A stretch of DNA of 64,000 nucleotides from Candidatus Aminicenantes bacterium. Lineage in GTDB: Bacteria; Acidobacteriota; Aminicenantia; Aminicenantales; Saccharicenantaceae. A program made the translations under genes and the position numbers. Below, piece after piece: positions 1 through 64,000 of this stretch. The stretch is from NCBI GenBank assembly GCA_041320535.1, contig JBGLNH010000001.1, forward strand, positions 863,746 to 927,745. The letters run 5' to 3'. Each line of letters opens with the position of its first letter. Positions within the stretch are counted from its first letter, which is position 1. The notes below the pieces were generated by a model, which had not been told where the DNA came from, searched no databases, and saw only the letters and a list, made by a program, of their open reading frames with translations.

Positions 1-667
1 GGCGCCAGAAATCCTGGCATTCGAGGTAGGAGCCGTCCGACCAGCGGTAGACCTCGACGGCCAGGACGTTCTCGCCGGGCTTGAGGCAGCGGGTGATGTC
101 GAACTCGACCGGGGTCTTGGAGTCCTTGCCGAAGCCGAGCTTTTCGCCGTTGACCCAGGCGTAGAAGAACGACTTGACGGCGCCGAAGTGGAGATAGACG
201 TCCATCCCGCCCCATTCCGCCGGCACGGTGAACGTCCGGCGGTAGGAGCCGACCGGATTCCGGTCGTGGGGGACGAAGGGGGGCCTGGGGTTGCGGGCGA
301 ACTCGTAGGGGATGTTGACGTAGACCGGGTAGTCGTGTCCCTGGAACATCCAGTTCGAGGGCACGGGAGTCTCTTCCCAGGCGCTCACGTCGGCGGACGG
401 CTTCATGAAATCGGTCGGCCTATCGGCCGGCCGGGGCGACCAGCGGAACTTCCAAGGCCCGTTGAGGGACAGGCGGCGCGGCGACTCCTTCGGGCCGAGC
501 CTGAGGGCCGAAGCGGCGTCGGGGAAGGGCACGAAGGTCGCGCGCGGCGCGACCGTGCCCGAGGAAACGAGGGCCGGGTTCTCCCAGTCCTCGGGCCGCG
601 TCTGGGTCGGGGCCGTCGAGATGACGAGGAGCGCGAGCGAAGCGACGAGGAGGGTGATCGTTCTCAT
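1..667 (-). CDS. Glycoside hydrolase family 2 (beta-galactosidase-like) protein, N-terminal part only; the gene runs off the left window edge
   Basis: Reverse-strand translation from the ATG at 667 gives MRTITLLVASLALLVIS... (signal peptide), then motifs typical of the GH2 sugar-binding domain (NGPWKFRW, VPSNW, YPVYVNIPYEF, NPVGSYRRTF, YAWVNGEKLG, LAVEVYRWSDGSYLE). No stop before position 1. It is absent from the ORF track because it is open at the edge. Confidence 0.7.
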   Translation of the reverse strand, partial: MRTITLLVASLALLVISTAPTQTRPEDWENPALVSSGTVAPRATFVPFPDAASALRLGPKESPRRLSLNGPWKFRWSPRPADRPTDFMKPSADVSAWEETPVPSNWMFQGHDYPVYVNIPYEFARNPRPPFVPHDRNPVGSYRRTFTVPAEWGGMDVYLHFGAVKSFFYAWVNGEKLGFGKDSKTPVEFDITRCLKPGENVLAVEVYRWSDGSYLECQDFWR

Positions 668-687
668 GGCCGTTCCTTTCGGGACGC

Positions 688-1611
688 TCAGCGGGCGGCC
701 CAGAGATCCCGGGGGTAGGCGCCGGAATCGACGAGCCCGAGGATGGCCCGGCGGAAGGCGGGCCGGTCCTCGGGGTAGGTGACGCCGAACCAGCGCTCCC
801 GCGTCGGCAGGATCCTGACCCGGACCTTCCCCTCGCGGAGGAGGGCGCCGACGACCTCGGGGATGAGGAACTCGGCCTTGGCGATGTCGGCCGCCCTGGC
901 CCGCAGGAATTCGGGGAAGCGGCGCTCGAGCTCGGCGAAGAGGGCCGGCGTGAAGCCCCAGAAGTTCATCGAGGTCCAGCTCTCCGCGGGGAGCGGCGTC
1001 CAGTCGACGTCGTTCTCGGTGTGCTTGATCCCGTCGGGGAAGCTGCGGACCTTGAGGAGCTCGCGGACGGTGACGAGGAGGCAGTCGTCGGTCGCCGAGC
1101 ACACGCCGCGGGCCACCGTGCCGTGCTCGGAGAGCGTGTTCTCGAGGCGGTAGCCGACCATGGCGAACTCCGGGAGACCGGCCGAGGCCGGCGCCTGGGC
1201 GAGGTAGGCGGCCATGGACTCGAACGCGGTCCGCCCGTAGTAGTCGTCGGCGTTGATGGCCAGGAACGGGGTCCGGACCTCGTTCCGGCAGGCCAGGATG
1301 GCCTGGCCCGTCCCCCAGGGCTTCTTGCGGCCCTCGGGCACCGCGAAGCCGGCGGGCAGGTCCTCGACGGACTGGAAGACATAGGCGGTCTCCGCGGCCC
1401 GCTCGACGCGGCGGCCGATCCTCTCCCGGAAGGCCTCCTCGATGTCCCGGCGGATGATGAAGACGACCCGGTCGAAGCCCGCCCGCAGGGCGTCGTATAC
1501 GGAGTAGTCGAGGACTACCTCGCCGCTCGGGCCGACGGGGTCGATCTGCTTCAGCCCGCCGTAGCGGCTGCCGATGCCCGCGGCCATCACCACCAGGGTC
1601 AATGAGGCCAT
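688..1611 (-). CDS. Sugar-phosphate nucleotidyltransferase family protein
   Basis: ORF 688..1644. The true start is probably the internal ATG at 1611 (MASLTLVVMAAGIGSRYGGLKQ), which has a GGAAGGAG RBS 5 nt upstream. The G-rich NTP-transferase loop MAAGxGSRxG is present; length is about 307 aa. Confidence 0.6.
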   Translation of the reverse strand: MASLTLVVMAAGIGSRYGGLKQIDPVGPSGEVVLDYSVYDALRAGFDRVVFIIRRDIEEAFRERIGRRVERAAETAYVFQSVEDLPAGFAVPEGRKKPWGTGQAILACRNEVRTPFLAINADDYYGRTAFESMAAYLAQAPASAGLPEFAMVGYRLENTLSEHGTVARGVCSATDDCLLVTVRELLKVRSFPDGIKHTENDVDWTPLPAESWTSMNFWGFTPALFAELERRFPEFLRARAADIAKAEFLIPEVVGALLREGKVRVRILPTRERWFGVTYPEDRPAFRRAILGLVDSGAYPRDLWAAR

Positions 1612-1755
1612 GACAACTCCTTCCGAGTTCCCGTCCGGCCTCATCTTATCGGAAAGCGGACGGGACGGTCAAACCCCCTCCATGGTCTTCCGCCGGCGCC
1701 GGCCCGCCTTTACTTGTCCTTTCCTATCTTATATCATTGAAGATAAGGTGCACCC

Positions 1756-2283
1756 ATGATCCGTTCCACGACCGTCATCTGCGTCCGCCACAAGGGAAAA
1801 ACGGCCATGGCCGCCGACGGTCAGGTGACCATGGGCCAGACCGTCCTCAAGGAGACCGCCCTGAAGCTCCGGCGCCTGGCCAAGGGCGACGTCCTGGCCG
1901 GCTTCGCCGGGGCCACCTCGGACGCCTTCGCCCTGTTCACCCGCTTCGAGGCGAAGTTCGAGGAGTACCGCGGCAACCTGGCCCGGGCGGCCATCGAGCT
2001 GGCCAAGGACTGGCGCATGGAGAAGTCCCTCCGCCGGCTCGACGCCCTGCTCGTCGTGGCCAACGCCGAGACGGCGCTCCTCATCTCCGGGACGGGCGAC
2101 GTCGTCGAGCCCGACGACGGCATCATCGCCATCGGCTCCGGCGGGCCCTACGCCCTGGCCGCCGCCCGGGCCCTCGTCCGCCACACCGACCTCGGGGCCC
2201 GGGCCGTCGCCGAGGAGGCCCTGGCGATCGCCGCCGGGATCTGCGTCTACACGAACCGCCATACGACCGTCGAGGAGCTCTGA
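1756..2283 (+). CDS. hslV: ATP-dependent protease subunit HslV
   Basis: 175 aa, [21 protein letters not shown]... with the Thr active-site N-terminus, full length. Directly followed by hslU. Confidence 0.9.
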
Positions 2284-2751
2284 GTGCCCATCATCCTGCC
2301 CGAGTCGATCGACCGGCCGGCGCCCGAGGGCGTCGAGGCGGAGCTCACGCCCCGCGAGATCGTCGCCGAGCTCGACAAGTACATCATCGGCCAGAAGGCG
2401 GCCAAGAAGGCCGTGGCCATCGCCCTCCGCAACCGCTTCCGCCGGCGCAAGCTCCCGCCCGACCTGGCCGACGAGATCGCGCCCAAGAACATCCTCATGA
2501 TCGGCCCCACCGGCGTCGGCAAGACCGAGATCTCGCGGCGCCTGGCCAAGCTGACCTCCTCGCCCTTCCTGAAGATCGAGGCCAGCAAGTTCACCGAGGT
2601 CGGCTACGTCGGGCGCGACGTCGAGTCCATGATCCGGGACCTCGTCCGCATCTCCGTCGACATGGTCAAGCAGGAGAAGGTCGCCGAGATCGTGGAGAAG
2701 GCCCGGGCCAGCACGGAGGAGAAGCTCCTCGACGTCCTCCTGCCGCCGCCG
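2284..2751 (+). pseudogene. hslU: HslU ATPase, N-terminal 156-aa fragment; homology stops abruptly after LLDVLLPPP
   Basis: Walker [18 protein letters not shown] and [20 protein letters not shown] match HslU up to E. coli residue ~160. The ORF then continues as low-complexity [12 protein letters not shown] to the stop at 2826. Full HslU is ~440-470 aa. Confidence 0.75.
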
Positions 2752-2758
2752 CGGCGCG

Positions 2759-3400
2759 GTCGCCGGCGCGGACGGCGCCGCCGAGGATGGTCCCCGCCAC
2801 GACCGTGCCGAAGCCGCGCATGCTGAAGACCCGGTCGACGGGCATGCGGAAGACGCCGTTGTCGGCGCGGGGCGGGACCCGCCGGCCGAGGCCGCGGAGG
2901 ACGTCGCGGAGCGCGTCGACGCCGGCGCCGCTGAGCGCCGAGACGGGGACGATCGGGGCCTCGGCCAGGAACGAGCCCCGGACGAAGCCGCGCACGGTCG
3001 CGGCGAGCTCCGCGAGCCTGGCCTCGTCGACGAGGTCGGACTTGGTCAAAGCGACGGCGCCCAGGCGGACGCCGAGGAGCCGGAGGATGTCGAAGTGCTC
3101 GCGGGTCTGGACGGCCAGGCCCTCGTCGGCGGCGACGACGAGCAGGGCGGCGTCGATGTTCGAGGCGCCGGCGGCCATGGTCCTGACGAACTTCTCGTGG
3201 CCGGGGACGTCGATGAAGACGATCTGTCTGTCGTAGGCGGGGTCGTCGAGGAAGACGAAGCCGAGGTCGATCGTCATGCCCCGGGCCTTCTCCTCGGGCA
3301 GGGTGTCGGGGTCGGTGCCGGTCAGGGCCCGGACGAGGGCGCTCTTGCCGTGGTCGATGTGGCCGGCCGTGCCGACGATGACGTGGTCTTTGCCGGTCAT
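2759..3400 (-). pseudogene. selB: Selenocysteine-specific elongation factor SelB, N-terminal GTPase fragment (~214 aa); homology ends at ...GGAVRAGD
   Basis: [36 protein letters not shown] and [21 protein letters not shown] align with the E. coli SelB domain I/II boundary. Downstream of ~2759 the frame becomes poly-Ala/Arg junk. The start ATG overlaps the selA stop (ATGA at 3397-3400). Confidence 0.75.
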
Positions 3401-4806
3401 GCCAGGAGGCCGCGCAGGGCGCGCTCGACGGCCGCGTCCTCGGAGGGCTGGATCGTCCGGAAGTCGAAGAGGACGGCGTCCTTGCGGATCCGGGCGTAGA
3501 CCGGCGGCACGAGGGCGCGGAGGCGGCGGGCCAGGTCCTCGGCGGACAGGGCGGGGGAGCGGACCGAGAGGACCTTGGTCGGCAGGGTCTCGGCCGGCAC
3601 GGCGCCGCTGCCGACCTGGGACTCGCCGTCCTCGACCGCGAGGGCGATCCCGCCGGGGAGCGCCTCGCGCAGCGCCGCCGCGACCCGCCCGGCCCGGCGT
3701 CCGATCTCGTCGGGCGACAGGGCCAGCATGCGGTAGATGGGGTGGCGCTCGGCGATCCTGCCCGGGTCGAGGAAGAGGCGGAGCGTCGCCTCGAGCGCGG
3801 CGAGCGAGAGCTTGCCGCAGCGGAAGGCCCGGGCCAGCGGGTTCTTCTTGATCCTCTGGACCCAGGCGGCCTTGCCGAGGATGAGGCCGCACTGCGGGCC
3901 GCCGACGAGCTTGTCGCCGCTGAAGCAGACGACGTCGGCGCCGGCCCGGACGCTGGCCCGGACCATGGGCTCGGGGGCGAGGCCGTAGGGTGCGAGGTCG
4001 ACGAGGGCGCCGCTGCCGAGGTCGTCGACGACGGGCACGCCCCGGGCCCGGCCGAGGGCCACGAGGTCCTCGAGCGGCGGCTCCCCGGCGAAGCCGACGA
4101 TGCGGTAGTTGCTGTGGTGGACGCGCAGGATGGCCCCGGTCGCGTCCCCGACCGCGGCCTCGTAATCGCGGAGGTGGGTCTTGTTGGTGGTGCCGACCTC
4201 GCGCAGGACGGCCCCGCTCGTGGTCATGACGTCGGGCATGCGGAACGAGCCGCCGATCTCGACCAGCTGGCCGCGCGAGACGACGACCTCCTTGCCGCGG
4301 GCCAGGGTGTTGAGGATGAGGACGGTCGCCGCGGCGTTGTTGTTGGCCGCGGTGGCGGCCTCGGCGCCGGTGAGCTCGCGGAGCAGGCCCTCGACGTGAC
4401 GGTCGCGGGAGACGCGCTTGCCGCTGTCCGGATCGAGGGCCAGGGTGGAGTAGCCGGCGGCGACCGCGGCCAGGGCCTCGCGGGCGGCCTCGGAGAGGAC
4501 GGCCCGGCCGAGCCCGGAGTGCATGACGATGCCGGTGGCGTTGATCGCCGGGCCGAGGGACGGGGCGGAGCGCGCGGCCAGGCGCGCGCCGAGGCGGGCG
4601 GTCAGGGACCGGGGATCGAGGTCGGCGGCCGGCGGCGCGGCGGCGGCGCCCTCGGTCGCGACGATGGCCGTCCGGGCCTCGTCGAGCAGGGCCCGGCACT
4701 CGGCGGCGACGGTCTCGCGGCCGTGCTCCCCGATGAGGCGGCAGACCGCCTCCTCGCGGAGCAGGGCGTCGAGCGAGGGGATCTTGCGGAGCTGCTCGTT
4801 CTGCAC
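3397..4806 (-). CDS. selA: L-seryl-tRNA(Sec) selenium transferase SelA
   Basis: 469 aa with a GTG start at 4806. SelA family hallmarks include the PLP-binding region [18 protein letters not shown]. 4-bp overlap with selB. Confidence 0.85.
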
Positions 4807-4816
4807 GGCCGGCCTC

Positions 4817-5374
4817 CTACTTCCGCGGGGAGCGGAAGCGGAGCTTGTCGAAGACCTCGGGGTGGACGTCGGCGCCGCCCGAGGCCGAGACGGGCACGGC
4901 GATCGTGAAGGCCAGCTCCTTCGGCGGCAGGCACGAGGCGTGGTCGCAGGCCTGGTAGCCGAGGGAGGCCTCGAGGGACTTGGCGCCGGGCGCGGCCGTG
5001 TCCTTGGCCTTGAGGAGGACGCCGAGGACGACCTCGCCCTCGTAGACGACGAGCTCGGCCTCCGAGTAGTCGAAACGGGCCCGCCGGCCCCTCGGGAAGA
5101 CCGTCTCGAGGACCTCGAAATCGGGGTTGTCGGCGATGACGAGCGTCGTCGGGATCATGAACTCGTCGAGGGGCGCGTCGTCGTTGATGTGGTAGCCCGC
5201 CTGGACCTTGAGGACGACGGCGGCCTTGAACGTCTCTCCCGGACGGACGGCGTCGCGGGAGACGAGGCTGCGGACCTCGACGACGTGCCGGTCTTCCTGG
5301 GCGGCGAGGGGGGAGGCCAGCGCGAACGCGGCGGCCAAAACGGCGATCCCGGGGATGTTGCGCATCGTTCTCAA
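4817..5374 (-). CDS. Secreted protein with a DsbD N-terminal (alpha) domain-like fold
   Basis: Signal peptide MRTMRNIPGIAVLAAAFALASPLAAQ. The C-terminal GYQACDHASCLPP resembles the CxxxxxC motif of the thiol:disulfide interchange protein DsbD N-terminal domain. Confidence 0.5.
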   Translation of the reverse strand: MRTMRNIPGIAVLAAAFALASPLAAQEDRHVVEVRSLVSRDAVRPGETFKAAVVLKVQAGYHINDDAPLDEFMIPTTLVIADNPDFEVLETVFPRGRRARFDYSEAELVVYEGEVVLGVLLKAKDTAAPGAKSLEASLGYQACDHASCLPPKELAFTIAVPVSASGGADVHPEVFDKLRFRSPRK

Positions 5375-5426
5375 TTAGAGACGTTTTCCCCCGCCTTGTC
5401 AACACGCGGCCGGACGGCTTCCCCTC

Positions 5427-7211
5427 TCATCGCCGCCCCTCCCAATCGATCCTGGCGATGACCTTGGACAGCAGGAAGGCGGCCAGCCCGCCCGCCGCGA
5501 GATAGGCCGCGCCGGCGCCCCAGTCCATGAAGATGACCTTGCCCACCCCGAGGAGCAGGAACAGGATCATGACCACGGCCAGCGCCCAGCCGGCGAACGG
5601 CGCCGCCTGGAGCCGGTACGCCCCGCCGTTCAGCCTGGCGATCGGCCCCCAGAACCCGCCCGGACGGACCTTCCGGTAGAAGGCCAGGAGCTTGCGCGGA
5701 TCGTCGGGCTTCGTCAGGAACGTCACCGCGAGCCAGGACGCCGTCGTCACGGCCACGATGAGCAGGATCCCGACGCCCCACGCGTCCACCCGGAAGCCGG
5801 CGCGCTCGAGCCCGGCCCCCAAGCCCCGCGTGAGCGCGTTGTCCGGCGAGATCTTGAGGAAGACCGCCGTCGCCGCCGAGGCGCTGAGGGCCGCGATCTC
5901 CGACCAGGCGTTGATCCGCCACCAGTACCAGCGCAGCAGGAGCACCAGGCCGATCCCGGCCGACAGCTCCATGACCAGCTGCCAGCCCATCTTGACGCTG
6001 CCCAGCACGTAGGAGAACCCGGCCCCGACGAGCGATACGGCCAGGACGAGGACGCGCGACGCCGCGACGTAGTGCCTCTCGCTCGCGTCCTTCCTCACGA
6101 ACGGCCGGTAGAAGTCGTTGAGCAGGAACGAGCCCGAGAGGTTGACGATGGATTCGATCGTCGACATGAAGGCCGCGAAGAGCGAGGCGACGACGATGCC
6201 CGCGATGCCCTTGGGCAGGAAGGCGAGCATGCGGGGATAGGCCGCCTCCATCTCGCCCGGGCCGGCGCCGGCGATGCCGGGCAGGACGGCGAGCGCCGCC
6301 AGGGCCGTCAGGATCCACGGCCACGGCCGGATGACGTAGTGGGCGATCGTGAACCAGAGCGTCCCCTGGACGGCGTTCTTGGCGTCCTTGCCGGCCAGCA
6401 TCCTCTGGGCGATCCAGCCGCCCCCTCCCGGCTCGGCCCCCGGATAGTAGACGGCCCACCACTGGACGAACAGGGCCACGAAGAAGGCCAACGGCAGGGC
6501 CTGGCCGAGCGGCGGGAAGACCGACAGGTAGTCCTTGCCCGCGCCCGCCCCGGCCGCCCGGGCCGCCTCGACCAGCGCTCCGATCCCGCCCGCCTTCTCG
6601 ACCGAGACGACCGACAGGACGATCGACCCGGCCATGGCCACGCCGAAGAGCAGCATGTCGGTCGCCACGACCCCCCACAGCCCGCTGAGCGTGGTGTAGA
6701 AGACCGTCAGCGCGAGGCAGACGGCCAGGGCCGCGGTGCCGCTCGTCCCGAAGACCGTCTGGATGATCCTGACCATGGCCAGGGTCACCCAGCCGAAGGT
6801 GATGCACGAGACGGGAAGGCCGAGGTAGAGGGCCTTGAAGCCGCGCAGGAACCGCGCCGCCCGGCCCGAGTAGCGGAGGTCGATGAACTCGACCTCGGTG
6901 ACGACCTCGGCCCGGCGCCAGAGGTGGGCGAAGAACAGGACCGTCAGGGCCCCGCCGAGCATGAAGTTCCACCACAGCCAGTTGCCCGAGACGCCGTCCT
7001 TGATGACGATGCCCGTCACCGCGAGCGGCGTGTCCGAGGAGAAGGTCGTCGCGACCATCGACGTGCCGAGGAGCCACCAGGGCAGGCTCCGCCCGCTCAG
7101 GAAATATTCGGAGATGCTCCGCCCGGCCCGCTTCGAGTAGTACAGGCCGAGCGCGATCGACAGGGCGAAGTACCAGGCGATGAAGAGCCAGTCGACCGTC
7201 GAGAGGCTCAT
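5427..7211 (-). CDS. Sodium:solute symporter (SSS) family transporter
   Basis: 594 aa, about 13-14 predicted TM segments with an SSS-family N-terminus (YFLSGRSLPWWLLGTSMVATTFSSDTPLAVTG). The start overlaps the stop of the upstream small gene (ATGA). Confidence 0.8.
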   Translation of the reverse strand: MSLSTVDWLFIAWYFALSIALGLYYSKRAGRSISEYFLSGRSLPWWLLGTSMVATTFSSDTPLAVTGIVIKDGVSGNWLWWNFMLGGALTVLFFAHLWRRAEVVTEVEFIDLRYSGRAARFLRGFKALYLGLPVSCITFGWVTLAMVRIIQTVFGTSGTAALAVCLALTVFYTTLSGLWGVVATDMLLFGVAMAGSIVLSVVSVEKAGGIGALVEAARAAGAGAGKDYLSVFPPLGQALPLAFFVALFVQWWAVYYPGAEPGGGGWIAQRMLAGKDAKNAVQGTLWFTIAHYVIRPWPWILTALAALAVLPGIAGAGPGEMEAAYPRMLAFLPKGIAGIVVASLFAAFMSTIESIVNLSGSFLLNDFYRPFVRKDASERHYVAASRVLVLAVSLVGAGFSYVLGSVKMGWQLVMELSAGIGLVLLLRWYWWRINAWSEIAALSASAATAVFLKISPDNALTRGLGAGLERAGFRVDAWGVGILLIVAVTTASWLAVTFLTKPDDPRKLLAFYRKVRPGGFWGPIARLNGGAYRLQAAPFAGWALAVVMILFLLLGVGKVIFMDWGAGAAYLAAGGLAAFLLSKVIARIDWEGRR

Positions 7212-7375
7212 GACCGGGCCCTGTAGATGAGCGCCCCGACGAGGCCGAAGACCGCGGCCATCAGGAGCACGGCGACCCGCTGGGCCGCCGTCCGGCAGAA
7301 GAGGACCCCGAACACGAAAAGCGGCAGGCCCACGCCCCAGAAGCCCAGGGCCATGGGCCGGTATTCTTTCTTCAT
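7208..7375 (-). CDS. Small 2-TM membrane protein (DUF3311-like) translationally coupled to the SSS transporter
   Basis: Not in the ORF track. Reverse translation gives MKKEYRPMALGFWGVGLPLFVFGVLFCRTAAQRVAVLLMAAVFGLVGALIYRARS (55 aa). Its stop overlaps the SSS start. Confidence 0.5.
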   Translation of the reverse strand: MKKEYRPMALGFWGVGLPLFVFGVLFCRTAAQRVAVLLMAAVFGLVGALIYRARS

Positions 7376-7394
7376 GCCCTCGCGGGCGACGGCC

Positions 7395-8261
7395 CTACTT
7401 CTCCCGGGGGATGGCGAAGACGGGCAGCCGGCAGTGGGCGATGACCTTCTCGGTCGTGCTGCCGAGGAAGTAGCGGGCCAGCTTGCGCACGGTCGTCGAC
7501 ATGACGATGAGGTCGAAGCCCTTCGTCTCGGCGTAGTCGATGATGCCCTCGTAGCCGTGGACGGCCTTGGCGACGTCCTCGTGGATCTCGATCGCCTTGG
7601 GCTCCCTCTTCCCGCGGGCCTGGAGCTTCTTCAGGGCCGAGCCGAACATCTCGTCGGTCAGCCGGAAGTCGTGGCCGAAGAGCTCGAGGACGTAGAGGAA
7701 GGTCAGGCTGGCGCCGAACGCCTTGGCCAGCCTCCAGGCGTGCTCCCGCTCGACGTCCTCCTTCGAGGAGAAGTCGGTCGGGACGAGGATCTTGCGGATG
7801 GGCTGGACCTTGGCGTCGGTGCCCTTGGTCACCAGGACCGGCACGCGGGCGCTGCGCAGGACCTGGTGGGTGACGCTCCCGATGAGGTTCCGCTCGCGCC
7901 CGGAGACGCCCCTGCGCCCGACGACGACGAGGTCGGCCTTCTCCTTGACGGCCGTCTTGAGGATGCCCTTGGCCGCCGAGCCCTCGGTGACGACGACCTT
8001 GGCCGGGCAGACGCCCTGGGTGGCGCAGGTGTGCTCGATCTGGGCCTTGCCGCTCGCCTTGGTGTGCTCGATCTTCTCGGCCAGCTCGGCCTGGGCGTCC
8101 GGCCAGAGCTCGTAGAGCGCCGTGGCGAACTCGGGGACGACGTGGAGGGCCGTCAGCTTGGCCTTGAAGGTCTTGGAGAACAGGTCGGCGTAGGCCAGGG
8201 CCTCCTTGGCTTCCGGGGAGAAATCGGTGGCCCAGAGGACGTTCTTGACGGGACGGATCAT
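7395..8261 (-). CDS. Universal stress protein (tandem UspA domains)
   Basis: 288 aa with two Usp repeats (ILVPTDFS... and VLVTK.. patterns) and a GRRGVSG ATP-binding motif. Confidence 0.8.
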   Translation of the reverse strand: MIRPVKNVLWATDFSPEAKEALAYADLFSKTFKAKLTALHVVPEFATALYELWPDAQAELAEKIEHTKASGKAQIEHTCATQGVCPAKVVVTEGSAAKGILKTAVKEKADLVVVGRRGVSGRERNLIGSVTHQVLRSARVPVLVTKGTDAKVQPIRKILVPTDFSSKEDVEREHAWRLAKAFGASLTFLYVLELFGHDFRLTDEMFGSALKKLQARGKREPKAIEIHEDVAKAVHGYEGIIDYAETKGFDLIVMSTTVRKLARYFLGSTTEKVIAHCRLPVFAIPREK

Positions 8262-8296
8262 GGGTCCCTCCTTTGTTCCCTCAGTTTACAACAAAC

Positions 8297-9079
8297 TCAA
8301 TACTTCTGCCAGGCCGGCTTGTGCTCGTAGACCCAGGCGTAGTAGGGCGCCATCGTCAGCTCCGAGGCCGCGTCCTTGTCGAGGACGAGGATGGCCCGCG
8401 GGTGGAGCTGGAGCACGGAGCCGGGGACCATGGCCGTCACCGGTCCCTCGATCGTCTGGGCGACGGCCTTGGCCTTCTTCTTGCCGAAGGCCAGGAGCAG
8501 GCACATCCGGGCGTCCATGATCGTGCCCAGGCCCACGGTGATGACGTGGGTGGGGACCCCGGCCTGCCCTCCGAAGCCGGCGGCGACCTCGCGGCGGGAC
8601 TCGTCCGTCAGCGTCTTGATCCGGGTCCGCGACGCGAGCGACGAGGACGGTTCGTTATAGCCGACGTGGCCGTTCGTGCCGATCCCCAGGATCTGGACGT
8701 CGATGCCGCCGGCCGAGCGGATGGCCTGCTCGTACTTCCGGCAGGCCGCGGGGACGTCGGCCGTCAGGCCGTCGGGGATGTGGATCCGCTCGCGGGCGAC
8801 GTTGAGCTGGCTGAACAGGTGGGCCCACATGTAGCTGTGGAAGGAGGCCGGGTGGGCCGGCGGGACGCCGATGTACTCGTCGAGATTGAAGCAGGTCACG
8901 CCTCCGAAGTCGAGACTGTCCTCCCGGTGCATGCGGACGAGGTTGCGGTAGAGCTGGAGCGGCGTGTTGCCGGTGGCCAGCCCGAGCACGGCGTGGGGCT
9001 TCTCGCGGACGGTGCGGGCGACGATATTGGCGGCGATCTGGCTGGCGTGTTGGCTGTCGGGCTGGATGATGATCTCCAT
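8297..9079 (-). CDS. nagB: Glucosamine-6-phosphate deaminase
   Basis: 260 aa with NagB signatures (GLATGNTPL, GIGTNGHVGYNEP). Confidence 0.85.
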   Translation of the reverse strand: MEIIIQPDSQHASQIAANIVARTVREKPHAVLGLATGNTPLQLYRNLVRMHREDSLDFGGVTCFNLDEYIGVPPAHPASFHSYMWAHLFSQLNVARERIHIPDGLTADVPAACRKYEQAIRSAGGIDVQILGIGTNGHVGYNEPSSSLASRTRIKTLTDESRREVAAGFGGQAGVPTHVITVGLGTIMDARMCLLLAFGKKKAKAVAQTIEGPVTAMVPGSVLQLHPRAILVLDKDAASELTMAPYYAWVYEHKPAWQKY

Positions 9080-9133
9080 CGGTCCTCCTCGGTCCTCTTT
9101 AGGGCCCGTTCCGTCGCGGCGCGGCCGGCGCCG

Positions 9134-9994
9134 TCAGCGCCGACGGACCCAGTATCTCTCGTACTTCTCCTCGACGCTCCGGCGGAACTTGTCGACGTGG
9201 CCGAGCACGAACCGGCCGACGTCGAGGGAATCGTCGAGGACGAGCGGCGTCAGGTCCATGGCGAACCAGAGCTGCCCGGCCTCGTCGGTCCGGTGCGACT
9301 GGAAGTAGCTGGCGTTGGCCCGGCGCCGGCCGAGCGTGGCCAGGTCGTAGCGCTTGCCGCCCTCGACCTGCGAGTCGTAGACGCCGATGAGGCCCAGGGC
9401 CAGGTTCTCCCGGCGCCCGACGTCGAGGGCCACCTTGTCGTCGTCGTCCATCCAGTCGAGCCCGCGCCAGACCTCGCAGCCGTAGACGGTCGTCGGGCGC
9501 CCGCCCGGCTCGAGCTCGCGCAGGGCCGCGAGGACGGTGTAGACGACGGCCAGGTGAGTGTCGTGCTTGTCGGCGGGATTGTGCGTGTAGAGGACCTCGG
9601 GCCGGGCGGCCCTCAGGACCTCGACCAGGTCGGACCGGAGCCGCCCGGTCCCGACGTCCTTGACCTCGGCGCTGGCGTAGCCGAGCTGGACGAGAGCGCC
9701 GTAGTCGCCGAGGACGGCCGCCTTCTCCTGCTCGCGGCGCCGGAGCGCGGCCATCTCGTCGTCGGTGAACGAGGCGTACTCGCCGGCCCGGGGCGAGCCG
9801 CCGCCGCTGGTGCAGGTGACGGCCCCGAACCACAGGTCGCGGCTGTTGAAGCACTTCTGGATGCCGTGGAAGGCCATGATCTCGAGGTCGTCCTGGTGGG
9901 CGCCGATCCCCAGGTGCGTGACGCGGCGGAGCGCGTCCCCGGCGGGGAGCCCGTCGGGGATGAAGACCGACGCGTCCGGCTTGAAGAACTTCAT
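9134..9994 (-). CDS. PIG-L/LmbE family N-acetylglucosaminyl deacetylase
   Basis: The real start is MKFFKPD at 9994 (internal to the 497-aa track ORF). Motifs HQDDLEIM and HNPADKHDTH are typical of PIG-L deacetylases. Confidence 0.75.
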   Translation of the reverse strand: MKFFKPDASVFIPDGLPAGDALRRVTHLGIGAHQDDLEIMAFHGIQKCFNSRDLWFGAVTCTSGGGSPRAGEYASFTDDEMAALRRREQEKAAVLGDYGALVQLGYASAEVKDVGTGRLRSDLVEVLRAARPEVLYTHNPADKHDTHLAVVYTVLAALRELEPGGRPTTVYGCEVWRGLDWMDDDDKVALDVGRRENLALGLIGVYDSQVEGGKRYDLATLGRRRANASYFQSHRTDEAGQLWFAMDLTPLVLDDSLDVGRFVLGHVDKFRRSVEEKYERYWVRRR

Positions 9995-11382
9995 GGGCGT
10001 GCTCCTGTCGTTTCGGGCAGGCTGGCCGCGGCGACCGCCTGGCCCACGCGCCGGCTCTTCTCGTCGAGAAGGTGGATGCGGACCCTCTCCGCCGTCTCCG
10101 GGAACGCGGCGGCGAGGACCTCGCTCGCCCGGTCGACGATGATCTTCCCCCCCGGACCGGACATGACGCGTCCGAGGACGAGGAGGTTCTTGAACCGGTA
10201 AAAGACCTCGTACCAGGGGACGGTGCAGCCGAGATAGACGCCGATCGAGTCGAAGATCGAGGCGGCGCGCTCGTCTCCCCGGCCCATCAGCGCCTGGACC
10301 TCCTCGAGGCGCGCCGGACGGCGCATCGCCTCGGGGAAGACCAGGCCCGCGGCCGGGGCCAGCCTGGCCACGGCCTGCTGGGAGAAGTAGTTGGCGCCGA
10401 CGCCGCGGTCCCCGGACCACTCGTCGACGGCCGCGCCGGGAGCGAGGTCGACCGGGACGAAGGCCAGCTCGTCGAGCCAGCCGGGGATGTGGCCGTCCAG
10501 ATCGAGGAACCCGGCCGCCTGGCTCGAGCCCATGGCCACGCCGAGGACGCCCGTCTCGCCGAGCGACAGCCGCCCGGCCAGGGCGGTGACCTCGCCGTCG
10601 TTGACGACCTCGAAGGGGACGCCCCATTCCGCGGCCAGGCGGTCGAAGATCCCCTTGACCTTGGCCTCGAAGTCCGCCTCGGGGACGGAGCGGAAGAGCG
10701 AGGCGATGCGGACCTGGTTGCGGATGATGACGCCGGCCGACGAGCCGCCGATGGCGTCGACGCGGGGGAGATGGGCGGCGGCCTTCTTCAGTCCGGCCCG
10801 GATGTGCTCGTAGTGGTACCGCGGATCGGCCTGCTCGCCGGGGGCCCAGGGGACCTCCTCGCTGTAGACGGGCTCGCCGTCGACGACGGCGGCGACCTTG
10901 TAGTCGCTCGCGCCGAGGTCGAAGCCGATGCGGCAGCCGTCGAGGTGGCCGCCGGGGAAATGGAGGCTCTCGCGGGCCTCGGGGAAGGTCGCCGGGCTGT
11001 GGAGCGCGACCTCGAACGCCCGCTCGTAGATGCGCGCCATGGTCCGGACGTCGAAGGCGCGGGCGCCCGAGGGGGAGTAGTCGGCCTTGAGGCGGCGGCC
11101 GATCGCCGCGGGCCCCTGGACATGGACGCGCCAGCCGCCGCGCGACCAGAGCAGGAACTTGACGGCCCGTTCGGCCATGCGGTAGGTGCGCTCGGGGTCC
11201 GCGTCGCGCTCGGCGACGACGGTGTCGAAGACGGAGACGAGCCCGTCCTCGCGCTCGACGGCGAGGCGGAGAGGGACGGCCCCCGCCGCCCGGGCCCGGT
11301 CGATGTGCCCGCGCCAGGCGGGGACGACGGGCTCGAAGCCCGGATCGCGGGGCGGGCGCGGGGCGGGCGCCGGGGACGTCAT
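9991..11382 (-). CDS. ASKHA-superfamily sugar kinase-like protein (ROK/BadF-like, putative amino-sugar kinase) with a ~170-aa N-terminal extension
   Basis: Start MTSPAPAP at 11382. The actin-like ATPase phosphate-1 region GFDLGASDYKVAAVVDGE is present. ATGA overlap with the deacetylase start. Placement next to nagB and the deacetylase suggests GlcNAc metabolism. Confidence 0.45.
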   Translation of the reverse strand: MTSPAPAPRPPRDPGFEPVVPAWRGHIDRARAAGAVPLRLAVEREDGLVSVFDTVVAERDADPERTYRMAERAVKFLLWSRGGWRVHVQGPAAIGRRLKADYSPSGARAFDVRTMARIYERAFEVALHSPATFPEARESLHFPGGHLDGCRIGFDLGASDYKVAAVVDGEPVYSEEVPWAPGEQADPRYHYEHIRAGLKKAAAHLPRVDAIGGSSAGVIIRNQVRIASLFRSVPEADFEAKVKGIFDRLAAEWGVPFEVVNDGEVTALAGRLSLGETGVLGVAMGSSQAAGFLDLDGHIPGWLDELAFVPVDLAPGAAVDEWSGDRGVGANYFSQQAVARLAPAAGLVFPEAMRRPARLEEVQALMGRGDERAASIFDSIGVYLGCTVPWYEVFYRFKNLLVLGRVMSGPGGKIIVDRASEVLAAAFPETAERVRIHLLDEKSRRVGQAVAAASLPETTGARP

Positions 11383-12329
11383 CGGGCCTTGAACTCCACG
11401 GTGACCGGGACGAGGAGCCGGGCGGCCTGGGCCTCGACCTTGCGGGGCCAGCTCTTCGCGGCGGGGACGGCCGGCGCCGCGATCCCGCGCGCCCAGGCGC
11501 CGGTCACCCAGTAGGTGAGCTTGGCGCCGGCCAGCCCGTTGAGCTTGAGGCCGCGGTCGACCGCGGTCTCGTCGGTCCCGGCGAAGGCGGCGGGCGGGAA
11601 GATCGCGGCCAGCCCGATCTCTCCGGCCCTCTCCGCGCCCCGGCCCCAGGCGGCGAGGAAGCCCTTGTCCCCGGAGGCCTCGAAAGACTCGCCCGCGAGC
11701 TTCTGGAGGCCCGGGCCGGCGACGAACCGGCCGAGGGTCTTGGACGAGACCAGGACGTCCTGCCGGGAGAAAGCGTTCTCGGCGAAGGCCGAGTAGCGGA
11801 CGGTCACGACCGCCTCGCCGGCCGCGGTCCGCACCGCGGGATACTCGGCCTTGATCAGGGTCCGCAGGGGGCCCGCCGCGACGACGGTCACGTCGGCGCG
11901 CGGAGCGCCCGGCCCGAAGAGGGGCACGCGGGTCTCGCCGTCCCAGAGTAAGAGGCCCCCGAGCCCGGCGGACTCCCCGGCCTCGAGGACGTTCATGCCC
12001 CACTCCTGGGGCTTGCTCTCGTCGGCCGGAAGCTTCCTCAGGATGAGGCCGGACTGGAGCTTGCCGTAGAACTCGATCCGGCCGCGCACGAGCTTGAAGG
12101 CGATGAGGTTCGATTCCCAGCCCGCTTCGGGCCCGTCGGCCGCCCAGGGCCCGCGGGCGAAGGCCTTCTCGGGCGTGATGAGCTTGGGCAGGCTGCGCTC
12201 GGGGGTGTAATAGCAGAGGAGCCGCGTCGTCGACGACGGCGGCAGGGTGCGGACAAAGACGATCTCGTCGTGGTAGCGGTCCCGGTCGAAGTCGTCGGCC
12301 TGCGTGACGACCAGGTTGTAGGCCCCCAC
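11379..12329 (-). pseudogene. Hypothetical protein (possibly DUF4861-like), apparently 5'-truncated at the junction at ~12330
   Basis: 316 aa from a GTG right at the breakpoint. There is no signal peptide or upstream RBS, and an in-frame stop lies 2 codons upstream. The family assignment is weak. Confidence 0.35.
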
Positions 12330-12330
12330 G

Positions 12331-14010
12331 AAGATCTACCGCCAGTACGGCGACCGGTCCATCACCGTCCTCAAGACCGACCCCTACCAGAAGAGCCTCG
12401 ACATCTGGGGCGTCGGGTTCAAGACCCCCGACCAGATCGCCCTGAAGCTCGGCCTGGACCCGGGCTCCCTCGAACGGATCAAGGCCTACATCCTCTATAT
12501 CCTCGAGAAGGACAACGAGCAGGGCCACGTCTTCTCCATGGCCGCCGAGGTCGCGGAGCGGTGCGCCGCCGACCTCGAGGCCGGCGCCGGACGGGCGGAA
12601 GAGGCGGTGGCCGGCCTCATCGCGGCCGGGAGGATCGTGGCCGAGGACGCCGCCGGCGGGCGCGCCCTCTACCTGCCGTTCTTCTACCAGGCCCAGGAGG
12701 AGGTCGCCCGGGGCATCCACAGGCTCGCCGGCTTCCCCTGCCGCCCGCCCGACTTCGACCTCGACGAGGCCATCGCCGCGACCGAGCGGGACCGGGGCCT
12801 CGTCTTCTCGACTCTCCAGCGTCAGGCCATCCGCGAGTCGTTCGAGCGCAAGATCCTGGTCATCACCGGCGGTCCCGGGACGGGCAAGACGACCATCATC
12901 CGGGCCGTCGTCGACATCTTCCGCAAGTGGGGCCGCGAGGTCCTGCTCGCCGCGCCGACGGGCCGGGCGGCCAAGCGCCTGGCCGAGGCGACGGGGGAGG
13001 ACGCCCGGACGATCCACCGCGTCCTCGAGTTCCAGCCCAAGAAGGGGACCTTCAAGCGCGACGCGGCCAACCCCCTCCGCGGCGAGGCCCTCGTCGTCGA
13101 CGAGTTCTCGATGGTCGACCTGCCGCTGATGTTCCACCTCCTCAAGGCCGTTCCGCACTGGATGCGCCTCGTCCTCGTCGGCGACAAGGACCAGCTCCCC
13201 TCGGTCGGGCCCGGCTGCCTTCTCGGCGACATCATCGACTCGGGCACGGTCGGCGTCGTCCGCCTCGACGAGATCTTCCGCCAGGAGAAGGAGAGCCTCA
13301 TCGTCGAGAACGCCCACCGCATCAACCAGGGCCGGTCGATCGTCCACGCGCCCCGCGGCGACAAGGACGCCGATTTCTACTTCGTCCGCCAGGACGACGA
13401 CCGCAAGGCCTTCCAGACGATCCTCGAGATGTGCTCCTCGAGCGTGCCCCGCAAGCTCGGGCTGAGCCCGCTGTCGCCGCAGATCCAGGTCATCAGCCCG
13501 ATGTACAAGGGCGTCGTCGGCGTCGACAACCTGAATACCGAGCTCCAGGCCCGGCTCAATCCCGGCGGCGAGGGCCTCCAGGCCGGGACCCGCGTCTTCC
13601 GGGCCCGGGACAAGGTCATGCAGCTGCGCAACGACTACGACAAGGACGTCTACAACGGGGACATCGGCTCCGTCCTCCAAGCCGACCGGACCAGGTACCG
13701 CCTGATCGTCGACTTCGACGGCCGCGCCGTGGCCTACGAGAAGGACGAGCTCAACGACCTCGCGCTGGCCTACGCCGTCTCCGTCCACAAGGCCCAGGGC
13801 AGCGAATACCAGGCCGTCATCATGCCGCTCCTGACCCAGCACTTCATCATGCTGCAGCGCAACCTCTTCTATACCGCGCTGACCCGGGCCAAGAAGCTGA
13901 GCGTCGTCGTCGGCTCGTACAAGGCGCTCTGGATCGCCATCAAGAACGACAAGACGGTGAAGAGGAACTCCCTCGTCCGCGACAAGCTCGCCCGGCTGGC
14001 CGGCCTCTGA
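12331..14010 (+). pseudogene. recD2: RecD2-type ATP-dependent DNA helicase, 5'-truncated (missing roughly the first 200 aa)
   Basis: Homology starts abruptly at KIYRQYGDRSITVLKTDPYQ... (matching B. subtilis RecD2/YrrC residues ~208 onward). Walker A GGPGTGKTT, LVGDKDQLPSVGPG and VHKAQGSEY are present. An in-frame stop sits just upstream, and the first ATG is at 12538. Confidence 0.75.
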
Positions 14011-14093
14011 GCCGGGACCGATTGACTCGACCCGTCATTCCATTATAATGTCCGCGTCCCCTTATCCCGGACCCTTGAAAGGACGGCCGCCGG

Positions 14094-14555
14094 ATGCCCA
14101 CGGACCCCTTCCGCAGCGTCGCCGAGATCGTCGCGTTCGCGATCGCCAGGGAGATCGAGGCGGCCGGCGAGTACGACCGCTGGGCCAGCCTGACCCGGAC
14201 GCCCGGGCTCCGGGAGCTCTTTCACTCCCTCCGCGATCAGGAAGCCTCCCACCGCCGCCTCCTCGAGGGATTGGACGACGAGGCGATCCGGCGCCTCGAG
14301 CCGGCCTTCGTCGCCGACCTGGCGATCGTCGACGCCCTGGACGACGGACCGCTCTCGGGAGACATGTCCGTCCAGGAGGTCCTCATCTTCGCCGCCCGCA
14401 AGGAGAAACAGGCCGCGGAGCTCTATGGGTCCCTGGCCCGGATGGCGGAGGGCACGGACCACCGGCGGCTCTTCCTCTTTCTCGCCGGCCAGGAGCGGGA
14501 GCACAAGCTCAAGCTCGAGGCCGAGTACGAGCGATACGTCCTGCAGGAGAATTGA
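14094..14555 (+). CDS. Rubrerythrin-like ferritin-fold di-iron protein
   Basis: 153 aa with two E...ExxH half-sites (EIEAAGEY...QEASHRRL and KEKQAAELY...QEREHKL). Confidence 0.7.
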   Translation: MPTDPFRSVAEIVAFAIAREIEAAGEYDRWASLTRTPGLRELFHSLRDQEASHRRLLEGLDDEAIRRLEPAFVADLAIVDALDDGPLSGDMSVQEVLIFAARKEKQAAELYGSLARMAEGTDHRRLFLFLAGQEREHKLKLEAEYERYVLQEN

Positions 14556-14564
14556 AAGGAGCGC

Positions 14565-14729
14565 ATGATGGACAAATACGAATGCACCGCTTGCGGCTAC
14601 GTCTACGATCCCGCGGTCGGGGACCCCGACAACGGCATCCCGCCCGGGACGAGCTTCGACGACCTCCCGGACACCTGGGTCTGCCCCCAGTGCGGCGTCG
14701 GCAAGGACCTGTTCTCCAGGCTCGACTGA
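14565..14729 (+). CDS. Rubredoxin
   Basis: Not in the ORF track. The 54-aa translation [54 protein letters not shown] has the canonical CxxCG...CPxCG motifs. Confidence 0.85.
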
Positions 14730-14756
14730 CGCCGGCCGCGAAAACCTGGTCCGCGC

Positions 14757-18297
<3,541 letters not shown>

Positions 18298-18305
18298 GAG
18301 GGGAG

Positions 18306-19451
18306 ATGTCCGGGGCCTGGGTCGAGCGCGTCGAGATCAGCCGGGCCGCGCTCGTCCACAACATCCGCGAATTCCGCCGGATCATCGGCCGCGGGCGGCG
18401 GTTCCTGGCGGTCGTCAAGGCCAACGCCTACGGCCACGGGCTCCTCGAGACGAGCGCGATCGCCGTCGCCGAGGGCGTCGACTGGCTCGGCGTCGACTCG
18501 GTCGACGAGGGGGTCGCGCTGCGCGAGGCCGGTCTCGACCTCCCCGTGCTCGTCCTCGGCTACGCCCCGTTCGGCTCCCTGGAAGAGGCCGTGGCCCGGG
18601 ACCTGCGCCTGACGGTCTACAACCGGGAGACGGTCAAGCGGCTGGCCGCGCTCGCCGCCCGGTCCGGAAAGACCGTCCGCGTCCACGTCAAGATCGAGAC
18701 CGGGACATGGCGTCAGGGGGTCGCGCCCCGGGACCTCGGGGCCTTCGCCCGCGAGCTGCGGAAACACCCGGGCCTCGTCGTCGAGGGGCTGTCCTCGCAC
18801 TTCGCGAACATCGAGGACACGACCAAGCACGACTACCCCCGGCTCCAGCTCGACTGCTTCCGGGCGGCCTGCCGCGAGATCGAGTCCTCCGGCCTGAGCG
18901 TCCCGTTCAAGCACATGTCCTGCACGGCCTCGACCATCCTGTTCCAGGAGCCGGACCTCAACCTGGCCCGGATCGGGATCGGGCTCTACGGGCTGTGGCC
19001 GTCGAAGGAGACGTACCTGTCCTCGGTCCTCGAGAAGAAGGAGCCCCCGGACCTCAAGCCGGTCCTGTCCTGGAAGGCCCGCGTCGCCCAGATCAAGAAG
19101 GTCCCGGCGGGGGCCTTCGTGGGCTACGGCTGCACTTTCCGGACGACCCGGCCGACATCCCTGGCCGTCGTCCCCGTCGGCTATTACGACGGCTACGACC
19201 GCCGGCTTTCCAACGCCGCCCACCTCCTGGTCAAGGGCCGGCGGGCCCCGGTCCGCGGCCGGGTGGCCATGGACTTCATCACGGCGGACGTCACCGACAT
19301 TCCCGGGGTCGGGCTCGAGGACGAGGTGACGCTGCTCGGCCGGGACGGCCGGGAGCGGATCACCGCCGAGGACCTGGCCGCGTTCGCCGGGACCATCGGC
19401 TACGAGGTCCTGGCCCGCATCAACCCGCGGATACCCCGCGTCGTCGTCTGA
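18306..19451 (+). CDS. alr: Alanine racemase
   Basis: The PLP-Lys motif VVKANAYGHG and overall Alr layout; 381 aa. Confidence 0.85.
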   Translation: MSGAWVERVEISRAALVHNIREFRRIIGRGRRFLAVVKANAYGHGLLETSAIAVAEGVDWLGVDSVDEGVALREAGLDLPVLVLGYAPFGSLEEAVARDLRLTVYNRETVKRLAALAARSGKTVRVHVKIETGTWRQGVAPRDLGAFARELRKHPGLVVEGLSSHFANIEDTTKHDYPRLQLDCFRAACREIESSGLSVPFKHMSCTASTILFQEPDLNLARIGIGLYGLWPSKETYLSSVLEKKEPPDLKPVLSWKARVAQIKKVPAGAFVGYGCTFRTTRPTSLAVVPVGYYDGYDRRLSNAAHLLVKGRRAPVRGRVAMDFITADVTDIPGVGLEDEVTLLGRDGRERITAEDLAAFAGTIGYEVLARINPRIPRVVV

Positions 19452-19604
19452 GAAGGAACATGCCTTCCGGCTGCCGCCGGCCGCGGAGGGATCTCGGGAA
19501 GCGGCCCTCCACCGCCTCTTCCGGGAACGCCCCCGCGCGGGGCGGATCCCTCGACTCCCGGATACCGCTCAACCCTTGATCCGCCGCCCCGAAAAGATTT
19601 AAAA

Positions 19605-19629
19605 AAACACTACTAATTCGGTAGTGTTT
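19605..19629. promoter_or_regulatory. AT-rich perfect inverted repeat AAACACTAC-N7-GTAGTGTTT, candidate operator upstream of the DUF438/hemerythrin/PAS gene
   Basis: A 9-bp perfect arm palindrome inside the only strongly AT-rich stretch of this GC-rich intergenic region (gatttaaaaaaacactactaattcggtagtgtttaatgtatcat). It is followed by a TATCAT -10-like element about 30 nt before the ATG at 19663. Confidence 0.4.
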
Positions 19630-19662
19630 AATGTATCATAGGCGTGAACGAGAGGTGAGGCC

Positions 19663-20871
19663 ATGGTCAACGACGCGAAAGCCAGGAAAGAGATCCTGAA
19701 GGACATCATCCGCGACCTCCACAAGGGCGCTGACGTCGACGGCCTGAAGAAGCGCTTCGGCGAGCTCGTCCGCGACGTCTCGGGCGCCGAGATCGGGGCC
19801 ATGGAGCAGGAGCTCATCTCCGAAGGGCTGCCGGAGGACGAGATCCGCAAGCTCTGCGATATCCACGTCAAGGTCTTCGAGGAGTCCCTGGCCTCCGCCC
19901 CAGCCCCGGCCACGGTTCCCGGACACCCTCTCCACACTTTGACGGAGGAGAACCGGGCCATGGAAAAGGTCGTCTCGGAGGTCCAGGCGATCCTGACCCG
20001 CCTCAAGGAGGAGCCGGCCCACAAGGACTGGCCGGCCGACCGGGCCCGCCTGGCCGCGCTCGCCGCCTCCCTGTCAGAGGTCGAGAAGCACTACCTCAAG
20101 AAGGAGAACCAGCTCTTCCCCCGCCTCGAGGACAAGGGGATCAGCGGCCCCTCGAAGGTCATGTGGGCCGTCCACGACGACATCCGGGCCCACCTCAAGG
20201 ACCTCCGGCGGGCGGTCGAGCTCGCCGACGCGGACCTCGTCGTCAGGACCGGCTCGTGGGTCCTGCAGGAGATGAGGGACATGATCACGAAGGAGGAGAA
20301 GATCCTCTTCCCGATGGCGCTCGAGACGCTCGACGACGCCGCCTGGGCCCGGGTCAAGAAAGGGGAGGAGGAGGTCGGCTACGCCTGGATCTCCCCGGCC
20401 CCGGCCTGGTCCCCGGGCCCGGCCCGGGAGCCCGCCGCGGGCGCGTCCGCCGGCGGCCCGATCGCCCTCGACACCGGGGCCCTGACGACCGGGCAGATCG
20501 ACCTCATGCTGACGCGCCTGCCCGTCGACATCTCCTTCGTCGACGAGACCGACACGGTCGTCTACTACTCGGGGACGGCCGACCGGATCTTCCCGCGGAC
20601 GCCCGGCGTCATCGGGCGCAAGGTCCAGAACTGCCACCCGCCGAAGAGCGTCGACGTCGTCGAGCGCATCCTGGCCGCCTTCCGGTCCGGCGAGCGCGAC
20701 GAGGCCGAGTTCTGGATCGAGTCGGGCGGCAGGTTCATCCACATCCGCTACTTCGCCCTGCGGGACAGGTCGGGGGCCTACAAGGGGACGCTCGAGGTCA
20801 CCCAGGACGTGACCTCGATCCGGCGCCTTCGGGGCGAGCGCCGTCTGCTCGACTGGGACGGCGCGGCGTGA
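19663..20871 (+). CDS. DUF1858-DUF438-hemerythrin-PAS sensor protein
   Basis: Hemerythrin HHE cation-binding motifs (DIHVKVFEE, WAVHDDIRAHLKD) and a C-terminal PAS-like domain. This architecture is typical of O2/NO-responsive sensor proteins. Confidence 0.75.
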   Translation: MVNDAKARKEILKDIIRDLHKGADVDGLKKRFGELVRDVSGAEIGAMEQELISEGLPEDEIRKLCDIHVKVFEESLASAPAPATVPGHPLHTLTEENRAMEKVVSEVQAILTRLKEEPAHKDWPADRARLAALAASLSEVEKHYLKKENQLFPRLEDKGISGPSKVMWAVHDDIRAHLKDLRRAVELADADLVVRTGSWVLQEMRDMITKEEKILFPMALETLDDAAWARVKKGEEEVGYAWISPAPAWSPGPAREPAAGASAGGPIALDTGALTTGQIDLMLTRLPVDISFVDETDTVVYYSGTADRIFPRTPGVIGRKVQNCHPPKSVDVVERILAAFRSGERDEAEFWIESGGRFIHIRYFALRDRSGAYKGTLEVTQDVTSIRRLRGERRLLDWDGAA

Positions 20872-20942
20872 ACGGGCTTGTCAGAGCGGGGCGGGCGGCG
20901 TAAGATAAGGAAGTCTTTTCCCGCGACAACGAGGAGTCACCG

Positions 20943-21164
20943 ATGAAAGAGAAGATCGAACAGGCTTTGAACAAGGTCCGCCCGGCCCTGCAGGCCGACG
21001 GCGGCGACGTCGAGCTCGTCGAGGTCGGCGCGAACGGCGTCGTCAAGGTCCGTCTCAAGGGCGCCTGCGGCGGCTGCCCGATGTCCCAGCTGACCCTGAA
21101 GATGGGCATCGAGCGCATCCTGAAGAAAGAGGTCCCGGAGGTCGTGTCGGTCGAAGCCGTCTGA
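20943..21164 (+). CDS. NifU-like (Nfu) Fe-S cluster assembly domain protein
   Basis: 73 aa with the [13 protein letters not shown] CxxC motif typical of the Nfu/NifU C-terminal domain. Confidence 0.75.
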
Positions 21165-21189
21165 GGCTTCCCGCTCCCCGGGAGGGACG

Positions 21190-21900
21190 ATGACCAGCGT
21201 CTATCTCGACCGCATCGCGGCGACGCCGCTGCACCCCGAGGTCCGGGAGGCCATGCGGCCCTACCTCGAGGACGCCTTCGGCAACCCCCAGAGCCTCCAC
21301 GCGCACGGACGCCGCGCCCAGGAGGCGGTCGAAGAGGCCCGCGGCGACGTCGCCGCCCGCGTCGGGGCCCGCGCGGACGAGATCTATTTCACCTCGAGCG
21401 GCAGCGAGGCCAACAACTTCGCCGTCAAGGGCCTGGCCCTCGGCCAGCAGGCGCGGGGCCGGCACGTCGTCGTCTCGGCCATCGAGCACAGCTCCGTCCT
21501 CAACTCGGTCAAGGCTTTGGAGCGGCAGGGCTTCACGGCCGCCCTCGTCCCCGTCGACGGGCAGGGCAGGGTCGATCCGGCCGAGGTCGAGAAGGCCCTG
21601 ACCCCGGAGACCGTCCTCGTTTCCGTGATGACGGCCAGCAACGAGGTCGGGACGATCGAGCCGGTCGCCGCGATCGCCGCGGCGGCGAAGAAGAGGGGCG
21701 CCCTCGTCCACACCGACGCCGTGGCCGCCGCCGGCAGCGTCCCCCTCGACGTCCGGGCCCTGGGCGTCGACGCCCTGAGCCTGGCCGGCGACCAGTTCCA
21801 CGGCCCCAAGGGCGCGGCGGCCCTCTTCGCCCGCCGGATCACCGTGCCGGTGCAGCTGCTCGCGGAAGGAACGGAACGGCCAGTTGTACGCTGTCAGTGA
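21190..21900 (+). pseudogene. Cysteine desulfurase (NifS/IscS family), 3'-truncated; homology ends at ~21837 (..GAAALFARR) and the ORF stops at 21900
   Basis: PLP-dependent class V aminotransferase features (SGSEANN, HTDAVAA, ALSLAGDQFHGPKG) cover only about 216 of the ~390 aa. The conserved GGGQE and the PLP-Lys region downstream are missing. Confidence 0.75.
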
Positions 21901-22191
21901 GGCGTCTTCAGGAATGGAACCCCCCGAACCACGTTGATCCGGCACGATGGCCCGGCCCCTCTTGGCGATTATCCGGGCCACCGGTTCCATGCCCTCGCCG
22001 GAAAAACCTGGGCCGCCCATGAGCACCAGCACAGGCTCCCCCTGGCCGTAGTCTTTGTAGTGTAGCGCCAGGTCGGGGCGGGCCAGGGTCTTTGCCTTCA
22101 CCAATGGGGGTGCAGGCGTCTCCGGAGTTTGAGCCGGGGCTGGAAGGCTTAGGCATAGCAGCAGGCAGGCCGCGAGGCGCATAGCTGGCAT
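21842..22191 (-). pseudogene. Alpha/beta hydrolase (proline-iminopeptidase-like), N-terminal ~115 aa only; converges head-on into the truncated nifS
   Basis: Signal peptide MPAMRLAACLLLCLSLPAPAQ, then YKDYGQGEPVLVLMGGPGFSG...VPDQRGSGGSIPEDASL. The frame then runs antisense through nifS as junk; the nucleophile elbow GxSxG is never reached. Confidence 0.5.
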
Positions 22192-22408
22192 GATGTTGTT
22201 CCCTTTCACGGCTTTTTCCCGAAATACCCCTTTGCCCATGATGAAACTATACTGCCGGCTGGGAGGCGGAGTCAACGAGGAGGGCTTAGTCTTTTACACC
22301 GGCTTTACACGGGGGGGGAGTTCGTTTTCCCGCACGAATGCTGGCGTTGACTTGGCCTGAATACGGTGCTATAGGTTGATCCAACACCGCATAATTTGGA
22401 GGGGGGAA

Positions 22409-22951
22409 ATGAAGAAGTATCTTGGTATCGTTCCTTTGGTCCTACTGTTCTGTGTCACTGTGGCTTGCCAGGACAAGGCGGCCATGGCGGAGCTGGAGAA
22501 GTATAAGGCCCAGGCGGCGGTCGAGGCCAGGAACATCGAGGTCATCAAAACGGCCATCGCGGCGGTCGACAAGGGAGACCTGGAGGTTTTCCAGACCTAC
22601 GTGGCCCCGGAATTCAAACTCTTTGCTCCGTCGAACAGCGCCACGCCCGTCTCCCGCGACGATTACATGGCCATGGTCAAGATGATGATAACGGCCATCC
22701 CCGACATGGTGCACAACGTCACGGAGCTCTTAGCCGTCGGGGACAGGGTCGTCACGCGGGTTTTCATCCAGGGCACACACCTCGCGGAGCTCAATGGCAT
22801 CCCTCCGACGGGAAACAAGGTCTCGGTAAGTTTCATCGCCATTTTCCGCTTGAAGGACGGTAAGGTCGTCGAGGAGGTCGCTGAAGAAGACTTCCTGGGG
22901 CTTTATCAGCAGCTCGGCATGGAGCTCAGGCCGAAGGCGCCGGCGAAATAA
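22409..22951 (+). CDS. SnoaL/NTF2-like lipoprotein (ester-cyclase-like)
   Basis: Start MKKYLGIVPLVLLFCVTVAC (lipobox) with a GGAGGGGGG RBS. Lower GC (about 55%) than its surroundings. Confidence 0.5.
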   Translation: MKKYLGIVPLVLLFCVTVACQDKAAMAELEKYKAQAAVEARNIEVIKTAIAAVDKGDLEVFQTYVAPEFKLFAPSNSATPVSRDDYMAMVKMMITAIPDMVHNVTELLAVGDRVVTRVFIQGTHLAELNGIPPTGNKVSVSFIAIFRLKDGKVVEEVAEEDFLGLYQQLGMELRPKAPAK

Positions 22952-23026
22952 GCGCGACAGGTATCGGGTGTTCATGAGGGCGGGTGTCCGCCCCATTGGG
23001 TGTCAAATTTCAAACAGGGGGTCAAA

Positions 23027-23659
23027 ATGTCCAAGAAAAGCCTCGAAGAAGGCCGCAGACAGTTCCTCGCTGAAGTGTTGCCCGCCGGAGCTGTCTTCTG
23101 CCTGGGATGCAAGGGATTGATGGCGTCGCCGGGCTTCTCGGGAAGCCCGGCGGGAACAGGCCAGAAACCTAAGTATCTGGAGGACGCCGGGATGACCGCG
23201 GAAGAGGTCTACAAGTTCGCCTATGGCTATTTCCTGCCGTTCCTGGAGAACATGGGCAAGAGCCTTGGGCGTGAGAAGCTCCTGGATCTCATTCAGAAGG
23301 CGGGGGCCGAGATCTACACCCAGCTCACGCCCGTTCTGGCCAAAGACCTCCCAAGCCGGGATCCCAGGTCCTTGGCGAAGCTCATAAGCGACTTCATGAT
23401 GGGCACTCCGATCTATCGACAGGCATTCACGTTCGAGATCACGGAGCTCACGGACAATGTTTATGAGGCGACGTACTCCCGATGTCTCCCGGCGATGGTC
23501 TTCCGCGAGATGAACGCCGCCGACATCGGTTTCGCCTTCGAGTGTTCGCCCGCCCACGCCCTCGCCAAAGCCTTTAATCCCAAAATGAGGCTCATGAATC
23601 CCAAGAGCCTCATGAAGGGCGACAGCGTCTGCATCGAACGCTACGTCCTCGAGGCCTGA
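23027..23659 (+). CDS. Hypothetical exported protein (Tat-type signal RRQFLAEVLPAGAVFCLGC)
   Basis: 211 aa from MSKKSLEEGRRQFL. No confident family; lies in the lower-GC block. Confidence 0.4.
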   Translation: MSKKSLEEGRRQFLAEVLPAGAVFCLGCKGLMASPGFSGSPAGTGQKPKYLEDAGMTAEEVYKFAYGYFLPFLENMGKSLGREKLLDLIQKAGAEIYTQLTPVLAKDLPSRDPRSLAKLISDFMMGTPIYRQAFTFEITELTDNVYEATYSRCLPAMVFREMNAADIGFAFECSPAHALAKAFNPKMRLMNPKSLMKGDSVCIERYVLEA

Positions 23660-23779
23660 CCGCAACCGGGAGCGCCGCAGCATCTCCGCCGTGCCCGGCA
23701 GCGATCACGGCCTTAGCGGCTTGACGGGAAACGTGATCGGCATATGCTTGAACCGGCCCGGGCTGTCAGGGAGGAGCGA

Positions 23780-24673
23780 GTGAAAAAGAACCTTGCCATC
23801 AGCTTATGTGTCGTTTCCTTGTGTATCTTGGTCACCGGCTGCGGGAAGCGAGAAGATGCGCCATCCCTATCTTTCGGCACCGCCGTCTCTGCGGATGGGG
23901 TGCCCATCAAGTACGAGGTCCGAGGGAAGGGAGATCCGGCTCTCGTGTTCGTCCACGGCTGGAGCTGCGACCGGAGTTATTGGAGCGCCCAATTGCCTTA
24001 CTTCGCCCGCAACCATCTGGTCGTGGCCGTCGACCTGGCGGGGCATGGGGAATCGGGGCTTGACCGTAAAGAATGGTCGATGGGCGCCTTCGGCGAAGAC
24101 ATCGTCGCCGTCGTCCGGAAGCTGGATCTCGATAAAATCGTCCTCGTAGGGCATTCCATGGGAGGGCCCGCGGTCATCGAAGCGGCCCGCCGCCTGCCGG
24201 AGGGGGTTATCGGCCTGGTCGTCGCCGATTTCCTTCAGGACTTTGAACGCAAGTATTCTCAAGAATTCGTCGACGGGTGGATCGACAGCTTAAGGCCCGA
24301 TTATGCCGCTGCGGTCAAGAAATTCGTTGCCGAGGTCCTATTCACAAGAAAATCGGACGCCGCTCTGGTCGAGAGGATCTCCCAAGACATGTCGTCTGCC
24401 CCCCAGGCGGTCGGAATAGGGGCCATTCGCGCGGAATTCGACTTTCTCAACGACCTGACGCGGATCGTCAAAGACGTGGAAGCCCCTATAACATGTATCA
24501 ATTCGGATGTTGAGCCTACAAGAACCGAGGTTAACCGGCGCTATGCCCCCGGCTTCAAAGCCAAGATCATGGCCGGGGTCGGTCATTTCAATATGATGGA
24601 AGATCCCGACACGTTCAACGCCTTGCTTGAAGAGACGGTGAAGGGATATGTGCGGTATGCCGCCAAGAGATAG
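23780..24673 (+). CDS. Alpha/beta hydrolase lipoprotein
   Basis: GTG start VKKNLAISLCVVSLCILVTGC (lipobox). HGWSCD and the nucleophile elbow GHSMGG. Lower-GC block. Confidence 0.7.
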   Translation: MKKNLAISLCVVSLCILVTGCGKREDAPSLSFGTAVSADGVPIKYEVRGKGDPALVFVHGWSCDRSYWSAQLPYFARNHLVVAVDLAGHGESGLDRKEWSMGAFGEDIVAVVRKLDLDKIVLVGHSMGGPAVIEAARRLPEGVIGLVVADFLQDFERKYSQEFVDGWIDSLRPDYAAAVKKFVAEVLFTRKSDAALVERISQDMSSAPQAVGIGAIRAEFDFLNDLTRIVKDVEAPITCINSDVEPTRTEVNRRYAPGFKAKIMAGVGHFNMMEDPDTFNALLEETVKGYVRYAAKR

Positions 24674-24702
24674 GGCGGAGAGCCCGTCAAACTAAGGCTG
24701 AA

Positions 24703-24760
24703 TCTAGAATACTCTAGATATCTAGAAGTATCTTGACACCTTGATTTCCTGCGCTATCAT
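24703..24760 (+). promoter_or_regulatory. Three tandem TCTAGA palindromic boxes (24703, 24713, 24721) overlapping a TTGACA-N16-TATCAT promoter for the RHH gene
   Basis: The sequence aaTCTAGAatacTCTAGAtaTCTAGAagtatcTTGACAccttgatttcctgcgcTATCATttc lies 45 nt upstream of the ATG at 24803. It resembles the tandem-box operators of ribbon-helix-helix repressors. Confidence 0.45.
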
Positions 24761-24802
24761 TTCAGGTGAGAATCCAGGCGCGCGCGGAGCGTCCATGGGA
24801 GC

Positions 24803-25054
24803 ATGAAGCAGCTTATGAAGAAGATCGGCACTATCATCGACGACGGGCTCCTGGCCGGCATCAAGCAGAGGGCGGCGGCCGAGAGGCGCCCACTCTCCGG
24901 CGTCATCGAGGATGCCCTCAGCGGGTATCTCGGGGAGGACCGGACGACCCGCGCGGACGCTTCGCGGGCCCTGGCCAGATTCACCGCGCAAGCCGGGCTC
25001 CTTCCGATCGAGGAGATCGACGAGATCCTCGAAAAGGACTCTCTCGCGCCATGA
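24803..25054 (+). CDS. Ribbon-helix-helix (CopG/MetJ/Arc-type) DNA-binding protein
   Basis: 83 aa. KKIGTIIDDGLLAGIKQRAAAERRPLSGVIEDALSGYL fits the RHH beta-alpha-alpha fold. Its stop overlaps the start of the methyltransferase (ATGA). Confidence 0.6.
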   Translation: MKQLMKKIGTIIDDGLLAGIKQRAAAERRPLSGVIEDALSGYLGEDRTTRADASRALARFTAQAGLLPIEEIDEILEKDSLAP

Positions 25055-25881
25055 ACGAACGGCCAGGCCCGCTGATCAAACCGGAATTCCCCCGCTCGGC
25101 CAAATACGACCCGGACTGGATGATGGACAACCAGATGGGGCCGAACGCCCTGTGGCTGATGGAGTGGCTGTGCGAGGCGCTGGAGCTCGAGCCCGGCATG
25201 CGCGTCCTGGACCTGGGCTGCGGCAAGGCCATGACCAGCGTCTTCTTGGCTCGCGAATACGGGGCGCAGGTCTACGCGGCGGACCTCTGGATGAGCCCGG
25301 ATCACAATTGGCGGCGGGCGGTCGAGGCCTCGGTCGCCGACCGGGTGTGCCCGATCAAGGCCGAGGCCCACGCGCTTCCCTTCGCGCGGGGGTTCTTCGA
25401 TGCGGTGGTCTCCGTGGACGCCTACCAATACTTCGGCACGGACGAGCTCTACCTCGATTATCTCTCCCGCTTCGTCCGCCCGAACGGCGCGCTGGGCGTC
25501 GTCGTGGTCGGCCTGATGCGGGAGATGGGCGCCAAGCCTCCGGCCCACCTGACCGAGCCGCAGTCGAACGGCAAGGTGTTCTGGGAAAGCTCCTGTCGCA
25601 GCTTCAAAACGGCGGAGTTCTGGCGCGGCCTGTGGTCGGGCAGCCCGATGGCGTCGCGCGTCGCCGCGGTCACGCAGCCGGACGGCTGGCGTCACTGGCG
25701 GGATTTCGAAAGGGCCCTGGAGGCGGAAGGCAAGAATATCTTCCCCTCGGACGCCGAGGCGCTGGACAAGGACCAGGGGAGATACCTGGGCTTCATCCGC
25801 CTGACCGCGCGGCGAACGGACGCCGCCGGAGAAGACCTCTACGATCCCGCCCTGGGAGCCAAGGTGGGCGTGGACAAGTGA
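25051..25881 (+). CDS. Class I SAM-dependent methyltransferase
   Basis: Motif I VLDLGCGKA and overall Rossmann-fold MTase length (276 aa). Substrate unknown. Confidence 0.75.
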   Translation: MNERPGPLIKPEFPRSAKYDPDWMMDNQMGPNALWLMEWLCEALELEPGMRVLDLGCGKAMTSVFLAREYGAQVYAADLWMSPDHNWRRAVEASVADRVCPIKAEAHALPFARGFFDAVVSVDAYQYFGTDELYLDYLSRFVRPNGALGVVVVGLMREMGAKPPAHLTEPQSNGKVFWESSCRSFKTAEFWRGLWSGSPMASRVAAVTQPDGWRHWRDFERALEAEGKNIFPSDAEALDKDQGRYLGFIRLTARRTDAAGEDLYDPALGAKVGVDK

Positions 25882-25972
25882 GGGCCCGCGGCCAAGGTTG
25901 ACACCTCTCTTCCCCCGTACTAACATCGCCCCGTATCGTCATGATCCCCCGATCCCCTTCCGTGAGGTGACC

Positions 25973-27499
25973 ATGAGCATCAGACGCCACGTGGCCGGGG
26001 ACATCCCCCGCCGCACGTTCCTGGAGCTTTCGCTCAAGGGCGGCGCGTTTCTCGCCGCCTCGCCCCTGCTCTTCAAGGCCTGCGCCTCCGGCCAGCCCCC
26101 CGCCGCGCCCGCGCTCGCCCTCTCCGACCTCGACAAGGTCATCGCCCGGGCCCTGGCCCAGGGCGGCGAGTTCGGCGAGGTCTACATCGAGCACCGCGTC
26201 TCCCGCAGCATCCTGCTCGAGGAGGGCAAGTTCAAGAGCGCCGTCTTCGGCATCAGCCAGGGGGCCGGCGTCCGGGTCGTCTCCGGCGACAAGACCGGCT
26301 ACGCCTACACCGACGAGATCAGCCAGGAGAAGCTCCTGCGGGCGGCCGAGGTCGCCTCCTACGTCGCCCGCGGCTCGCGGTCCGCCGCCCCGGTCAGCGT
26401 CAGGGAGGAGAAGCGGCCCTCCTACATCACGGTCGGGGTGCCGCTCCGGGACGTGGCCGACGAGAAGCGGCTCGAGATCATGCGCCGGGCCCACGACGCC
26501 GCGCTCGCCTACGACGGCCGGATCAAGATGGCCTCGATCGACTACTACGACGAGGTCCGCGGCCGGACGATCGCCAACAGCGAGGGCCTCTACCTCACGG
26601 ACGAGCTGCCGCAGATCTTCTTCGTCGTCCAGACGCTCGGCGCCGGAAACGGCACCTCCCACATGGGGCGCGAGCGCCTGGGCCGGCACTCGGGGCTCGA
26701 GATGTTCGACGAGCTCAAGCCCGAGGACGCGGCCAGGGCCGCCGCCCGCGAGTCGGTCGTCATGCTCGACGCCCAGGACGCCCCGGCGGGCCGGATGGAC
26801 GTCGTCATGCAGAACGGCTGGGGCGGGGTCCTCGTCCACGAGGCCGTCGGGCACCCGCTCGAGGGCGACAACATCTCGCGCGAGACGGGCGTCTTCGTCG
26901 GCAAGCTCGGGCAGAAGGTGGCCAGCGAGAAGTTCACCATGGTCGACGACGGCAGCCGGCCCAACGCCCGCGGCACGACGAACTTCGACGACGAGGGGAC
27001 GCAGATGAAGCGCAACGTCCTCATCGAGGACGGGGTGCTCGTCAAGTACATGACCGACATCCTCTCGGCCAAGCAGATCGGGATGGAGCGCACCGGCAAC
27101 GGCCGGCGCGAGAGCTTCCGCTACTTCCCGATCGTGCGCATGACCAACACCTTCATCGAGGCCGGCACGGACAAGCCCGCGGACATCCTGGCTTCGACGC
27201 CGGGCGGGATCTACGTCCAGAGCCTGAGCGGCGGCAGCGTCAATCCGACCGACGGCGTCTTCAACTTCACCTGCCGCGAGGCCTACCTCATCGAGAACGG
27301 GAAGAAGACGGCGCCCGTCAAGGGCGCGACGCTCATCGGCAACTGCCTCGACGTCATCAAGGGCATCGACGCCGTCGGGGACGACCTCGACTTCGGCCCC
27401 GGGATCTGCGGCAAGGGGCAGTCGGCCGAGGTCGACGCCGGCCAGCCCACCGTGCGCATCCGCGGCATCAACGTCGGCGGCTCGCGGGCCAGACGATAG
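25973..27499 (+). CDS. tldD: TldD family metalloprotease (Tat-signal-bearing)
   Basis: Start MSIRRHVAGDIPRRTFLELSLKGGAFLAASPLL (twin-arginine-like), then a TldD/PmbA fold with a HEAVGHPLEGD zinc site. Confidence 0.8.
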   Translation: MSIRRHVAGDIPRRTFLELSLKGGAFLAASPLLFKACASGQPPAAPALALSDLDKVIARALAQGGEFGEVYIEHRVSRSILLEEGKFKSAVFGISQGAGVRVVSGDKTGYAYTDEISQEKLLRAAEVASYVARGSRSAAPVSVREEKRPSYITVGVPLRDVADEKRLEIMRRAHDAALAYDGRIKMASIDYYDEVRGRTIANSEGLYLTDELPQIFFVVQTLGAGNGTSHMGRERLGRHSGLEMFDELKPEDAARAAARESVVMLDAQDAPAGRMDVVMQNGWGGVLVHEAVGHPLEGDNISRETGVFVGKLGQKVASEKFTMVDDGSRPNARGTTNFDDEGTQMKRNVLIEDGVLVKYMTDILSAKQIGMERTGNGRRESFRYFPIVRMTNTFIEAGTDKPADILASTPGGIYVQSLSGGSVNPTDGVFNFTCREAYLIENGKKTAPVKGATLIGNCLDVIKGIDAVGDDLDFGPGICGKGQSAEVDAGQPTVRIRGINVGGSRARR

Positions 27500-27508
27500 G
27501 AGAGGACG

Positions 27509-28843
27509 ATGGACAGCAAAGCGATCGCCGAAGCGACGGTCAAGACGTGCCTGAAGAAAGGGGCCGACGCGGCCGAGGTCTACATCGAGACCGGCCGCAA
27601 CCTCAGCCTGGAGGTCCGCAAGGGCGAATTGGAGACCGTCCAGGAGGCGGCCGGCGTCGGCGCCGGGATCCGGGTCTTCGTCGGGGGCAAGATGGCCTTC
27701 GCCAGCTCGAACGACCTCGGGGAGAAGGCCCTGGAGGACGCCGTGGGGCGGGCCATCGCCTTCGCCCGGATCACCACGGCCGACGCGGCCAACGTCCTGC
27801 CCGACGACAAGGGGCTGACGGAGGTCGCGGGCCTCTACGACCCGGGGATCGCCGCGATCCCCATGGACCGGAAGATCGAGCTGGCCCGGACGGTGGAGAA
27901 GCTGGCCACGGCCGACCCGCGGATCACCAAGACCGACGGGGCGCGCTACCAGGAGTCCGAGGGCGAGGTCGCGATCGCCAATTCGAACGGGCTCGCCAAG
28001 AGCTACAGGTCCGGCGGGTGCGGGTTCGGCGTGTCGGTGGTCGCGGAGAAGGGCGACCAGAAATCGTCCGGAGGCGAATCCTGCTCGCGGCGCTTCTTCG
28101 CCGACCTCGAGCCGGCCGAGAAGGTCGCGGCGAAGGCGGCGAAGGACGCGTGGGAGGCGCTCGACCCGCGTCCGGTCAGAACGCAGCAGGCGCCGGTCAT
28201 CTTCACGCCGGACGCGGCCAGGGCGATATTGGGCGGGATCCTGGGCGCGGTCAACGGCGAGCGCGTGCTCCAGGGGGCCAGCTTCCTGGCGAAGAGAATG
28301 GGCCAGAGGATCGGCGCGGAGCTCATCACCATCGTCGACGACGGGACGCGGGCCAAGGGAATGGCCAGCGCGCCCTTCGACGGCGAGGGCGTGCCGACGG
28401 AGCGGCGGACCATCGTCGAGAATGGGGTCCTCAAGGGCTTCCTCTACAACACCATCGTGGCCAAGCGGGCCGGGGTCCGGAGCACGGGGAACGCGGCCCG
28501 GGGCGGGTTCGACTCGCTCCCGGGCATCGGTGCGCACCAGTTCTACATGGAGGCCGGGACGGCCAAGCCCCAGGACATCATCGAGGCCACCAAGCGCGGC
28601 CTGCTGCTCAAAGGGGTGACGGGGTACGGCATCAACCCGGTCAACGGCAACTTCAGCGGCGGGGCCTCGGGCTTCTGGATCGAGGACGGCAGGCTCGCCT
28701 TCCCGGTCCAGGGCCTGACCATCGCCGGGAGCGCGGACGCGATGCTCGACGGCATCGACATGCTGGCCGGCGACCTCGACCTCGAGCGGTCGATGACGGC
28801 CCCCACCTTCCGCGTCCGCCTGCTCCAGATCGGCGGGGAATAA
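27509..28843 (+). CDS. TldE/PmbA family protein (TldD partner)
   Basis: 444 aa, paralogous to the preceding gene but lacking the HExxxH motif, as expected for PmbA/TldE. Confidence 0.8.
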   Translation: MDSKAIAEATVKTCLKKGADAAEVYIETGRNLSLEVRKGELETVQEAAGVGAGIRVFVGGKMAFASSNDLGEKALEDAVGRAIAFARITTADAANVLPDDKGLTEVAGLYDPGIAAIPMDRKIELARTVEKLATADPRITKTDGARYQESEGEVAIANSNGLAKSYRSGGCGFGVSVVAEKGDQKSSGGESCSRRFFADLEPAEKVAAKAAKDAWEALDPRPVRTQQAPVIFTPDAARAILGGILGAVNGERVLQGASFLAKRMGQRIGAELITIVDDGTRAKGMASAPFDGEGVPTERRTIVENGVLKGFLYNTIVAKRAGVRSTGNAARGGFDSLPGIGAHQFYMEAGTAKPQDIIEATKRGLLLKGVTGYGINPVNGNFSGGASGFWIEDGRLAFPVQGLTIAGSADAMLDGIDMLAGDLDLERSMTAPTFRVRLLQIGGE

Positions 28844-29044
28844 CGAGGACGGACGGCCCGCGGGAGCGGCCCGCGGCGCTTTCGGGCTTCGGCGCCGCCG
28901 GCAAGCCCCCCCTCAATTCCAGAGGGCGGCAGGGTGAGGGGCGAAGTGCGGGGCGTCGTGTTCGTTTCATGACAGGGGCTGTCCGCTTGCGGACAGTGCC
29001 GGCCCGCCCGGGGCCTATCGACTGCCCGAAGATAGAACAGAATC

Positions 29045-29060
29045 TGGCACGGTTCTCGCT
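29045..29060 (+). promoter_or_regulatory. Sigma-54-type promoter TGGCACGgttcTCGCT (GG-N10-GC) about 35 nt upstream of the gene at 29094
   Basis: -24 TGGCAC perfect, -12 GC correctly spaced. Only these -24/-12 elements were seen; no activator site was identified. Confidence 0.35.
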
Positions 29061-29093
29061 TATCACGCTCCTTGAACGGAAAGGAGCCCATCC

Positions 29094-29489
29094 ATGAAAA
29101 AAACCCTGATCCTTCTGACCCTCGCCGTCCTGGCTCTCTGCCTCCTGGCGGGAGGCCTTCCGGCCCAGAAGAAGCCCGGTTTCCTGGGAGCTTGGTCCGG
29201 CTTCGCCGTCGTCGGCGACGGGAGCCGCGTCGAGATCAATGTCTCTTTCGAGAAGGGCGAGGCCGGCTATACGGGCAAGTTGGCCGAAGCGTCGGGGATG
29301 ATCCCCGAGTCGCCGCTCAGGAACATCGTCTTCAAGGACGCCATGCTGACGTTCGATTTCGACCTCGTGGACGGAGGCGGCTCGCAGGTCATCAAGATCG
29401 AGCTCACCCTCGACAACGAGACCCTGAAGGGACGTTGGATCGACGAGGAAGGGAGCTCCGACATCATCGAGCTGACCCTCAAGAAATAG
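29094..29489 (+). CDS. Small secreted hypothetical protein
   Basis: 131 aa with signal peptide MKKTLILLTLAVLALCLLAGGLPAQ. GGAAAGGAG RBS. Confidence 0.5.
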   Translation: MKKTLILLTLAVLALCLLAGGLPAQKKPGFLGAWSGFAVVGDGSRVEINVSFEKGEAGYTGKLAEASGMIPESPLRNIVFKDAMLTFDFDLVDGGGSQVIKIELTLDNETLKGRWIDEEGSSDIIELTLKK

Positions 29490-29558
29490 CCGGGGGCGGC
29501 ACCGTATCCTGCGCCGACGCGCCGGCCCGGATAGAGACCCGGGCGGACCGGCCGCTCC

Positions 29559-30821
29559 CTATTGAGCCTCGGCGCCCTTGTCCAGCTTGAAGGACAGGAG
29601 GATGTGGCTGAGGATGCCGAGCAGGGCGGCGAAGACGAGCAGCCCGCCGGCCACCCGGTAGGCCCCGGTGTAGGTCCCGGTCGAGTCGGCGATCAGTCCG
29701 GCCAGGTTGGGGCCGAAGACGCCGCCGACGCCCCAGGCCGTGAACAGGATGCCGTAGTTGAGGCCGAGGTTCTTCGTCCCCCAGTAGTCGGCGGCCGTGG
29801 CCGGGAAGAGCGACAGGCACGAGCCGTAGTTGAAGCCCACCAGGGCGGCCCCGAAGAGGAATCCCGTCGGGGTGGAGATCTGGTCGAAGAAGAACATGAT
29901 CGTGGCCTGGAGCAGGAAGACGCTGACCATGGCCCCGACCCGGCCGATGATGTCGGACGCGAAGCCGGCGATGACCCGCCCGCCGGCGTTGAAGACGGCC
30001 ATGAGGGCGACGAAGACGAACCCCGCCTGGATGGCCCCGCCCGACTGCGACGAGACGATCTTGGCGATGTGTCCGATGATCATCAGGCCGGCCGTCGCGC
30101 CGCAGGCGAACTGGAGGTAGAGCGACCAGAAGCGCGGCGTCTTGACGATGTCGCGCCAGGTGGCGTCGGCCAGGGCGGCGGGCGCGGCCTTCTTCTTTTT
30201 CTTGGCGGCCTTCGGCGCGGCGGCGATCCGGGCCTGCCCCGGCTTGGGGTTGACCAGGAACTGGGCCGAGATCCCGGCCACGGCCAGGAAGACGAAGCCG
30301 AGCGTGCGGAAGGCCCCGGCGATACCATGCGCCTCGAGCAGGGCCTTGGAGAGAGGCGCGATGTAGACCGGCGCCAGGCCGAAGCCGGCCACGACGAGGC
30401 CGGTGATCAGGCCCTTTTTCTCCGGCCCGAACCACTTGACGGCCGCCGGCGTCGCCGCGGCGTATCCCAGCCCGATCCCCGTGCCGGACAGGACGCCGAA
30501 GCCGAGGATGAGCGGCCAGATCCGGTCCGGCTGCCCCAGGCTGGAGATGACGAGCCCGAGGCCGCAGAGCACGGCGCCCGCGCTGGCCACGACCCGGGGC
30601 CCCAGGCGGTCCTGGAGCCGCCCGGCGGGGACCATCATCATGGCGAAAAAGGCGATGGCGATGGTGTAGGGCAGCGTCGCCGTCGTCCGCGACCAGCCGA
30701 AGCCGCCGTTCCCGACGGCCTCCGTCAGCTGCTTGCTGAACATGCTCCAGGCGTAGAGGATGCCCAGGGCGAGATTGAGGCCGAGCCCGGCCGCCGTGAC
30801 GAGCCAACCTTTCTTGGACAT
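29559..30821 (-). CDS. MFS transporter, oxalate/formate antiporter (OFA) family-like
   Basis: Start MSKKGWLV (internal to the 471-aa track ORF), 12 TM, with a central basic linker AAAPKAAKKKKKAAPA typical of OFA-type MFS. Confidence 0.75.
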   Translation of the reverse strand: MSKKGWLVTAAGLGLNLALGILYAWSMFSKQLTEAVGNGGFGWSRTTATLPYTIAIAFFAMMMVPAGRLQDRLGPRVVASAGAVLCGLGLVISSLGQPDRIWPLILGFGVLSGTGIGLGYAAATPAAVKWFGPEKKGLITGLVVAGFGLAPVYIAPLSKALLEAHGIAGAFRTLGFVFLAVAGISAQFLVNPKPGQARIAAAPKAAKKKKKAAPAALADATWRDIVKTPRFWSLYLQFACGATAGLMIIGHIAKIVSSQSGGAIQAGFVFVALMAVFNAGGRVIAGFASDIIGRVGAMVSVFLLQATIMFFFDQISTPTGFLFGAALVGFNYGSCLSLFPATAADYWGTKNLGLNYGILFTAWGVGGVFGPNLAGLIADSTGTYTGAYRVAGGLLVFAALLGILSHILLSFKLDKGAEAQ

Positions 30822-31311
30822 GCGCCTTCCCCAGTCGTCGAGGTTCGGACAGTCCGCGGCCCCGTCGCGTCGAGGCATGAACGATGGATGATAGCCGTTC
30901 GCCGGCCGCGGAGCCGGGGATGATAGACCAGACGGACGGGCGCTGTCAAACGGAGGTTCGCCTGCCCGCCGCAAAGGTCGGCCGCACTCGGCCGTCTAAC
31001 GGGACAGAGGATCCAATGACGCCAGGACGGGATCGCGGAGAACGAGGGCTAGCCGCGCCGCGGCCGGGAATGCTCCCCGGAATCCCCGCTCGGGGGGATT
31101 CGGGGGCCGGCGCCCCCGGGGTACGATCCGGGGAGCCGATGGCCCCCATGAGCCGGATAGATCCCGCTCCTGGCCCGCAACATGCTCATAATGCAGGGAT
31201 CTGTGCGGGCAAGGGCCGCCGGCGAGGGAGCTCCGCTCCCTTGACATCGGTCGTCGGCGGACTTAACATAACTGATGGAAGGGGCTGCTGACCTCATGGA
31301 CAGGTAAACCC

Positions 31312-32547
31312 ATGGCCAAGCTCCCGATCGGCGAATCCTTCACGATGGCCCTGATCTCCCTGCGCTCCCACAAGCTGCGGACCTTTCTGACCCTGCTCGG
31401 CATCGTCATCGGCGTCCTGACCATCATCGCCGTCGTCTCGGTCATCCAGGGCCTCAACAATTACGTCTACACCAAGATGTCCTTCTACGGGGCCAACGAC
31501 TTCTCGGTCCAGAAGTTCTCCATGATCGGGACCTCGCTCAAGGATTTCCGCGAGCAGATGAAGCGCAAGGACCTGACCCTGGTCGAGCGCGACCTCATCC
31601 GGGCCAACTGCCCCTCGTGCGAGCTCATCGGGGCCAGCGCCTCGACCAGCCAGACCGTCAAGTTCGGCAGCCAGTCGATCCGGAGCACCGAGGTCCGCGG
31701 CGTGACCCACCTCGACCACGAGATCGGCGCCGTCGTCGAGCTCGTGAGCGGCCGGCACCTCCAGAGCCAGGACGAGACGAACTCCCGGCCCGTCTGCGTC
31801 ATCGGCGCCGACGTCGCCGAGAAGGTCTTCGGCGGCCTCGACCCCGTCGGCCGCTGGCTGAAGGCCGGCGGCCGGAACTTCCAGGTTATCGGCGTGGCCA
31901 AGGCCAAGGGCAAGATCCTGGGCTTCAGCCAGGACAACTACATCCGCATCCCGATCACCGCCTTCATGAAGGCCTACGGTTCGCGCCGCTCCATCAGCAT
32001 CAACATCCACACCGCCTCCCAGGAGGGCATGGCCCGGGCCCAGGAAGAGGTCAGGACCGTGCTCCGGTCGTGGCGCAAGAGGGCCTACAGCGACCCGGAC
32101 GACTTCTCCTACGCCACCTCGGAGACCTTCATCCAGTTCTACAAGACGGCCACCTCGGGCATCTACTTCGCCATGATCGCCGTGTCCTCGATCGCCCTCG
32201 TCGTCGGCGGCATCGTCATCATGAACATCATGTTCGTCTCCGTGTCGGAGAGGAAGAAGGAGATCGGCATCCGCATGGCCGTCGGCGCCCGCCGCCGGGA
32301 CATCCTCTACCAGTTCCTCATCGAATCGTCCCTCATTTCCGCGCTCGGAGGGGTCATCGGCATCGTCCTCGGCTTCGCCGTCGCCCGGGTCATCTCCGCG
32401 GCCACGGCCATGCCCTCGAGCGTCGAGCCGGCCTCGATCGTCCTGGCCATCGCCATGTCGTGGTCGATCGGCCTGTTCTTCGGCATCACCCCGGCCAACC
32501 GGGCGGCCAAGCTGGACCCCGTCGAGGCCCTGAGGTCGGAACAATGA
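31312..32547 (+). CDS. ABC transporter permease, MacB-like (MacB periplasmic domain plus FtsX)
   Basis: 411 aa with an N-terminal TM, a periplasmic domain, and a C-terminal FtsX 3-TM bundle (ERKKEIGIRMAVGA, LDPVEALRSE). A TTGACA-N17-TAACAT promoter-like element lies at ~31246. Confidence 0.8.
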   Translation: MAKLPIGESFTMALISLRSHKLRTFLTLLGIVIGVLTIIAVVSVIQGLNNYVYTKMSFYGANDFSVQKFSMIGTSLKDFREQMKRKDLTLVERDLIRANCPSCELIGASASTSQTVKFGSQSIRSTEVRGVTHLDHEIGAVVELVSGRHLQSQDETNSRPVCVIGADVAEKVFGGLDPVGRWLKAGGRNFQVIGVAKAKGKILGFSQDNYIRIPITAFMKAYGSRRSISINIHTASQEGMARAQEEVRTVLRSWRKRAYSDPDDFSYATSETFIQFYKTATSGIYFAMIAVSSIALVVGGIVIMNIMFVSVSERKKEIGIRMAVGARRRDILYQFLIESSLISALGGVIGIVLGFAVARVISAATAMPSSVEPASIVLAIAMSWSIGLFFGITPANRAAKLDPVEALRSEQ

Positions 32548-33794
32548 AGTGGCGTCTCCAGATCCTGCGCGAGGTCTTCGGCATGGCCGTCGACTCGATC
32601 CGGGTCCACAAGCTCCGCTCCTTCCTGACCGTCCTGGGCATCGTCATCGGCGTCATGACCGTCATCGGCATGGTCTCGATCATCCAGGGCCTCAACAAGA
32701 GCTTCCTCGGCGAGCTCCAGTCGGCCGGCTCCGACATCATCTCCGTCCAGAAGTACGACGCGGTCCAGATGGGCGAGCGGTCGGAAGAGGAGCGGATGCG
32801 CAAGGACCTGACCTTCGACGACGCCAAGGCCATCGAGGCGGGGGCCCCGCTCGTCAAGGCCGTGGCCGTCAGCACCTACGTCAGCGTGTTCGACCAGACC
32901 GAGATCAAGCACGGCAGCGCCAAGAGCGACAGCGCCATGGTCATCGGCATGAACGAGCAGTGGCCGGTCGTCATGTCGCTCTACCTGCCGCGCCTGGGCC
33001 GGTTCATCACCGAAGCCGAGCTGGCCCGCTCGGCCCGCGTCTGCGTCCTCGGCTCGGAGCTGGCCGACGTCCTCTTTCCCGTCACCAACCCCCTCGGCAA
33101 GGAGATCCGCGTCGGCCCGGAGGCCTTCACGGTCGTCGGCGTCCTGACCAAGCGGGGCCAGATGTTCGGCCAGAGCCGCGACAACTTCGTCGGCCTGCCC
33201 ATCACCACGCTGATGAAGTATTACCGCTACGAGAAGGACAGCCTGGAGATCATCGCCGTCCCCCGGCGCTCCGAGGACCTCGGCGAGACGATCGAGCAGA
33301 TCCGCAACGTCCTCCGGCAGCGGCGCAAGGTCCCCTACGGCAAGCCCGACGACTTCGCCGTCATGACCCAGGACACCCTCGTCGACCTCTACAACCAGCT
33401 GACCGGGGCGGCCTACCTGGTCATGATCGTCATCTCCTCGATCGGCCTGCTCGTCGGCGGCATCGGGGTCATGAACATCATGCTCGTCACGGTCAAGGAG
33501 AGGACCCGCGAGATCGGCATCCGCAAGGCCATCGGGGCCCGGGCCGGGGACATCCTGAAGCAGTTCCTCATCGAGGCCGTGTTCCTGACCGGGACGGGCG
33601 GCATCATCGGCGTCCTGGTCGGCTTCGGCATCGCCCTCCTCGTCCGCTCGGCGACGCCCCTCCCGGCGGCGGTCTCGTGGTGGTCGGTCGCCCTGGGGCT
33701 GTCGGTCTCCGCGGCCATCGGCCTGTTCTTCGGCATCGTCCCGGCCCAGAAGGCCGCCCGGATGGACCCGATCGAAGCCCTCCGCTACGAATAG
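32544..33794 (+). CDS. ABC transporter permease, MacB-like (second copy, translationally coupled)
   Basis: 416 aa paralogue of the preceding gene, joined by an ATGA overlap. No ATPase gene is adjacent. Confidence 0.8.
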   Translation: MKWRLQILREVFGMAVDSIRVHKLRSFLTVLGIVIGVMTVIGMVSIIQGLNKSFLGELQSAGSDIISVQKYDAVQMGERSEEERMRKDLTFDDAKAIEAGAPLVKAVAVSTYVSVFDQTEIKHGSAKSDSAMVIGMNEQWPVVMSLYLPRLGRFITEAELARSARVCVLGSELADVLFPVTNPLGKEIRVGPEAFTVVGVLTKRGQMFGQSRDNFVGLPITTLMKYYRYEKDSLEIIAVPRRSEDLGETIEQIRNVLRQRRKVPYGKPDDFAVMTQDTLVDLYNQLTGAAYLVMIVISSIGLLVGGIGVMNIMLVTVKERTREIGIRKAIGARAGDILKQFLIEAVFLTGTGGIIGVLVGFGIALLVRSATPLPAAVSWWSVALGLSVSAAIGLFFGIVPAQKAARMDPIEALRYE

Positions 33795-33943
33795 GATCCG
33801 GGGACAGGCACCTCCGGCAGGTGCCCCCCCTTCCACTTCGGAACGCGTCCCCCCGTCACGATATTTGAAAATTGACAAAACCCTGACAAATTCCGCCGCC
33901 GGGCCCGCTATAAACAAGGAGGAATCCGATAAAGGAGGGGCCC

Positions 33944-34546
33944 ATGATCGGCTTTAGAGGATCGATGCGGCGGGTCGGCCGCCGGGCGGCGGGATGGGCG
34001 GTCTTGGTCGTTATCCTGTCCGGATGGTCCTACGCGCAATCCGCCGCGGATCCGGACCTGGCCGCGGCGATCGCCGGCAAGAGGAAAGTCCGCGTCCTCA
34101 CGCAATCGGGCCAGATGGTCCTGCGAAGACCGGAGATCACGCGGGAGGGCCTGATTTCCCAGGCCGGGAGAGGAGGCCCGGGGGATCCCCGGGTCGTCCC
34201 GTGGGCCGATATCAACGGCGTTCAGGTGCGCCGAAGCGGCGCGGGAAAAGGCGCGATCATCGGGGCCGGGATCGGCACGGGTCTCGGTCTCGCTTTCGGA
34301 CTGGCGTGCACACGGGACTGCACCGGCTGGATGGACATGTTCTGCGAAGCTACGGCCGGCCAAGTCGTTCTGGTCACCGCCATCGGGGGCGCCGGCGGCG
34401 GGCTGCTCGGAGCCGCGATCGGCGCCCTGACGGGAAGCTGGCGAACGGTCTATACGAGAACGAAGCCTTTTCAGAAGCTCCCCCGCGTCTCCATCGCTCC
34501 GGCGCCCGGAGGCGGATTGATCTTCTCTCTTTCCCTGTCCCTTTAG
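33944..34546 (+). CDS. Hypothetical exported protein with a glycine-zipper TM segment
   Basis: Signal-like AGWAVLVVILSGWSYAQSA and a glycine zipper GAIIGAGIGTGLGLAFGLA. No family assignment. Confidence 0.4.
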   Translation: MIGFRGSMRRVGRRAAGWAVLVVILSGWSYAQSAADPDLAAAIAGKRKVRVLTQSGQMVLRRPEITREGLISQAGRGGPGDPRVVPWADINGVQVRRSGAGKGAIIGAGIGTGLGLAFGLACTRDCTGWMDMFCEATAGQVVLVTAIGGAGGGLLGAAIGALTGSWRTVYTRTKPFQKLPRVSIAPAPGGGLIFSLSLSL

Positions 34547-34620
34547 AGCACCGGGCCCGGCCATCGGGGGGACAGGCCGCGGTCCCTCCCCGATCGTCCC
34601 CGGGGCGACGGGGACACGGT

Positions 34621-35562
34621 TCACTTTCCGGGCTTTGCCCCGACGGGCGTCGGCGGGCGGAACGCCTCGATCTCGGCCCGGGCCGGGGCGGACGGCTGGG
34701 CGCCGGGGCGGGTGACGGAGATGGCCGCCGCGGCCTGGGCGAAACGGAGCGCGTCGACCAAGGCCATCTTCTCGGCGAGCGCCACGGCCAGCGCTCCGTT
34801 GAAGACGTCGCCGGCCGCCGTCGTATCCAAGGCTTCCACCTTGAAGGCGGGGACGAGCCCTTCGCATCCCTCCGACGACGCATAGACGCCGCGCTTTCCG
34901 AGGGTGATAACGACCGTCCGCGGACCTCGGGCCCGGATCCGGGCGGCCGCCTCGCGCATGTCGGCCTCGCTCTCGGCCTCGATCCCCGCCAGCATCGCTG
35001 CCTCGTGCTCGTTCGGGGTCAGGACGCTCACCTCGGACAGGAGGGTATCGTCGAGCTCGCGCGCCGGGGCCGGATCGAGGATGACCTGGAGGCCCCGCCT
35101 CCGGGCCCAATGGACCGCGGCCTCGACCGTCGCGAGGGGCGACTCGAGCTGGAGGAGGACGACGTCGGCGGCGCCGAACGCCTCGGCGGCCCCCTCGACG
35201 TCCGCGACGGAGAGAAGGGCGTTGGCCCCCGAGGCGACGGAGATGCTGTTCTCGCCCCGCTCGTCCACGGTGATCAGGGCGATGCCCGAGGGCGCGCCCG
35301 GCGTCGTCAGGACGAAGCGCGTGTCGATCCCGTCCCGGGCCAACCCTTCCCGGGCCTCGCGGCCGAACAGGTCGTCGCCGACCCGGGCGACGAAGGTCAC
35401 GCGCCCCCCGGCCCGGGCCGCGGCCACGGCCTGGTTGGCGCCTTTGCCGCCCGCGGCCATGGCGAAATCGCCGCCCAGGAGGGTCTCCCCCGGCCGGGGG
35501 ATCCGCGGCACGCGGACGACCATGTCCGTGTTCGAGCTGCCGACGACGACGATGTTCTTCAC
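34621..35562 (-). CDS. rbsK: Ribokinase (PfkB family)
   Basis: GTG start VKNIVVVGSSNTDMVV. GG motif GGKGANQAVAAAR and C-terminal anion hole DTTAAGDVFNGA. Confidence 0.8.
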   Translation of the reverse strand: MKNIVVVGSSNTDMVVRVPRIPRPGETLLGGDFAMAAGGKGANQAVAAARAGGRVTFVARVGDDLFGREAREGLARDGIDTRFVLTTPGAPSGIALITVDERGENSISVASGANALLSVADVEGAAEAFGAADVVLLQLESPLATVEAAVHWARRRGLQVILDPAPARELDDTLLSEVSVLTPNEHEAAMLAGIEAESEADMREAAARIRARGPRTVVITLGKRGVYASSEGCEGLVPAFKVEALDTTAAGDVFNGALAVALAEKMALVDALRFAQAAAAISVTRPGAQPSAPARAEIEAFRPPTPVGAKPGK

Positions 35563-36752
35563 GCGTTCGCCCGCAGCCAGGCCTCCGCCGCTTCGACGGC
35601 CTCCCGGAGACGCGCCTTCTCCGCGGTCACGAGCTCGACGAGCGAGGGCCCTCCCCCGCCCTTGACCGGAAGGACGGCCGCGACGACGGGAACGATCTGT
35701 CTCAGGTCGGCCTTGATGGACTCGGACCGGGCCACGATGAGATGCCCCTGCCCCTCGCCCGGCGCGCCGAAGGCCACGGCGAACTCGCCGCCCTTGATGA
35801 CGTTGAGGGCCAGGAAGCGCGCCTCGTCGTGTGTCCGGTCCTCGAGGACGGCGGCGATGACGCGGCCCGCGGCCGACCGGACGACCTCGCCGGCCTCGAA
35901 GGCGGACAGCCTTTCCTCGAGCTTGCGGGCCCGCTTCTTCAAAGCCTTGTGCTCCGCCGCGAGCCTCTCGACCTGGGCCGGCGCGTCGGCGGGCGCGCAC
36001 GAGAACGAAGCCGCCAGGCGCCGGACGGCCCGGTCCTTGGCCCGGTGGTCCCGCAGGGCCCGTCCGCCGCACAGGAACTCGAAGCGCAGGTTGCCCCGGA
36101 TCTTTTCGGCCGGCCCGAGACGGACGAGCCCGATCTCGCCGGTCCGGCGCACGTGCGTCCCGCCGCAGGCCGAGTGGTCGAAGCCGTCGACCTCGACGAC
36201 CCGCAGGAGCCCCGACTTCTTGGGCGGCCGCCGCAGCGGCACCTCCCCGATCCTCTCTTCGGGGACGAAATGGACCTTGACCGCGCGGTCCTCCCAGACG
36301 ACGGCGTTGGCCCGGTCCTCGACCCGGTCGAGGTCGGCGTCCGAGGCCGAGGCCAGGCCGATCTCGAGCGTCGAGACCTCCGGGCCGAGGTGGAACGAGC
36401 GCGTCTCGCCCTTGAGGACTTCCCAGAAAGCCTGCGACAGGACGTGCTGGCCGGTGTGCTGCTGCATGTGGTCGAAGCGCGTCGCCCGATCCACGCGGCC
36501 GCTGATACGCGCCCCCTCGACCGGGCGGTCGAGGACGTGGAGGATCGCGCCGTCCTCTCGCTCGACGACGGCCAGGACCGAGGCCCCGCCGAGCTCGCCC
36601 TTGTCCCAGGGCTGGCCGCCCGACTCCGGATAGAAGGCCGTCCGGTCGAGGACGACGGCGGGACGCCCTTCGCGCTCCGTCCGCTCGACGACCTCGGCCT
36701 CGAACTCGGCGAGATAGGCGTCGTCGTAGTAAAGCCGCTTCGTCCCGGCCAT
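35559..36752 (-). CDS. AlaX-L type alanyl-tRNA editing protein (AlaRS editing domain plus DHHA1)
   Basis: HTGQHVLSQA...CGGTHV zinc-binding motifs of the AlaX/ThrRS second additional domain; 397 aa. AGGAGGGGA RBS. Confidence 0.7.
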   Translation of the reverse strand: MAGTKRLYYDDAYLAEFEAEVVERTEREGRPAVVLDRTAFYPESGGQPWDKGELGGASVLAVVEREDGAILHVLDRPVEGARISGRVDRATRFDHMQQHTGQHVLSQAFWEVLKGETRSFHLGPEVSTLEIGLASASDADLDRVEDRANAVVWEDRAVKVHFVPEERIGEVPLRRPPKKSGLLRVVEVDGFDHSACGGTHVRRTGEIGLVRLGPAEKIRGNLRFEFLCGGRALRDHRAKDRAVRRLAASFSCAPADAPAQVERLAAEHKALKKRARKLEERLSAFEAGEVVRSAAGRVIAAVLEDRTHDEARFLALNVIKGGEFAVAFGAPGEGQGHLIVARSESIKADLRQIVPVVAAVLPVKGGGGPSLVELVTAEKARLREAVEAAEAWLRANA

Positions 36753-36762
36753 GGCTCCCCTC

Positions 36763-36942
36763 CTATGCTTTGACGGCGACGGCCGGCATCTCGAAGTCGC
36801 GGCCCTCGCTCACGGCCTCGGCCATTGCCTCCTTCTCGAACTGCCCGACGGAGCGGCGGAGCGGAAAGAGGCCGGCGAAGGACCCCTTGTCGCGCGTTCC
36901 GGGGTGGTCCGTAAAGAGGGCTTCATGCCGTTTCTTGGCCAT
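36763..36942 (-). CDS. Possible small protein (59 aa) immediately upstream of alaX
   Basis: MAKKRHEALFTDHPGTRDKGSF... has strong GC3 bias and its stop lies 10 nt before the alaX RBS. No homology was recognised, so it could be spurious. Confidence 0.25.
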   Translation of the reverse strand: MAKKRHEALFTDHPGTRDKGSFAGLFPLRRSVGQFEKEAMAEAVSEGRDFEMPAVAVKA

Positions 36943-37072
36943 GGGCCGAGGATATTCCGGCCGCGGGCGGGAGTCAACCCCGGCCGCGCGGCCCCGGCCG
37001 AAAGGAGATTCGTTTTGACGGCAAGCCCCGGCCCGGATAGAATCCGATAAACGACCGCGCCAGGAGGTCCCG

Positions 37073-39889
37073 ATGACGTCGCTCCGCAAAGCCGGCCGCG
37101 CGCCGGCCGTCAGCCTCGTTCTGATCCTCGCGCTGGCCCTGACCGGGCCGGCCCTTTTTGCCCAGGCCAAGAAGGCCCTGACCTTCACGGACATGATGAA
37201 GTTCCGGCACCTGCGGAACCCCGTCATATCGGAGGACGGCCTGTGGGTGGCCTTCGCTTCCCAGCCCGACCGGGGAGACGGCGAAGGGCTGGCCGTCCAC
37301 GTCCGGACGGGCCAGACCCATGTCGTCCCGCGCGGCGCCCGGCCCGCTCTCTCGTCCGACGGCCGCTGGGCGGCCTTCACCGTCCTGCCCAAGGCCGAGG
37401 AGGGCGAGAAGGCCGCGAAGGACAGGCCCAAGCCGGGGGCGGCCCTGGTCGACCTCGGATCGGGCAAAGTCCACGAGATGGCAGGCGTCGATAGCTTCGC
37501 CTTCTCCGAGGACGGGGCCTGGCTGGCCGTCCTGCTGGCCAAAGAGGATAAGAAGGAAACCAAACCCGAGGCCAAACCGGAGGCCAAGCCCGAAGCGAAG
37601 CCCGAACCCAAGGCCCCCGCGCTGGAGACCGGCGCCGAGCTCATCCTTCGGCGCCTGGCGACGGGCGAAGAGACCCGGACGGCCTTCGTGACGTCGTTCG
37701 CCTTCGACAAGACGTCCTCCCGCCTCGCCTACGCGGCCGCCGATCCCGACGGAAAGGCCAACGGCGTCTTCCTCCGCGACCTCGGCCGGCCCGGCCTGCC
37801 CGAGACCGCCGTCCACCGGGCCGAGCGCGGGTCCTATCGGAACCTGTCCTGGCCGGAGGCGGGGGGCCGCCTGGCGTTCGTCGCCGGCCTGCAGGACGAC
37901 AAGGCCCGGATCCGGACGTGTTCCCTGTGGCGCTGGGACGCCGCGACGGGCCGGGCCGTCGAGGCCGTGGCCGCCTCCGCGCTTCCCAAGGGATGGATCA
38001 TCCCGGCCAAGAACGAGCTCACCTGGAGCAAGGACGGCCGGCGCCTGTTCTTCGGCCTGAAGCCGGCGGAGATGGAGGACCCGGCCGAGCCGGAGAAGCC
38101 GGAGAGCAAGGCGGCCCCGGTCGACCTCTACGACTGGGACGCCATCCTGGCCAAGCGCGAGGTCGACGTCTGGCACTGGGACGACCCGTTCATCAACTCC
38201 CATCAAAAGAAGATGTGGAACCGCTTCAAGGACCAGACTTACACGGCCGTCCTCCACGCCGACACCGGCCGCTTCGTCCCCCTGGCCGACCGGGACATGC
38301 CGCAGATCGAGACGGGCGACCAGGCCCGCCAGGTCCTCGGCTCCTCCGATGTCCCTTACCGCAAGGAGGTCACCTGGGACGGCGATTACCGCGACGTCTA
38401 CCTCGTCGACCTGGCCGACGGCTCCCGGAAGAAGGTCCTCACCCGGCACGCCGGCCGGCCGAGCCTGTCGCCCGGAGGCAAGGCCGTCGTCTATTACGAC
38501 AAGGGGGATTGGCACCTCTGGGACGTGAACGGCGGCAAGGGCCTGAACCTGACGGCCGGGCTCGGCGTCCCTTTCGCCGACGAGGACCACGACACGCCGG
38601 ACGAGCCCGGCGGCTACGGCGTCGCCGGATGGACGGCCGACGACTCGGCCGTCCTCATCTACGACAAGTTCGACGTCTGGAGGTTCGAGGTCCCGTCGGG
38701 CCGGGCCTCCAACTTGACCGCGGGCGAAGGGCGCAAGGCGCGGACCCGGTTCCGGATCGTCCGTCTCGATCCCGAGGCGCCCGGCTTCGCCAAGAACGAA
38801 AGGCTCCTGCTCAGCGGGTATGACGACCGCGACAAGGGCGAGGGCTTCTGGACCGCGCGCGTCGGGACCCCGGGTGTCGCCAGGCTCCTCGAGGAGCCCC
38901 GCAAGTTCACCGTGGTGGCCAAGGCCAAGAGAAGCGACACCCTCCTCTATACCCGCGAGAGCTACGAGGAGTTCCCCGACCTCTGGGCCGCCGGGACCGA
39001 CCTCGGCTCGCCCCGCAAGCTCACCGACCTCAACCCCCGGATCAAGGAGTTCGCCTGGGGGACGGCCGAGCTCGTCGAGTGGACGAGCGCCGGAGGGGTC
39101 CCGCTCCAGGGCGTGCTCATCAAGCCCGGCGACTACGAGCCGGGCCGCCGCTCTCCCGTCATCGTCTATTTCTACGAGCTGTTCTCTCAGCGCCTGCACG
39201 AGTTCAACCAGGTCGTCGTCAACCACAGGCCCTGCTTCCCGTTCTACGCCAGCAACGGCTACGCCGTTTTCCTGCCGGACGTGCGCTTCGAGGTCGGGCT
39301 GCCCGGGCCTTCCGAGGTCCGCTGCCTCGTCCCCGGGGCCCAGAAGCTCGTCGACATGGGGGTGGCCGATCCGGCGCGGATCGGCCTCCACGGCCATTCC
39401 TGGAGCGGCTACGGGACGGCCTACGTCGTCACCCAGACGGACTTTTTCGCCTGCGCTATCGCCGGCGCGGCGGTGGGCAACATGACCAGCGCCTACAGCG
39501 GCATCCGCTACGAGTCCGGCGTCGCCCGCCAGATGCAGTACGAGAAGCAGCAGAGCCGCATCGGCGGCAGCCTCTGGGAGAAGCCGTGGCTCTACTGGGA
39601 GAATTCGCCGGTCTTCTTCGCCGACCGCGTCCGGACGCCGCTCCTCCTCATGCACGGCGACGAGGACGGGGCCGTGCCCTGGGCCCAGAGCGTCGAGCTC
39701 TACCTGGCCATGCGGCGGCTGGGCAAGGACTGCGTCTTCCTCCAGTACCGCGGCGAGCCCCACCATCCCCAGAAGTACGCCAACAAGCTCGACTACTCCA
39801 TCAAGATGAAGGAATACTTCGACCATTACCTCAAGGGCGCGCCGGCCCCGGAGTGGCTGAGCAAAGGGGTCCTCTACAACGGCCGCTGA
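37073..39889 (+). CDS. S9 family serine peptidase (prolyl oligopeptidase/dipeptidyl peptidase-like) with N-terminal beta-propeller repeats
   Basis: 938 aa with a signal peptide and TolB-like WD/propeller repeats. C-terminal catalytic domain with GHSWSGYG (GxSxG), then Asp/His (HGDEDGAVPW...EPHHP). Confidence 0.8.
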   Translation: MTSLRKAGRAPAVSLVLILALALTGPALFAQAKKALTFTDMMKFRHLRNPVISEDGLWVAFASQPDRGDGEGLAVHVRTGQTHVVPRGARPALSSDGRWAAFTVLPKAEEGEKAAKDRPKPGAALVDLGSGKVHEMAGVDSFAFSEDGAWLAVLLAKEDKKETKPEAKPEAKPEAKPEPKAPALETGAELILRRLATGEETRTAFVTSFAFDKTSSRLAYAAADPDGKANGVFLRDLGRPGLPETAVHRAERGSYRNLSWPEAGGRLAFVAGLQDDKARIRTCSLWRWDAATGRAVEAVAASALPKGWIIPAKNELTWSKDGRRLFFGLKPAEMEDPAEPEKPESKAAPVDLYDWDAILAKREVDVWHWDDPFINSHQKKMWNRFKDQTYTAVLHADTGRFVPLADRDMPQIETGDQARQVLGSSDVPYRKEVTWDGDYRDVYLVDLADGSRKKVLTRHAGRPSLSPGGKAVVYYDKGDWHLWDVNGGKGLNLTAGLGVPFADEDHDTPDEPGGYGVAGWTADDSAVLIYDKFDVWRFEVPSGRASNLTAGEGRKARTRFRIVRLDPEAPGFAKNERLLLSGYDDRDKGEGFWTARVGTPGVARLLEEPRKFTVVAKAKRSDTLLYTRESYEEFPDLWAAGTDLGSPRKLTDLNPRIKEFAWGTAELVEWTSAGGVPLQGVLIKPGDYEPGRRSPVIVYFYELFSQRLHEFNQVVVNHRPCFPFYASNGYAVFLPDVRFEVGLPGPSEVRCLVPGAQKLVDMGVADPARIGLHGHSWSGYGTAYVVTQTDFFACAIAGAAVGNMTSAYSGIRYESGVARQMQYEKQQSRIGGSLWEKPWLYWENSPVFFADRVRTPLLLMHGDEDGAVPWAQSVELYLAMRRLGKDCVFLQYRGEPHHPQKYANKLDYSIKMKEYFDHYLKGAPAPEWLSKGVLYNGR

Positions 39890-39904
39890 GGGATGGGGAA
39901 GGAT

Positions 39905-39933
39905 GGGGACATGTACCTTTGGTACGTGTCCCC
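39905..39933 (+). repeat. REP-like 29-bp imperfect palindrome GGGGACATGTACCTTTGGTACGTGTCCCC (copy 1)
   Basis: The hairpin-forming element repeats at 40038 and, diverged, at 59072. It is flanked by short tandem repeats (GATGGGGA x2 upstream, TCTTGCTCCCCG x2 downstream). Confidence 0.6.
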
Positions 39934-40037
39934 GTTCTTGCTCCCCGCTCTTGCTCCCCGTGTGAGACAGCTGCCCACCTCCGCCCGTCTTTATGAACGG
40001 AAAGGAGATCGGGGACATCGGGGGAAATGGGGGAACT

Positions 40038-40066
40038 GGGGACATGTACCTTTGGTACGTGTCCCC
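40038..40066 (+). repeat. REP-like 29-bp palindrome (copy 2, identical to copy 1), 43 nt upstream of the RAYT start
   Basis: Identical 29-mer, preceded by G-run-rich sequence (ggggacatcgggggaaatgggggaactgggg) that contains a partial REP copy. Confidence 0.6.
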
Positions 40067-40109
40067 AAGCAACCCCAAGTTACCCCCATGCCGCCCTCGA
40101 GCCCCCCGA

Positions 40110-40721
40110 ATGCCTCGAGCCGCACGCATCGTCTATCCCGGCGTCCCCCACCACATCACTCAGCGCGGCAACCGGCGTCAATCCGTCTTCTTCTCCGACG
40201 ACGACAAGGCCCTTTATCTTCGCCTGCTCGCGAAATGGGCGGCCAAAGCGGGCTTGACCATCTGGGCCTACTGCCTCATGGACAACCATGTCCATCACGT
40301 CGCGGTCCCCGAAAGGGTATCGAGCCTAGCTGAGGCCATCGGTCAGACCCATAAGGCCTACACCAGGATCATCAACGAACGGGAAGTCTGGCGCGGCTTC
40401 CTCTGGCAGGGCCGGTTCGGTTCGTTCCCGATGGATGAGCCTTATCTCTACAGGGCCATGCGCTACGACGAGCTCAATCCCGTTCGCGCGAAGATCGTCC
40501 AAGATCCCGCGGAATATCGCTGGTCGAGCGCTCGGTGCCACATCATGGGTCTTCCCGATCCCTTGGTCGCCGGGAATCCTCTCGGCATGAGCGGGCGGGA
40601 ATGGGCGGCCTATCTCAAGGAAGGGCTGATGGAATCGGAAATATCCCTGTTCCGGGCCCACATCAAGAAGTCAACGCCCATCGGCAGCGAGGATTTCGCC
40701 GCGTGCCGTCCTCGGCTTTGA
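40110..40721 (+). mobile_element. REP-associated tyrosine transposase (RAYT / TnpA-REP, IS200/IS605-like Y1 transposase)
   Basis: MPRAARIVYPGVPHHITQRGNRRQSVFF...IWAYCLMDNHVHHV (HuH motif)...FLWQGRFGSFPMDE...YDELNPVRAKIV..PAEYRWSS (catalytic Tyr region) matches the RAYT family, adjacent to REP hairpins. Confidence 0.8.
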
Positions 40722-41245
40722 TCCTTTTCGGTGTCGCCTGGTTCGCGGCCTCGTCGCTCCCGGCCGCGGCGCGGCAGGCGGGCCCCTCGGCTCCCGCGGT
40801 CCCCGACGTCTTCAAGGACCCGGAGAGCCTGGTCCGGGCGATCTACGCGGCCGTGTCCTTCGATCCCGGCCCGGCGCCGGACTGGGAGTTCGTCAAGACG
40901 TTCTTCCTGCCCCAGGCCGTCATCGTCGTCCGCAAGACGCGGACGTCCATGGCCGTCATGACCGTCCAGGAGTTCGTCGACTGGTTCGCCGACGACGTCG
41001 AGAAGTTCAAGATGAGGGAGCGCGGCTTCGAGGAGACCGTCGAGAAGATCAAGCTGACGAGGCTCGGCGACATCGCCCAGGCCTTCGTCGTCTACAAGGC
41101 CCGGCTGAAGACGCCGGCCGACGCCCCCGGCCAGATCGGGCTCGACGGCTGGACGCTCCTGCGCAAGGACGGGCGGTGGTGGATCGCCTCCATCGCCAAC
41201 GAGATCCCGACGCCCGACCGGCCGCTTCCCGAAGAGCTGCGCTAG
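40703..41245 (+). CDS. Exported NTF2-like/SnoaL-like (DUF4440-type) hypothetical protein
   Basis: Probable GTG/TTG start with signal-like ILFGVAWFAASSLPAAA. Overlaps the RAYT 3' end in another frame. The start assignment is uncertain. Confidence 0.4.
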   Translation: MPSSALILFGVAWFAASSLPAAARQAGPSAPAVPDVFKDPESLVRAIYAAVSFDPGPAPDWEFVKTFFLPQAVIVVRKTRTSMAVMTVQEFVDWFADDVEKFKMRERGFEETVEKIKLTRLGDIAQAFVVYKARLKTPADAPGQIGLDGWTLLRKDGRWWIASIANEIPTPDRPLPEELR

Positions 41246-41257
41246 GGCCGGAAGTCC

Positions 41258-42316
41258 TTAGCCCCGGCCGAGCTCGTTGGCGGCGTCGTACATGGCCAGG
41301 ACGTTCTCGACGGGCGTCAGGGCCTGGATGTTGTGGCAGGGCGCGAGGATGTAGCCGCCGCCTTCGCCTAGGATGCGCAGGTTGTCCTCGACCTCGCGCC
41401 GGACCTCCTCGACCGTCCCGAAGGGCAGCGTGTGCTGGTTGTCCATGCCCCCGTGGAGGACGACGCGGGGGCCGAACTCGCTCTTGAGCCGTTCCCGCTC
41501 CATGCCCGGGCAGCGCCACTGGAGCGGATTGAGGAGGTCGATGCCGAGGGCGATCATGTCCGGCACGATGCGCCAGCAGCTGCCGTCGTTGTGGTGGAAG
41601 ACGTAGGCGCCGGCCTCGTGGGCCAGGTCGATCATCCGCTTCATCCCGGGCAGCAGGAACTCGCGGATGTGGCGGACCGAGAGCATCAGGTCGGTCTGCC
41701 CGCCCATGTCCTCGGCGACGTAGGAGATGTCGACCCGGCCGGGCACGGTCTCGTAGATCCGGAGGGCGCACGCGTAGGCCAGGCCGAAGAGCTTGTCCAG
41801 GCAGTAGTGGACGATCTCGGGGTTCTCGACGAGGTCGACGTAGGCCTGCTCCATGCCCCGGAGCTCCTTGTAGATGAGGAAGGGCTCGGAGCCGCCGCCC
41901 CGGACGGGGTGGCCGGCGGCGCGGTCGGCCTGGGCCCGGACGGGGCCGAAATCCCACCAGTCGGCCGTCGGCCAGGTGTAGCTCCGCTCGATCTCGGCCA
42001 CGCTGCCGAAGCCGGCCAGCGGGAAGTGGACGCACTCGCGGTATCGGCCGCCGTCGTAATCGACGGCGCGGAAGCGGCGGCCGAACTCGTCCTGCAGCCG
42101 CGGCAGGCGGGGGCCGACGTACTCGGGCGCGAGCTTGACCTCGTAGTCGACGCCGAGCCGGTCGAGCGTCTGGCGGCGGGTCCGGCAGCCGAGCCTGGCC
42201 CGGAGCTTGCGGTCGAACTCGGGCGTCGCCCAGTAGTCGGTCGGGACCCGGTCGGGGGTCCGGCGGGCGAAGACGGCCCGCCAGCGCTCCCGCGAGGTCA
42301 TGGTGTCGCGGCGCAT
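41258..42316 (-). CDS. Uroporphyrinogen decarboxylase (URO-D/MtaA/CmuA) family protein
   Basis: 352 aa with URO-D fold motifs (...TDYWAT..., DMGGQTD, HHNDGSCW). Confidence 0.6.
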   Translation of the reverse strand: MRRDTMTSRERWRAVFARRTPDRVPTDYWATPEFDRKLRARLGCRTRRQTLDRLGVDYEVKLAPEYVGPRLPRLQDEFGRRFRAVDYDGGRYRECVHFPLAGFGSVAEIERSYTWPTADWWDFGPVRAQADRAAGHPVRGGGSEPFLIYKELRGMEQAYVDLVENPEIVHYCLDKLFGLAYACALRIYETVPGRVDISYVAEDMGGQTDLMLSVRHIREFLLPGMKRMIDLAHEAGAYVFHHNDGSCWRIVPDMIALGIDLLNPLQWRCPGMERERLKSEFGPRVVLHGGMDNQHTLPFGTVEEVRREVEDNLRILGEGGGYILAPCHNIQALTPVENVLAMYDAANELGRG

Positions 42317-42317
42317 G

Positions 42318-43889
42318 TCAGTGCTTGTGCAGGTCCTTGTGCATGATCTTGCGGATCTCGTGGAGCCGCTCGTGGGCCGGCAGGTCGGCCAGCTTCCTGT
42401 TCATGAACTCGTCGTTCTCGGCCCGGAGCATGGCCGCGACGTAGTCGACGACGCTCGCCGGGAAGACGCCGTCGCGCTCGTAGTGGGCCCGCTTCTGCAG
42501 CAGGACCCGGCTCGACTCGACGCAGCTCGCCGGCAGGACGGGCAGGCGCTTGAGCAGCTCCTTGTCGGCGAAGATGTTGCCCTTGACGTAGAGGTTGTCG
42601 GCGAGCTCGAGGGGGCCGTACTCCTTGAAGAGGGAAAGGTCGTTGCGGAAGGCCCAATTGGCGGCCATGGCGATTCCGGCCAGGGTCAGATGGATGTTGG
42701 CGCTGCCGTCGGGGCTGCGGATCTCGACGGTCTGGCGGCCGCCGCGCTCGTCGACGTAGGGCGAGGCGTCCTGGGGATTGACCTTCCGGGCCAGGCCCGA
42801 GACGCCCGTCCAGCCGAGCGGCACGCGGATGAGGGCGCTGCGGTTGAGGTCGCTCCAGCAGATCCGGGTCGGCGCCTCCTGGTTCGGGACGAGGCGGAGG
42901 TAGGCCGAGGAGACCGTGTTGCCGAAGGCCGTCAGGGAGTCGGCGTACTCGCAGAGGCCGCCGATGAGCTTGCGGGACTCGATCGAGAGCTTGCCGTCCT
43001 CGGCCCGCATGATGTTGCGGCCGCCCTTGGTCAGCTCGAGGTGGAAGTGGAAGCCGCTGCCGGCGACGCCCTCCTCGAGCTTGGGCGCGAACGTGGCGAC
43101 GGCCCCGTGCCGGTAGGCCGTGTTGCGGATGATCCAGCGGCCGAGGACGAGGGCGTCGGCCATCTCCTCGACGGGCCGGGGCAGGTACTCGATCTCGACC
43201 TGCTCGGCCAGGCGGCCGGCGATCTCGGGCAGGTCGCTGCGGATGCCCTCGATGACGCCGTTCTCGCCGTGGGCGTACTTGACCGCGCCGGTCACGCGGG
43301 CGATGTGACGGAGCATCTCGTGGAGGATCGGGCCGCTCTTGGTGAACGGCGCCGAGCCGTGGTAGCCGCGGAGGTGCTCGACCGGGTAGGTCCCGTCGCC
43401 GGGCGCGGTCAGGAGGAAGAACTCGAGCTCGCCGAGGGCGTTGAGCTCGAGGCCGGCGGCCTTGCGGAACAGCGCCGCGGCCCGGGCCAGGATGGAGTCC
43501 GGGGTGAACGGCGCGGGATTCCCGTCCTGGGCGAGGTAGCGGCAGACGAAGTCGAGGCTGCCCTCGTCGAACGGGTTGAAGAAGGCCGAGGCGTAGCGGG
43601 GGACGACGTAGAGGTCGGAGACGCCCATGTCGACCATGCCCTTGAAGAGCGACGAGCCGTCGACGCGCTCGCCCTCGGCCAGGACCGCCTCGAGGTGGAA
43701 GCGGTCGTTGGCGGGGATGGTCAGCTCCTTGAGCTTGCCGTCGATGGCCGTGTAGTGGAAGGTGAGGCGCTCGACGCCCTGGGCCTCGACGACCTTGAGG
43801 ATGTCGGCCCGGGTGAAGTCGGCGGCCGGCTTGCCGAGGAAGACGGACAGGGGGTTGGACAGGGCCGGAGGAGGGGTCTTCGTCGCCAT
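42318..43889 (-). CDS. Glutamine synthetase family protein (GlnA-like catalytic domain)
   Basis: 523 aa with a GS beta-grasp N-terminal domain and a catalytic domain (GSGFHFHLEL, NRSALIRVP). The precise subfamily (type I vs III-related vs gamma-glutamyl ligase) could not be resolved. Confidence 0.65.
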   Translation of the reverse strand: MATKTPPPALSNPLSVFLGKPAADFTRADILKVVEAQGVERLTFHYTAIDGKLKELTIPANDRFHLEAVLAEGERVDGSSLFKGMVDMGVSDLYVVPRYASAFFNPFDEGSLDFVCRYLAQDGNPAPFTPDSILARAAALFRKAAGLELNALGELEFFLLTAPGDGTYPVEHLRGYHGSAPFTKSGPILHEMLRHIARVTGAVKYAHGENGVIEGIRSDLPEIAGRLAEQVEIEYLPRPVEEMADALVLGRWIIRNTAYRHGAVATFAPKLEEGVAGSGFHFHLELTKGGRNIMRAEDGKLSIESRKLIGGLCEYADSLTAFGNTVSSAYLRLVPNQEAPTRICWSDLNRSALIRVPLGWTGVSGLARKVNPQDASPYVDERGGRQTVEIRSPDGSANIHLTLAGIAMAANWAFRNDLSLFKEYGPLELADNLYVKGNIFADKELLKRLPVLPASCVESSRVLLQKRAHYERDGVFPASVVDYVAAMLRAENDEFMNRKLADLPAHERLHEIRKIMHKDLHKH

Positions 43890-43944
43890 CGCGTCACTCT
43901 CCTTTTCTGATGGTGCCCCGGAAGGGGAAGACCCCTATTTTATC

Positions 43945-44012
43945 AAAAAGAGGGAAAAAGATGGGGTCAGATCTACTTTTTACGCGTTTTTGAGTAAAAA
44001 GTAGATCTGACC
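43945..44012 (-). terminator. Rho-independent terminator: 24-bp perfect-arm hairpin followed by a T-tract (on the minus strand), downstream of the DUF1343 gene
   Basis: AGATGGGGTCAGATCTACTTTTTAC-loop-GTAAAAAGTAGATCTGACCCCATCT. On the minus strand it is followed by TTTTTCCCTCTTTTTGAT. Confidence 0.6.
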
Positions 44013-44021
44013 CCATCTTCT

Positions 44022-45386
44022 CTAATAGAGCAGATAGGGGCGGCGGAGGGCGGCGAAGGCCTGGATGCCCGGCTCGAAGGTCGCCAGGATGGCCTCGACG
44101 CTCGTCCCCGCCTCGAGGGCCCGGCGAACGGACGCGGTGCCCATGACCTGATCGAAATAATCCGCATGGAACTCGAACTTCCCCGGATAGGCGTCTCTGA
44201 CGGCCTTGATGATGTGGAGGGCCGCAGAGAAGGGCCTGAACGCGGCCCGGTCCGTCACGTGGACCTGGCAGCCGCCGCAGAGCTGACCTTGGAACTTGGA
44301 AAAGGACGGAGTGAACCAAGCCTCCCGGAAACGGACGCCCGGCGAATTCAAGCCGTTGAGGATCCTGGTCAGATCGAAACCGTCGATCCAGGGCGCGCCG
44401 AAGAGCTCGAAAGGCTTCGTCGTCCCCCGGCCCTCGGAAAGGTTCGTGCCTTCGATGGCCACCAGGCCCGGGTAGACCGTCGCCGTATCGAGGGTGGGCA
44501 TATTGGGCGACGGGATGACCCAGGGCAAGCCGGTCTCGTCGAACCACATCTCCCGTTTCCATCCCTCCATGGGGACGACGGTCAGCTTGGCCTTACGGGC
44601 GAGGAACTTGTCGTTGAACAGCAGGGCCAGCTCCCCGATGGTCATGGCGTGCCGCTCGGGAACTGGGAAAAGCCCGATGAAGGAGCTGAAACCGGGATAT
44701 TCCAGGATGGGCCCTTCCATGTCCATGCCGTTGACGGGATTCGGCCGGTCGAGGACGATGAACTCGATCCCGTTCTCGGCCGCCGCCTGCATGCTGTAGG
44801 CCATGGTGGCGACATAGGTGTAGACGCGGGTCCCCACGTCCTGGATATCGAAGACCATGACATCGATCCCCTCGACCATGGCCCCCTCGGGGACCTTCCC
44901 CGTCTCCTTTGTGTCAAACGAGCGCATGAACTCGTCGATGTTCTTGAGCATCCCGGGTTCGGGCTTCATCGACTGCCCGTAAAGACTGAAGACCGGAAGA
45001 TTATACTCCGGAATGTTGTACTTGCGGTCGACATAAAAGGGGACATATTGCCCCGCCTGAGCGTCCCCGCGGACCCCGTGCTCGGGGCCATAAAGGGCGA
45101 CGAGCTTGACCGCCGGATTGGCGAAAAGGAGGTCGATCGTCGTCGAGAGGCGCGAGTCCGTGCCCGTGGGATTGGTGATCAGGCCGACCCGCTTCCCCGC
45201 GACGAGGTCGAGCCGCTTCTCCAGGAAGACCTCGACCCCCGGCTTGACCGGGGCCGGGCTCCCCGCCCGGGCCGGCCGTTCTCCCCCGCCGCCGCAGGCG
45301 GCCGCGATCAGGCAGGCCGCCAGGCCGATGACCCAGATGGCCGCCGCGCCCCCTCGTCCGTGCATCTTCGACCGTCCTTTCCCCAC
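44022..45386 (-). CDS. DUF1343 family lipoprotein (NamZ-like exo-beta-N-acetylmuramidase family)
   Basis: Lipobox VIGLAAC. The DUF1343 core (GLITNPTG, LYGPEHG, DIQDVGTRVYTY) is shared with NamZ. Confidence 0.65.
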   Translation of the reverse strand: MGKGRSKMHGRGGAAAIWVIGLAACLIAAACGGGGERPARAGSPAPVKPGVEVFLEKRLDLVAGKRVGLITNPTGTDSRLSTTIDLLFANPAVKLVALYGPEHGVRGDAQAGQYVPFYVDRKYNIPEYNLPVFSLYGQSMKPEPGMLKNIDEFMRSFDTKETGKVPEGAMVEGIDVMVFDIQDVGTRVYTYVATMAYSMQAAAENGIEFIVLDRPNPVNGMDMEGPILEYPGFSSFIGLFPVPERHAMTIGELALLFNDKFLARKAKLTVVPMEGWKREMWFDETGLPWVIPSPNMPTLDTATVYPGLVAIEGTNLSEGRGTTKPFELFGAPWIDGFDLTRILNGLNSPGVRFREAWFTPSFSKFQGQLCGGCQVHVTDRAAFRPFSAALHIIKAVRDAYPGKFEFHADYFDQVMGTASVRRALEAGTSVEAILATFEPGIQAFAALRRPYLLY

Positions 45387-45483
45387 GGCCCCCCTCCCGG
45401 TCAGGATAACAGCACGGGCCGCCTCCCGTCAACCGCGCCATCGGACTTGATTCCCCGGGGGAAAAGGTCTATAAAAGAAGCAG

Positions 45484-47370
45484 ATGTCCCGCCACAGCGA
45501 AGGGTTGCGGAAGCTCCTTCTCCCGCCCCTGCTCTTCGCCCTCCTGCTCTCCGCTCTCGTCTTCGCCGCCCGCCTTCCGCCCCGCGCCGGGGCCGCCGAG
45601 GAGATCCCCTACGCCTGGACGGACGTCGGGCGCGTAGTCGCGGTCGCCGACATCCACGGCGATTACGACCGCTTCGTCTTCATCCTGGCCCATCCGGAGG
45701 TCGGCCTCATCGACCGCGACCTGCGCTGGATCGGCGGCAAGGCCCACTTCGTCCAGCTCGGCGACGTCGCGGACCGGGGGCCTTACGCCCGGAAGATCTT
45801 CGCCCTCCTCATGCGCCTGGAGAAGGAGGCCGAGGCCGCCGGCGGCATGGTCCACACCCTCCTCGGCAACCACGAGGAGATGAACATCACGGGCATCGCG
45901 CTGGACTATCCGCATTACGTCTGGCTCGACCAATTCGTCTCCTTCCTGCCCGACGATTTCCGCAAGGCCCGCGAGGCCCAGTACATCCGCTCCCTGCCCC
46001 CCAGGGAGAGGCGGCGGGCGGAGATCGAGGGCCTGGACATCGAGACGGACGAAGGGCTGCGCGCCTTCTGGCAGCAGGTCCTCGACCGCAAGGACCCCGA
46101 GGCCAGGCAGGCCTACATCCGGGGCTTCAACGACGCCGTGGGATTCTGGCTCCTGCGCAAGAACACGATCATCAAGATCAACGGCGTCGTCTACGTCCAC
46201 GGCGGCATCAACGAGGCCCTGTCCAAGTGGCCTCTGCGCGAGATCAACCAGGTCATGCGCACGGAGCTGGCCTATTTCCAGTCGATCGGCCGCGACCCCC
46301 ATCGGGTCACCCGGGCCTTCAAGCCGAAGCTCGTCTACGACCCGGACGGCCCGCTCTGGTTCCGCGGCCTGGCCGAGGACAAGAGGACGGTCCAGGCCCA
46401 GGTCGACAGGATCCTGGCCAACATGGACGCCAAGGCCATGGTCGTCGGGCACAACTATTTCAGTTATCCCGGCGGCCGCAGCCAGATCCTCTCCAGGGAG
46501 ATGGTGGCCCGCTTCGAGGACAAGGTCTGGATCATGGACACGGGCATCGCCGCAGGGAGCTACGGAGGCGTCCCGTCGGCCTTGATCCACGAGCGCGGCG
46601 AGTTCCGGGTCTGGGGCGAGACCGAGGAAGTGGCCGAGCAGCTCGGCATCAAGCCCCCCGCCCCCAAGCCCATGACGCGGCGGGAGATCGAGACCTTCCT
46701 CCGGACGGCCTCGATCGTCGGCCGCGGCCCCGGGCCCGGCGGCCGGACCGAGGCCTGGAAGCTGACCCTGGAATCCCAGGGCGCGGTCCTCGAGGCCCTC
46801 TTCAAGTACATCGACCGGCGCCGGCCCGATCCGCTCGCCGACAGCTACCGCTACGAGCTGGCCGCCTATTCCCTCGACAAGTACCTCGACCTCGGCTTCG
46901 TGCCCCCGGTCGTCGAGCGCGTTGTCGAGGGCATCAACGGGGCCGTGCAGCTTTTCGTCGAGAACGCCATGTCCGAAGCGGAGCGCAAGGCGAACAGCGT
47001 CGCGCCCGCCGACGCCGAGGCCTTCGACAGGGCCATGGCCGACCTGCTCGTCCTCCAGAGCCTGGCCTACGACGACTGCCGCAACGACCGCGACACCCTG
47101 ATCAGCCGCGACACCGGCCGGGTCTACCGGGTCGATTTCTCCGAGGCCTTCGCGCCGGTCAAGCACGAGCCGACCCGCTGCCCCGTCCTGCGCTGCTCCC
47201 GCCTTCTCTACAAGAAGCTCCAGAGCTGGAACGACAAAGTGGCCGCCGAGTACCTGGGCCGTTTCCTCGACCCGTCCGAGACCGCCGCGCTCAACGCCCG
47301 GCGTCGCGAGGTCCTGCGGGAGATCCAGCTGCGGATCAAGATGGCCGGCGAGCGCAACGTCCTGTTCTGA
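45484..47370 (+). CDS. Secreted fusion protein: PPP-family metallophosphoesterase domain plus C-terminal PI3/PI4-kinase-like (PI4K type II-like) domain
   Basis: Signal peptide LLLPPLLFALLLSALVFAA. PPP motifs DIHGD, LGDVADRG, GNHE, VHGG. The C-terminal ~230 aa are paralogous to the gene at 48934 and carry a kinase-like catalytic loop CRNDRDTLISRDTGRVYRVDFSEAF. Confidence 0.65.
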   Translation: MSRHSEGLRKLLLPPLLFALLLSALVFAARLPPRAGAAEEIPYAWTDVGRVVAVADIHGDYDRFVFILAHPEVGLIDRDLRWIGGKAHFVQLGDVADRGPYARKIFALLMRLEKEAEAAGGMVHTLLGNHEEMNITGIALDYPHYVWLDQFVSFLPDDFRKAREAQYIRSLPPRERRRAEIEGLDIETDEGLRAFWQQVLDRKDPEARQAYIRGFNDAVGFWLLRKNTIIKINGVVYVHGGINEALSKWPLREINQVMRTELAYFQSIGRDPHRVTRAFKPKLVYDPDGPLWFRGLAEDKRTVQAQVDRILANMDAKAMVVGHNYFSYPGGRSQILSREMVARFEDKVWIMDTGIAAGSYGGVPSALIHERGEFRVWGETEEVAEQLGIKPPAPKPMTRREIETFLRTASIVGRGPGPGGRTEAWKLTLESQGAVLEALFKYIDRRRPDPLADSYRYELAAYSLDKYLDLGFVPPVVERVVEGINGAVQLFVENAMSEAERKANSVAPADAEAFDRAMADLLVLQSLAYDDCRNDRDTLISRDTGRVYRVDFSEAFAPVKHEPTRCPVLRCSRLLYKKLQSWNDKVAAEYLGRFLDPSETAALNARRREVLREIQLRIKMAGERNVLF

Positions 47371-47392
47371 CGGAGAGGGAAGGAGCCGAGCG

Positions 47393-48874
47393 ATGTCCCG
47401 ACCCTCCGAAGCGCCTCCCCCCGGCGGAGGCCGGACGCGCTATCCCCTCGGCTACCGGGCCCTGCGCCTGTTCGCCGACATCAGAGAGGGCGAGGCGCCC
47501 AAGGCGCTCCTGCTGGCCCTCAACGTCTTCCTCCTGCTCCTGGCCTACTACATCCTCAAGCCCCTGCGGGAGTCGCTCCTCCTCGTCGACAAGGACTCCG
47601 CGGCCGTCAAAAGCTACCTGAGCGGGGCCCAGGCCGTTCTCTTCGTCTTCGTCATCAAGGCCTTCAGCCGGCTGGCCTCCAAGGTCCCCCGGCACGTCCT
47701 CATCTCCTGGACGACGCTGTTCTTCATCTCCAACCTCGTCCTCTTCTACGTCCTCCACGCCGGAGGCATGGCCGTCAAGCCCATGGGCATCCTGTTCTTC
47801 ATCTGGATCGGCATCTTCAACTATTTCGTCATCGCCCAGTTCTGGGGCTTCGCCAACGACCTCTACGCCGAGGACGTCGGCAAGCGGACCTTCCCCCTCG
47901 TCGCCCTGGGCGCGACTCTCGGCGGCCTCGTCGCCACCCTGCCCTTCATGAAAAAGCTCCGCGACCTCCTGGGCGGGAACTGGCAGTTCCTGCTCATGCT
48001 CATCGCCGGCGTCATCCTCGGCCTCTGCATCGTCCTGGCCCGCTTCATCCACCGGCGGGACGTTCGGAAGGCCCGCGAGGAGCGGGCCCAGGGGCCGGAC
48101 GAGGCCGCCCCGGCCGTCTGCGTCCGCGAACAGCCCCTCAAGGCCGGAGGGGGCTTCCGGCTCGTCTTCAAGAGCCGCTACCTGCTCCTCATCGCGCTCA
48201 TGATCGGGCTCTACAACGTCGTCAACGCGACCGGCGAGTACATCTTCACCGCCAAAGCGGTCGAGGAATCCATCAACGCCCAGGCGCCGCCCCCGGAGGT
48301 CCGGAGGGGCGACGGCCTGCCGGCCGTGAGCGCGTCGCCGTCGCTGCCGGCGCGGACGGAGAGCCGCGAGATCCACAGCGCCTTCATGGACTACCAGTTC
48401 CTGACCAACCTCATCGCCCTGCTCATCCAGCTCTTCCTCGTCTCGCGGATATTCAAGTGGGTCGGCGTCGGCGGGGCCCTCCTCTTCCTGCCGCTCATCG
48501 CGCTCGGCGGCTACGCCCTGATTTCCTTCGGGGCCGTCTACGCCCTCGTGCGGGGGGTCAAGGCCCTCGAGAACGGCACGGACTACTCCCTGCAGAACAC
48601 GACCAAGGCCGCCCTGTTCCTGGTCACCAAGCGCGAGGAGAAATACAAGGCCAAAGCGGCCATCGACACCTTCTTCGTGCGGGGCGGCGACACGCTCTCC
48701 GCCCTGGCCGTGTTCGTCGGCGTCACGCTGCTCGGCCTGCCCATCGAGCGCTACGCCCTGCTCAATGTCGCCGTCGTCCTCGTCCTGCTCGTGATCTGCT
48801 TCCGGATCATCAGGGCCTACAAAAGGCGCAAGGCGGCCCTCGACGCGACGGCGGAAGCCGGGCCGGCGGCTTGA
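47393..48874 (+). CDS. TLC (ATP/ADP translocase, Npt) family nucleotide transporter
   Basis: 493 aa, 12 TM. The N-terminal LLLALNVFLLLLAYYILKPLRESLL and FWGFANDLYAEDVGKRTFPLVALG match the conserved TLC-family segments (compare Rickettsia Tlc FWQFANQI...KRFY). Confidence 0.7.
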   Translation: MSRPSEAPPPGGGRTRYPLGYRALRLFADIREGEAPKALLLALNVFLLLLAYYILKPLRESLLLVDKDSAAVKSYLSGAQAVLFVFVIKAFSRLASKVPRHVLISWTTLFFISNLVLFYVLHAGGMAVKPMGILFFIWIGIFNYFVIAQFWGFANDLYAEDVGKRTFPLVALGATLGGLVATLPFMKKLRDLLGGNWQFLLMLIAGVILGLCIVLARFIHRRDVRKAREERAQGPDEAAPAVCVREQPLKAGGGFRLVFKSRYLLLIALMIGLYNVVNATGEYIFTAKAVEESINAQAPPPEVRRGDGLPAVSASPSLPARTESREIHSAFMDYQFLTNLIALLIQLFLVSRIFKWVGVGGALLFLPLIALGGYALISFGAVYALVRGVKALENGTDYSLQNTTKAALFLVTKREEKYKAKAAIDTFFVRGGDTLSALAVFVGVTLLGLPIERYALLNVAVVLVLLVICFRIIRAYKRRKAALDATAEAGPAA

Positions 48875-48933
48875 ATTCGGGCGCCGGAGGGGGTATGATT
48901 TTCGAGATGCGTCCGACCGAGCGGAGGGGACCC

Positions 48934-49770
48934 ATGAAGCGCAGCGCGGCCCTGGTCCTTCTGGCCTCTGTCCTGGCCCTCGCCCTCCCGAAAGCCGAGG
49001 CCCAGTTCCGGCCCGAGGAGATCGCCCGGCGCGAGGCCGACGAGCGGTTCCTCCTGGCGGCCGAGATCGTCCGGTCCGAGCCCATCGGCGAGGGCGTGAC
49101 CAAGCCCTGGAAGCTCTTCCTCAAGCTGGGCGACGCCGAAGGCAAAGCCGCCTGGAAAGACCCCCACGGCATGCAGGGGGGGTATCTCGAGGGCTGGCAG
49201 TACGAGATCGCCGCCTACCGCCTCGACAAGCTCATGGGGCTGAACATGGTCCCCCCGGCCGTCGAGAGGGAGTTCCAGGGGAAGCGTGGGGCGCTCGTCC
49301 TCTGGGCCGAGAACAAGTACAGCCTCCTCAAGGTCGTCGAGGAGGGGATCGAGATCCCCAAGGAGGCCCTCGAACACACCGAGAAGATGAAGTACCTCGC
49401 CCGGGCCTGGGACAGCCTCATCGCCAACGAGGACCGGACCCAGCAGAACGTCCTCTACACCGAGGACTGGAGGATGATCCTGTTCGACCACTCCCGGGCC
49501 TTCCGCTCGGGCCTCGAATTCACCCGGAAGCTGATGTTCGGGCACAACGGGATCAAGCTCTCCCAGCAGGGCACGCCCTATCTCTTCCGCCGCCTGCCGC
49601 GCTGGTTCGTCGAAAAGGCCGGGGCCCTGACCTACGAGAGCATCGAGGCGGCCGTCGGCGACACGCTTACGGCGAAGGAGATCAAGGCCATCCTGGCCCG
49701 GCGTGAGCTCCTGTTGAAGGAGATCTCGGACATGGTTGCGAAGTCGGGCCGGGAAGCGGTCATCTATTGA
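48934..49770 (+). CDS. Secreted PI3/PI4-kinase-like (PI4K type II-like) domain protein
   Basis: Signal peptide MKRSAALVLLASVLALALPKAEA. GGYLEGWQYEIAAYRLDKLMGLNMVPP and LIANEDRTQQNVLY...ILFDHSRAF parallel the PI4KII G-loop and DRxxxN...D(F/H)G catalytic/activation motifs. Paralogous to the C-terminus of 45484..47370. Confidence 0.6.
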   Translation: MKRSAALVLLASVLALALPKAEAQFRPEEIARREADERFLLAAEIVRSEPIGEGVTKPWKLFLKLGDAEGKAAWKDPHGMQGGYLEGWQYEIAAYRLDKLMGLNMVPPAVEREFQGKRGALVLWAENKYSLLKVVEEGIEIPKEALEHTEKMKYLARAWDSLIANEDRTQQNVLYTEDWRMILFDHSRAFRSGLEFTRKLMFGHNGIKLSQQGTPYLFRRLPRWFVEKAGALTYESIEAAVGDTLTAKEIKAILARRELLLKEISDMVAKSGREAVIY

Positions 49771-49810
49771 GATCGCTCCCGGGCCGCCCGCGGGCCGGGG
49801 AGCGCTGTCA

Positions 49811-50992
49811 TCAGGGACGAACGGAGGGACCGATGAAAAGACGGCGCGTGGGGTTGGCCCTGGTCCTGAGCCTGCCGTTGGCCGCGGGGCTTCTCCTGGC
49901 CTGCGTCGACCCGGACGGGCCGCCGGCGGGGACGCCCGGCCCGGGCAGGACGGCCTCGGACACGTCGCCGAGCTGCAGCCGGATGTGCAGGGTCTGGCCG
50001 CGACGGAGGTCGGCCGGCGCCTGGCCGACGAAGTCGAAGTCGACCTCGAAGCGGTTGTCGCGGACGGCCGGGAAGACCCGCCGGACCTTGAGCTCGTAGG
50101 ATCGGCCGGCCAGGTCGAACTCGCCCTTCAGCCCGGCCTCGACCCGGGTGATGTAATGTTCGTCGATGAGGGCCCTGACGCTGTAGGCGTCCAGGACGTC
50201 GATCTGCCCGATGTTCGAGCCCGGGGCCTTGAAAACGCCGATCTCGGCGTCGAGCAGGGTCAGCTGGCCCGCGATCGGGGCCCGGATGACGAGGTCGTCC
50301 AGCTTCTGCTTGGACGTGCGCAGGTTGGTGTCCATGCGGCGGAGCTGTTCCCCGAGGGACAGGAGCTGCTCCTCGCGATATTCCAGCTCCTTCCTCTGGC
50401 TCTCGGCCACGATGTCCCGGTTGCGGAGCTGGTACTCGTAGTCGAGCCGTATGCGCTCGAACTCGAGGTCCGAGACGAGCCGGTTCTCGTGGAGCTTCCG
50501 GTAGCGCTCGTAGGTCGTCTTCTGCTTGGCCAGCTCGTTCTCGACCTGGTTCATGGCCTGCAGGAGCGACTGGCGGTACTGCTCCATGTTCAGCCGCGTC
50601 TGGCGGAGGGCGTTGCTCTGCTGGACGAAGTCGGCCTCGCGCCACATGATGTCGAGGAGGAGGTTGGTATTGACGAGCTGGGCGATCGGGTCGCCGGCCT
50701 TGACCATGGCCCCGGCCTCGAGGAAGCGCTTCTCGACCCGGCCGCCCTCGGTCGTCTCCAGCGAATAGCGCATGATGGGCATGACCGTGCCCTGCTGGGG
50801 GATGAACTCCAGGAAAGGCCCCCGGCTCACCGTGGACACGGTGATGCGCTCGGTGTCGACGTTCAGCGTGGATTCGTTGAACTGGAAAAGAAAGAGGTAG
50901 AGGACGCCGAGAACGAAGACGGCCGCGCCGGCCACGGCGGCGATCTTGCGCGGCGGCCATTTCTTCTTCTCGATCTTTCGGTCCATGCCCAT
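49811..50992 (-). CDS. HlyD-family membrane fusion protein (efflux adaptor)
   Basis: Start MGMDRKIEKKKW with a TM anchor, long coiled-coil (LNMEQYRQSLLQAMNQVENELAKQKTTYERYRKL...) and beta-barrel/lipoyl-like regions. The ~45-aa low-complexity C-terminal tail is unusual. Confidence 0.75.
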   Translation of the reverse strand: MGMDRKIEKKKWPPRKIAAVAGAAVFVLGVLYLFLFQFNESTLNVDTERITVSTVSRGPFLEFIPQQGTVMPIMRYSLETTEGGRVEKRFLEAGAMVKAGDPIAQLVNTNLLLDIMWREADFVQQSNALRQTRLNMEQYRQSLLQAMNQVENELAKQKTTYERYRKLHENRLVSDLEFERIRLDYEYQLRNRDIVAESQRKELEYREEQLLSLGEQLRRMDTNLRTSKQKLDDLVIRAPIAGQLTLLDAEIGVFKAPGSNIGQIDVLDAYSVRALIDEHYITRVEAGLKGEFDLAGRSYELKVRRVFPAVRDNRFEVDFDFVGQAPADLRRGQTLHIRLQLGDVSEAVLPGPGVPAGGPSGSTQARRSPAANGRLRTRANPTRRLFIGPSVRP

Positions 50993-51185
50993 GTCCGTTC
51001 TCCCGGAGCGGCGGCGCTCGTTATCTTCGCCGATTCTCAATGCACGAACCGTGCCAAAACAGAAGCGTCCCTTACCGCTAGGCTCGACTTCGATCCGGTC
51101 TTCGAGGTGTCCGACCTCATGACAAGAAGTGTTCGCTATCGGACACTTGTTGTATAATACCTGCGGGCCGACAGGCATACCCTCG

Positions 51186-51201
51186 GGGCATGGAACTTGC
51201 A
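51186..51201 (+). promoter_or_regulatory. Sigma-54 promoter GGCATGGAACTTGCA (-24 GG / -12 GC) about 27 nt upstream of the NtrC-type regulator gene
   Basis: Matches TGGCAC-N5-TTGCA with one mismatch in the -24 element and correct spacing. An 8-bp inverted repeat GTGTCCGA...TCGGACAC (51106-51147) lies further upstream. Confidence 0.5.
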
Positions 51202-51227
51202 CATACAGTCCCCGAAAGGAGCCGGCG

Positions 51228-52607
51228 ATGGACAGTAAAAGCGGCAAGATCCTCGTGGTCGACGACAACGAGGACATTCTCGCGGCGGCCAAGCTCCTCC
51301 TCAAGCAACACATCGATCTCGTCCACACGGAAAAGGACCCCGGCCGCATCCCCGTCCTGATGAAGGAGGAGACCTACGACGTCGTCCTCCTCGACATGAA
51401 CTTCGCCAAGGGAGCGACGGGCGGCGAGGAGGGTTTCGCCTGGCTGCGCCGGATCCTGGCCGCCGATCCCCTGGCCGTGGTCATCCTCATCACGGCCTAC
51501 GGCGACGTCGGCATGGCCGTCCGGGCCATCAAGGAAGGGGCCACGGACTTCATCCTCAAACCCTGGCAGAACGAGAAGCTCCTGGCCACCCTGTCGGCCG
51601 CCCTCAACCTGCGCGCCTCGCGCGTCGAGGCCAGCTCGCTCCGCCAGCGGCAGGGCCACCTCAGCGCCGACCTCGACCGGCCCTTCCGCGATTTCCTGGG
51701 CCGGAGCGCGGCCATGAACGACGTCTTCGCCACCATCGACAAGGTGGCCCGGACCGACGCCAGCATCCTCATCCTGGGCGAGAACGGGACGGGCAAGGAG
51801 CTGGCCGCCCGGGAGATCCACCGCCGCTCCCAGCGCCACCGGGAGGCCTTCGTCGGCGTCGACATGAGCGCCGTGCCGGAGACGCTCTTCGAGAGCGAGC
51901 TTTTCGGCCACGTCAAGGGCGCCTTCACCGACGCCCGCGAGGACCGGGCCGGCCGCTTCGAGACGGCCTCGGGGGGGACGCTCTTCCTCGACGAGATCGG
52001 CAACCTGTCGCTGCCGCTCCAAGCCAAGATCCTGACGGCGCTCGAGAACCGGCGGATCGTCCGGATCGGGTCGAACCGTCAGGTGGCCATCGACGTCCGG
52101 CTCATCTGCGCGACCAACAGGCCCGTCCACCAGATGGTCGCCGAGAACAGGTTCCGCCAGGACCTCCTCTACCGGATCAACACGATCGAGGTCCGCATGC
52201 CGCCGCTCCGCGAGCGCCGGGAGGACGTCCCGCTCCTCGTCGAGCACTTCCTCGCCGCCTACTGCCACAAGTACGGCCGCCCGCTCAAGACGGCCGTGCC
52301 GGCGGCCCTGTTCAAGCTCGGGGGCTACGCCTGGCCGGGCAACGTCCGCGAGCTCCAGCACGCCGTCGAGCGGGCCGTCATCATGTCCGACGCCGACGCC
52401 CTCGAGCCCGGCGATTTCCTCCTCGGCGAAGCCGATGGCCCCCCGGCCGAGTCCCCGACGGCCGCGGCCACCAGCCTCGGGGACCTCGAGCGGCGGCACG
52501 TCGAGCGCACCTTGAACAAGCACGGCGGGAACGTCAGCAAGGCCGCGCGCGAGCTGGGCATCTCGCGGGCCGCCCTCTACCGCCGCCTGGATAAGCATGG
52601 TCTATAG
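51228..52607 (+). CDS. Sigma-54-dependent response regulator (NtrC family: REC-AAA+-HTH)
   Basis: REC domain (ILVVDDNEDIL...DVVLLDMNF), AAA+ with GENGTGKE Walker A, GAFTDA sigma-54 contact motif, ESELFGH, and a C-terminal Fis-type HTH. Confidence 0.9.
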   Translation: MDSKSGKILVVDDNEDILAAAKLLLKQHIDLVHTEKDPGRIPVLMKEETYDVVLLDMNFAKGATGGEEGFAWLRRILAADPLAVVILITAYGDVGMAVRAIKEGATDFILKPWQNEKLLATLSAALNLRASRVEASSLRQRQGHLSADLDRPFRDFLGRSAAMNDVFATIDKVARTDASILILGENGTGKELAAREIHRRSQRHREAFVGVDMSAVPETLFESELFGHVKGAFTDAREDRAGRFETASGGTLFLDEIGNLSLPLQAKILTALENRRIVRIGSNRQVAIDVRLICATNRPVHQMVAENRFRQDLLYRINTIEVRMPPLRERREDVPLLVEHFLAAYCHKYGRPLKTAVPAALFKLGGYAWPGNVRELQHAVERAVIMSDADALEPGDFLLGEADGPPAESPTAAATSLGDLERRHVERTLNKHGGNVSKAARELGISRAALYRRLDKHGL

Positions 52608-53940
52608 GAAGTTCCGGGTCGACGTCTCCCTGCGCGCGGCGCTGCTCGTCGCGACGATCGGCCTCCTCTTCTTCGTCGTCTTCCGGGCCAAGCTCCCGGC
52701 CGCCGCCATCCTTCTCGGGCTGCTGGCCGCGGCCCAGGTCGCCGGCCTCTTCCGGGCCGTCGACCGGACCAACAGGGACCTGGCCCGGTTCTTCGATTCC
52801 GTGCGCTTCGACGACTTCACCCAGACGTTCCGGAGCCAGAGGCTCGGCGGCTCCTTCAACGAGCTCCACGCCGCGCTGGCCCGGGTCATCGCGGCCTTCC
52901 GCGCCGCCCGGGCCGACAAAGAGGAGCAGGCCCTCTATCTCCAGACCGTCGTCCAGCACGTCGGGATCGGCCTCATCGTCTTCCAGCCCGACGGCGAGAT
53001 CGAGCTCGTCAACAACGCCGCCCAGCGGCTCCTCAGGATCCCGCCCCTCAAGAGCGTCAAGGACCTCGAGGAGACCTGTCCCGGCCTGGCGGCGACGCTC
53101 CTGCGGCTGAAGCCGCGCGACCGCGAGCTCATCAAGGTCGAGGCCGGCGACGACCAGCTCCATCTGCTGCTCCACGCCGCCGCGTTCAAGCAGCGGGGCC
53201 GGGACCTGACGCTGGTCTCGGTCCAGGACATCCGCGGCGAGCTCGAGGAGCGGGAGATCGAGGCCTGGCAGAAGCTCATCCGCGTCCTGACCCACGAGAT
53301 CATGAATTCCATGACCCCCATCTCCTCCCTGGCGACGACGGTCGAGGGCCTGATCGACAAGGGCTGCGCCTCGTCCGGGCCGGAGAACCTCGCCGACATC
53401 CGCGGCGCCCTGAAGACGATCCAGCGGCGAAGCGAAGGCCTCCTCCACTTCGTCGACGGCTACCGGAACCTGGCCCGGGTGCCCAAGCCCGACCTCAAGT
53501 TCTTCCCGGCCGCCGACCTCTTCGCCCAGGTCGCCCAGCTCCTCCGGCCCAGGCTCGACGAATGCGGCGTCCGGCTGGAGACCGCCTCGAGCCCCGCTCG
53601 GCTCGAGGTCCTGGCCGATCCGGCGCTGCTCGAACAGGTCCTCATCAACCTCGTCCTCAACGCCTGCGAGGCCGTCCGCGGCCTGGACCGGCCGCGCGTC
53701 GAGCTCGCCGCCAGCCTCGACGAGCGCGGCCGGCCGGTCATCCAGGTCCGCGACAACGGCAGGGGCATCGCTCCGGAGAACCTGGACAAGATCTTCGTCC
53801 CCTTCTTCTCGACCAAGGAGGGCGGCTCCGGCATCGGCCTCAGCCTGTCGCGTCAGATCATGCGCCTCCACGGCGGCTCGATCAGCGCGGCCTCCAGGCC
53901 CGGCCACGAGACCGTCTTCACCCTTCGCTTCAAGCACTGA
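52597..53940 (+). CDS. Sensor histidine kinase (membrane-bound HisKA plus HATPase_c)
   Basis: Two N-terminal TM segments, the H-box LTHEIMNSMTPI, and N/G boxes (DNGRGIAPENLDKIFVPFFSTKEGGSGIGLS). Overlaps the regulator stop. Confidence 0.85.
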   Translation: MVYRKFRVDVSLRAALLVATIGLLFFVVFRAKLPAAAILLGLLAAAQVAGLFRAVDRTNRDLARFFDSVRFDDFTQTFRSQRLGGSFNELHAALARVIAAFRAARADKEEQALYLQTVVQHVGIGLIVFQPDGEIELVNNAAQRLLRIPPLKSVKDLEETCPGLAATLLRLKPRDRELIKVEAGDDQLHLLLHAAAFKQRGRDLTLVSVQDIRGELEEREIEAWQKLIRVLTHEIMNSMTPISSLATTVEGLIDKGCASSGPENLADIRGALKTIQRRSEGLLHFVDGYRNLARVPKPDLKFFPAADLFAQVAQLLRPRLDECGVRLETASSPARLEVLADPALLEQVLINLVLNACEAVRGLDRPRVELAASLDERGRPVIQVRDNGRGIAPENLDKIFVPFFSTKEGGSGIGLSLSRQIMRLHGGSISAASRPGHETVFTLRFKH

Positions 53941-54130
53941 CCGGGTCCGCTTCGTCCCGGCCTGTCGCTCGGGCAACAGGGCGCTCCCCAGTTCCCGGCC
54001 CCGTGTGCCCGCATGCGGACACCCCATGTCCCGGCGGCGAACAAGCAAGAGCCGCGCGCCCACCCGTGCCCCTGACCGCCAGGGCGGCGGGATTGGCATA
54101 ATAACTGCAGTTCGAAGGGCGGAGGCGACG

Positions 54131-56488
54131 ATGATCTTGAACCACCTGAAGATCTCTATTCGGCACATCCGCCGCCAGAAGGGCTATTCCTTCATCAACA
54201 TCGCGGGTCTGGCCATCGGCCTCGCCGGCTTCCTTCTCATCGGGCTCTGGATCGCCGACGAAATGAGCTTCGACCGCTTTCACGAGAAGAAGGACCGGAT
54301 CTTCAGAGTGCTCAACAAGGTCAGCAGCGGCGACCTCATTCCCAGCCCGACCTACGCCCTCGCGCCGGCCCTGAAAGAAGAATATCCCGAAGTGGAGGAA
54401 TCCTCCCGCGTCTGGCCCTTTGCCGCGTCGCTCGTCCGATACGGGGACAAGGCCTTCGAGGAGGACCGCATCTGCCTGGCCGATCCGGGCTTTTTGAGAA
54501 TGTTCACCTTCCCGCTCCTCATGGGAGACCCGGCGACGGCCCTGGCCGACAAGAGCTCGATCGTCCTCACGGCGAGCACGGCCCGAAAGTATTTCGGCGA
54601 GGCCGATCCGCTCGGCAAAGTCCTCCGCCTCGATCAATACGCGTCCGATTTCGGCGTCACCGGGGTCGTCGCCGACGTCCCGGGCAACTCCCACATCCAG
54701 TTCGACCTCCTGGCCCGCGTCGAGCACCTGGGCGAGGACCGGCTCACCCGCTGGGAGGAGTGGACGGGCCCCACCTACGTCCTCCTCCGGCCGGGTGTCA
54801 CGGCCGGGGCCTTCACGGACAAGATCGCGGACATCTACCTGAGGCACGCGAGCCCGACGGCCACCTATGTGCCCGTCCTGCAGCCCCTGACCGACGTCCG
54901 CCTCAACGAGACGGGCCGCTCGGCCGGGCGCCAGCGGGTCGTTTTCTTCTCGTTCGTCGCGGTCTTCATCCTGGTCATGGCCTGCGTGAACTTCATGAAC
55001 CTGTCCACGGCCCGATCGGCCCAGCGGGCAAAGGAAGTCGGTCTACGCAAGGTCGTCGGGGCCCGGCGTCCTCAACTCGTGCGGCAGTTCCTCGGAGAGG
55101 CGTTCCTGACCAGCGCCCTGGCCATGGCCCTGGCCTTGGTCCTGGCCGAGACCGCCCTTCCCCAGTTCAACCGTTTCGCCGGGAAGTCCCTGACGCTCCT
55201 CTCGGGAGCCGGGCTTCCCCTCTTCCTGACGCTCCTTCTCATAGTCGCGGCGACCGGGACGCTGGCGGGCAGCTATCCGGCTTTTTTCATGTCCTCGTTC
55301 TCCTCGGTCGAGACCCTCGTCAGGAAGCGGCCCGGGCCGGGAGGCCGCGGCTCTTCGGTCCGCAAGGCTTTGATCGTCTTCCAGTTCGCCATCTCCGTCG
55401 GCCTGATCACTTGCACGCTGGCGGCCGCCCGGCAGCTCAGGCACATCCAGACCATGGACATCGGACTGGACCGGGAGAACATTGTCGTCGTACTCAATAA
55501 TCCCGGACTGAGGCCGCGCTTCGACGCCTTTCGCGAGGACCTGTTGCGGGCGCCTTCCATCCGCGCCGCGACGTCGGCGGCCCAGGGGCCGACCTGGGTC
55601 GGCGAGAACATTCCCATCGACTGGGAGGGCAATCTGACCGGGCAGCGACTCTCGGCCGACTACACCGTCGTCGACTACGGCTTCTTCGAGACATTCGGGA
55701 TGACGATCGTCAGCGGCCGGGCCTTCGCCGAAGACTTCCCGTCCGACGAAACCGAGGCCTGCGTCATCAACGAGACAGCCGCGAAGAGGATGGGCTTGGC
55801 CGACCCCCTGGGCCGGACCATCACGATGGCCCATCCGGCCTGGCCGGAGTCGTTCCGTAAAGCCCGTGTCGTCGGCGTCGTCAGGGATTTCAACGCCCGG
55901 TCCGTGCATACGTCGATCCGGCCGTTCGTCTTCCGGATGTACAAGCCCTGGCATCAGTACGCCTTCATCAAGATCGACGGGTCGAGGGTCACCGAAGCCC
56001 TGAAGGAGATCGAGGCCGCCTTCCGCCGCCACTCGCCGGGATATCCCTATCGCTACCTGTTCTACGATGAGGCCTTCAACCGTCAATACGCCTCGGACAG
56101 GCAGACGGGAGCGCTCTTCGCCGGGTTCGGCCTGCTCTCGGTCCTGCTCTCCTGCTTGGGACTCTTCGGGCTGGCTTCCCACACGGCCGAGCGAAAGACC
56201 AAGGAGATCGGCGTGCGCAAGGTCCTCGGCGCTTCGGTCCCCGGGATCGTCTACCTGACGGCGAGGGAATTCCTCAAATGGGTCGCCGTGGCCCATGTCG
56301 TCGGCTTTCCGGCGGCCTACTTCGTCATGAACGGATGGCTCGGCCAATTCGCCTACCGGACGAGCCTCGGCCCGGCCGTCTTCGCCCTGGCCGCCGGGCT
56401 GACCCTGGTCATCGCGCTCCTGGCGGTCGGCTATCAGGCGCTCCGGGCCGGCCTGGCCGACCCGGTCGAATCGCTGCGCTACGAGTGA
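54131..56488 (+). CDS. FtsX-family ABC transporter permease (double FtsX/MacB-like, ~785 aa)
   Basis: Start MILNHLKISIRHIRRQKGYSFINIAGLAIGLA. Two repeats of periplasmic domain plus FtsX with EVGLRKVVGA / EIGVRKVLGA motifs; C-terminal DPVESLRYE. Confidence 0.8.
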   Translation: MILNHLKISIRHIRRQKGYSFINIAGLAIGLAGFLLIGLWIADEMSFDRFHEKKDRIFRVLNKVSSGDLIPSPTYALAPALKEEYPEVEESSRVWPFAASLVRYGDKAFEEDRICLADPGFLRMFTFPLLMGDPATALADKSSIVLTASTARKYFGEADPLGKVLRLDQYASDFGVTGVVADVPGNSHIQFDLLARVEHLGEDRLTRWEEWTGPTYVLLRPGVTAGAFTDKIADIYLRHASPTATYVPVLQPLTDVRLNETGRSAGRQRVVFFSFVAVFILVMACVNFMNLSTARSAQRAKEVGLRKVVGARRPQLVRQFLGEAFLTSALAMALALVLAETALPQFNRFAGKSLTLLSGAGLPLFLTLLLIVAATGTLAGSYPAFFMSSFSSVETLVRKRPGPGGRGSSVRKALIVFQFAISVGLITCTLAAARQLRHIQTMDIGLDRENIVVVLNNPGLRPRFDAFREDLLRAPSIRAATSAAQGPTWVGENIPIDWEGNLTGQRLSADYTVVDYGFFETFGMTIVSGRAFAEDFPSDETEACVINETAAKRMGLADPLGRTITMAHPAWPESFRKARVVGVVRDFNARSVHTSIRPFVFRMYKPWHQYAFIKIDGSRVTEALKEIEAAFRRHSPGYPYRYLFYDEAFNRQYASDRQTGALFAGFGLLSVLLSCLGLFGLASHTAERKTKEIGVRKVLGASVPGIVYLTAREFLKWVAVAHVVGFPAAYFVMNGWLGQFAYRTSLGPAVFALAAGLTLVIALLAVGYQALRAGLADPVESLRYE

Positions 56489-56599
56489 GAGGGTCCCTCT
56501 CGTCTTTTTGGGCTGGCCGTGCAACATTCAGCCGGGTCGTTGCGTATCCCTGGATAGAGGGCCGGACCTCGGGATCCATTCTCTCGCCGGAGGGGAGCC

Positions 56600-59053
56600 A
56601 TGCTGAAGAATTACCTCGTCACCGCCTGGCGGAACATCGTCAGGGCGAAAGGTTTCTCGCTGCTCAACATCGCCGGCCTGGCCGTCGGGCTGGCCGTCTG
56701 CCTCCTGATCCTGCTCTACGTCCGGGCCGAGACGGGCTACGACGCCTTCCACGAGCATGCCGACCGCGTCTACAGGATCCAGAACGCGTCGCTCGATCCC
56801 GACGGCTCGATCCGGGGGGAATTCGCCACCCTGGCCCCGTCCTTCGCCCCGCTCCTGAGGAACGATTTCCCCGAGATCGAGCGCCTGGCCCGGACCTGGA
56901 ACCCGAGCGGCACCGTCGTCAGGTCCGGCGACCGGACCTTCACCGAGGAGCGCTTCTTCTTCGCCGAGCCGGAGATCTTCGACATCCTGACGCTGCCGTT
57001 TCTCCAGGGCGATCCGGCCAAGGCCCTCGCCGACGTCGGCTCCATCGTCCTTTCAAGGACCACCGCCCGCAAGTTCTTCGGGGAGTCCGACGCCATGGGC
57101 CGCAGCCTCGTCCTCCCGTCCCGGAACAACATGGAGTTCCGGGTCACGGGCGTCATGGAGGACGTTCCCCCTCATTCGCACATCCACTTCGACTTCCTGG
57201 CCTCCTATCTCGCCTTGAAGGGCCTCTCCGGGAGCGGGGACGCCGATTACTTCCACGGCACAAGGAACTTCTCCGACAACGTGACGGCCGTCTACGCCCG
57301 CCTGGCGACGCCGAACGGCGGCCCGGCGCTCCAAGCCAAGATCCCGGCCTTCCTCGACCGGCACTTCCCGGCGCAGGAGGATGAACAGAAGCGCCTGGTC
57401 AAGGTGAGCGAGTTGATGACCCTGCATGTCCAGAAGGTCCGGGACATCCACCTCTACGCCCACACGCGCTCCGATTTCGAGCCGGCCGGCGACATCCGGA
57501 CCGTGCGCCTGTTCACGGCCATCGCCCTGTTCATCCTGGCCATCGCCTGCGTCAATTTCGTCAACCTGTCCACGGCCCGGGGCGTCAAGCGGGCCCGGGA
57601 GGTCGGTCTGCGCAAGGTCGTCGGCGCGGCCCGCCGGACACTGGCGGCGCAGTTCCTCGGCGAGTCGTTCCTGATCACCCTGCTGGCCCTGATCCTGGCG
57701 ATCGGCCTCGTGGTCCTCACCCTGCCGGCCTTCGGCCGATTTGTCGGGCACGCGTTCGGGGCCGGCTCGCTCTTCTCCCCCGCCGGCCTGGTCTTTCTCC
57801 TGGCCTGCTTCCTGGTCACGGGACTGGGCGCGGGGATCTACCCGGCCTTCTACGTGGCCTCGTTCCGTCCTTCGGCCATCCTCCGCGGCGAGCTGACCAA
57901 GGGCCGGGCCGGGGCGGCCCTGCGCAAGTCGCTGGTCGTCTTCCAGTTCGCCATCTCCATCGCCCTCATCTTCTCCGTGACGGTGATCGCCCGCCAGACC
58001 CGTTTCCTGCGCACGGCCGACCTCGGCTACGCCAGGGACAACATCGTCTGCGTCCCGGTCGAAACGGCCGTCTCCCGGCGCTGGACGGACATGAAAGCGG
58101 CCCTCCTCCGCGAACCGGCCATCCTGGCGGCGACCCTCTCCAAACGCGCCCCCTCAGGCCGGCTCCTCGACTCGCCGGGCTTCTGGGCCGAGGTCGGGGG
58201 CACGCGGGTCCAGAGCGCTTTCGCCATGCCCCACAACCGGGTCGAGCACGGTTTCTTCAAGACCTACGGCATGACCCTGGTCGCCGGGCGCGATTTCTCC
58301 GTCGACATCGCGACCGACGCCTCGCAGGCCTTCGTCCTCAACGAGACGGCCGTCCGGCGTCTCGGCTTCGAGAGCCCGGAGGCCGCGGTCGGGGCCGCCT
58401 TCGGCACCTTCGCGCCCAACCTGACCGGCCGGATCATAGGCGTCGTCCGCGACTTCAACTACGAGTCCATGCACCGGCCCATCGTGCCCATCGTGACCTA
58501 TATCGCCCCCAACCAGGCCAACACCCTGAGCCTGCGGATCGCTCCCGGGTCCCTGGGACGCGTCGTGGGCCATGTGCAATCGGTGTTCGACAGCATCCAC
58601 CCGGCCGGGCCGGTCAAGTACGACTTCCTGAGCGAGCGGTTGGCCGCCCTCTACCGGAACGAGGAGAGGGCCATGCGGATGTTCTTCTTCTTCAGCTCCC
58701 TCGCCGTGGCCGTCGGCTGCCTGGGCCTTTTCGGCCTGGCCTCGTTCTCGGCCGAACGGCGGATCAAGGAGATCGGCGTGCGCAAGGTCCTCGGCGCCTC
58801 CGCCCCGGGCATCGCCGGGCTGCTCTCTCGGGAGTTCGTCAAGTGGGTGGCCGTCGCCAACCTCGTCGCCTGGCCGGCGGCCTACTTCGCCTCGAAGCAG
58901 TGGCTCCAGGGCTTCGCCTACCGGGTCCCGATCGGGGCGGCACCCTTCGCCCTGTCCGCAGCGCTGGCCTTGACGGTCGCCATGCTCACGGTGAGCTACC
59001 AGGCCGTGCGCGCGGCCCTCGCCGATCCGGTCAAGGCGTTACGCTACGAATAG
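56600..59053 (+). CDS. FtsX-family ABC transporter permease (double FtsX/MacB-like, 817 aa), paralogue of the preceding gene
   Basis: MLKNYLVTAWRNIVRAKGFSLLNIAGLAVGLA...; same architecture; C-terminal DPVKALRYE. Confidence 0.8.
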   Translation: MLKNYLVTAWRNIVRAKGFSLLNIAGLAVGLAVCLLILLYVRAETGYDAFHEHADRVYRIQNASLDPDGSIRGEFATLAPSFAPLLRNDFPEIERLARTWNPSGTVVRSGDRTFTEERFFFAEPEIFDILTLPFLQGDPAKALADVGSIVLSRTTARKFFGESDAMGRSLVLPSRNNMEFRVTGVMEDVPPHSHIHFDFLASYLALKGLSGSGDADYFHGTRNFSDNVTAVYARLATPNGGPALQAKIPAFLDRHFPAQEDEQKRLVKVSELMTLHVQKVRDIHLYAHTRSDFEPAGDIRTVRLFTAIALFILAIACVNFVNLSTARGVKRAREVGLRKVVGAARRTLAAQFLGESFLITLLALILAIGLVVLTLPAFGRFVGHAFGAGSLFSPAGLVFLLACFLVTGLGAGIYPAFYVASFRPSAILRGELTKGRAGAALRKSLVVFQFAISIALIFSVTVIARQTRFLRTADLGYARDNIVCVPVETAVSRRWTDMKAALLREPAILAATLSKRAPSGRLLDSPGFWAEVGGTRVQSAFAMPHNRVEHGFFKTYGMTLVAGRDFSVDIATDASQAFVLNETAVRRLGFESPEAAVGAAFGTFAPNLTGRIIGVVRDFNYESMHRPIVPIVTYIAPNQANTLSLRIAPGSLGRVVGHVQSVFDSIHPAGPVKYDFLSERLAALYRNEERAMRMFFFFSSLAVAVGCLGLFGLASFSAERRIKEIGVRKVLGASAPGIAGLLSREFVKWVAVANLVAWPAAYFASKQWLQGFAYRVPIGAAPFALSAALALTVAMLTVSYQAVRAALADPVKALRYE

Positions 59054-59071
59054 GCGACCGGGCAGACGACC

Positions 59072-59100
59072 GGGGACATGGACCTCGGGTACGTGTCCCC
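59072..59100 (+). repeat. REP-like palindrome, diverged third copy (GGGGACATGGACCTCGGGTACGTGTCCCC)
   Basis: Shares 25/29 positions with the REP copies at 39905/40038. It lies between the permease stop and the start of ileS homology. Confidence 0.55.
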
Positions 59101-59103
59101 TAT

Positions 59104-61452
59104 TCGTTCCTGAGGACTTCGGCGGGATCGGTGCGGGCCGCGCGCACGGCCTGTCCGATCACGGTCAGCTGGGCGATGACCAGTGTGGGCGCATTCTTCG
59201 CCGCCGGCGACGTCTACAAGGGCAAGCGGCCCGTCCACTGGTGCATCCACTGCCGGACGGCCCTGGCCGAGGCCGAGATCGAGTACCGCGACAAGACCTC
59301 GCCCTCGATCTACGTCCGCTTCCCGGTCGTTTCCGACCTCGGAGCCAAGTTCCCGGCCCTGGCCGGGCGCCGCGCCTACGTCCTCATCTGGACGACGACG
59401 CCGTGGACCCTCCCGGGCAACATGGCCATCGCCTTCCATCCCGAGCACGAGTACGTCGCGGCCGAGGCCGGCGGCGACGTCTACATCCTGGCCAAGAAGC
59501 TCCTGCCGGCCGTAGCCGAAGCGCTCGGCTGGGGCGCGCCCAAGGTCCTGGCCTCGTTCGCCGGCCGGGAGCTGGAGCGGCTCAGGGCCCGCCACCCGTT
59601 CATCGACCGCGACTCGCTCTTCGTCCTGGGCGAGTACGTCACCCTCGAGGACGGGACCGGCGCCGTCCACACCGCGCCCGGCCACGGCCACGACGACTTC
59701 CTGGCCGGCGTCGCCTACGGCCTCGACATCTACGCGCCCGTCGACGACGACGGCCGGTTCACGCCCGAGGTGCCGCGCTACGCCGGGCTCCAGGTCTTCG
59801 AGGCCAATCCGCGCATCACGGCCGACATGAAGAGCGACGGCTCGCTGCTCCGGGTGTCCGAGATCTCGCACTCCTACCCGCACTGCTGGCGCTGCAAGAA
59901 GCCGGTCATCTTCCGGGCCACCGAGCAGTGGTTCATCTCCATGGACAGGAGCGGCCTGCGCGACCGGACCCGCCGGGCCATCGACGGCGTCCGCTGGATC
60001 CCCGAGTGGGGCAAGGAGCGAATCGACGGCATGGTCGCCGGACGCCCCGACTGGTGCATCTCGCGCCAGCGGTCCTGGGGCGTGCCCCTCCCGGCCTTCA
60101 AGTGCCGGGCCTGCGGGACGCCGCTCGCCGGCGACGAGGTCTGTCGCCACGTGGCCGGGATCTTCGCCGCCGAGGGCTCCGACGCCTGGTTCGTCCGCGA
60201 CGCCGCGGCCCTCGTGCCGCCGGGAGCCGCCTGCCCCGGCTGCGGCGCGAAGGAATTCGACAAGGAGTTCAACATCCTCGACGTCTGGTTCGAGTCCGGC
60301 GCCTCCCAGAACGTGATCGAAAGGGAGGCCGGACACGCCTGGCCCGCCGACGTCTACATCGAGGGCCACGACCAGCACCGCGGCTGGTTCAACAGCTCCA
60401 TCCTCATCGGCGTCGGGGCCAAGGGCGGCAGCCCGTTCCGGACCTGCATCACCCACGGCCACATCCTCGACGAGCTGGGGAGGGCCATGTCGAAGTCGCT
60501 CGGCAACGTCATGGAGCCCGGCGAGGTCATCAAGAGGAGCGGGGCGGAGATCGTCCGGCTCTGGGCGGCCATGCTCAACTACAAGGAGGACGCCCGGTTC
60601 GGGCCGGAGATCGAGCAGCGGCTCGTCGAGGTCTACCGCAAGCTCCGCAACACCTGGCGCTTCCTCCTCGGCAACGTCTCCGACTTCGACCCGGAGCGCG
60701 ACGCCGTGGCCGAGGCCGACCTCCTCGACCTCGACCGCTGGATCCTCCACCGCTTCGAGGAGGTCCGGGCCCGCGTCGTCAAAGCCTACGAGGACTACGA
60801 GTTCCACCCCATCCTCCACACCGTGCTCGACTTCTTCACGGTCGACCTGAGCGCCTTCTACCTCGACGTCGTCAAGGACCGGGCCTACTGCTCCGGCCGC
60901 CGGTCGCCCGAGCGGCGCTCGGCCCAGACGGCCATGTTCACGGTCCTGCGCGACTCGCTGCTGCTCATGGCCCCCATCCTGTCGTTCACCGCGGAGGAGG
61001 CCTGGGCCCACGTCCCCGCCTTCGCCGGGAAGGGCCCCTCGGTCCACCTCGGCGAGTTCCCCCCGGGCCGCGACTGGCTCGGCCCGCGGCGCGAGAGGTT
61101 CGTCGAGGACATGGAGAAGCTCCTGGCCGTCCGCGAGAAGGTCCTCAAGGAGCTCGAGAAGGCCCGCGAGTCCAAGCTCATCGGCAACTCGCTCGAGGCC
61201 AGCGTGACCCTGCGGGCCCCGGCCGCCGAGGCCGCCCTCCTCGAGGCGCGGGCCGGGGACCTGGCCGCGCTGTTCATCGTCTCCCGGGTCGCGGTCGAGC
61301 CGTCGGCCGGGGAGGAGCTCGGGATCGCCGTCGGCCGGGCCGAGGGCGCGAAGTGCGAGCGCTGCTGGAACTACGCCGTCGACGTCGGCGCCGGCGCCGC
61401 CCGCCCGACGTTCTGCGGCCGCTGCGCCGGGGCCGTCGGCGAGGGGCGGTGA
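59104..61452 (+). pseudogene. ileS: Isoleucyl-tRNA synthetase, 5'-truncated (lacks ~165 N-terminal aa including the HIGH motif)
   Basis: Homology begins around ...GDVYKGKRPVHWCIHCRTALAEAEIEY and continues through WTTTPWTLP, KMSKSLGN and the C-terminal zinc ribbon CERCWNY...CGRC. No upstream in-frame start gives a HIGH-bearing N-terminus; the REP element and a permease gene occupy that space. Confidence 0.8.
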
Positions 61453-61949
61453 CGTCCGTGAAGAGGAACGGCCCCTACCTCCTGCTCGCGCTCGGGCTGG
61501 TCCTCCTCGACCAGGTGACGAAGATGATCGTCGCCCGGACGGTCGACCTCTACCAGTCCGTGACGGTCATCCCCGGCTTCTTCAACCTCACCCGCATCCA
61601 CAACCGGGGGGCCATCTTCGGGACCTTCTCGCGGACCGACAGCGACCTCGTTTTCATCCTGCTCACGTCGGCCTCGCTCGCCGCGCTGGCCATGGTCGTC
61701 TGGTACTTCTTCAAGACACCGGCCTCGGACCGGCTGATGAAGGTCTCGCTGACCCTGATCATGGCCGGCGCCCTGGGCAACCAGTTCGACCGGCTCGTCC
61801 GCGGCCACGTCATCGACTTCCTCGACTTCCACATCGGCACGGCCCACTGGCCCTTCTTCAACGCCGCGGACTCCTGCATCACGGTCGGCGCGTGCCTGAT
61901 GCTCCTCACCTTGCTCAGGAGGAAACCCGCATGCACCCCATCCTCGTGA
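61449..61949 (+). CDS. lspA: Lipoprotein signal peptidase II
   Basis: GTG start overlapping the ileS stop. Conserved LspA blocks (LDQVTK, FNLTRIHNRGAIFG, GNQFDRL, VIDFLDF...FNAAD). Confidence 0.8.
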   Translation: MTSVKRNGPYLLLALGLVLLDQVTKMIVARTVDLYQSVTVIPGFFNLTRIHNRGAIFGTFSRTDSDLVFILLTSASLAALAMVVWYFFKTPASDRLMKVSLTLIMAGALGNQFDRLVRGHVIDFLDFHIGTAHWPFFNAADSCITVGACLMLLTLLRRKPACTPSS

Positions 61950-62728
61950 AGATCGGCCCGCTGACGATCCACACCTACGGCTTCCTCATGGCCGTCGGGG
62001 TCGCCTGCGGGCTCTGGTTCATCTACGTCCAGGCGAAAAAGAGCGGCCTCGACGCCGTCCGCATCATGGACGCCGCGTTCTACACCATCATCGTCTCGCT
62101 CCTCGGGGCCAAGCTGGTCCTGTTCTTCTCGAACGCCGGCTACTACGTCAGCTACCCCAAGGAGCTCTTCTCCCTGGCCCGCTCGGGCGGGGTCTTCCAG
62201 GGCGGCCTGGCCTTCGGGCTCGTCTTCGCCCTGTGGTACTTCCGCCGCAAGAAGATCCCGACCTGGAGGACGGCCGACCTCATCGCGCCGGCCCTGGCCC
62301 TGGGCCACGGCTTCGGCCGGATCGGCTGCTTCAGCGCCGGCTGCTGCTACGGCAGCGAGTGCTCGCTGCCCTGGGCGGCCGTGTTCAAGGACCAGTACGC
62401 GGCCCAGCTCACGGGCGTCCACCTCAACGAGCCCATGCACCCCGTCCAGCTCTACGAGGCCGTCCTCAACTTCCTCAACTTCGCCCTCCTGTTCCTGATC
62501 CTCAAGAAGAAGAGATTCGACGGCCAGGTCTTCGCCTTCTACATCCTGAACTACTCGCTCATCCGCTTCTTCACCGAGTACTTCCGCGGCGACCACGGCG
62601 ACAACATCTACTTCATCCGCGGCGCCACGGCCCTCTCGAGCCTGTCCTACCCGCAGCTCGCCTGCATCGTGGGGCTCATCGGCGGGACCGTGCTCTTCGT
62701 CGTCCTCAAGCGGCGCAAAAGTGCCTAA
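61931..62728 (+). CDS. lgt: Prolipoprotein diacylglyceryl transferase
   Basis: Lgt signature region (IAPALALGHGFGRIGCFSAGCCYG) and 7-TM topology; 265 aa. Confidence 0.85.
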   Translation: MHPILVKIGPLTIHTYGFLMAVGVACGLWFIYVQAKKSGLDAVRIMDAAFYTIIVSLLGAKLVLFFSNAGYYVSYPKELFSLARSGGVFQGGLAFGLVFALWYFRRKKIPTWRTADLIAPALALGHGFGRIGCFSAGCCYGSECSLPWAAVFKDQYAAQLTGVHLNEPMHPVQLYEAVLNFLNFALLFLILKKKRFDGQVFAFYILNYSLIRFFTEYFRGDHGDNIYFIRGATALSSLSYPQLACIVGLIGGTVLFVVLKRRKSA

Positions 62729-63644
62729 GGCCGATCTGGTCGTCGGGCCCGAGGCCGGGAGCGGCGCGCGGCTCGACGTCTTCCTGGCCGACAGGATCGA
62801 GGGCCTGTCGCGGGCCCAGGTCCGCAAGGTCATCGACGCCGGGGGCGTGAGGGTCGGGACGTACGCGCGAAAGGCCGGCTACAAGCTCAAGCCCGGCGAC
62901 CGCGTCCGCGTCGAATACGAGCCGCCCGAGCCCGAAGGCGTTCTCGTGCCGCAGAACATCCCGCTCAAGATCGTCTACCTCGACGCCGACGTCATCGTCC
63001 TCGACAAGCAGGCCCATTTGGTCGTCCATCCGGGGCCGGGGCACCCGTCGGGGACGCTGGTGAACGCGCTTCTCCATCACTTCCCGGAGGTCGCGGCGGT
63101 CGGCCATCCGGAGCGGCCCGGCATCGTCCACCGGCTCGACCAGGACACGTCGGGGGTCATGGTCGCGGCCCGGTCGCCGCGGGCCTGGTCGTTCCTCCAC
63201 CACCAGTTCAAGAACCGGATCACCTGGAAGACCTACCTGGCCCTGGCCTGGGGGCGGGTGACGGCGACGGAGGGCAAGCTGAGCTGGCCCCTGGGCCGCC
63301 ACCCCAAGGAGGGCTCGCGGATGTCCGTGCGGTCCCGCAGCCCCAAGCGGGCCGAGACCTTTTTCCAGGTCCAGCGGACGTTCAAGGACACGACGCTGCT
63401 GGAGGTCAAGCCCGTCACCGGGCGGACCCATCAGATCCGGGTCCACCTGGCCGCGGCCGGGCACCCCGTCTGCGGCGACCCCGTCTACGGGCGGAAGAAG
63501 GAGCCGCGGGATTTCCCGCGCATCTTCCTCCACGCCCACACCCTGTCGTTCCTCCACCCGGAGACGGAGGAGCGCCTGACCTTCGCCTCGCCCCTGCCGC
63601 CCGACCTCGAGTCGGTCATCGAGCGGGAAATGCGGTTGAGCTAG
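62721..63644 (+). CDS. RluA-family 23S rRNA pseudouridine synthase (RluD-like, S4 domain plus catalytic domain)
   Basis: N-terminal S4 RNA-binding region (RLDVFLAD..SRAQVRKVI), catalytic HRLDQDTSGVMV, and GRTHQIRVHL. Confidence 0.8.
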   Translation: MPKADLVVGPEAGSGARLDVFLADRIEGLSRAQVRKVIDAGGVRVGTYARKAGYKLKPGDRVRVEYEPPEPEGVLVPQNIPLKIVYLDADVIVLDKQAHLVVHPGPGHPSGTLVNALLHHFPEVAAVGHPERPGIVHRLDQDTSGVMVAARSPRAWSFLHHQFKNRITWKTYLALAWGRVTATEGKLSWPLGRHPKEGSRMSVRSRSPKRAETFFQVQRTFKDTTLLEVKPVTGRTHQIRVHLAAAGHPVCGDPVYGRKKEPRDFPRIFLHAHTLSFLHPETEERLTFASPLPPDLESVIEREMRLS

Positions 63645-63732
63645 CCCAAGAGACCCGCGTAGATCTGACCCCTTCTTAAGAGATCCGCTTAGACCTGACC
63701 CTCTCTTATAAGTTTTGATCCCCTCTTCACGC

Positions 63733-63761
63733 TTGAGTAAAACCCCGGATTTGGGTAGAAT
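63733..63761 (+). promoter_or_regulatory. Sigma-70-like promoter TTGAGT-N17-TAGAAT upstream of the EF-G-like gene
   Basis: Good -35/-10 spacing about 40 nt upstream of the ATG at 63801. Preceded by three imperfect 22-24-bp direct repeats containing AGA(T/C)CTGACCC. Confidence 0.4.
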
Positions 63762-63800
63762 ACCCCTTCGTTTCCGCCGAGATTCCCAGGAGGCTCGAGG

Positions 63801-64000
63801 ATGAAAGACTATCCCGTCGACAATATCCGCAATATCGCCCTGGTCGGGCACGGCTCGTCCGGCAAGACCTCTCTCGCCGCCGCCTTCCTGTTCGACACGG
63901 GCGCGACCAGCCGCCTGACCAAGGTCGACAAGGGCAACACGGTCACCGACTACGACCCCGACGAGATCGAGCGCAAGATCTCCATCAACGCCGCGCCCTG
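63801..64000 (+). CDS. Translation elongation factor G family GTPase, N-terminal part (runs off the right edge)
   Basis: IRNIALVGHGSSGKTSLAAAFLF...NAAP; the G1 P-loop of EF-G-like GTPases; AGGAGG RBS. Confidence 0.7.
   Translation, partial: MKDYPVDNIRNIALVGHGSSGKTSLAAAFLFDTGATSRLTKVDKGNTVTDYDPDEIERKISINAAP

Follow-up and report, generated by a model that had tools for sequence, protein, structure and literature searches.

Two gene pairs meet head-on in the window, by which we mean the whole 64-kb stretch of DNA that was analysed. On the plus strand, an intact hslV gene (1756-2283; 175 aa; Pfam Proteasome match, 1e-19) is followed by an hslU ORF (2284-2826), of which the first part (2284-2757) corresponds to codons 1-158 of 463, the N-terminal AAA+ region as far as the beginning of the I-domain, and the last 22 codons come from reading through selB on its opposite strand. 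On the minus strand, an intact selA gene (3397-4806; 469 aa; Pfam SelA, 1.8e-140) shows no visible decay and lies directly upstream of a 5´ fragment of selB, which starts at 3400 (MTGKD...) and extends to 2755, taking in codons 1-215 of 641 with the GTPase domain and the start of domain II. A gene for a DsbD_N-domain protein of 182-185 aa (4817-5374, minus strand) adjoins the selA-selB pair upstream, with a sodium:solute symporter beyond it, and the same order is found in a sister contig (L001, described below).

A preliminary description of this DNA, made from the sequence, had hslU and selB colliding head-on, both of them cut, at ~2751 and ~2759. The collision is indeed present, with HslU residues 1-158 of 463 meeting SelB residues 1-215 of 641 at 2754-2756, only a few bases away from those two positions. 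Each ORF had also been said to continue as junk through the other gene, and past ~2755 the hslU and selB frames do consist of antisense read-through of each other.

Neither truncated gene encodes a full-length protein. A complete HslU has an N-, an I- and a C-domain in ~440-465 aa and scores above the cut-off of TIGR00390; the window ORF matches model positions 1-138 of 441 only, with 225.6 bits against the equivalog cut-off of 362, and its alignments to HslU structures in the PDB end at about query residue 156-161, reaching HslU residues up to ~150. A complete SelB has EF-Tu-like domains I-III and C-terminal winged-helix domains. The SelB of the window covers model positions 1-208 of 581 in TIGR00475 and matches E. 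coli SelB (PDB 5lzb) over residues 2-206; the Beta-barrel_SelB and WHD_2nd/3rd domains that are present in the SelB of L001 are all missing from the window, leaving the fragment without its winged-helix domains, to which the selenocysteine insertion element binds. When the complete HslU and SelB of the sisters were run against the 64-kb window by tblastn, neither of the absent C-terminal regions turned up, and a reciprocal junction with the other gene halves was not found there either.

Intact genes in sister assemblies

Exact-protein look-up of SelA and HslV brought up three sister assemblies (GCA_041304285.1, GCA_041304065.1 and GCA_041304165.1), with further matches to Logan contigs from runs SRR28346269 and SRR28346254; a literature search found no mention of these accessions and run identifiers. 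Three sister genome bins and a single Logan contig contain the exact HslV protein, in every case with hslU following, and the exact SelA protein occurs on sister contig JBFYNR010000067.1 (L001), where it is followed by an intact selB. In the sisters, whose DNA is 99.8-100% identical to that of the window, the intact hslV-hslU pair (HslU of 463 aa; contig L002) and the intact selA-selB pair (SelB of 641 aa; L001) lie on different contigs. In GCA_041304285.1, one locus is on contig 067, of 26.9 kb, and the other on contig 076, of 31.3 kb.

At the protein level, HslU residues 1-158 of the window are 100% identical to the intact 463-aa HslU of L002, through window position 2757, and SelB residues 1-215 are identical to the intact 641-aa SelB of L001, ending in ...AVRAGDR at window position 2756. 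Near codon 159, the intact hslU reads ...RRRDEAAEDEEETRF..., and near codon 216, the intact selB reads ...VAVYPAGLVTRVRG.... At the DNA level, megablast aligned window 1-2756 to the hslVU contigs at 99.8-100% identity, and window 2751-12326 to the interior of L001 in reverse orientation, without gaps and at 99.84% identity. Both flanks of this interior in L001 (2480 bp on one side and 8307 bp on the other) are missing from the window, and so is more than 8 kb of parental flank on each side of the junction.

The junction between hslU and selB

We placed the junction by projecting the alignments of L002, L004 and L001 base by base onto the window. What we call block A, from the hslVU contig, ends at 2754-2756, where block B, from the selAB contig in inverted orientation, begins. 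The DNA of the hslU parent matches through 2756 and that of the selB parent from 2755, or from 2751 if one mismatch is accepted, and the overlap of the two matches at 2755-2756 therefore leaves an uncertainty of 2-3 bp in the position of the join. The hslU parent reads ...CCGCCGCCGCGGCG up to the join and GCGCGACGAGG after it; the selB parent, as reverse complement, reads ...GTAGACGGCGA up to the join and CGCGGTCGCC after it. All that the parents have in common there is GCG (...CCGCCGCCGCGGCGGCGCGAC for hslU versus ...GTAGACGGCGACGCGGTCGCC for the reverse complement of selB).

An assembly chimera formed through a low-complexity tract had been proposed for this site. The ccgccgccgcggcg tract is native to hslU and belongs to hslU only, the selB parent having gacggcgacgcgg in its place, which rules it out as a repeat common to the two parents. 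A misjoin by k-mer or overlap would need much more than the 2-3 bp that these do share. The break in hslU falls on a perfect 16-bp GC-rich palindrome, with CGCCGCCG before the break and CGGCGGCG after it. Sister contigs L003 and L004 have an 8-bp deletion exactly at this palindrome, which puts their hslU out of frame, and block A is 100% identical to both of them, without a mismatch in 2.7 kb, as far as 2753, where the 8-bp indel begins. A GC-rich hairpin combined with an indel polymorphism is a classic stopping place for a short-read contig.

The indel is also of note for the sisters themselves. The 8 bp are missing inside the palindrome CGCCGCCGCGGCGGCG in GCA_041304285.1 and GCA_041304165.1 (L003:2720-2745 and L004:9630-9655 versus L002:9285-9320, which corresponds to window 2745-2760), and hslU is frameshifted there; in L003, it was called as a 228-aa C-terminal fragment. 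In GCA_041304065.1, hslU is intact with 463 aa. Either some members of the population carry a real inactivating allele, or the hairpin caused an error in assembly.

Exact searches with the 50-nt junction, and with 50-60-nt flanks on either side, gave no match in genome or JGI metagenome collections. The chimeric hslU ORF of 180 aa likewise has no exact protein on record, the assembly of the window evidently being outside that index.

Seven joins and eight blocks

What had been described as a single breakpoint is actually one of seven evenly spaced joins, a pattern compatible with concatenated, length-sorted contigs. The joins, at ~2755, 12326, 21835-21900, 31295, 40697, 49944 and 59192, divide the window into eight blocks (A to H), and megablast traced seven of the eight, A to G, each to a different sister contig at 99.8-100% identity. 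Block B (2755-12326; ~9572 bp; minus orientation) is collinear with positions 2481-12056 of L001.

Join 2 lies at 12326/12327 with one base in common, position 2481 of L001 and position 2664 of L006 both mapping to 12326. It sets a DUF4861 gene on the minus strand, which is missing its first 100 codons, against a recD2-like helicase gene on the plus strand, which is missing its first 169, and intact versions of both (415 aa and 730 aa, respectively) are found on sister contigs. Join 3 falls somewhere in the 66 bp of 21835-21900: sister contig L006 ends at 21846, and block D, which starts within an alpha/beta-hydrolase gene whose first 113 codons are missing, matches L010 from 21901. The ORF at 21190-21900 has its stop codon directly before this first matching base of block D. 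Join 4 is at 31295/31296, where block E, collinear with L017, starts; the sister contigs over block D end at 30521 and 30604, so that the left side of this join is uncertain over 691 bp. No sister contig covers 21835-21900 or 30605-31295. Because exact look-ups of window 37073-39889, 21190-21900 and 61550-62833 gave no match, block H has no parent, and three placements are imprecise: that of join 3, that of join 4 on its left side and that of join 7 on its right.

At join 5 (40697-40713), block E ends 8 codons before the stop codon of an IS200/IS605-type Y1 transposase gene, and block F starts at or before 40713. Between them, the fifteen bases GCCGCGTGCCGTCCT (40698-40712) match neither the L017/L018 side nor L014-L016, and look like a ragged contig tip. 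The transposase gene itself occupies 40110-40697 on the plus strand, and upstream of it on the same strand, 37073-39889 encodes a 938-aa protein without a Pfam match. The two sister contigs that bear the transposase also stop within 60-332 bp, suggesting that it belongs to a mobile element that is repeated. Join 6 is at 49944/49945, where block F ends and, 3 bp off, sister contig L014 starts; block G begins within a membrane-fusion-protein gene whose last 69 codons are missing. At join 7 (59188-59192), block G ends 31 codons into the 3´ end of a MacB-like permease gene, a member of a paralogue family.

The gene content of some blocks deserves mention in its own right. A dense cluster of MacB-like ABC permease paralogues (MacB_PCD and FtsX domains) occupies 49945-59192, corresponding to sister L008:1-22454, with at least two such paralogues in the window and six in the L008 sister contig; those in the window have ~73% DNA identity over ~335-bp stretches near their 3´ ends. 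Neighbours in the cluster include PadR regulators, a pair formed by a sigma-54 response regulator and a histidine kinase, and an outer-membrane factor. An oxygen/redox-stress set is found at 14079-21900, comprising a rubrerythrin-like protein, rubredoxin, a rubredoxin-reductase-like flavoprotein, a NifU-like protein and a DUF438/hemerythrin/PAS protein (19663-20871). Together with selA and selB, this set suggests an anaerobe or microaerophile that uses selenoproteins.

Wherever a sister contig runs across a join, it carries on into sequence that is missing from the window, and since the sister flanks beside each block are missing, a local reshuffle of one 64-kb region is ruled out. The joins for which both parents are known have 0-3 bp in common. 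No k-mers of 15 or more bases are common to the block ends, except for one 18-bp GC-rich match between the end regions of joins 4 and 5, which is probably due to chance.

Positions of the joins and lengths of the blocks

The joins tend to fall where other assemblies break. Of 28 mapped sister contig ends, five are no more than 110 bp away from a join, versus 0.66 expected (Poisson p ~6e-4, in a rough test that treats the sister contig ends as independent). The five are L004 at +107 bp from join 1, L006 inside the interval of join 3, L018 at +60 bp from join 5, and, both at join 6, L014 at +3 bp and L009 at -94 bp (outside); L017 ends 332 bp past join 5. Features prone to breaking assemblies are also present at three of the joins, namely the GC palindrome with its 8-bp indel at join 1, the IS200-type transposase at join 5 and the MacB paralogues at join 7. 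The clustering of sister ends, taken with the palindrome and indel, the transposase and the paralogues, points to joins that are contig termini set by the assembly graph.

The lengths of the complete blocks are 9572 bp for B, 9509-9575 bp for C, 9395-9461 bp for D, 9402-9417 bp for E, 9232-9247 bp for F and 9244-9248 bp for G. All six are within 3.5% of each other and fall in three steps, ~9.57, 9.40 and 9.25 kb. Within the few-bp ambiguity of the joins, these lengths are compatible with a strictly descending order, rather than proof of sorting; if the most literal join positions are used, the order is broken twice, by 2-7 bp (9574 bp for C versus 9572 bp for B, and 9395 bp for D versus 9402 bp for E). 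Block A may share its left end with L004, a contig of 9765 bp, in which case it would be ~9650 bp long and again longer than block B. Near-equal and falling lengths of this kind are what a 64-kb slice through a length-sorted list of contigs would give, and are unexpected from rearrangement, library chimeras or arbitrary shuffling. The sister bins at NCBI are not sorted by length, so the sorting would come from some other step.

Discussion

We infer that the blocks are contigs and that they were concatenated in silico, and put the probability that 2754-2756 is a boundary between separate contigs of a fragmented bin, joined in this way without a spacer, at roughly 85%. Separate contigs of a short-read-type genome bin would have been written one after another with nothing between them, apparently in order of falling length; this could have happened in the source record or at the step that excised the 64-kb window. 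The first of the two contigs at join 1 would end in hslU, at the GC palindrome where the sisters have their 8-bp indel, and the next, in reverse orientation, would happen to end within selB. The two genes would then not be joined in the cell, and their other halves would be on other contigs. Judging by sisters of 99.8-100% identity, hslU and selB are most likely full-length, ordinary genes in the organism itself. Multiple joins, with traced blocks that are each collinear with a distinct sister contig, assembled independently from the same population, are what concatenated contigs should give, and the window has them (seven joins, eight blocks), at places where assemblies break. The fifteen unmatched bases at join 5 also fit the ragged tip of a contig.

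Under every reading that we considered, this is not a native gene arrangement. The preliminary description had already argued for an artefact, and a non-native, artefactual join is still the leading reading, but none of the three mechanisms that it named, an assembly chimera, an MDA-type inversion chimera or a genuine disruptive rearrangement, is supported by the data. The rival readings that follow all agree less well with the ordered, near-equal lengths and with the coincidence of joins and sister ends.

A chimeric contig might have arisen during sequencing or assembly, so that the join would exist in the deposited sequence and not in the cell. Such a contig could come from library ligation, from concatemeric long reads of size-selected fragments of ~9.5 kb, or from a scaffolder or a merging of bins that leaves no Ns. 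The blunt joins with 0-3 bp in common are like those of ligation, the similar block sizes could reflect a size-selected insert library, and the intact genes of the sister assemblies are as expected. However, it would be extraordinary for a single molecule to contain seven ligated inserts in a row, and the sizes of inserts are not expected to fall smoothly in three steps. Breaks made by ligation would also be random, rather than placed at sister ends, a palindromic indel, an IS element and a paralogue family, and there is no common repeat that could mislead a graph or overlap assembler. We thus regard a chimeric contig as unlikely.

The regularity of the blocks also raises the question of a synthetic shuffle, in which a genome would have been cut into pieces of ~9.2-9.6 kb from distant loci that were then rejoined in random order and orientation. 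Regular sizes and blunt joins are in keeping with such a procedure, as are blocks that are unrelated to each other and separated from their native neighbouring sequence, which is missing from the window. Arbitrary cuts, though, would not favour the contig ends of independent sister assemblies, nor would they hit the hslU palindrome and indel exactly. A clean cut-and-paste leaves no fifteen unmatched bases of the kind seen at join 5, and blocks of random size would not be ordered by length. The chance that the window was made in this manner seems small.

We find it very improbable that illegitimate recombination in this strain produced a genuine inversion or translocation that inactivated both hslU and selB. 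The 2-3 bp of microhomology at the junction would be possible with end-joining, and the loss of hslU might be tolerated, given that two sisters have the frameshifting 8-bp deletion in hslU, but selA is intact just upstream, the window contains neither the reciprocal junction nor a missing gene half, and there are six more abrupt joins at intervals of ~9.4 kb, each of which truncates a gene or its flank. Seven events spaced 9.2-9.6 kb apart would be needed within 64 kb, and the near-identical sisters, in which the arrangement is intact, have none of them. It is scarcely to be expected, either, that the join is physically real through the shattering of the chromosome, or of an extrachromosomal concatemer, into pieces of ~9.4 kb and their re-ligation by end joining, which would mean that hslU and selB, among other genes, had been destroyed.

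As a contig boundary, the head-on meeting of hslU and selB has no biological significance, and its value lies in quality control. Contig joins without a spacer recur in the window roughly every 9.4 kb, and other windows cut from this source probably all have them as well. Any call of a breakpoint, truncated essential gene, fusion or head-on collision at ~2755, 12326, 21.9 kb or 31.3 kb should be discarded, as should such calls at 40.7 kb, 49.9 kb and 59.2 kb, and the inference of operons or synteny must stop at the join coordinates.

Comparison with known systems

In gene order and N-terminal domains, both of which are ordinary and identical to those of the sisters, the locus resembles canonical hslVU and selAB operons. 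What sets it apart is that hslU and selB are each represented by no more than their 5´ third, the contigs presumably ending at that point.

Two kinds of chimera offer partial parallels. MDA (phi29) inversion chimeras also have head-on inverted junctions with very short microhomology, and the segments that they link are typically inverted and separated by a few kb of the same template. The partners at join 1, in contrast, lie on different contigs of 27-31 kb in one sister assembly, with flanks of more than 8 kb missing from the window, and similar joins recur every ~9.4 kb. Misjoins by de Bruijn or overlap assemblers resemble the junction in being non-native, in truncating genes and in not being found in related assemblies, but they depend on a shared repeat that is no shorter than the k-mer or overlap, and the parents of join 1 share only 2-3 bp.

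The remaining comparison is with draft genomes or genome bins whose multi-FASTA records have been concatenated. The window differs from these in that the usual N-gap or record break is missing, and for this reason a contig boundary could not be recognised when the DNA was first described. It is like them in that genes are cut at arbitrary codons on both sides of the joins, with no homology and in arbitrary orientation, in the many joins per window, in block lengths that are compatible with the order of a sorted contig list, and in breaks that fall at repeats, at polymorphic sites and at the ends of sibling contigs.

Follow-up and report, generated by a model that had tools for sequence, protein, structure and literature searches.

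We propose that a three-gene cluster in an uncultured sediment bacterium of the Aminicenantes encodes a phosphorylation/dephosphorylation cycle that runs in the periplasm and is coupled to the cytoplasmic pool of nucleotides and phosphate by a carrier of the TLC family, a reading to which we assign a probability of roughly 40%. The components of this module are well supported, and its mechanism and ATP cargo are what we infer. Recurrence of the trio in unrelated bacteria tentatively suggests an extracytoplasmic phosphorylation system not described before. The first-pass annotation had not recognized the arrangement as a described system, and our non-exhaustive survey of the literature on bacterial Fam20-like and periplasmic kinases agrees with it, having returned no account of this kinase family or of a kinase–phosphatase–TLC arrangement.

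Organization of the cluster

Positions refer to the window, the whole 64,000-nucleotide stretch of DNA that was analyzed, and the features discussed are as follows.

g1, 45484..47370, + strand: 628 aa; predicted exported protein with a Shewanella-type PPP phosphatase and a Fam20/PI4KII-like kinase-fold domain
g1 signal peptide, 45484..45597, + strand: predicted, aa ~1-29 or 1-38
g1 phosphatase domain, 45607..46638, + strand: aa ~42-385, with the full PPP metal-binding/catalytic motif set
g1 kinase-like domain, 46663..47367, + strand: aa 394-628; g3 paralogue with a non-canonical catalytic loop
g2, 47393..48874, + strand: 493 aa; divergent TLC/NTT-family inner-membrane transporter with ~11-12 TM segments and no HEAT domain
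g3, 48934..49770, + strand: 278 aa; predicted exported stand-alone Fam20/PI4KII-like kinase
g3 Sec signal peptide, 48934..49002, + strand: predicted, N-terminal hydrophobic segment, MKRSAALVLLASVLALALPKAEA followed by Q (..ALPKAEA/Q)
g4 stub, 49833..49946, + strand: lipoprotein signal peptide alone (MKRRRVGLALVLSLPLAAGLLLAC...)

The three open reading frames have exactly the boundaries first noted, and the tight same-strand spacing that had been described is real, with gaps of 22 nt between g1 and g2 and 59 nt between g2 and g3. Because this short, same-strand spacing is operon-like, we read g1–g2–g3 as an operon. An alternative ATG start for g3 at 48895 would give a protein of 291 aa. A single hydrophobic segment lies at the N terminus of both g1 and g3, ahead of an A-x-A site, as judged from hydrophobicity rather than by a dedicated signal-peptide predictor; in g1 this segment is the sole one in the protein (aa 11-29) and precedes ..RAGA/AEE. 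A segment equivalent to that of g3 is present in 40 of 40 diverse members of the kinase family. These features support predicted export signals on g1 and g3, and on g4 in sister genomes.

In related genomes g4 is a full-length kinase paralogue with a lipoprotein signal (lipobox). When g4 of one such locus (L007) was used as a tblastn query against the window, it matched g3 and g1 and nothing else. In two sister assemblies the contig ends fall exactly at the position of the g4 stub.

g3 and its relationship to Fam20 and PI4KII

The bilobal kinase fold of the Fam20/PI4KII/HipA branch is recognized in g3 together with a full catalytic set, comprising the β3 lysine K75 (AAWK), an acidic αC partner (E86/E91), the loop Asp and Asn within N165-x-D167-R-x-x-x-N172 (loop DRTQQN), and the metal-binding Asp of D185-H-S. 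Catalytic residues of this type are near-invariant across 40 diverse family members, and 101 occurrences of the NxDRxxxN motif were counted among 150 representatives. Comparisons of sequence and structure support g3 as a Fam20/PI4KII-branch kinase whose active site is complete. The first-pass annotation had staked its reading on the kinase-like domains matching some kinase-fold family, and that reading survived the searches. The family is large, comprising at least 1,863 clusters when grouped at 50% identity, and nearly all of its members are annotated as "hypothetical" or merely as "metallophosphoesterase".

Because the profile scores stay below their thresholds and the family-specific features are missing, we keep the g3 family apart from both Fam20 proper and PI4KII. 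The Fam20C model (PF06702) gave no match to g3 at E<=1; it reached E<0.1 in 15 of the 40 family members, and no single-domain match examined attained the cut-off, which the tandem protein P0269 alone passes (29.4 bits against 26.8). Likewise, the PI3_PI4_kinase model (PF00454) gave no match to g3, and its best hit in the family, at E 4e-7, lies under the gathering threshold. The bacterial family is 17-21% identical to the Fam20 kinases (the Golgi casein kinase Fam20C, the xylosylkinase Fam20B and the pseudokinase Fam20A), which are regarded as metazoan- or eukaryote-specific (PMC9758233). Unlike these, the bacterial proteins are ~250 aa long, lack the N-terminal extension, insertions and disulfides, carry a DR-x-x-x-N loop in place of DRHHYE, and are often fused to, or encoded beside, a PPP phosphatase. 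Membership of g3 in Fam20 proper was rejected on its sub-threshold scores, on DRTQQN rather than DRHHYE, and on its complete lack of Cys. A type II PI4K was rejected as well, since PF00454 scores are sub-threshold and a protein with zero Cys residues has no counterpart of the palmitoylated, Cys-rich CCPCC insertion of PI4KIIα/β; in addition, g3 is predicted to be exported, whereas PI4KII is cytosolic and membrane-associated. CtkA of H. pylori, HipA and CotH are farther from the bacterial family than Fam20 and PI4KII are, HipA and CotH belonging to the cytoplasm or mother cell, and neither a PPP phosphatase nor a TLC carrier accompanies any of the three.

The phosphatase–kinase fusion protein g1

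The assignment of g1 to the PPP-family metallophosphoesterases was confirmed by a match to Pfam Metallophos (E 1.7e-8) and by the presence of every PPP motif, namely DIHGD (56-60), GDVADRG (93), GNHE (128), HGG (239) and GH (322), whose residues are invariant across 37 orthologues. The GDxHG / GDxxDRG / GNH[ED] signature, the downstream His ligands and homology to SLP proteins place it among the Shewanella-like (Shelph) phosphatases. The nearest solved structure to the phosphatase domain is a protein-tyrosine phosphatase, the cold-active enzyme of PDB entries 1v73/2z72 (E 3e-32), from which g1 differs by its additional C-terminal kinase-fold domain and by the TLC carrier gene nearby; Ap4A hydrolases such as ApaH are also among its structural neighbors.

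Over its C-terminal ~235 aa, g1 is 29% identical to g3 (BLASTP, E 1e-17), a paralogy that at the sequence level is far beyond chance. The description of g3 as a stand-alone paralogue of this domain holds, and its secretion is predicted from the N-terminal hydrophobic segment; it has the DRTQQN and DHS motifs. The first-pass annotation had further described g1 as a phosphatase fused to a kinase-like domain with a DRxxxN catalytic loop; the fusion stands, but the motif is absent from the kinase-like domain, and the only DRxxxN of g1 (residue 308) sits in the phosphatase domain. The loop of the kinase-like domain reads YDDCRNDRD, with D530-D531-C532 invariant, so that the catalytic Asp is replaced by an invariant Cys532 and the loop Asn by Asp; Lys or Arg occupies the β3 position, and VDFSEAF is retained. 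Lacking the catalytic-residue set of the Fam20/PI4KII/HipA branch, this domain is likely to be either a pseudokinase or an enzyme whose chemistry has changed. Taken together, comparisons of sequence and structure support g1 as a Shewanella-type PPP phosphatase that looks active and is fused to a degenerate version of the g3 kinase fold.

g2, a divergent TLC/NTT-family carrier

The first description of g2 as a TLC/Npt-family transporter of ~12 TM segments was correct, the protein being a true but divergent homologue. It scores 60.8 bits against Pfam TLC (PF03219; cut-off 21, E 1.4e-16), and a profile of 16 g2 orthologues aligns over nearly its full length (profile positions 23-462) with the NTT structure 9j3n at E 9.6e-15, the E values against NTT structures being 9.6e-15 and 4e-8. 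Together with ~11-12 hydrophobic segments and the FWGFAN and K-x-K-AAID motifs, these scores liken g2 to PamNTT1 and AtNTT1 and support a divergent TLC/NTT carrier of the inner membrane. In contrast to the NTT-HEAT proteins, g2 lacks a HEAT domain, and it falls far under the NCBIfam cut-off for NTP/NDP exchangers (TIGR00769, 56 bits against 387), which leaves it outside that equivalog.

ATP/ADP translocases share a charged tetrad, K155, E245, E385 and K527 in AtNTT1 numbering (PMC4256464, PMC3306366). We mapped these residues from HMMER alignments onto AtNTT1 numbering using the cryo-EM structures 9j3j/9j3n, where adding 84 to the chain numbering brings E245 as well as K527 onto conserved motifs. 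E245 aligns with the near-invariant G140 of g2 and K527 (RFGKS) with the invariant D433 (RGGD), and K155 and E385 are ambiguous, with KSYL and GEY lying <=3 residues from the aligned positions. Two of the four residues are thus replaced, and a canonical ATP/ADP translocase was rejected because the tetrad is not conserved. The same pattern extends to related carriers: kinase-linked TLC-HEAT proteins have Asp at the K527 position, RFGD is found in the TLC-HEAT protein of L092 and the g2-type protein of L090, and the g2/TLC-HEAT set has Gly, Ile or Val at E245. In AtNTT1 the K527E mutant loses ATP binding and keeps ADP binding, and the NTT1 cycle involves ADP, ATP and one Pi (PMC3306366). As g2 lacks the NTP-binding lysine, its cargo may not be free ATP.

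In a scavenging role, the phosphatase and the kinase-fold proteins, once exported, would bind and process nucleotides or phosphoesters from outside, and the TLC protein would import the product, as parasite NTTs import nucleotides. Every characterized NTT is an importer (PMC5381601, PMC1951785), an alkaline phosphatase adjoins the module at L090, and the Ap4A hydrolases among the structural neighbors of the g1 phosphatase would suit such a role. Scavenging, however, does not require a kinase active site that is intact and under strong conservation, an extracellular kinase would lack an obvious donor from which to make nucleotides for import, and g2 lacks the NTP-binding residues of NTTs, so that we consider this role distinctly unlikely. 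Import of host ATP is no option for g2, since its organism is free-living.

Conservation and recurrence of the module

Co-occurrence of the three genes in other genomes, on which the first-pass annotation had also made its reading depend, was found both within the Aminicenantes and, rearranged, in several other lineages. Among 63 loci of Aminicenantes species representatives, the order g1–g2–g3 plus the g4 kinase paralogue is conserved in 52, the phosphatase–kinase fusion is present in 60, and a TLC gene lies between g1 and g3 in 52. The g4 gene stands directly 3' of g3 at 73 of 76 related loci. Across the Aminicenantes loci, identity drops as low as 39% in the phosphatase domain, 27% in the TLC protein and 54% in g3.

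Just downstream, Aminicenantes have a second TLC-HEAT gene within a STAS / SpoIIE(FHA-GAF) / HATPase_c_2 cluster. A second TLC-like match on the opposite strand was found at 40 of the 57 loci with >=6.5 kb downstream of g3.

Outside the Aminicenantes, kinase, phosphatase and TLC genes recur in unrelated lineages with other gene orders and as split genes. A kinase–phosphatase–TLC/HEAT arrangement occurs at L092, L093, L098-L100 and L106, a phosphatase–kinase fusion with TLC-HEAT at L169, a kinase with TLC-HEAT at L110, and a fusion convergent with a g2-type TLC gene (37% identity) at L090; a planctomycete-like contig (L171) combines TLC-HEAT-cNBD, Metallophos and kinase, and L172 has TLC-HEAT, cNBD, Metallophos and a tandem kinase. 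No TLC gene was found within 7 kb at L087 (a Chromatiales fusion), at L088, or at most of the stand-alone kinases of L111-L168. The taxonomic breadth of the module was established through look-ups of clusters and contigs and a single metagenome scan; a protein search with the profile of 40 diverse members returned almost only Aminicenantes paralogues and no wider taxonomy. At the level of sequence, these loci support a recurrent link of kinase to phosphatase, fused or adjacent, and to TLC-type carriers in several unrelated lineages. The TLC protein outside the Aminicenantes is often of the NTT-HEAT(-cNBD) type, and the kinase-linked carriers of other lineages have exactly the NTT-HEAT and NTT-HEAT-cNBD architectures of Major et al. 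2017, which are widespread in free-living bacteria with their function undescribed (PMC5381601).

This recurrence bears on whether the genes are coupled at all. Synteny can be inherited within one class, and some kinase-family members have no TLC neighbor, so the genes could be neighbors by lineage history, with g2 an unrelated MFS-like transporter. The trio, however, recurs in at least four other contexts that differ in order, orientation and fusion state, and TLC genes are seldom found in free-living bacteria (PMC5381601), which makes uncoupled genes highly improbable, the least probable of the readings weighed here.

Neighboring genes differ by lineage, with LigD at L092 and an alkaline phosphatase at L090, and among the loci compared no conserved neighbor of the module points to a substrate. 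By analogy with Fam20B, a xylose kinase, and PI4KII, a lipid kinase, g3 and g4 might phosphorylate a glycan or lipid of the envelope, with the PPP phosphatase trimming or recycling phosphate and the TLC protein moving a donor or modified precursor other than ATP/ADP. We hold this to be unlikely, given that cell-wall neighbors are not kept across lineages and that the nearest solved relative of the phosphatase acts on protein tyrosine.

The TLC-HEAT-cNBD architectures that adjoin kinase and phosphatase at L171 and L172 could instead point to signaling, in which the TLC(-HEAT/-cNBD) protein is a transceptor whose state the periplasmic kinase and phosphatase would set and HEAT, cNMP-binding or partner-switching proteins would read out on the cytoplasmic side. 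The downstream TLC-HEAT gene of the Aminicenantes, in its STAS/SpoIIE/HATPase_c_2 setting, and the frequent opposite-strand TLC-like match would fit such a role. Against it, g2 has neither HEAT nor cNBD domain, a periplasmic kinase would still require a phosphoryl donor, and TLC proteins have no known precedent as receptors; a signaling role is accordingly very unlikely.

Proposed phosphorylation cycle and its implications

In the phosphorylation cycle that we favor, the exported kinase would phosphorylate an envelope or secreted substrate, be it protein, glycan or lipid, and the g1 phosphatase would remove the phosphate so placed. The degenerate kinase domain of g1 may act as a pseudokinase module that binds substrate or partner, in the way that Fam20A serves Fam20C. 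The TLC carrier would swap the phosphoryl donor, a nucleotide, for spent products and so link the cycle to the cytoplasm; the canonical NTT exchange of ATP against ADP + Pi would be the exact net outcome of one kinase and one phosphatase step. In the eukaryotic ER and Golgi lumen, ATP/ADP exchangers of the AXER/SLC35B1 type supply the ATP that feeds secretory kinases. The shared logic is that an extracytoplasmic kinase needs a carrier bringing nucleotide in and taking products out; the carrier families are unrelated, and the likeness is an analogy only.

The idea of a kinase, phosphatase and ATP-supply module had already been raised in the first pass, and its components and their co-occurrence hold. 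As a functional idea it is weakened or modified by the Asp that replaces the NTP-binding Lys in g2 and the kinase-linked TLC proteins, by their loss of E245, by kinase-family members with no TLC gene nearby, and by the degenerate appearance of the g1 kinase-like domain. Any ATP in the periplasm of a diderm could also escape through porins. Against an export role, the one well-studied bacterial NTT kinetically favors ATP import (PMC1951785).

If the module works as proposed, it would give the secretory-pathway kinase system of eukaryotes its first bacterial counterpart and would place energy-dependent phosphorylation beyond the bacterial cytoplasm, in a compartment usually assumed to be ATP-free. 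It would also set a large, mostly unannotated family beside Fam20, which is medically important and thought to be eukaryote-specific, and would give a testable role to the NTT-HEAT(-cNBD) transporters, whose function has been open since they were cataloged (PMC5381601). A wider claim, which we judge somewhat unlikely, is that many free-living bacteria run a nucleotide-fueled phosphorylation cycle in the periplasm or at the surface, with Sec-exported sister kinases of Fam20, possibly its source, and NTT-HEAT(-cNBD) proteins exporting the donor in exchange for spent nucleotide and phosphate; if true, it would overturn the view of a bacterial periplasm devoid of nucleotide-dependent phosphorylation. 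Should the mechanism prove wrong, biochemistry would still have a well-defined target in the conserved triad of kinase, phosphatase and carrier. An energy-harvesting reversal of the kinase reaction was considered separately and rejected on our own reasoning that phospho-Ser and sugar esters are too low in energy.

Gene arrangement

Within the window, which has a G+C content of about 68%, open reading frames on the + strand bear out the three adjacent, co-directional genes proposed by the first-pass annotation:

45484-47370, + strand: g1, 628 aa, a predicted exported protein with a phosphatase and a C-terminal kinase-like domain
47393-48874, + strand: g2, 493 aa, a TLC/NTT-family transporter
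48934-49770, + strand: g3, 278 aa, a stand-alone kinase, predicted to be exported

The intergenic gaps are 22 nt (g1-g2) and 59 nt (g2-g3), and a terminator scan between the three genes gave no convincing candidate. Identical copies of g1-g3 are held by the NCBI assemblies GCA_041304285.1 and GCA_041304165.1, and nearly all close relatives are labeled Aminicenantes or Aminicenantia. Divergent from g1 is a gene for NamZ, an exo-β-N-acetylmuramidase (44022-45386, - strand), followed by a 523-aa glutamine-synthetase-family gene and a URO-D-like gene (together 42318-45386, - strand); all six of the close relatives inspected share this gene order, which other lineages do not keep. A separate segment, 22001-26000, has a G+C fraction of 0.59-0.63 against 0.66-0.74 in the rest of the window and may be foreign or otherwise unusual.

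The kinase family and its degenerate copy in g1

On its own, g3 gave only sub-threshold hints: FAM198 and HipA_2 in Pfam, and TIGR03843 in NCBIfam (E 3e-8). HMMER, run exhaustively against 1.84 billion representatives, recovered a large family, with 1,863 clusters passing E≤1e-3 and 939 passing E≤1e-10. Forty diverse members sharing 29-54% identity with g3 were aligned; all 40 carry a hydrophobic N-terminal signal, and the lysine of AxWK, D/E-x4-E-[IV]-AAY, N-x-D-R-x-x-x-N and I-D-H-S-R-A-F are near-invariant. The profile of these members matched solved structures of FAM20A (E 1.2e-13), FAM20B (2.3e-10) and FAM20C (1e-9 to 7e-9), as well as C. elegans Fam20 (1.9e-8) and PI4KIIα/β (about 1e-5), with the Fam20 and PI4KII matches spanning the αC motif (AEIAAFHLDR..VPP), the catalytic loop (FDFLIGNxDRHHYE) and the metal-binding LDNxxxF. 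In scans of single members, 25 of the 40 touched PI3_PI4_kinase, 23 HipA_2 and 15 Fam20C, none of the matches examined in single-domain members reaching the family cut-off; the top Foldseek match was PI4KIIβ. Profile and structure searches thus uphold the kinase fold, and the earlier label "PI4KII-like" was right in kind, with Fam20 at least as close. Membership of Fam20 proper or PI4KII proper was rejected because thresholds were unmet and family-specific features are absent from g3, namely DRHHYE, the insertions, the disulfides and the CCPCC loop; g3 contains no cysteine. Tandem members of 671 aa (locus L172, 6001-8016; protein P0269) contain two complete kinase domains, each with NDDRNxGN and [IV]DHTRAF, and are the only architecture to reach the Pfam Fam20C threshold.

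In g1 a phosphatase is joined to a degenerate copy of this fold, and the DRxxxN motif previously ascribed to its kinase-like domain does not occur there. Because Metallophos-kinase fusions of other phyla retain canonical NxDRxxxN and IDHSRAF, the degeneration is specific to the Aminicenantes g1 lineage. By analogy with Fam20A and Fam20C, a pseudokinase partner is a reasonable guess for this domain. It also carries three invariant or near-invariant cysteines, C532, C566 and C571 (window 47033-47196 region), of which C532 occupies the catalytic-loop position and C566 and C571 (RCPVLRC) might be linked by a disulfide in the periplasm.

A non-canonical TLC carrier

The proposed TLC-family identity of g2 is confirmed by Pfam TLC (60.8 bits, cut-off 21) and by a 16-orthologue profile that matched the solved NTT 9j3n over nearly its full length (E 9.6e-15) and AtNTT1 (E 4e-8), with the hallmark FWGFAN and K-x-K-AAID motifs common to g2 and NTTs. 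The NCBIfam exchanger model scored only 56 bits (cut-off 387); g2 is a genuine TLC protein, though a non-canonical one. NTTs conserve four charged residues of functional importance, K155, E245, E385 and K527; both the binding and the transport of NTP depend on K527, and in K527E ATP binding is lost while ADP binding is retained (PMC4256464; PMC3306366). Residues were mapped through HMMER alignments, in which chain numbering + 84 puts E245 and K527 on conserved motifs. E245 aligns to the near-invariant G140 of g2 and K527 (R-F-G-K-S) to the invariant D433 (R-G-G-D), while K155 and E385 fall at ambiguous positions. R-F-G-D also occurs in the TLC-HEAT protein of L092, a soil-metagenome locus, and in the g2-type protein of locus L090. 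Given these replacements, carriers linked to the g3 family are unlikely to handle ATP canonically. The L090 protein (4324-5949, - strand) bears a C-terminal He_PIG (Ig-like) domain after its last TM segment.

Conservation and recurrence

The sample comprised 80 species-representative Aminicenantes loci with g3 54-79% identical. The genes co-occur in other genomes, with the phosphatase-kinase fusion upstream of g3 in 60 and the TLC gene between them in 52 of the 63 loci with at least 4.5 kb upstream, and the trio is found rearranged in other lineages. Chromatiales contain the Metallophos-kinase fusion. A soil-metagenome lineage (L092 and five similar loci) has the parts as a split operon in the order kinase - Metallophos - TLC-HEAT, in which stop and start codons overlap; Pfam confirmed the TLC, HEAT_2 and Metallophos assignments. 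Other loci carry a fusion followed by a 923-aa TLC-HEAT (L169), a kinase followed by a 904-aa TLC-HEAT (L110), a fusion convergent with a g2-type TLC 37% identical to g2 and adjoined by an alkaline phosphatase (L090), or TLC-HEAT, cNBD, Metallophos and a tandem kinase (L172), and a planctomycete-like contig holds TLC-HEAT-cNBD, Metallophos and kinase together. An HMM scan placed a TLC ORF beside the kinase in 17/86 non-Aminicenantes loci, a raw count that includes many short contigs. Exceptions exist: in L087, in L088 and for most stand-alone kinases of one subclade, the available sequence shows neither partner. TLC genes are sparse in free-living bacteria (PMC5381601), and the recurrences, as raw counts, indicate an association conserved well beyond shared ancestry.

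Proposed function

Sequence and structure comparisons support a module of two or three kinase-fold proteins, of which one or more has the full active site, a PPP phosphatase whose active site is likewise complete, and a TLC carrier in the inner membrane, encoded by genes co-transcribed or adjacent in several lineages; signal sequences predict export of the kinase-fold proteins and the phosphatase. The kinase and phosphatase would cycle phosphate on and off an extracytoplasmic substrate, while the carrier would swap phosphoryl donor for spent products. One step of each would net ATP -> ADP + Pi, and ADP + Pi for ATP are class I NTT counter-substrates, with one Pi per cycle (PMC3306366). We give this coupled cycle a probability of roughly 40%, with ATP export its less certain step, in view of three points against ATP as cargo: the Asp at K527 in g2, the import bias of PamNTT1 (PMC1951785) and the existence of modules without TLC. 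Rival readings are a glycan or lipid kinase, scavenging, a TLC transceptor, and no functional coupling among the three genes. The first-pass observation stands save for one motif detail, and its idea of kinase, phosphatase and ATP supply is partly supported: the parts and their association are well established, the proposed mechanism is plausible, and D433 at the K527 position speaks against a canonical ATP carrier.

The NTT diversity survey describes NTT-HEAT and NTT-HEAT-cNBD proteins as widespread and of unknown function, mentioning no kinase, and phosphatase only in the HEAT name and PP2A scaffold PR65, not as a neighboring gene (PMC5381601). No description of the g3 family or the triad was found in the searchable literature, itself incomplete, within which the triad is undescribed as a bacterial system. 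Its assembly resembles that of the secretory-kinase system of eukaryotes; what is new are the bacterial families inside known superfamilies and their combination.

Downstream region

Directly downstream of g3, 73 of the 76 Aminicenantes loci with at least 1 kb there encode g4, a lipoprotein paralogue about 45% identical to g3. In the window, g4 is cut down to its lipoprotein signal peptide (49833-49946, + strand), and an opposite-strand HlyD-family ORF (49811-51349, - strand) has a nonsense-looking tail beyond about 49945, so that a single junction seems to cut both short. In both sister assemblies that carry identical g1-g3, the contig stops exactly at this junction, with the last three bases different. 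Either sequence has truly been deleted or rearranged here, or the 2.43-Mb source contig is misjoined. Relatives within Aminicenantes encode an 851-aa TLC-HEAT protein 4-5 kb downstream of g4, and 40/57 loci with at least 6.5 kb downstream of g3 have a second TLC-like match. This TLC-HEAT sits within a partner-switching cluster (STAS, FHA-GAF-SpoIIE phosphatase, HATPase_c_2 anti-sigma kinase; L003, 9683-14786, also L004 and L006) that is absent from the window. Beyond the junction (51129-53940, + strand), two ORFs resemble, judged by their translations, a response regulator of the sigma-54 type (receiver, AAA+ with GAFTDA, HTH) and a histidine kinase.
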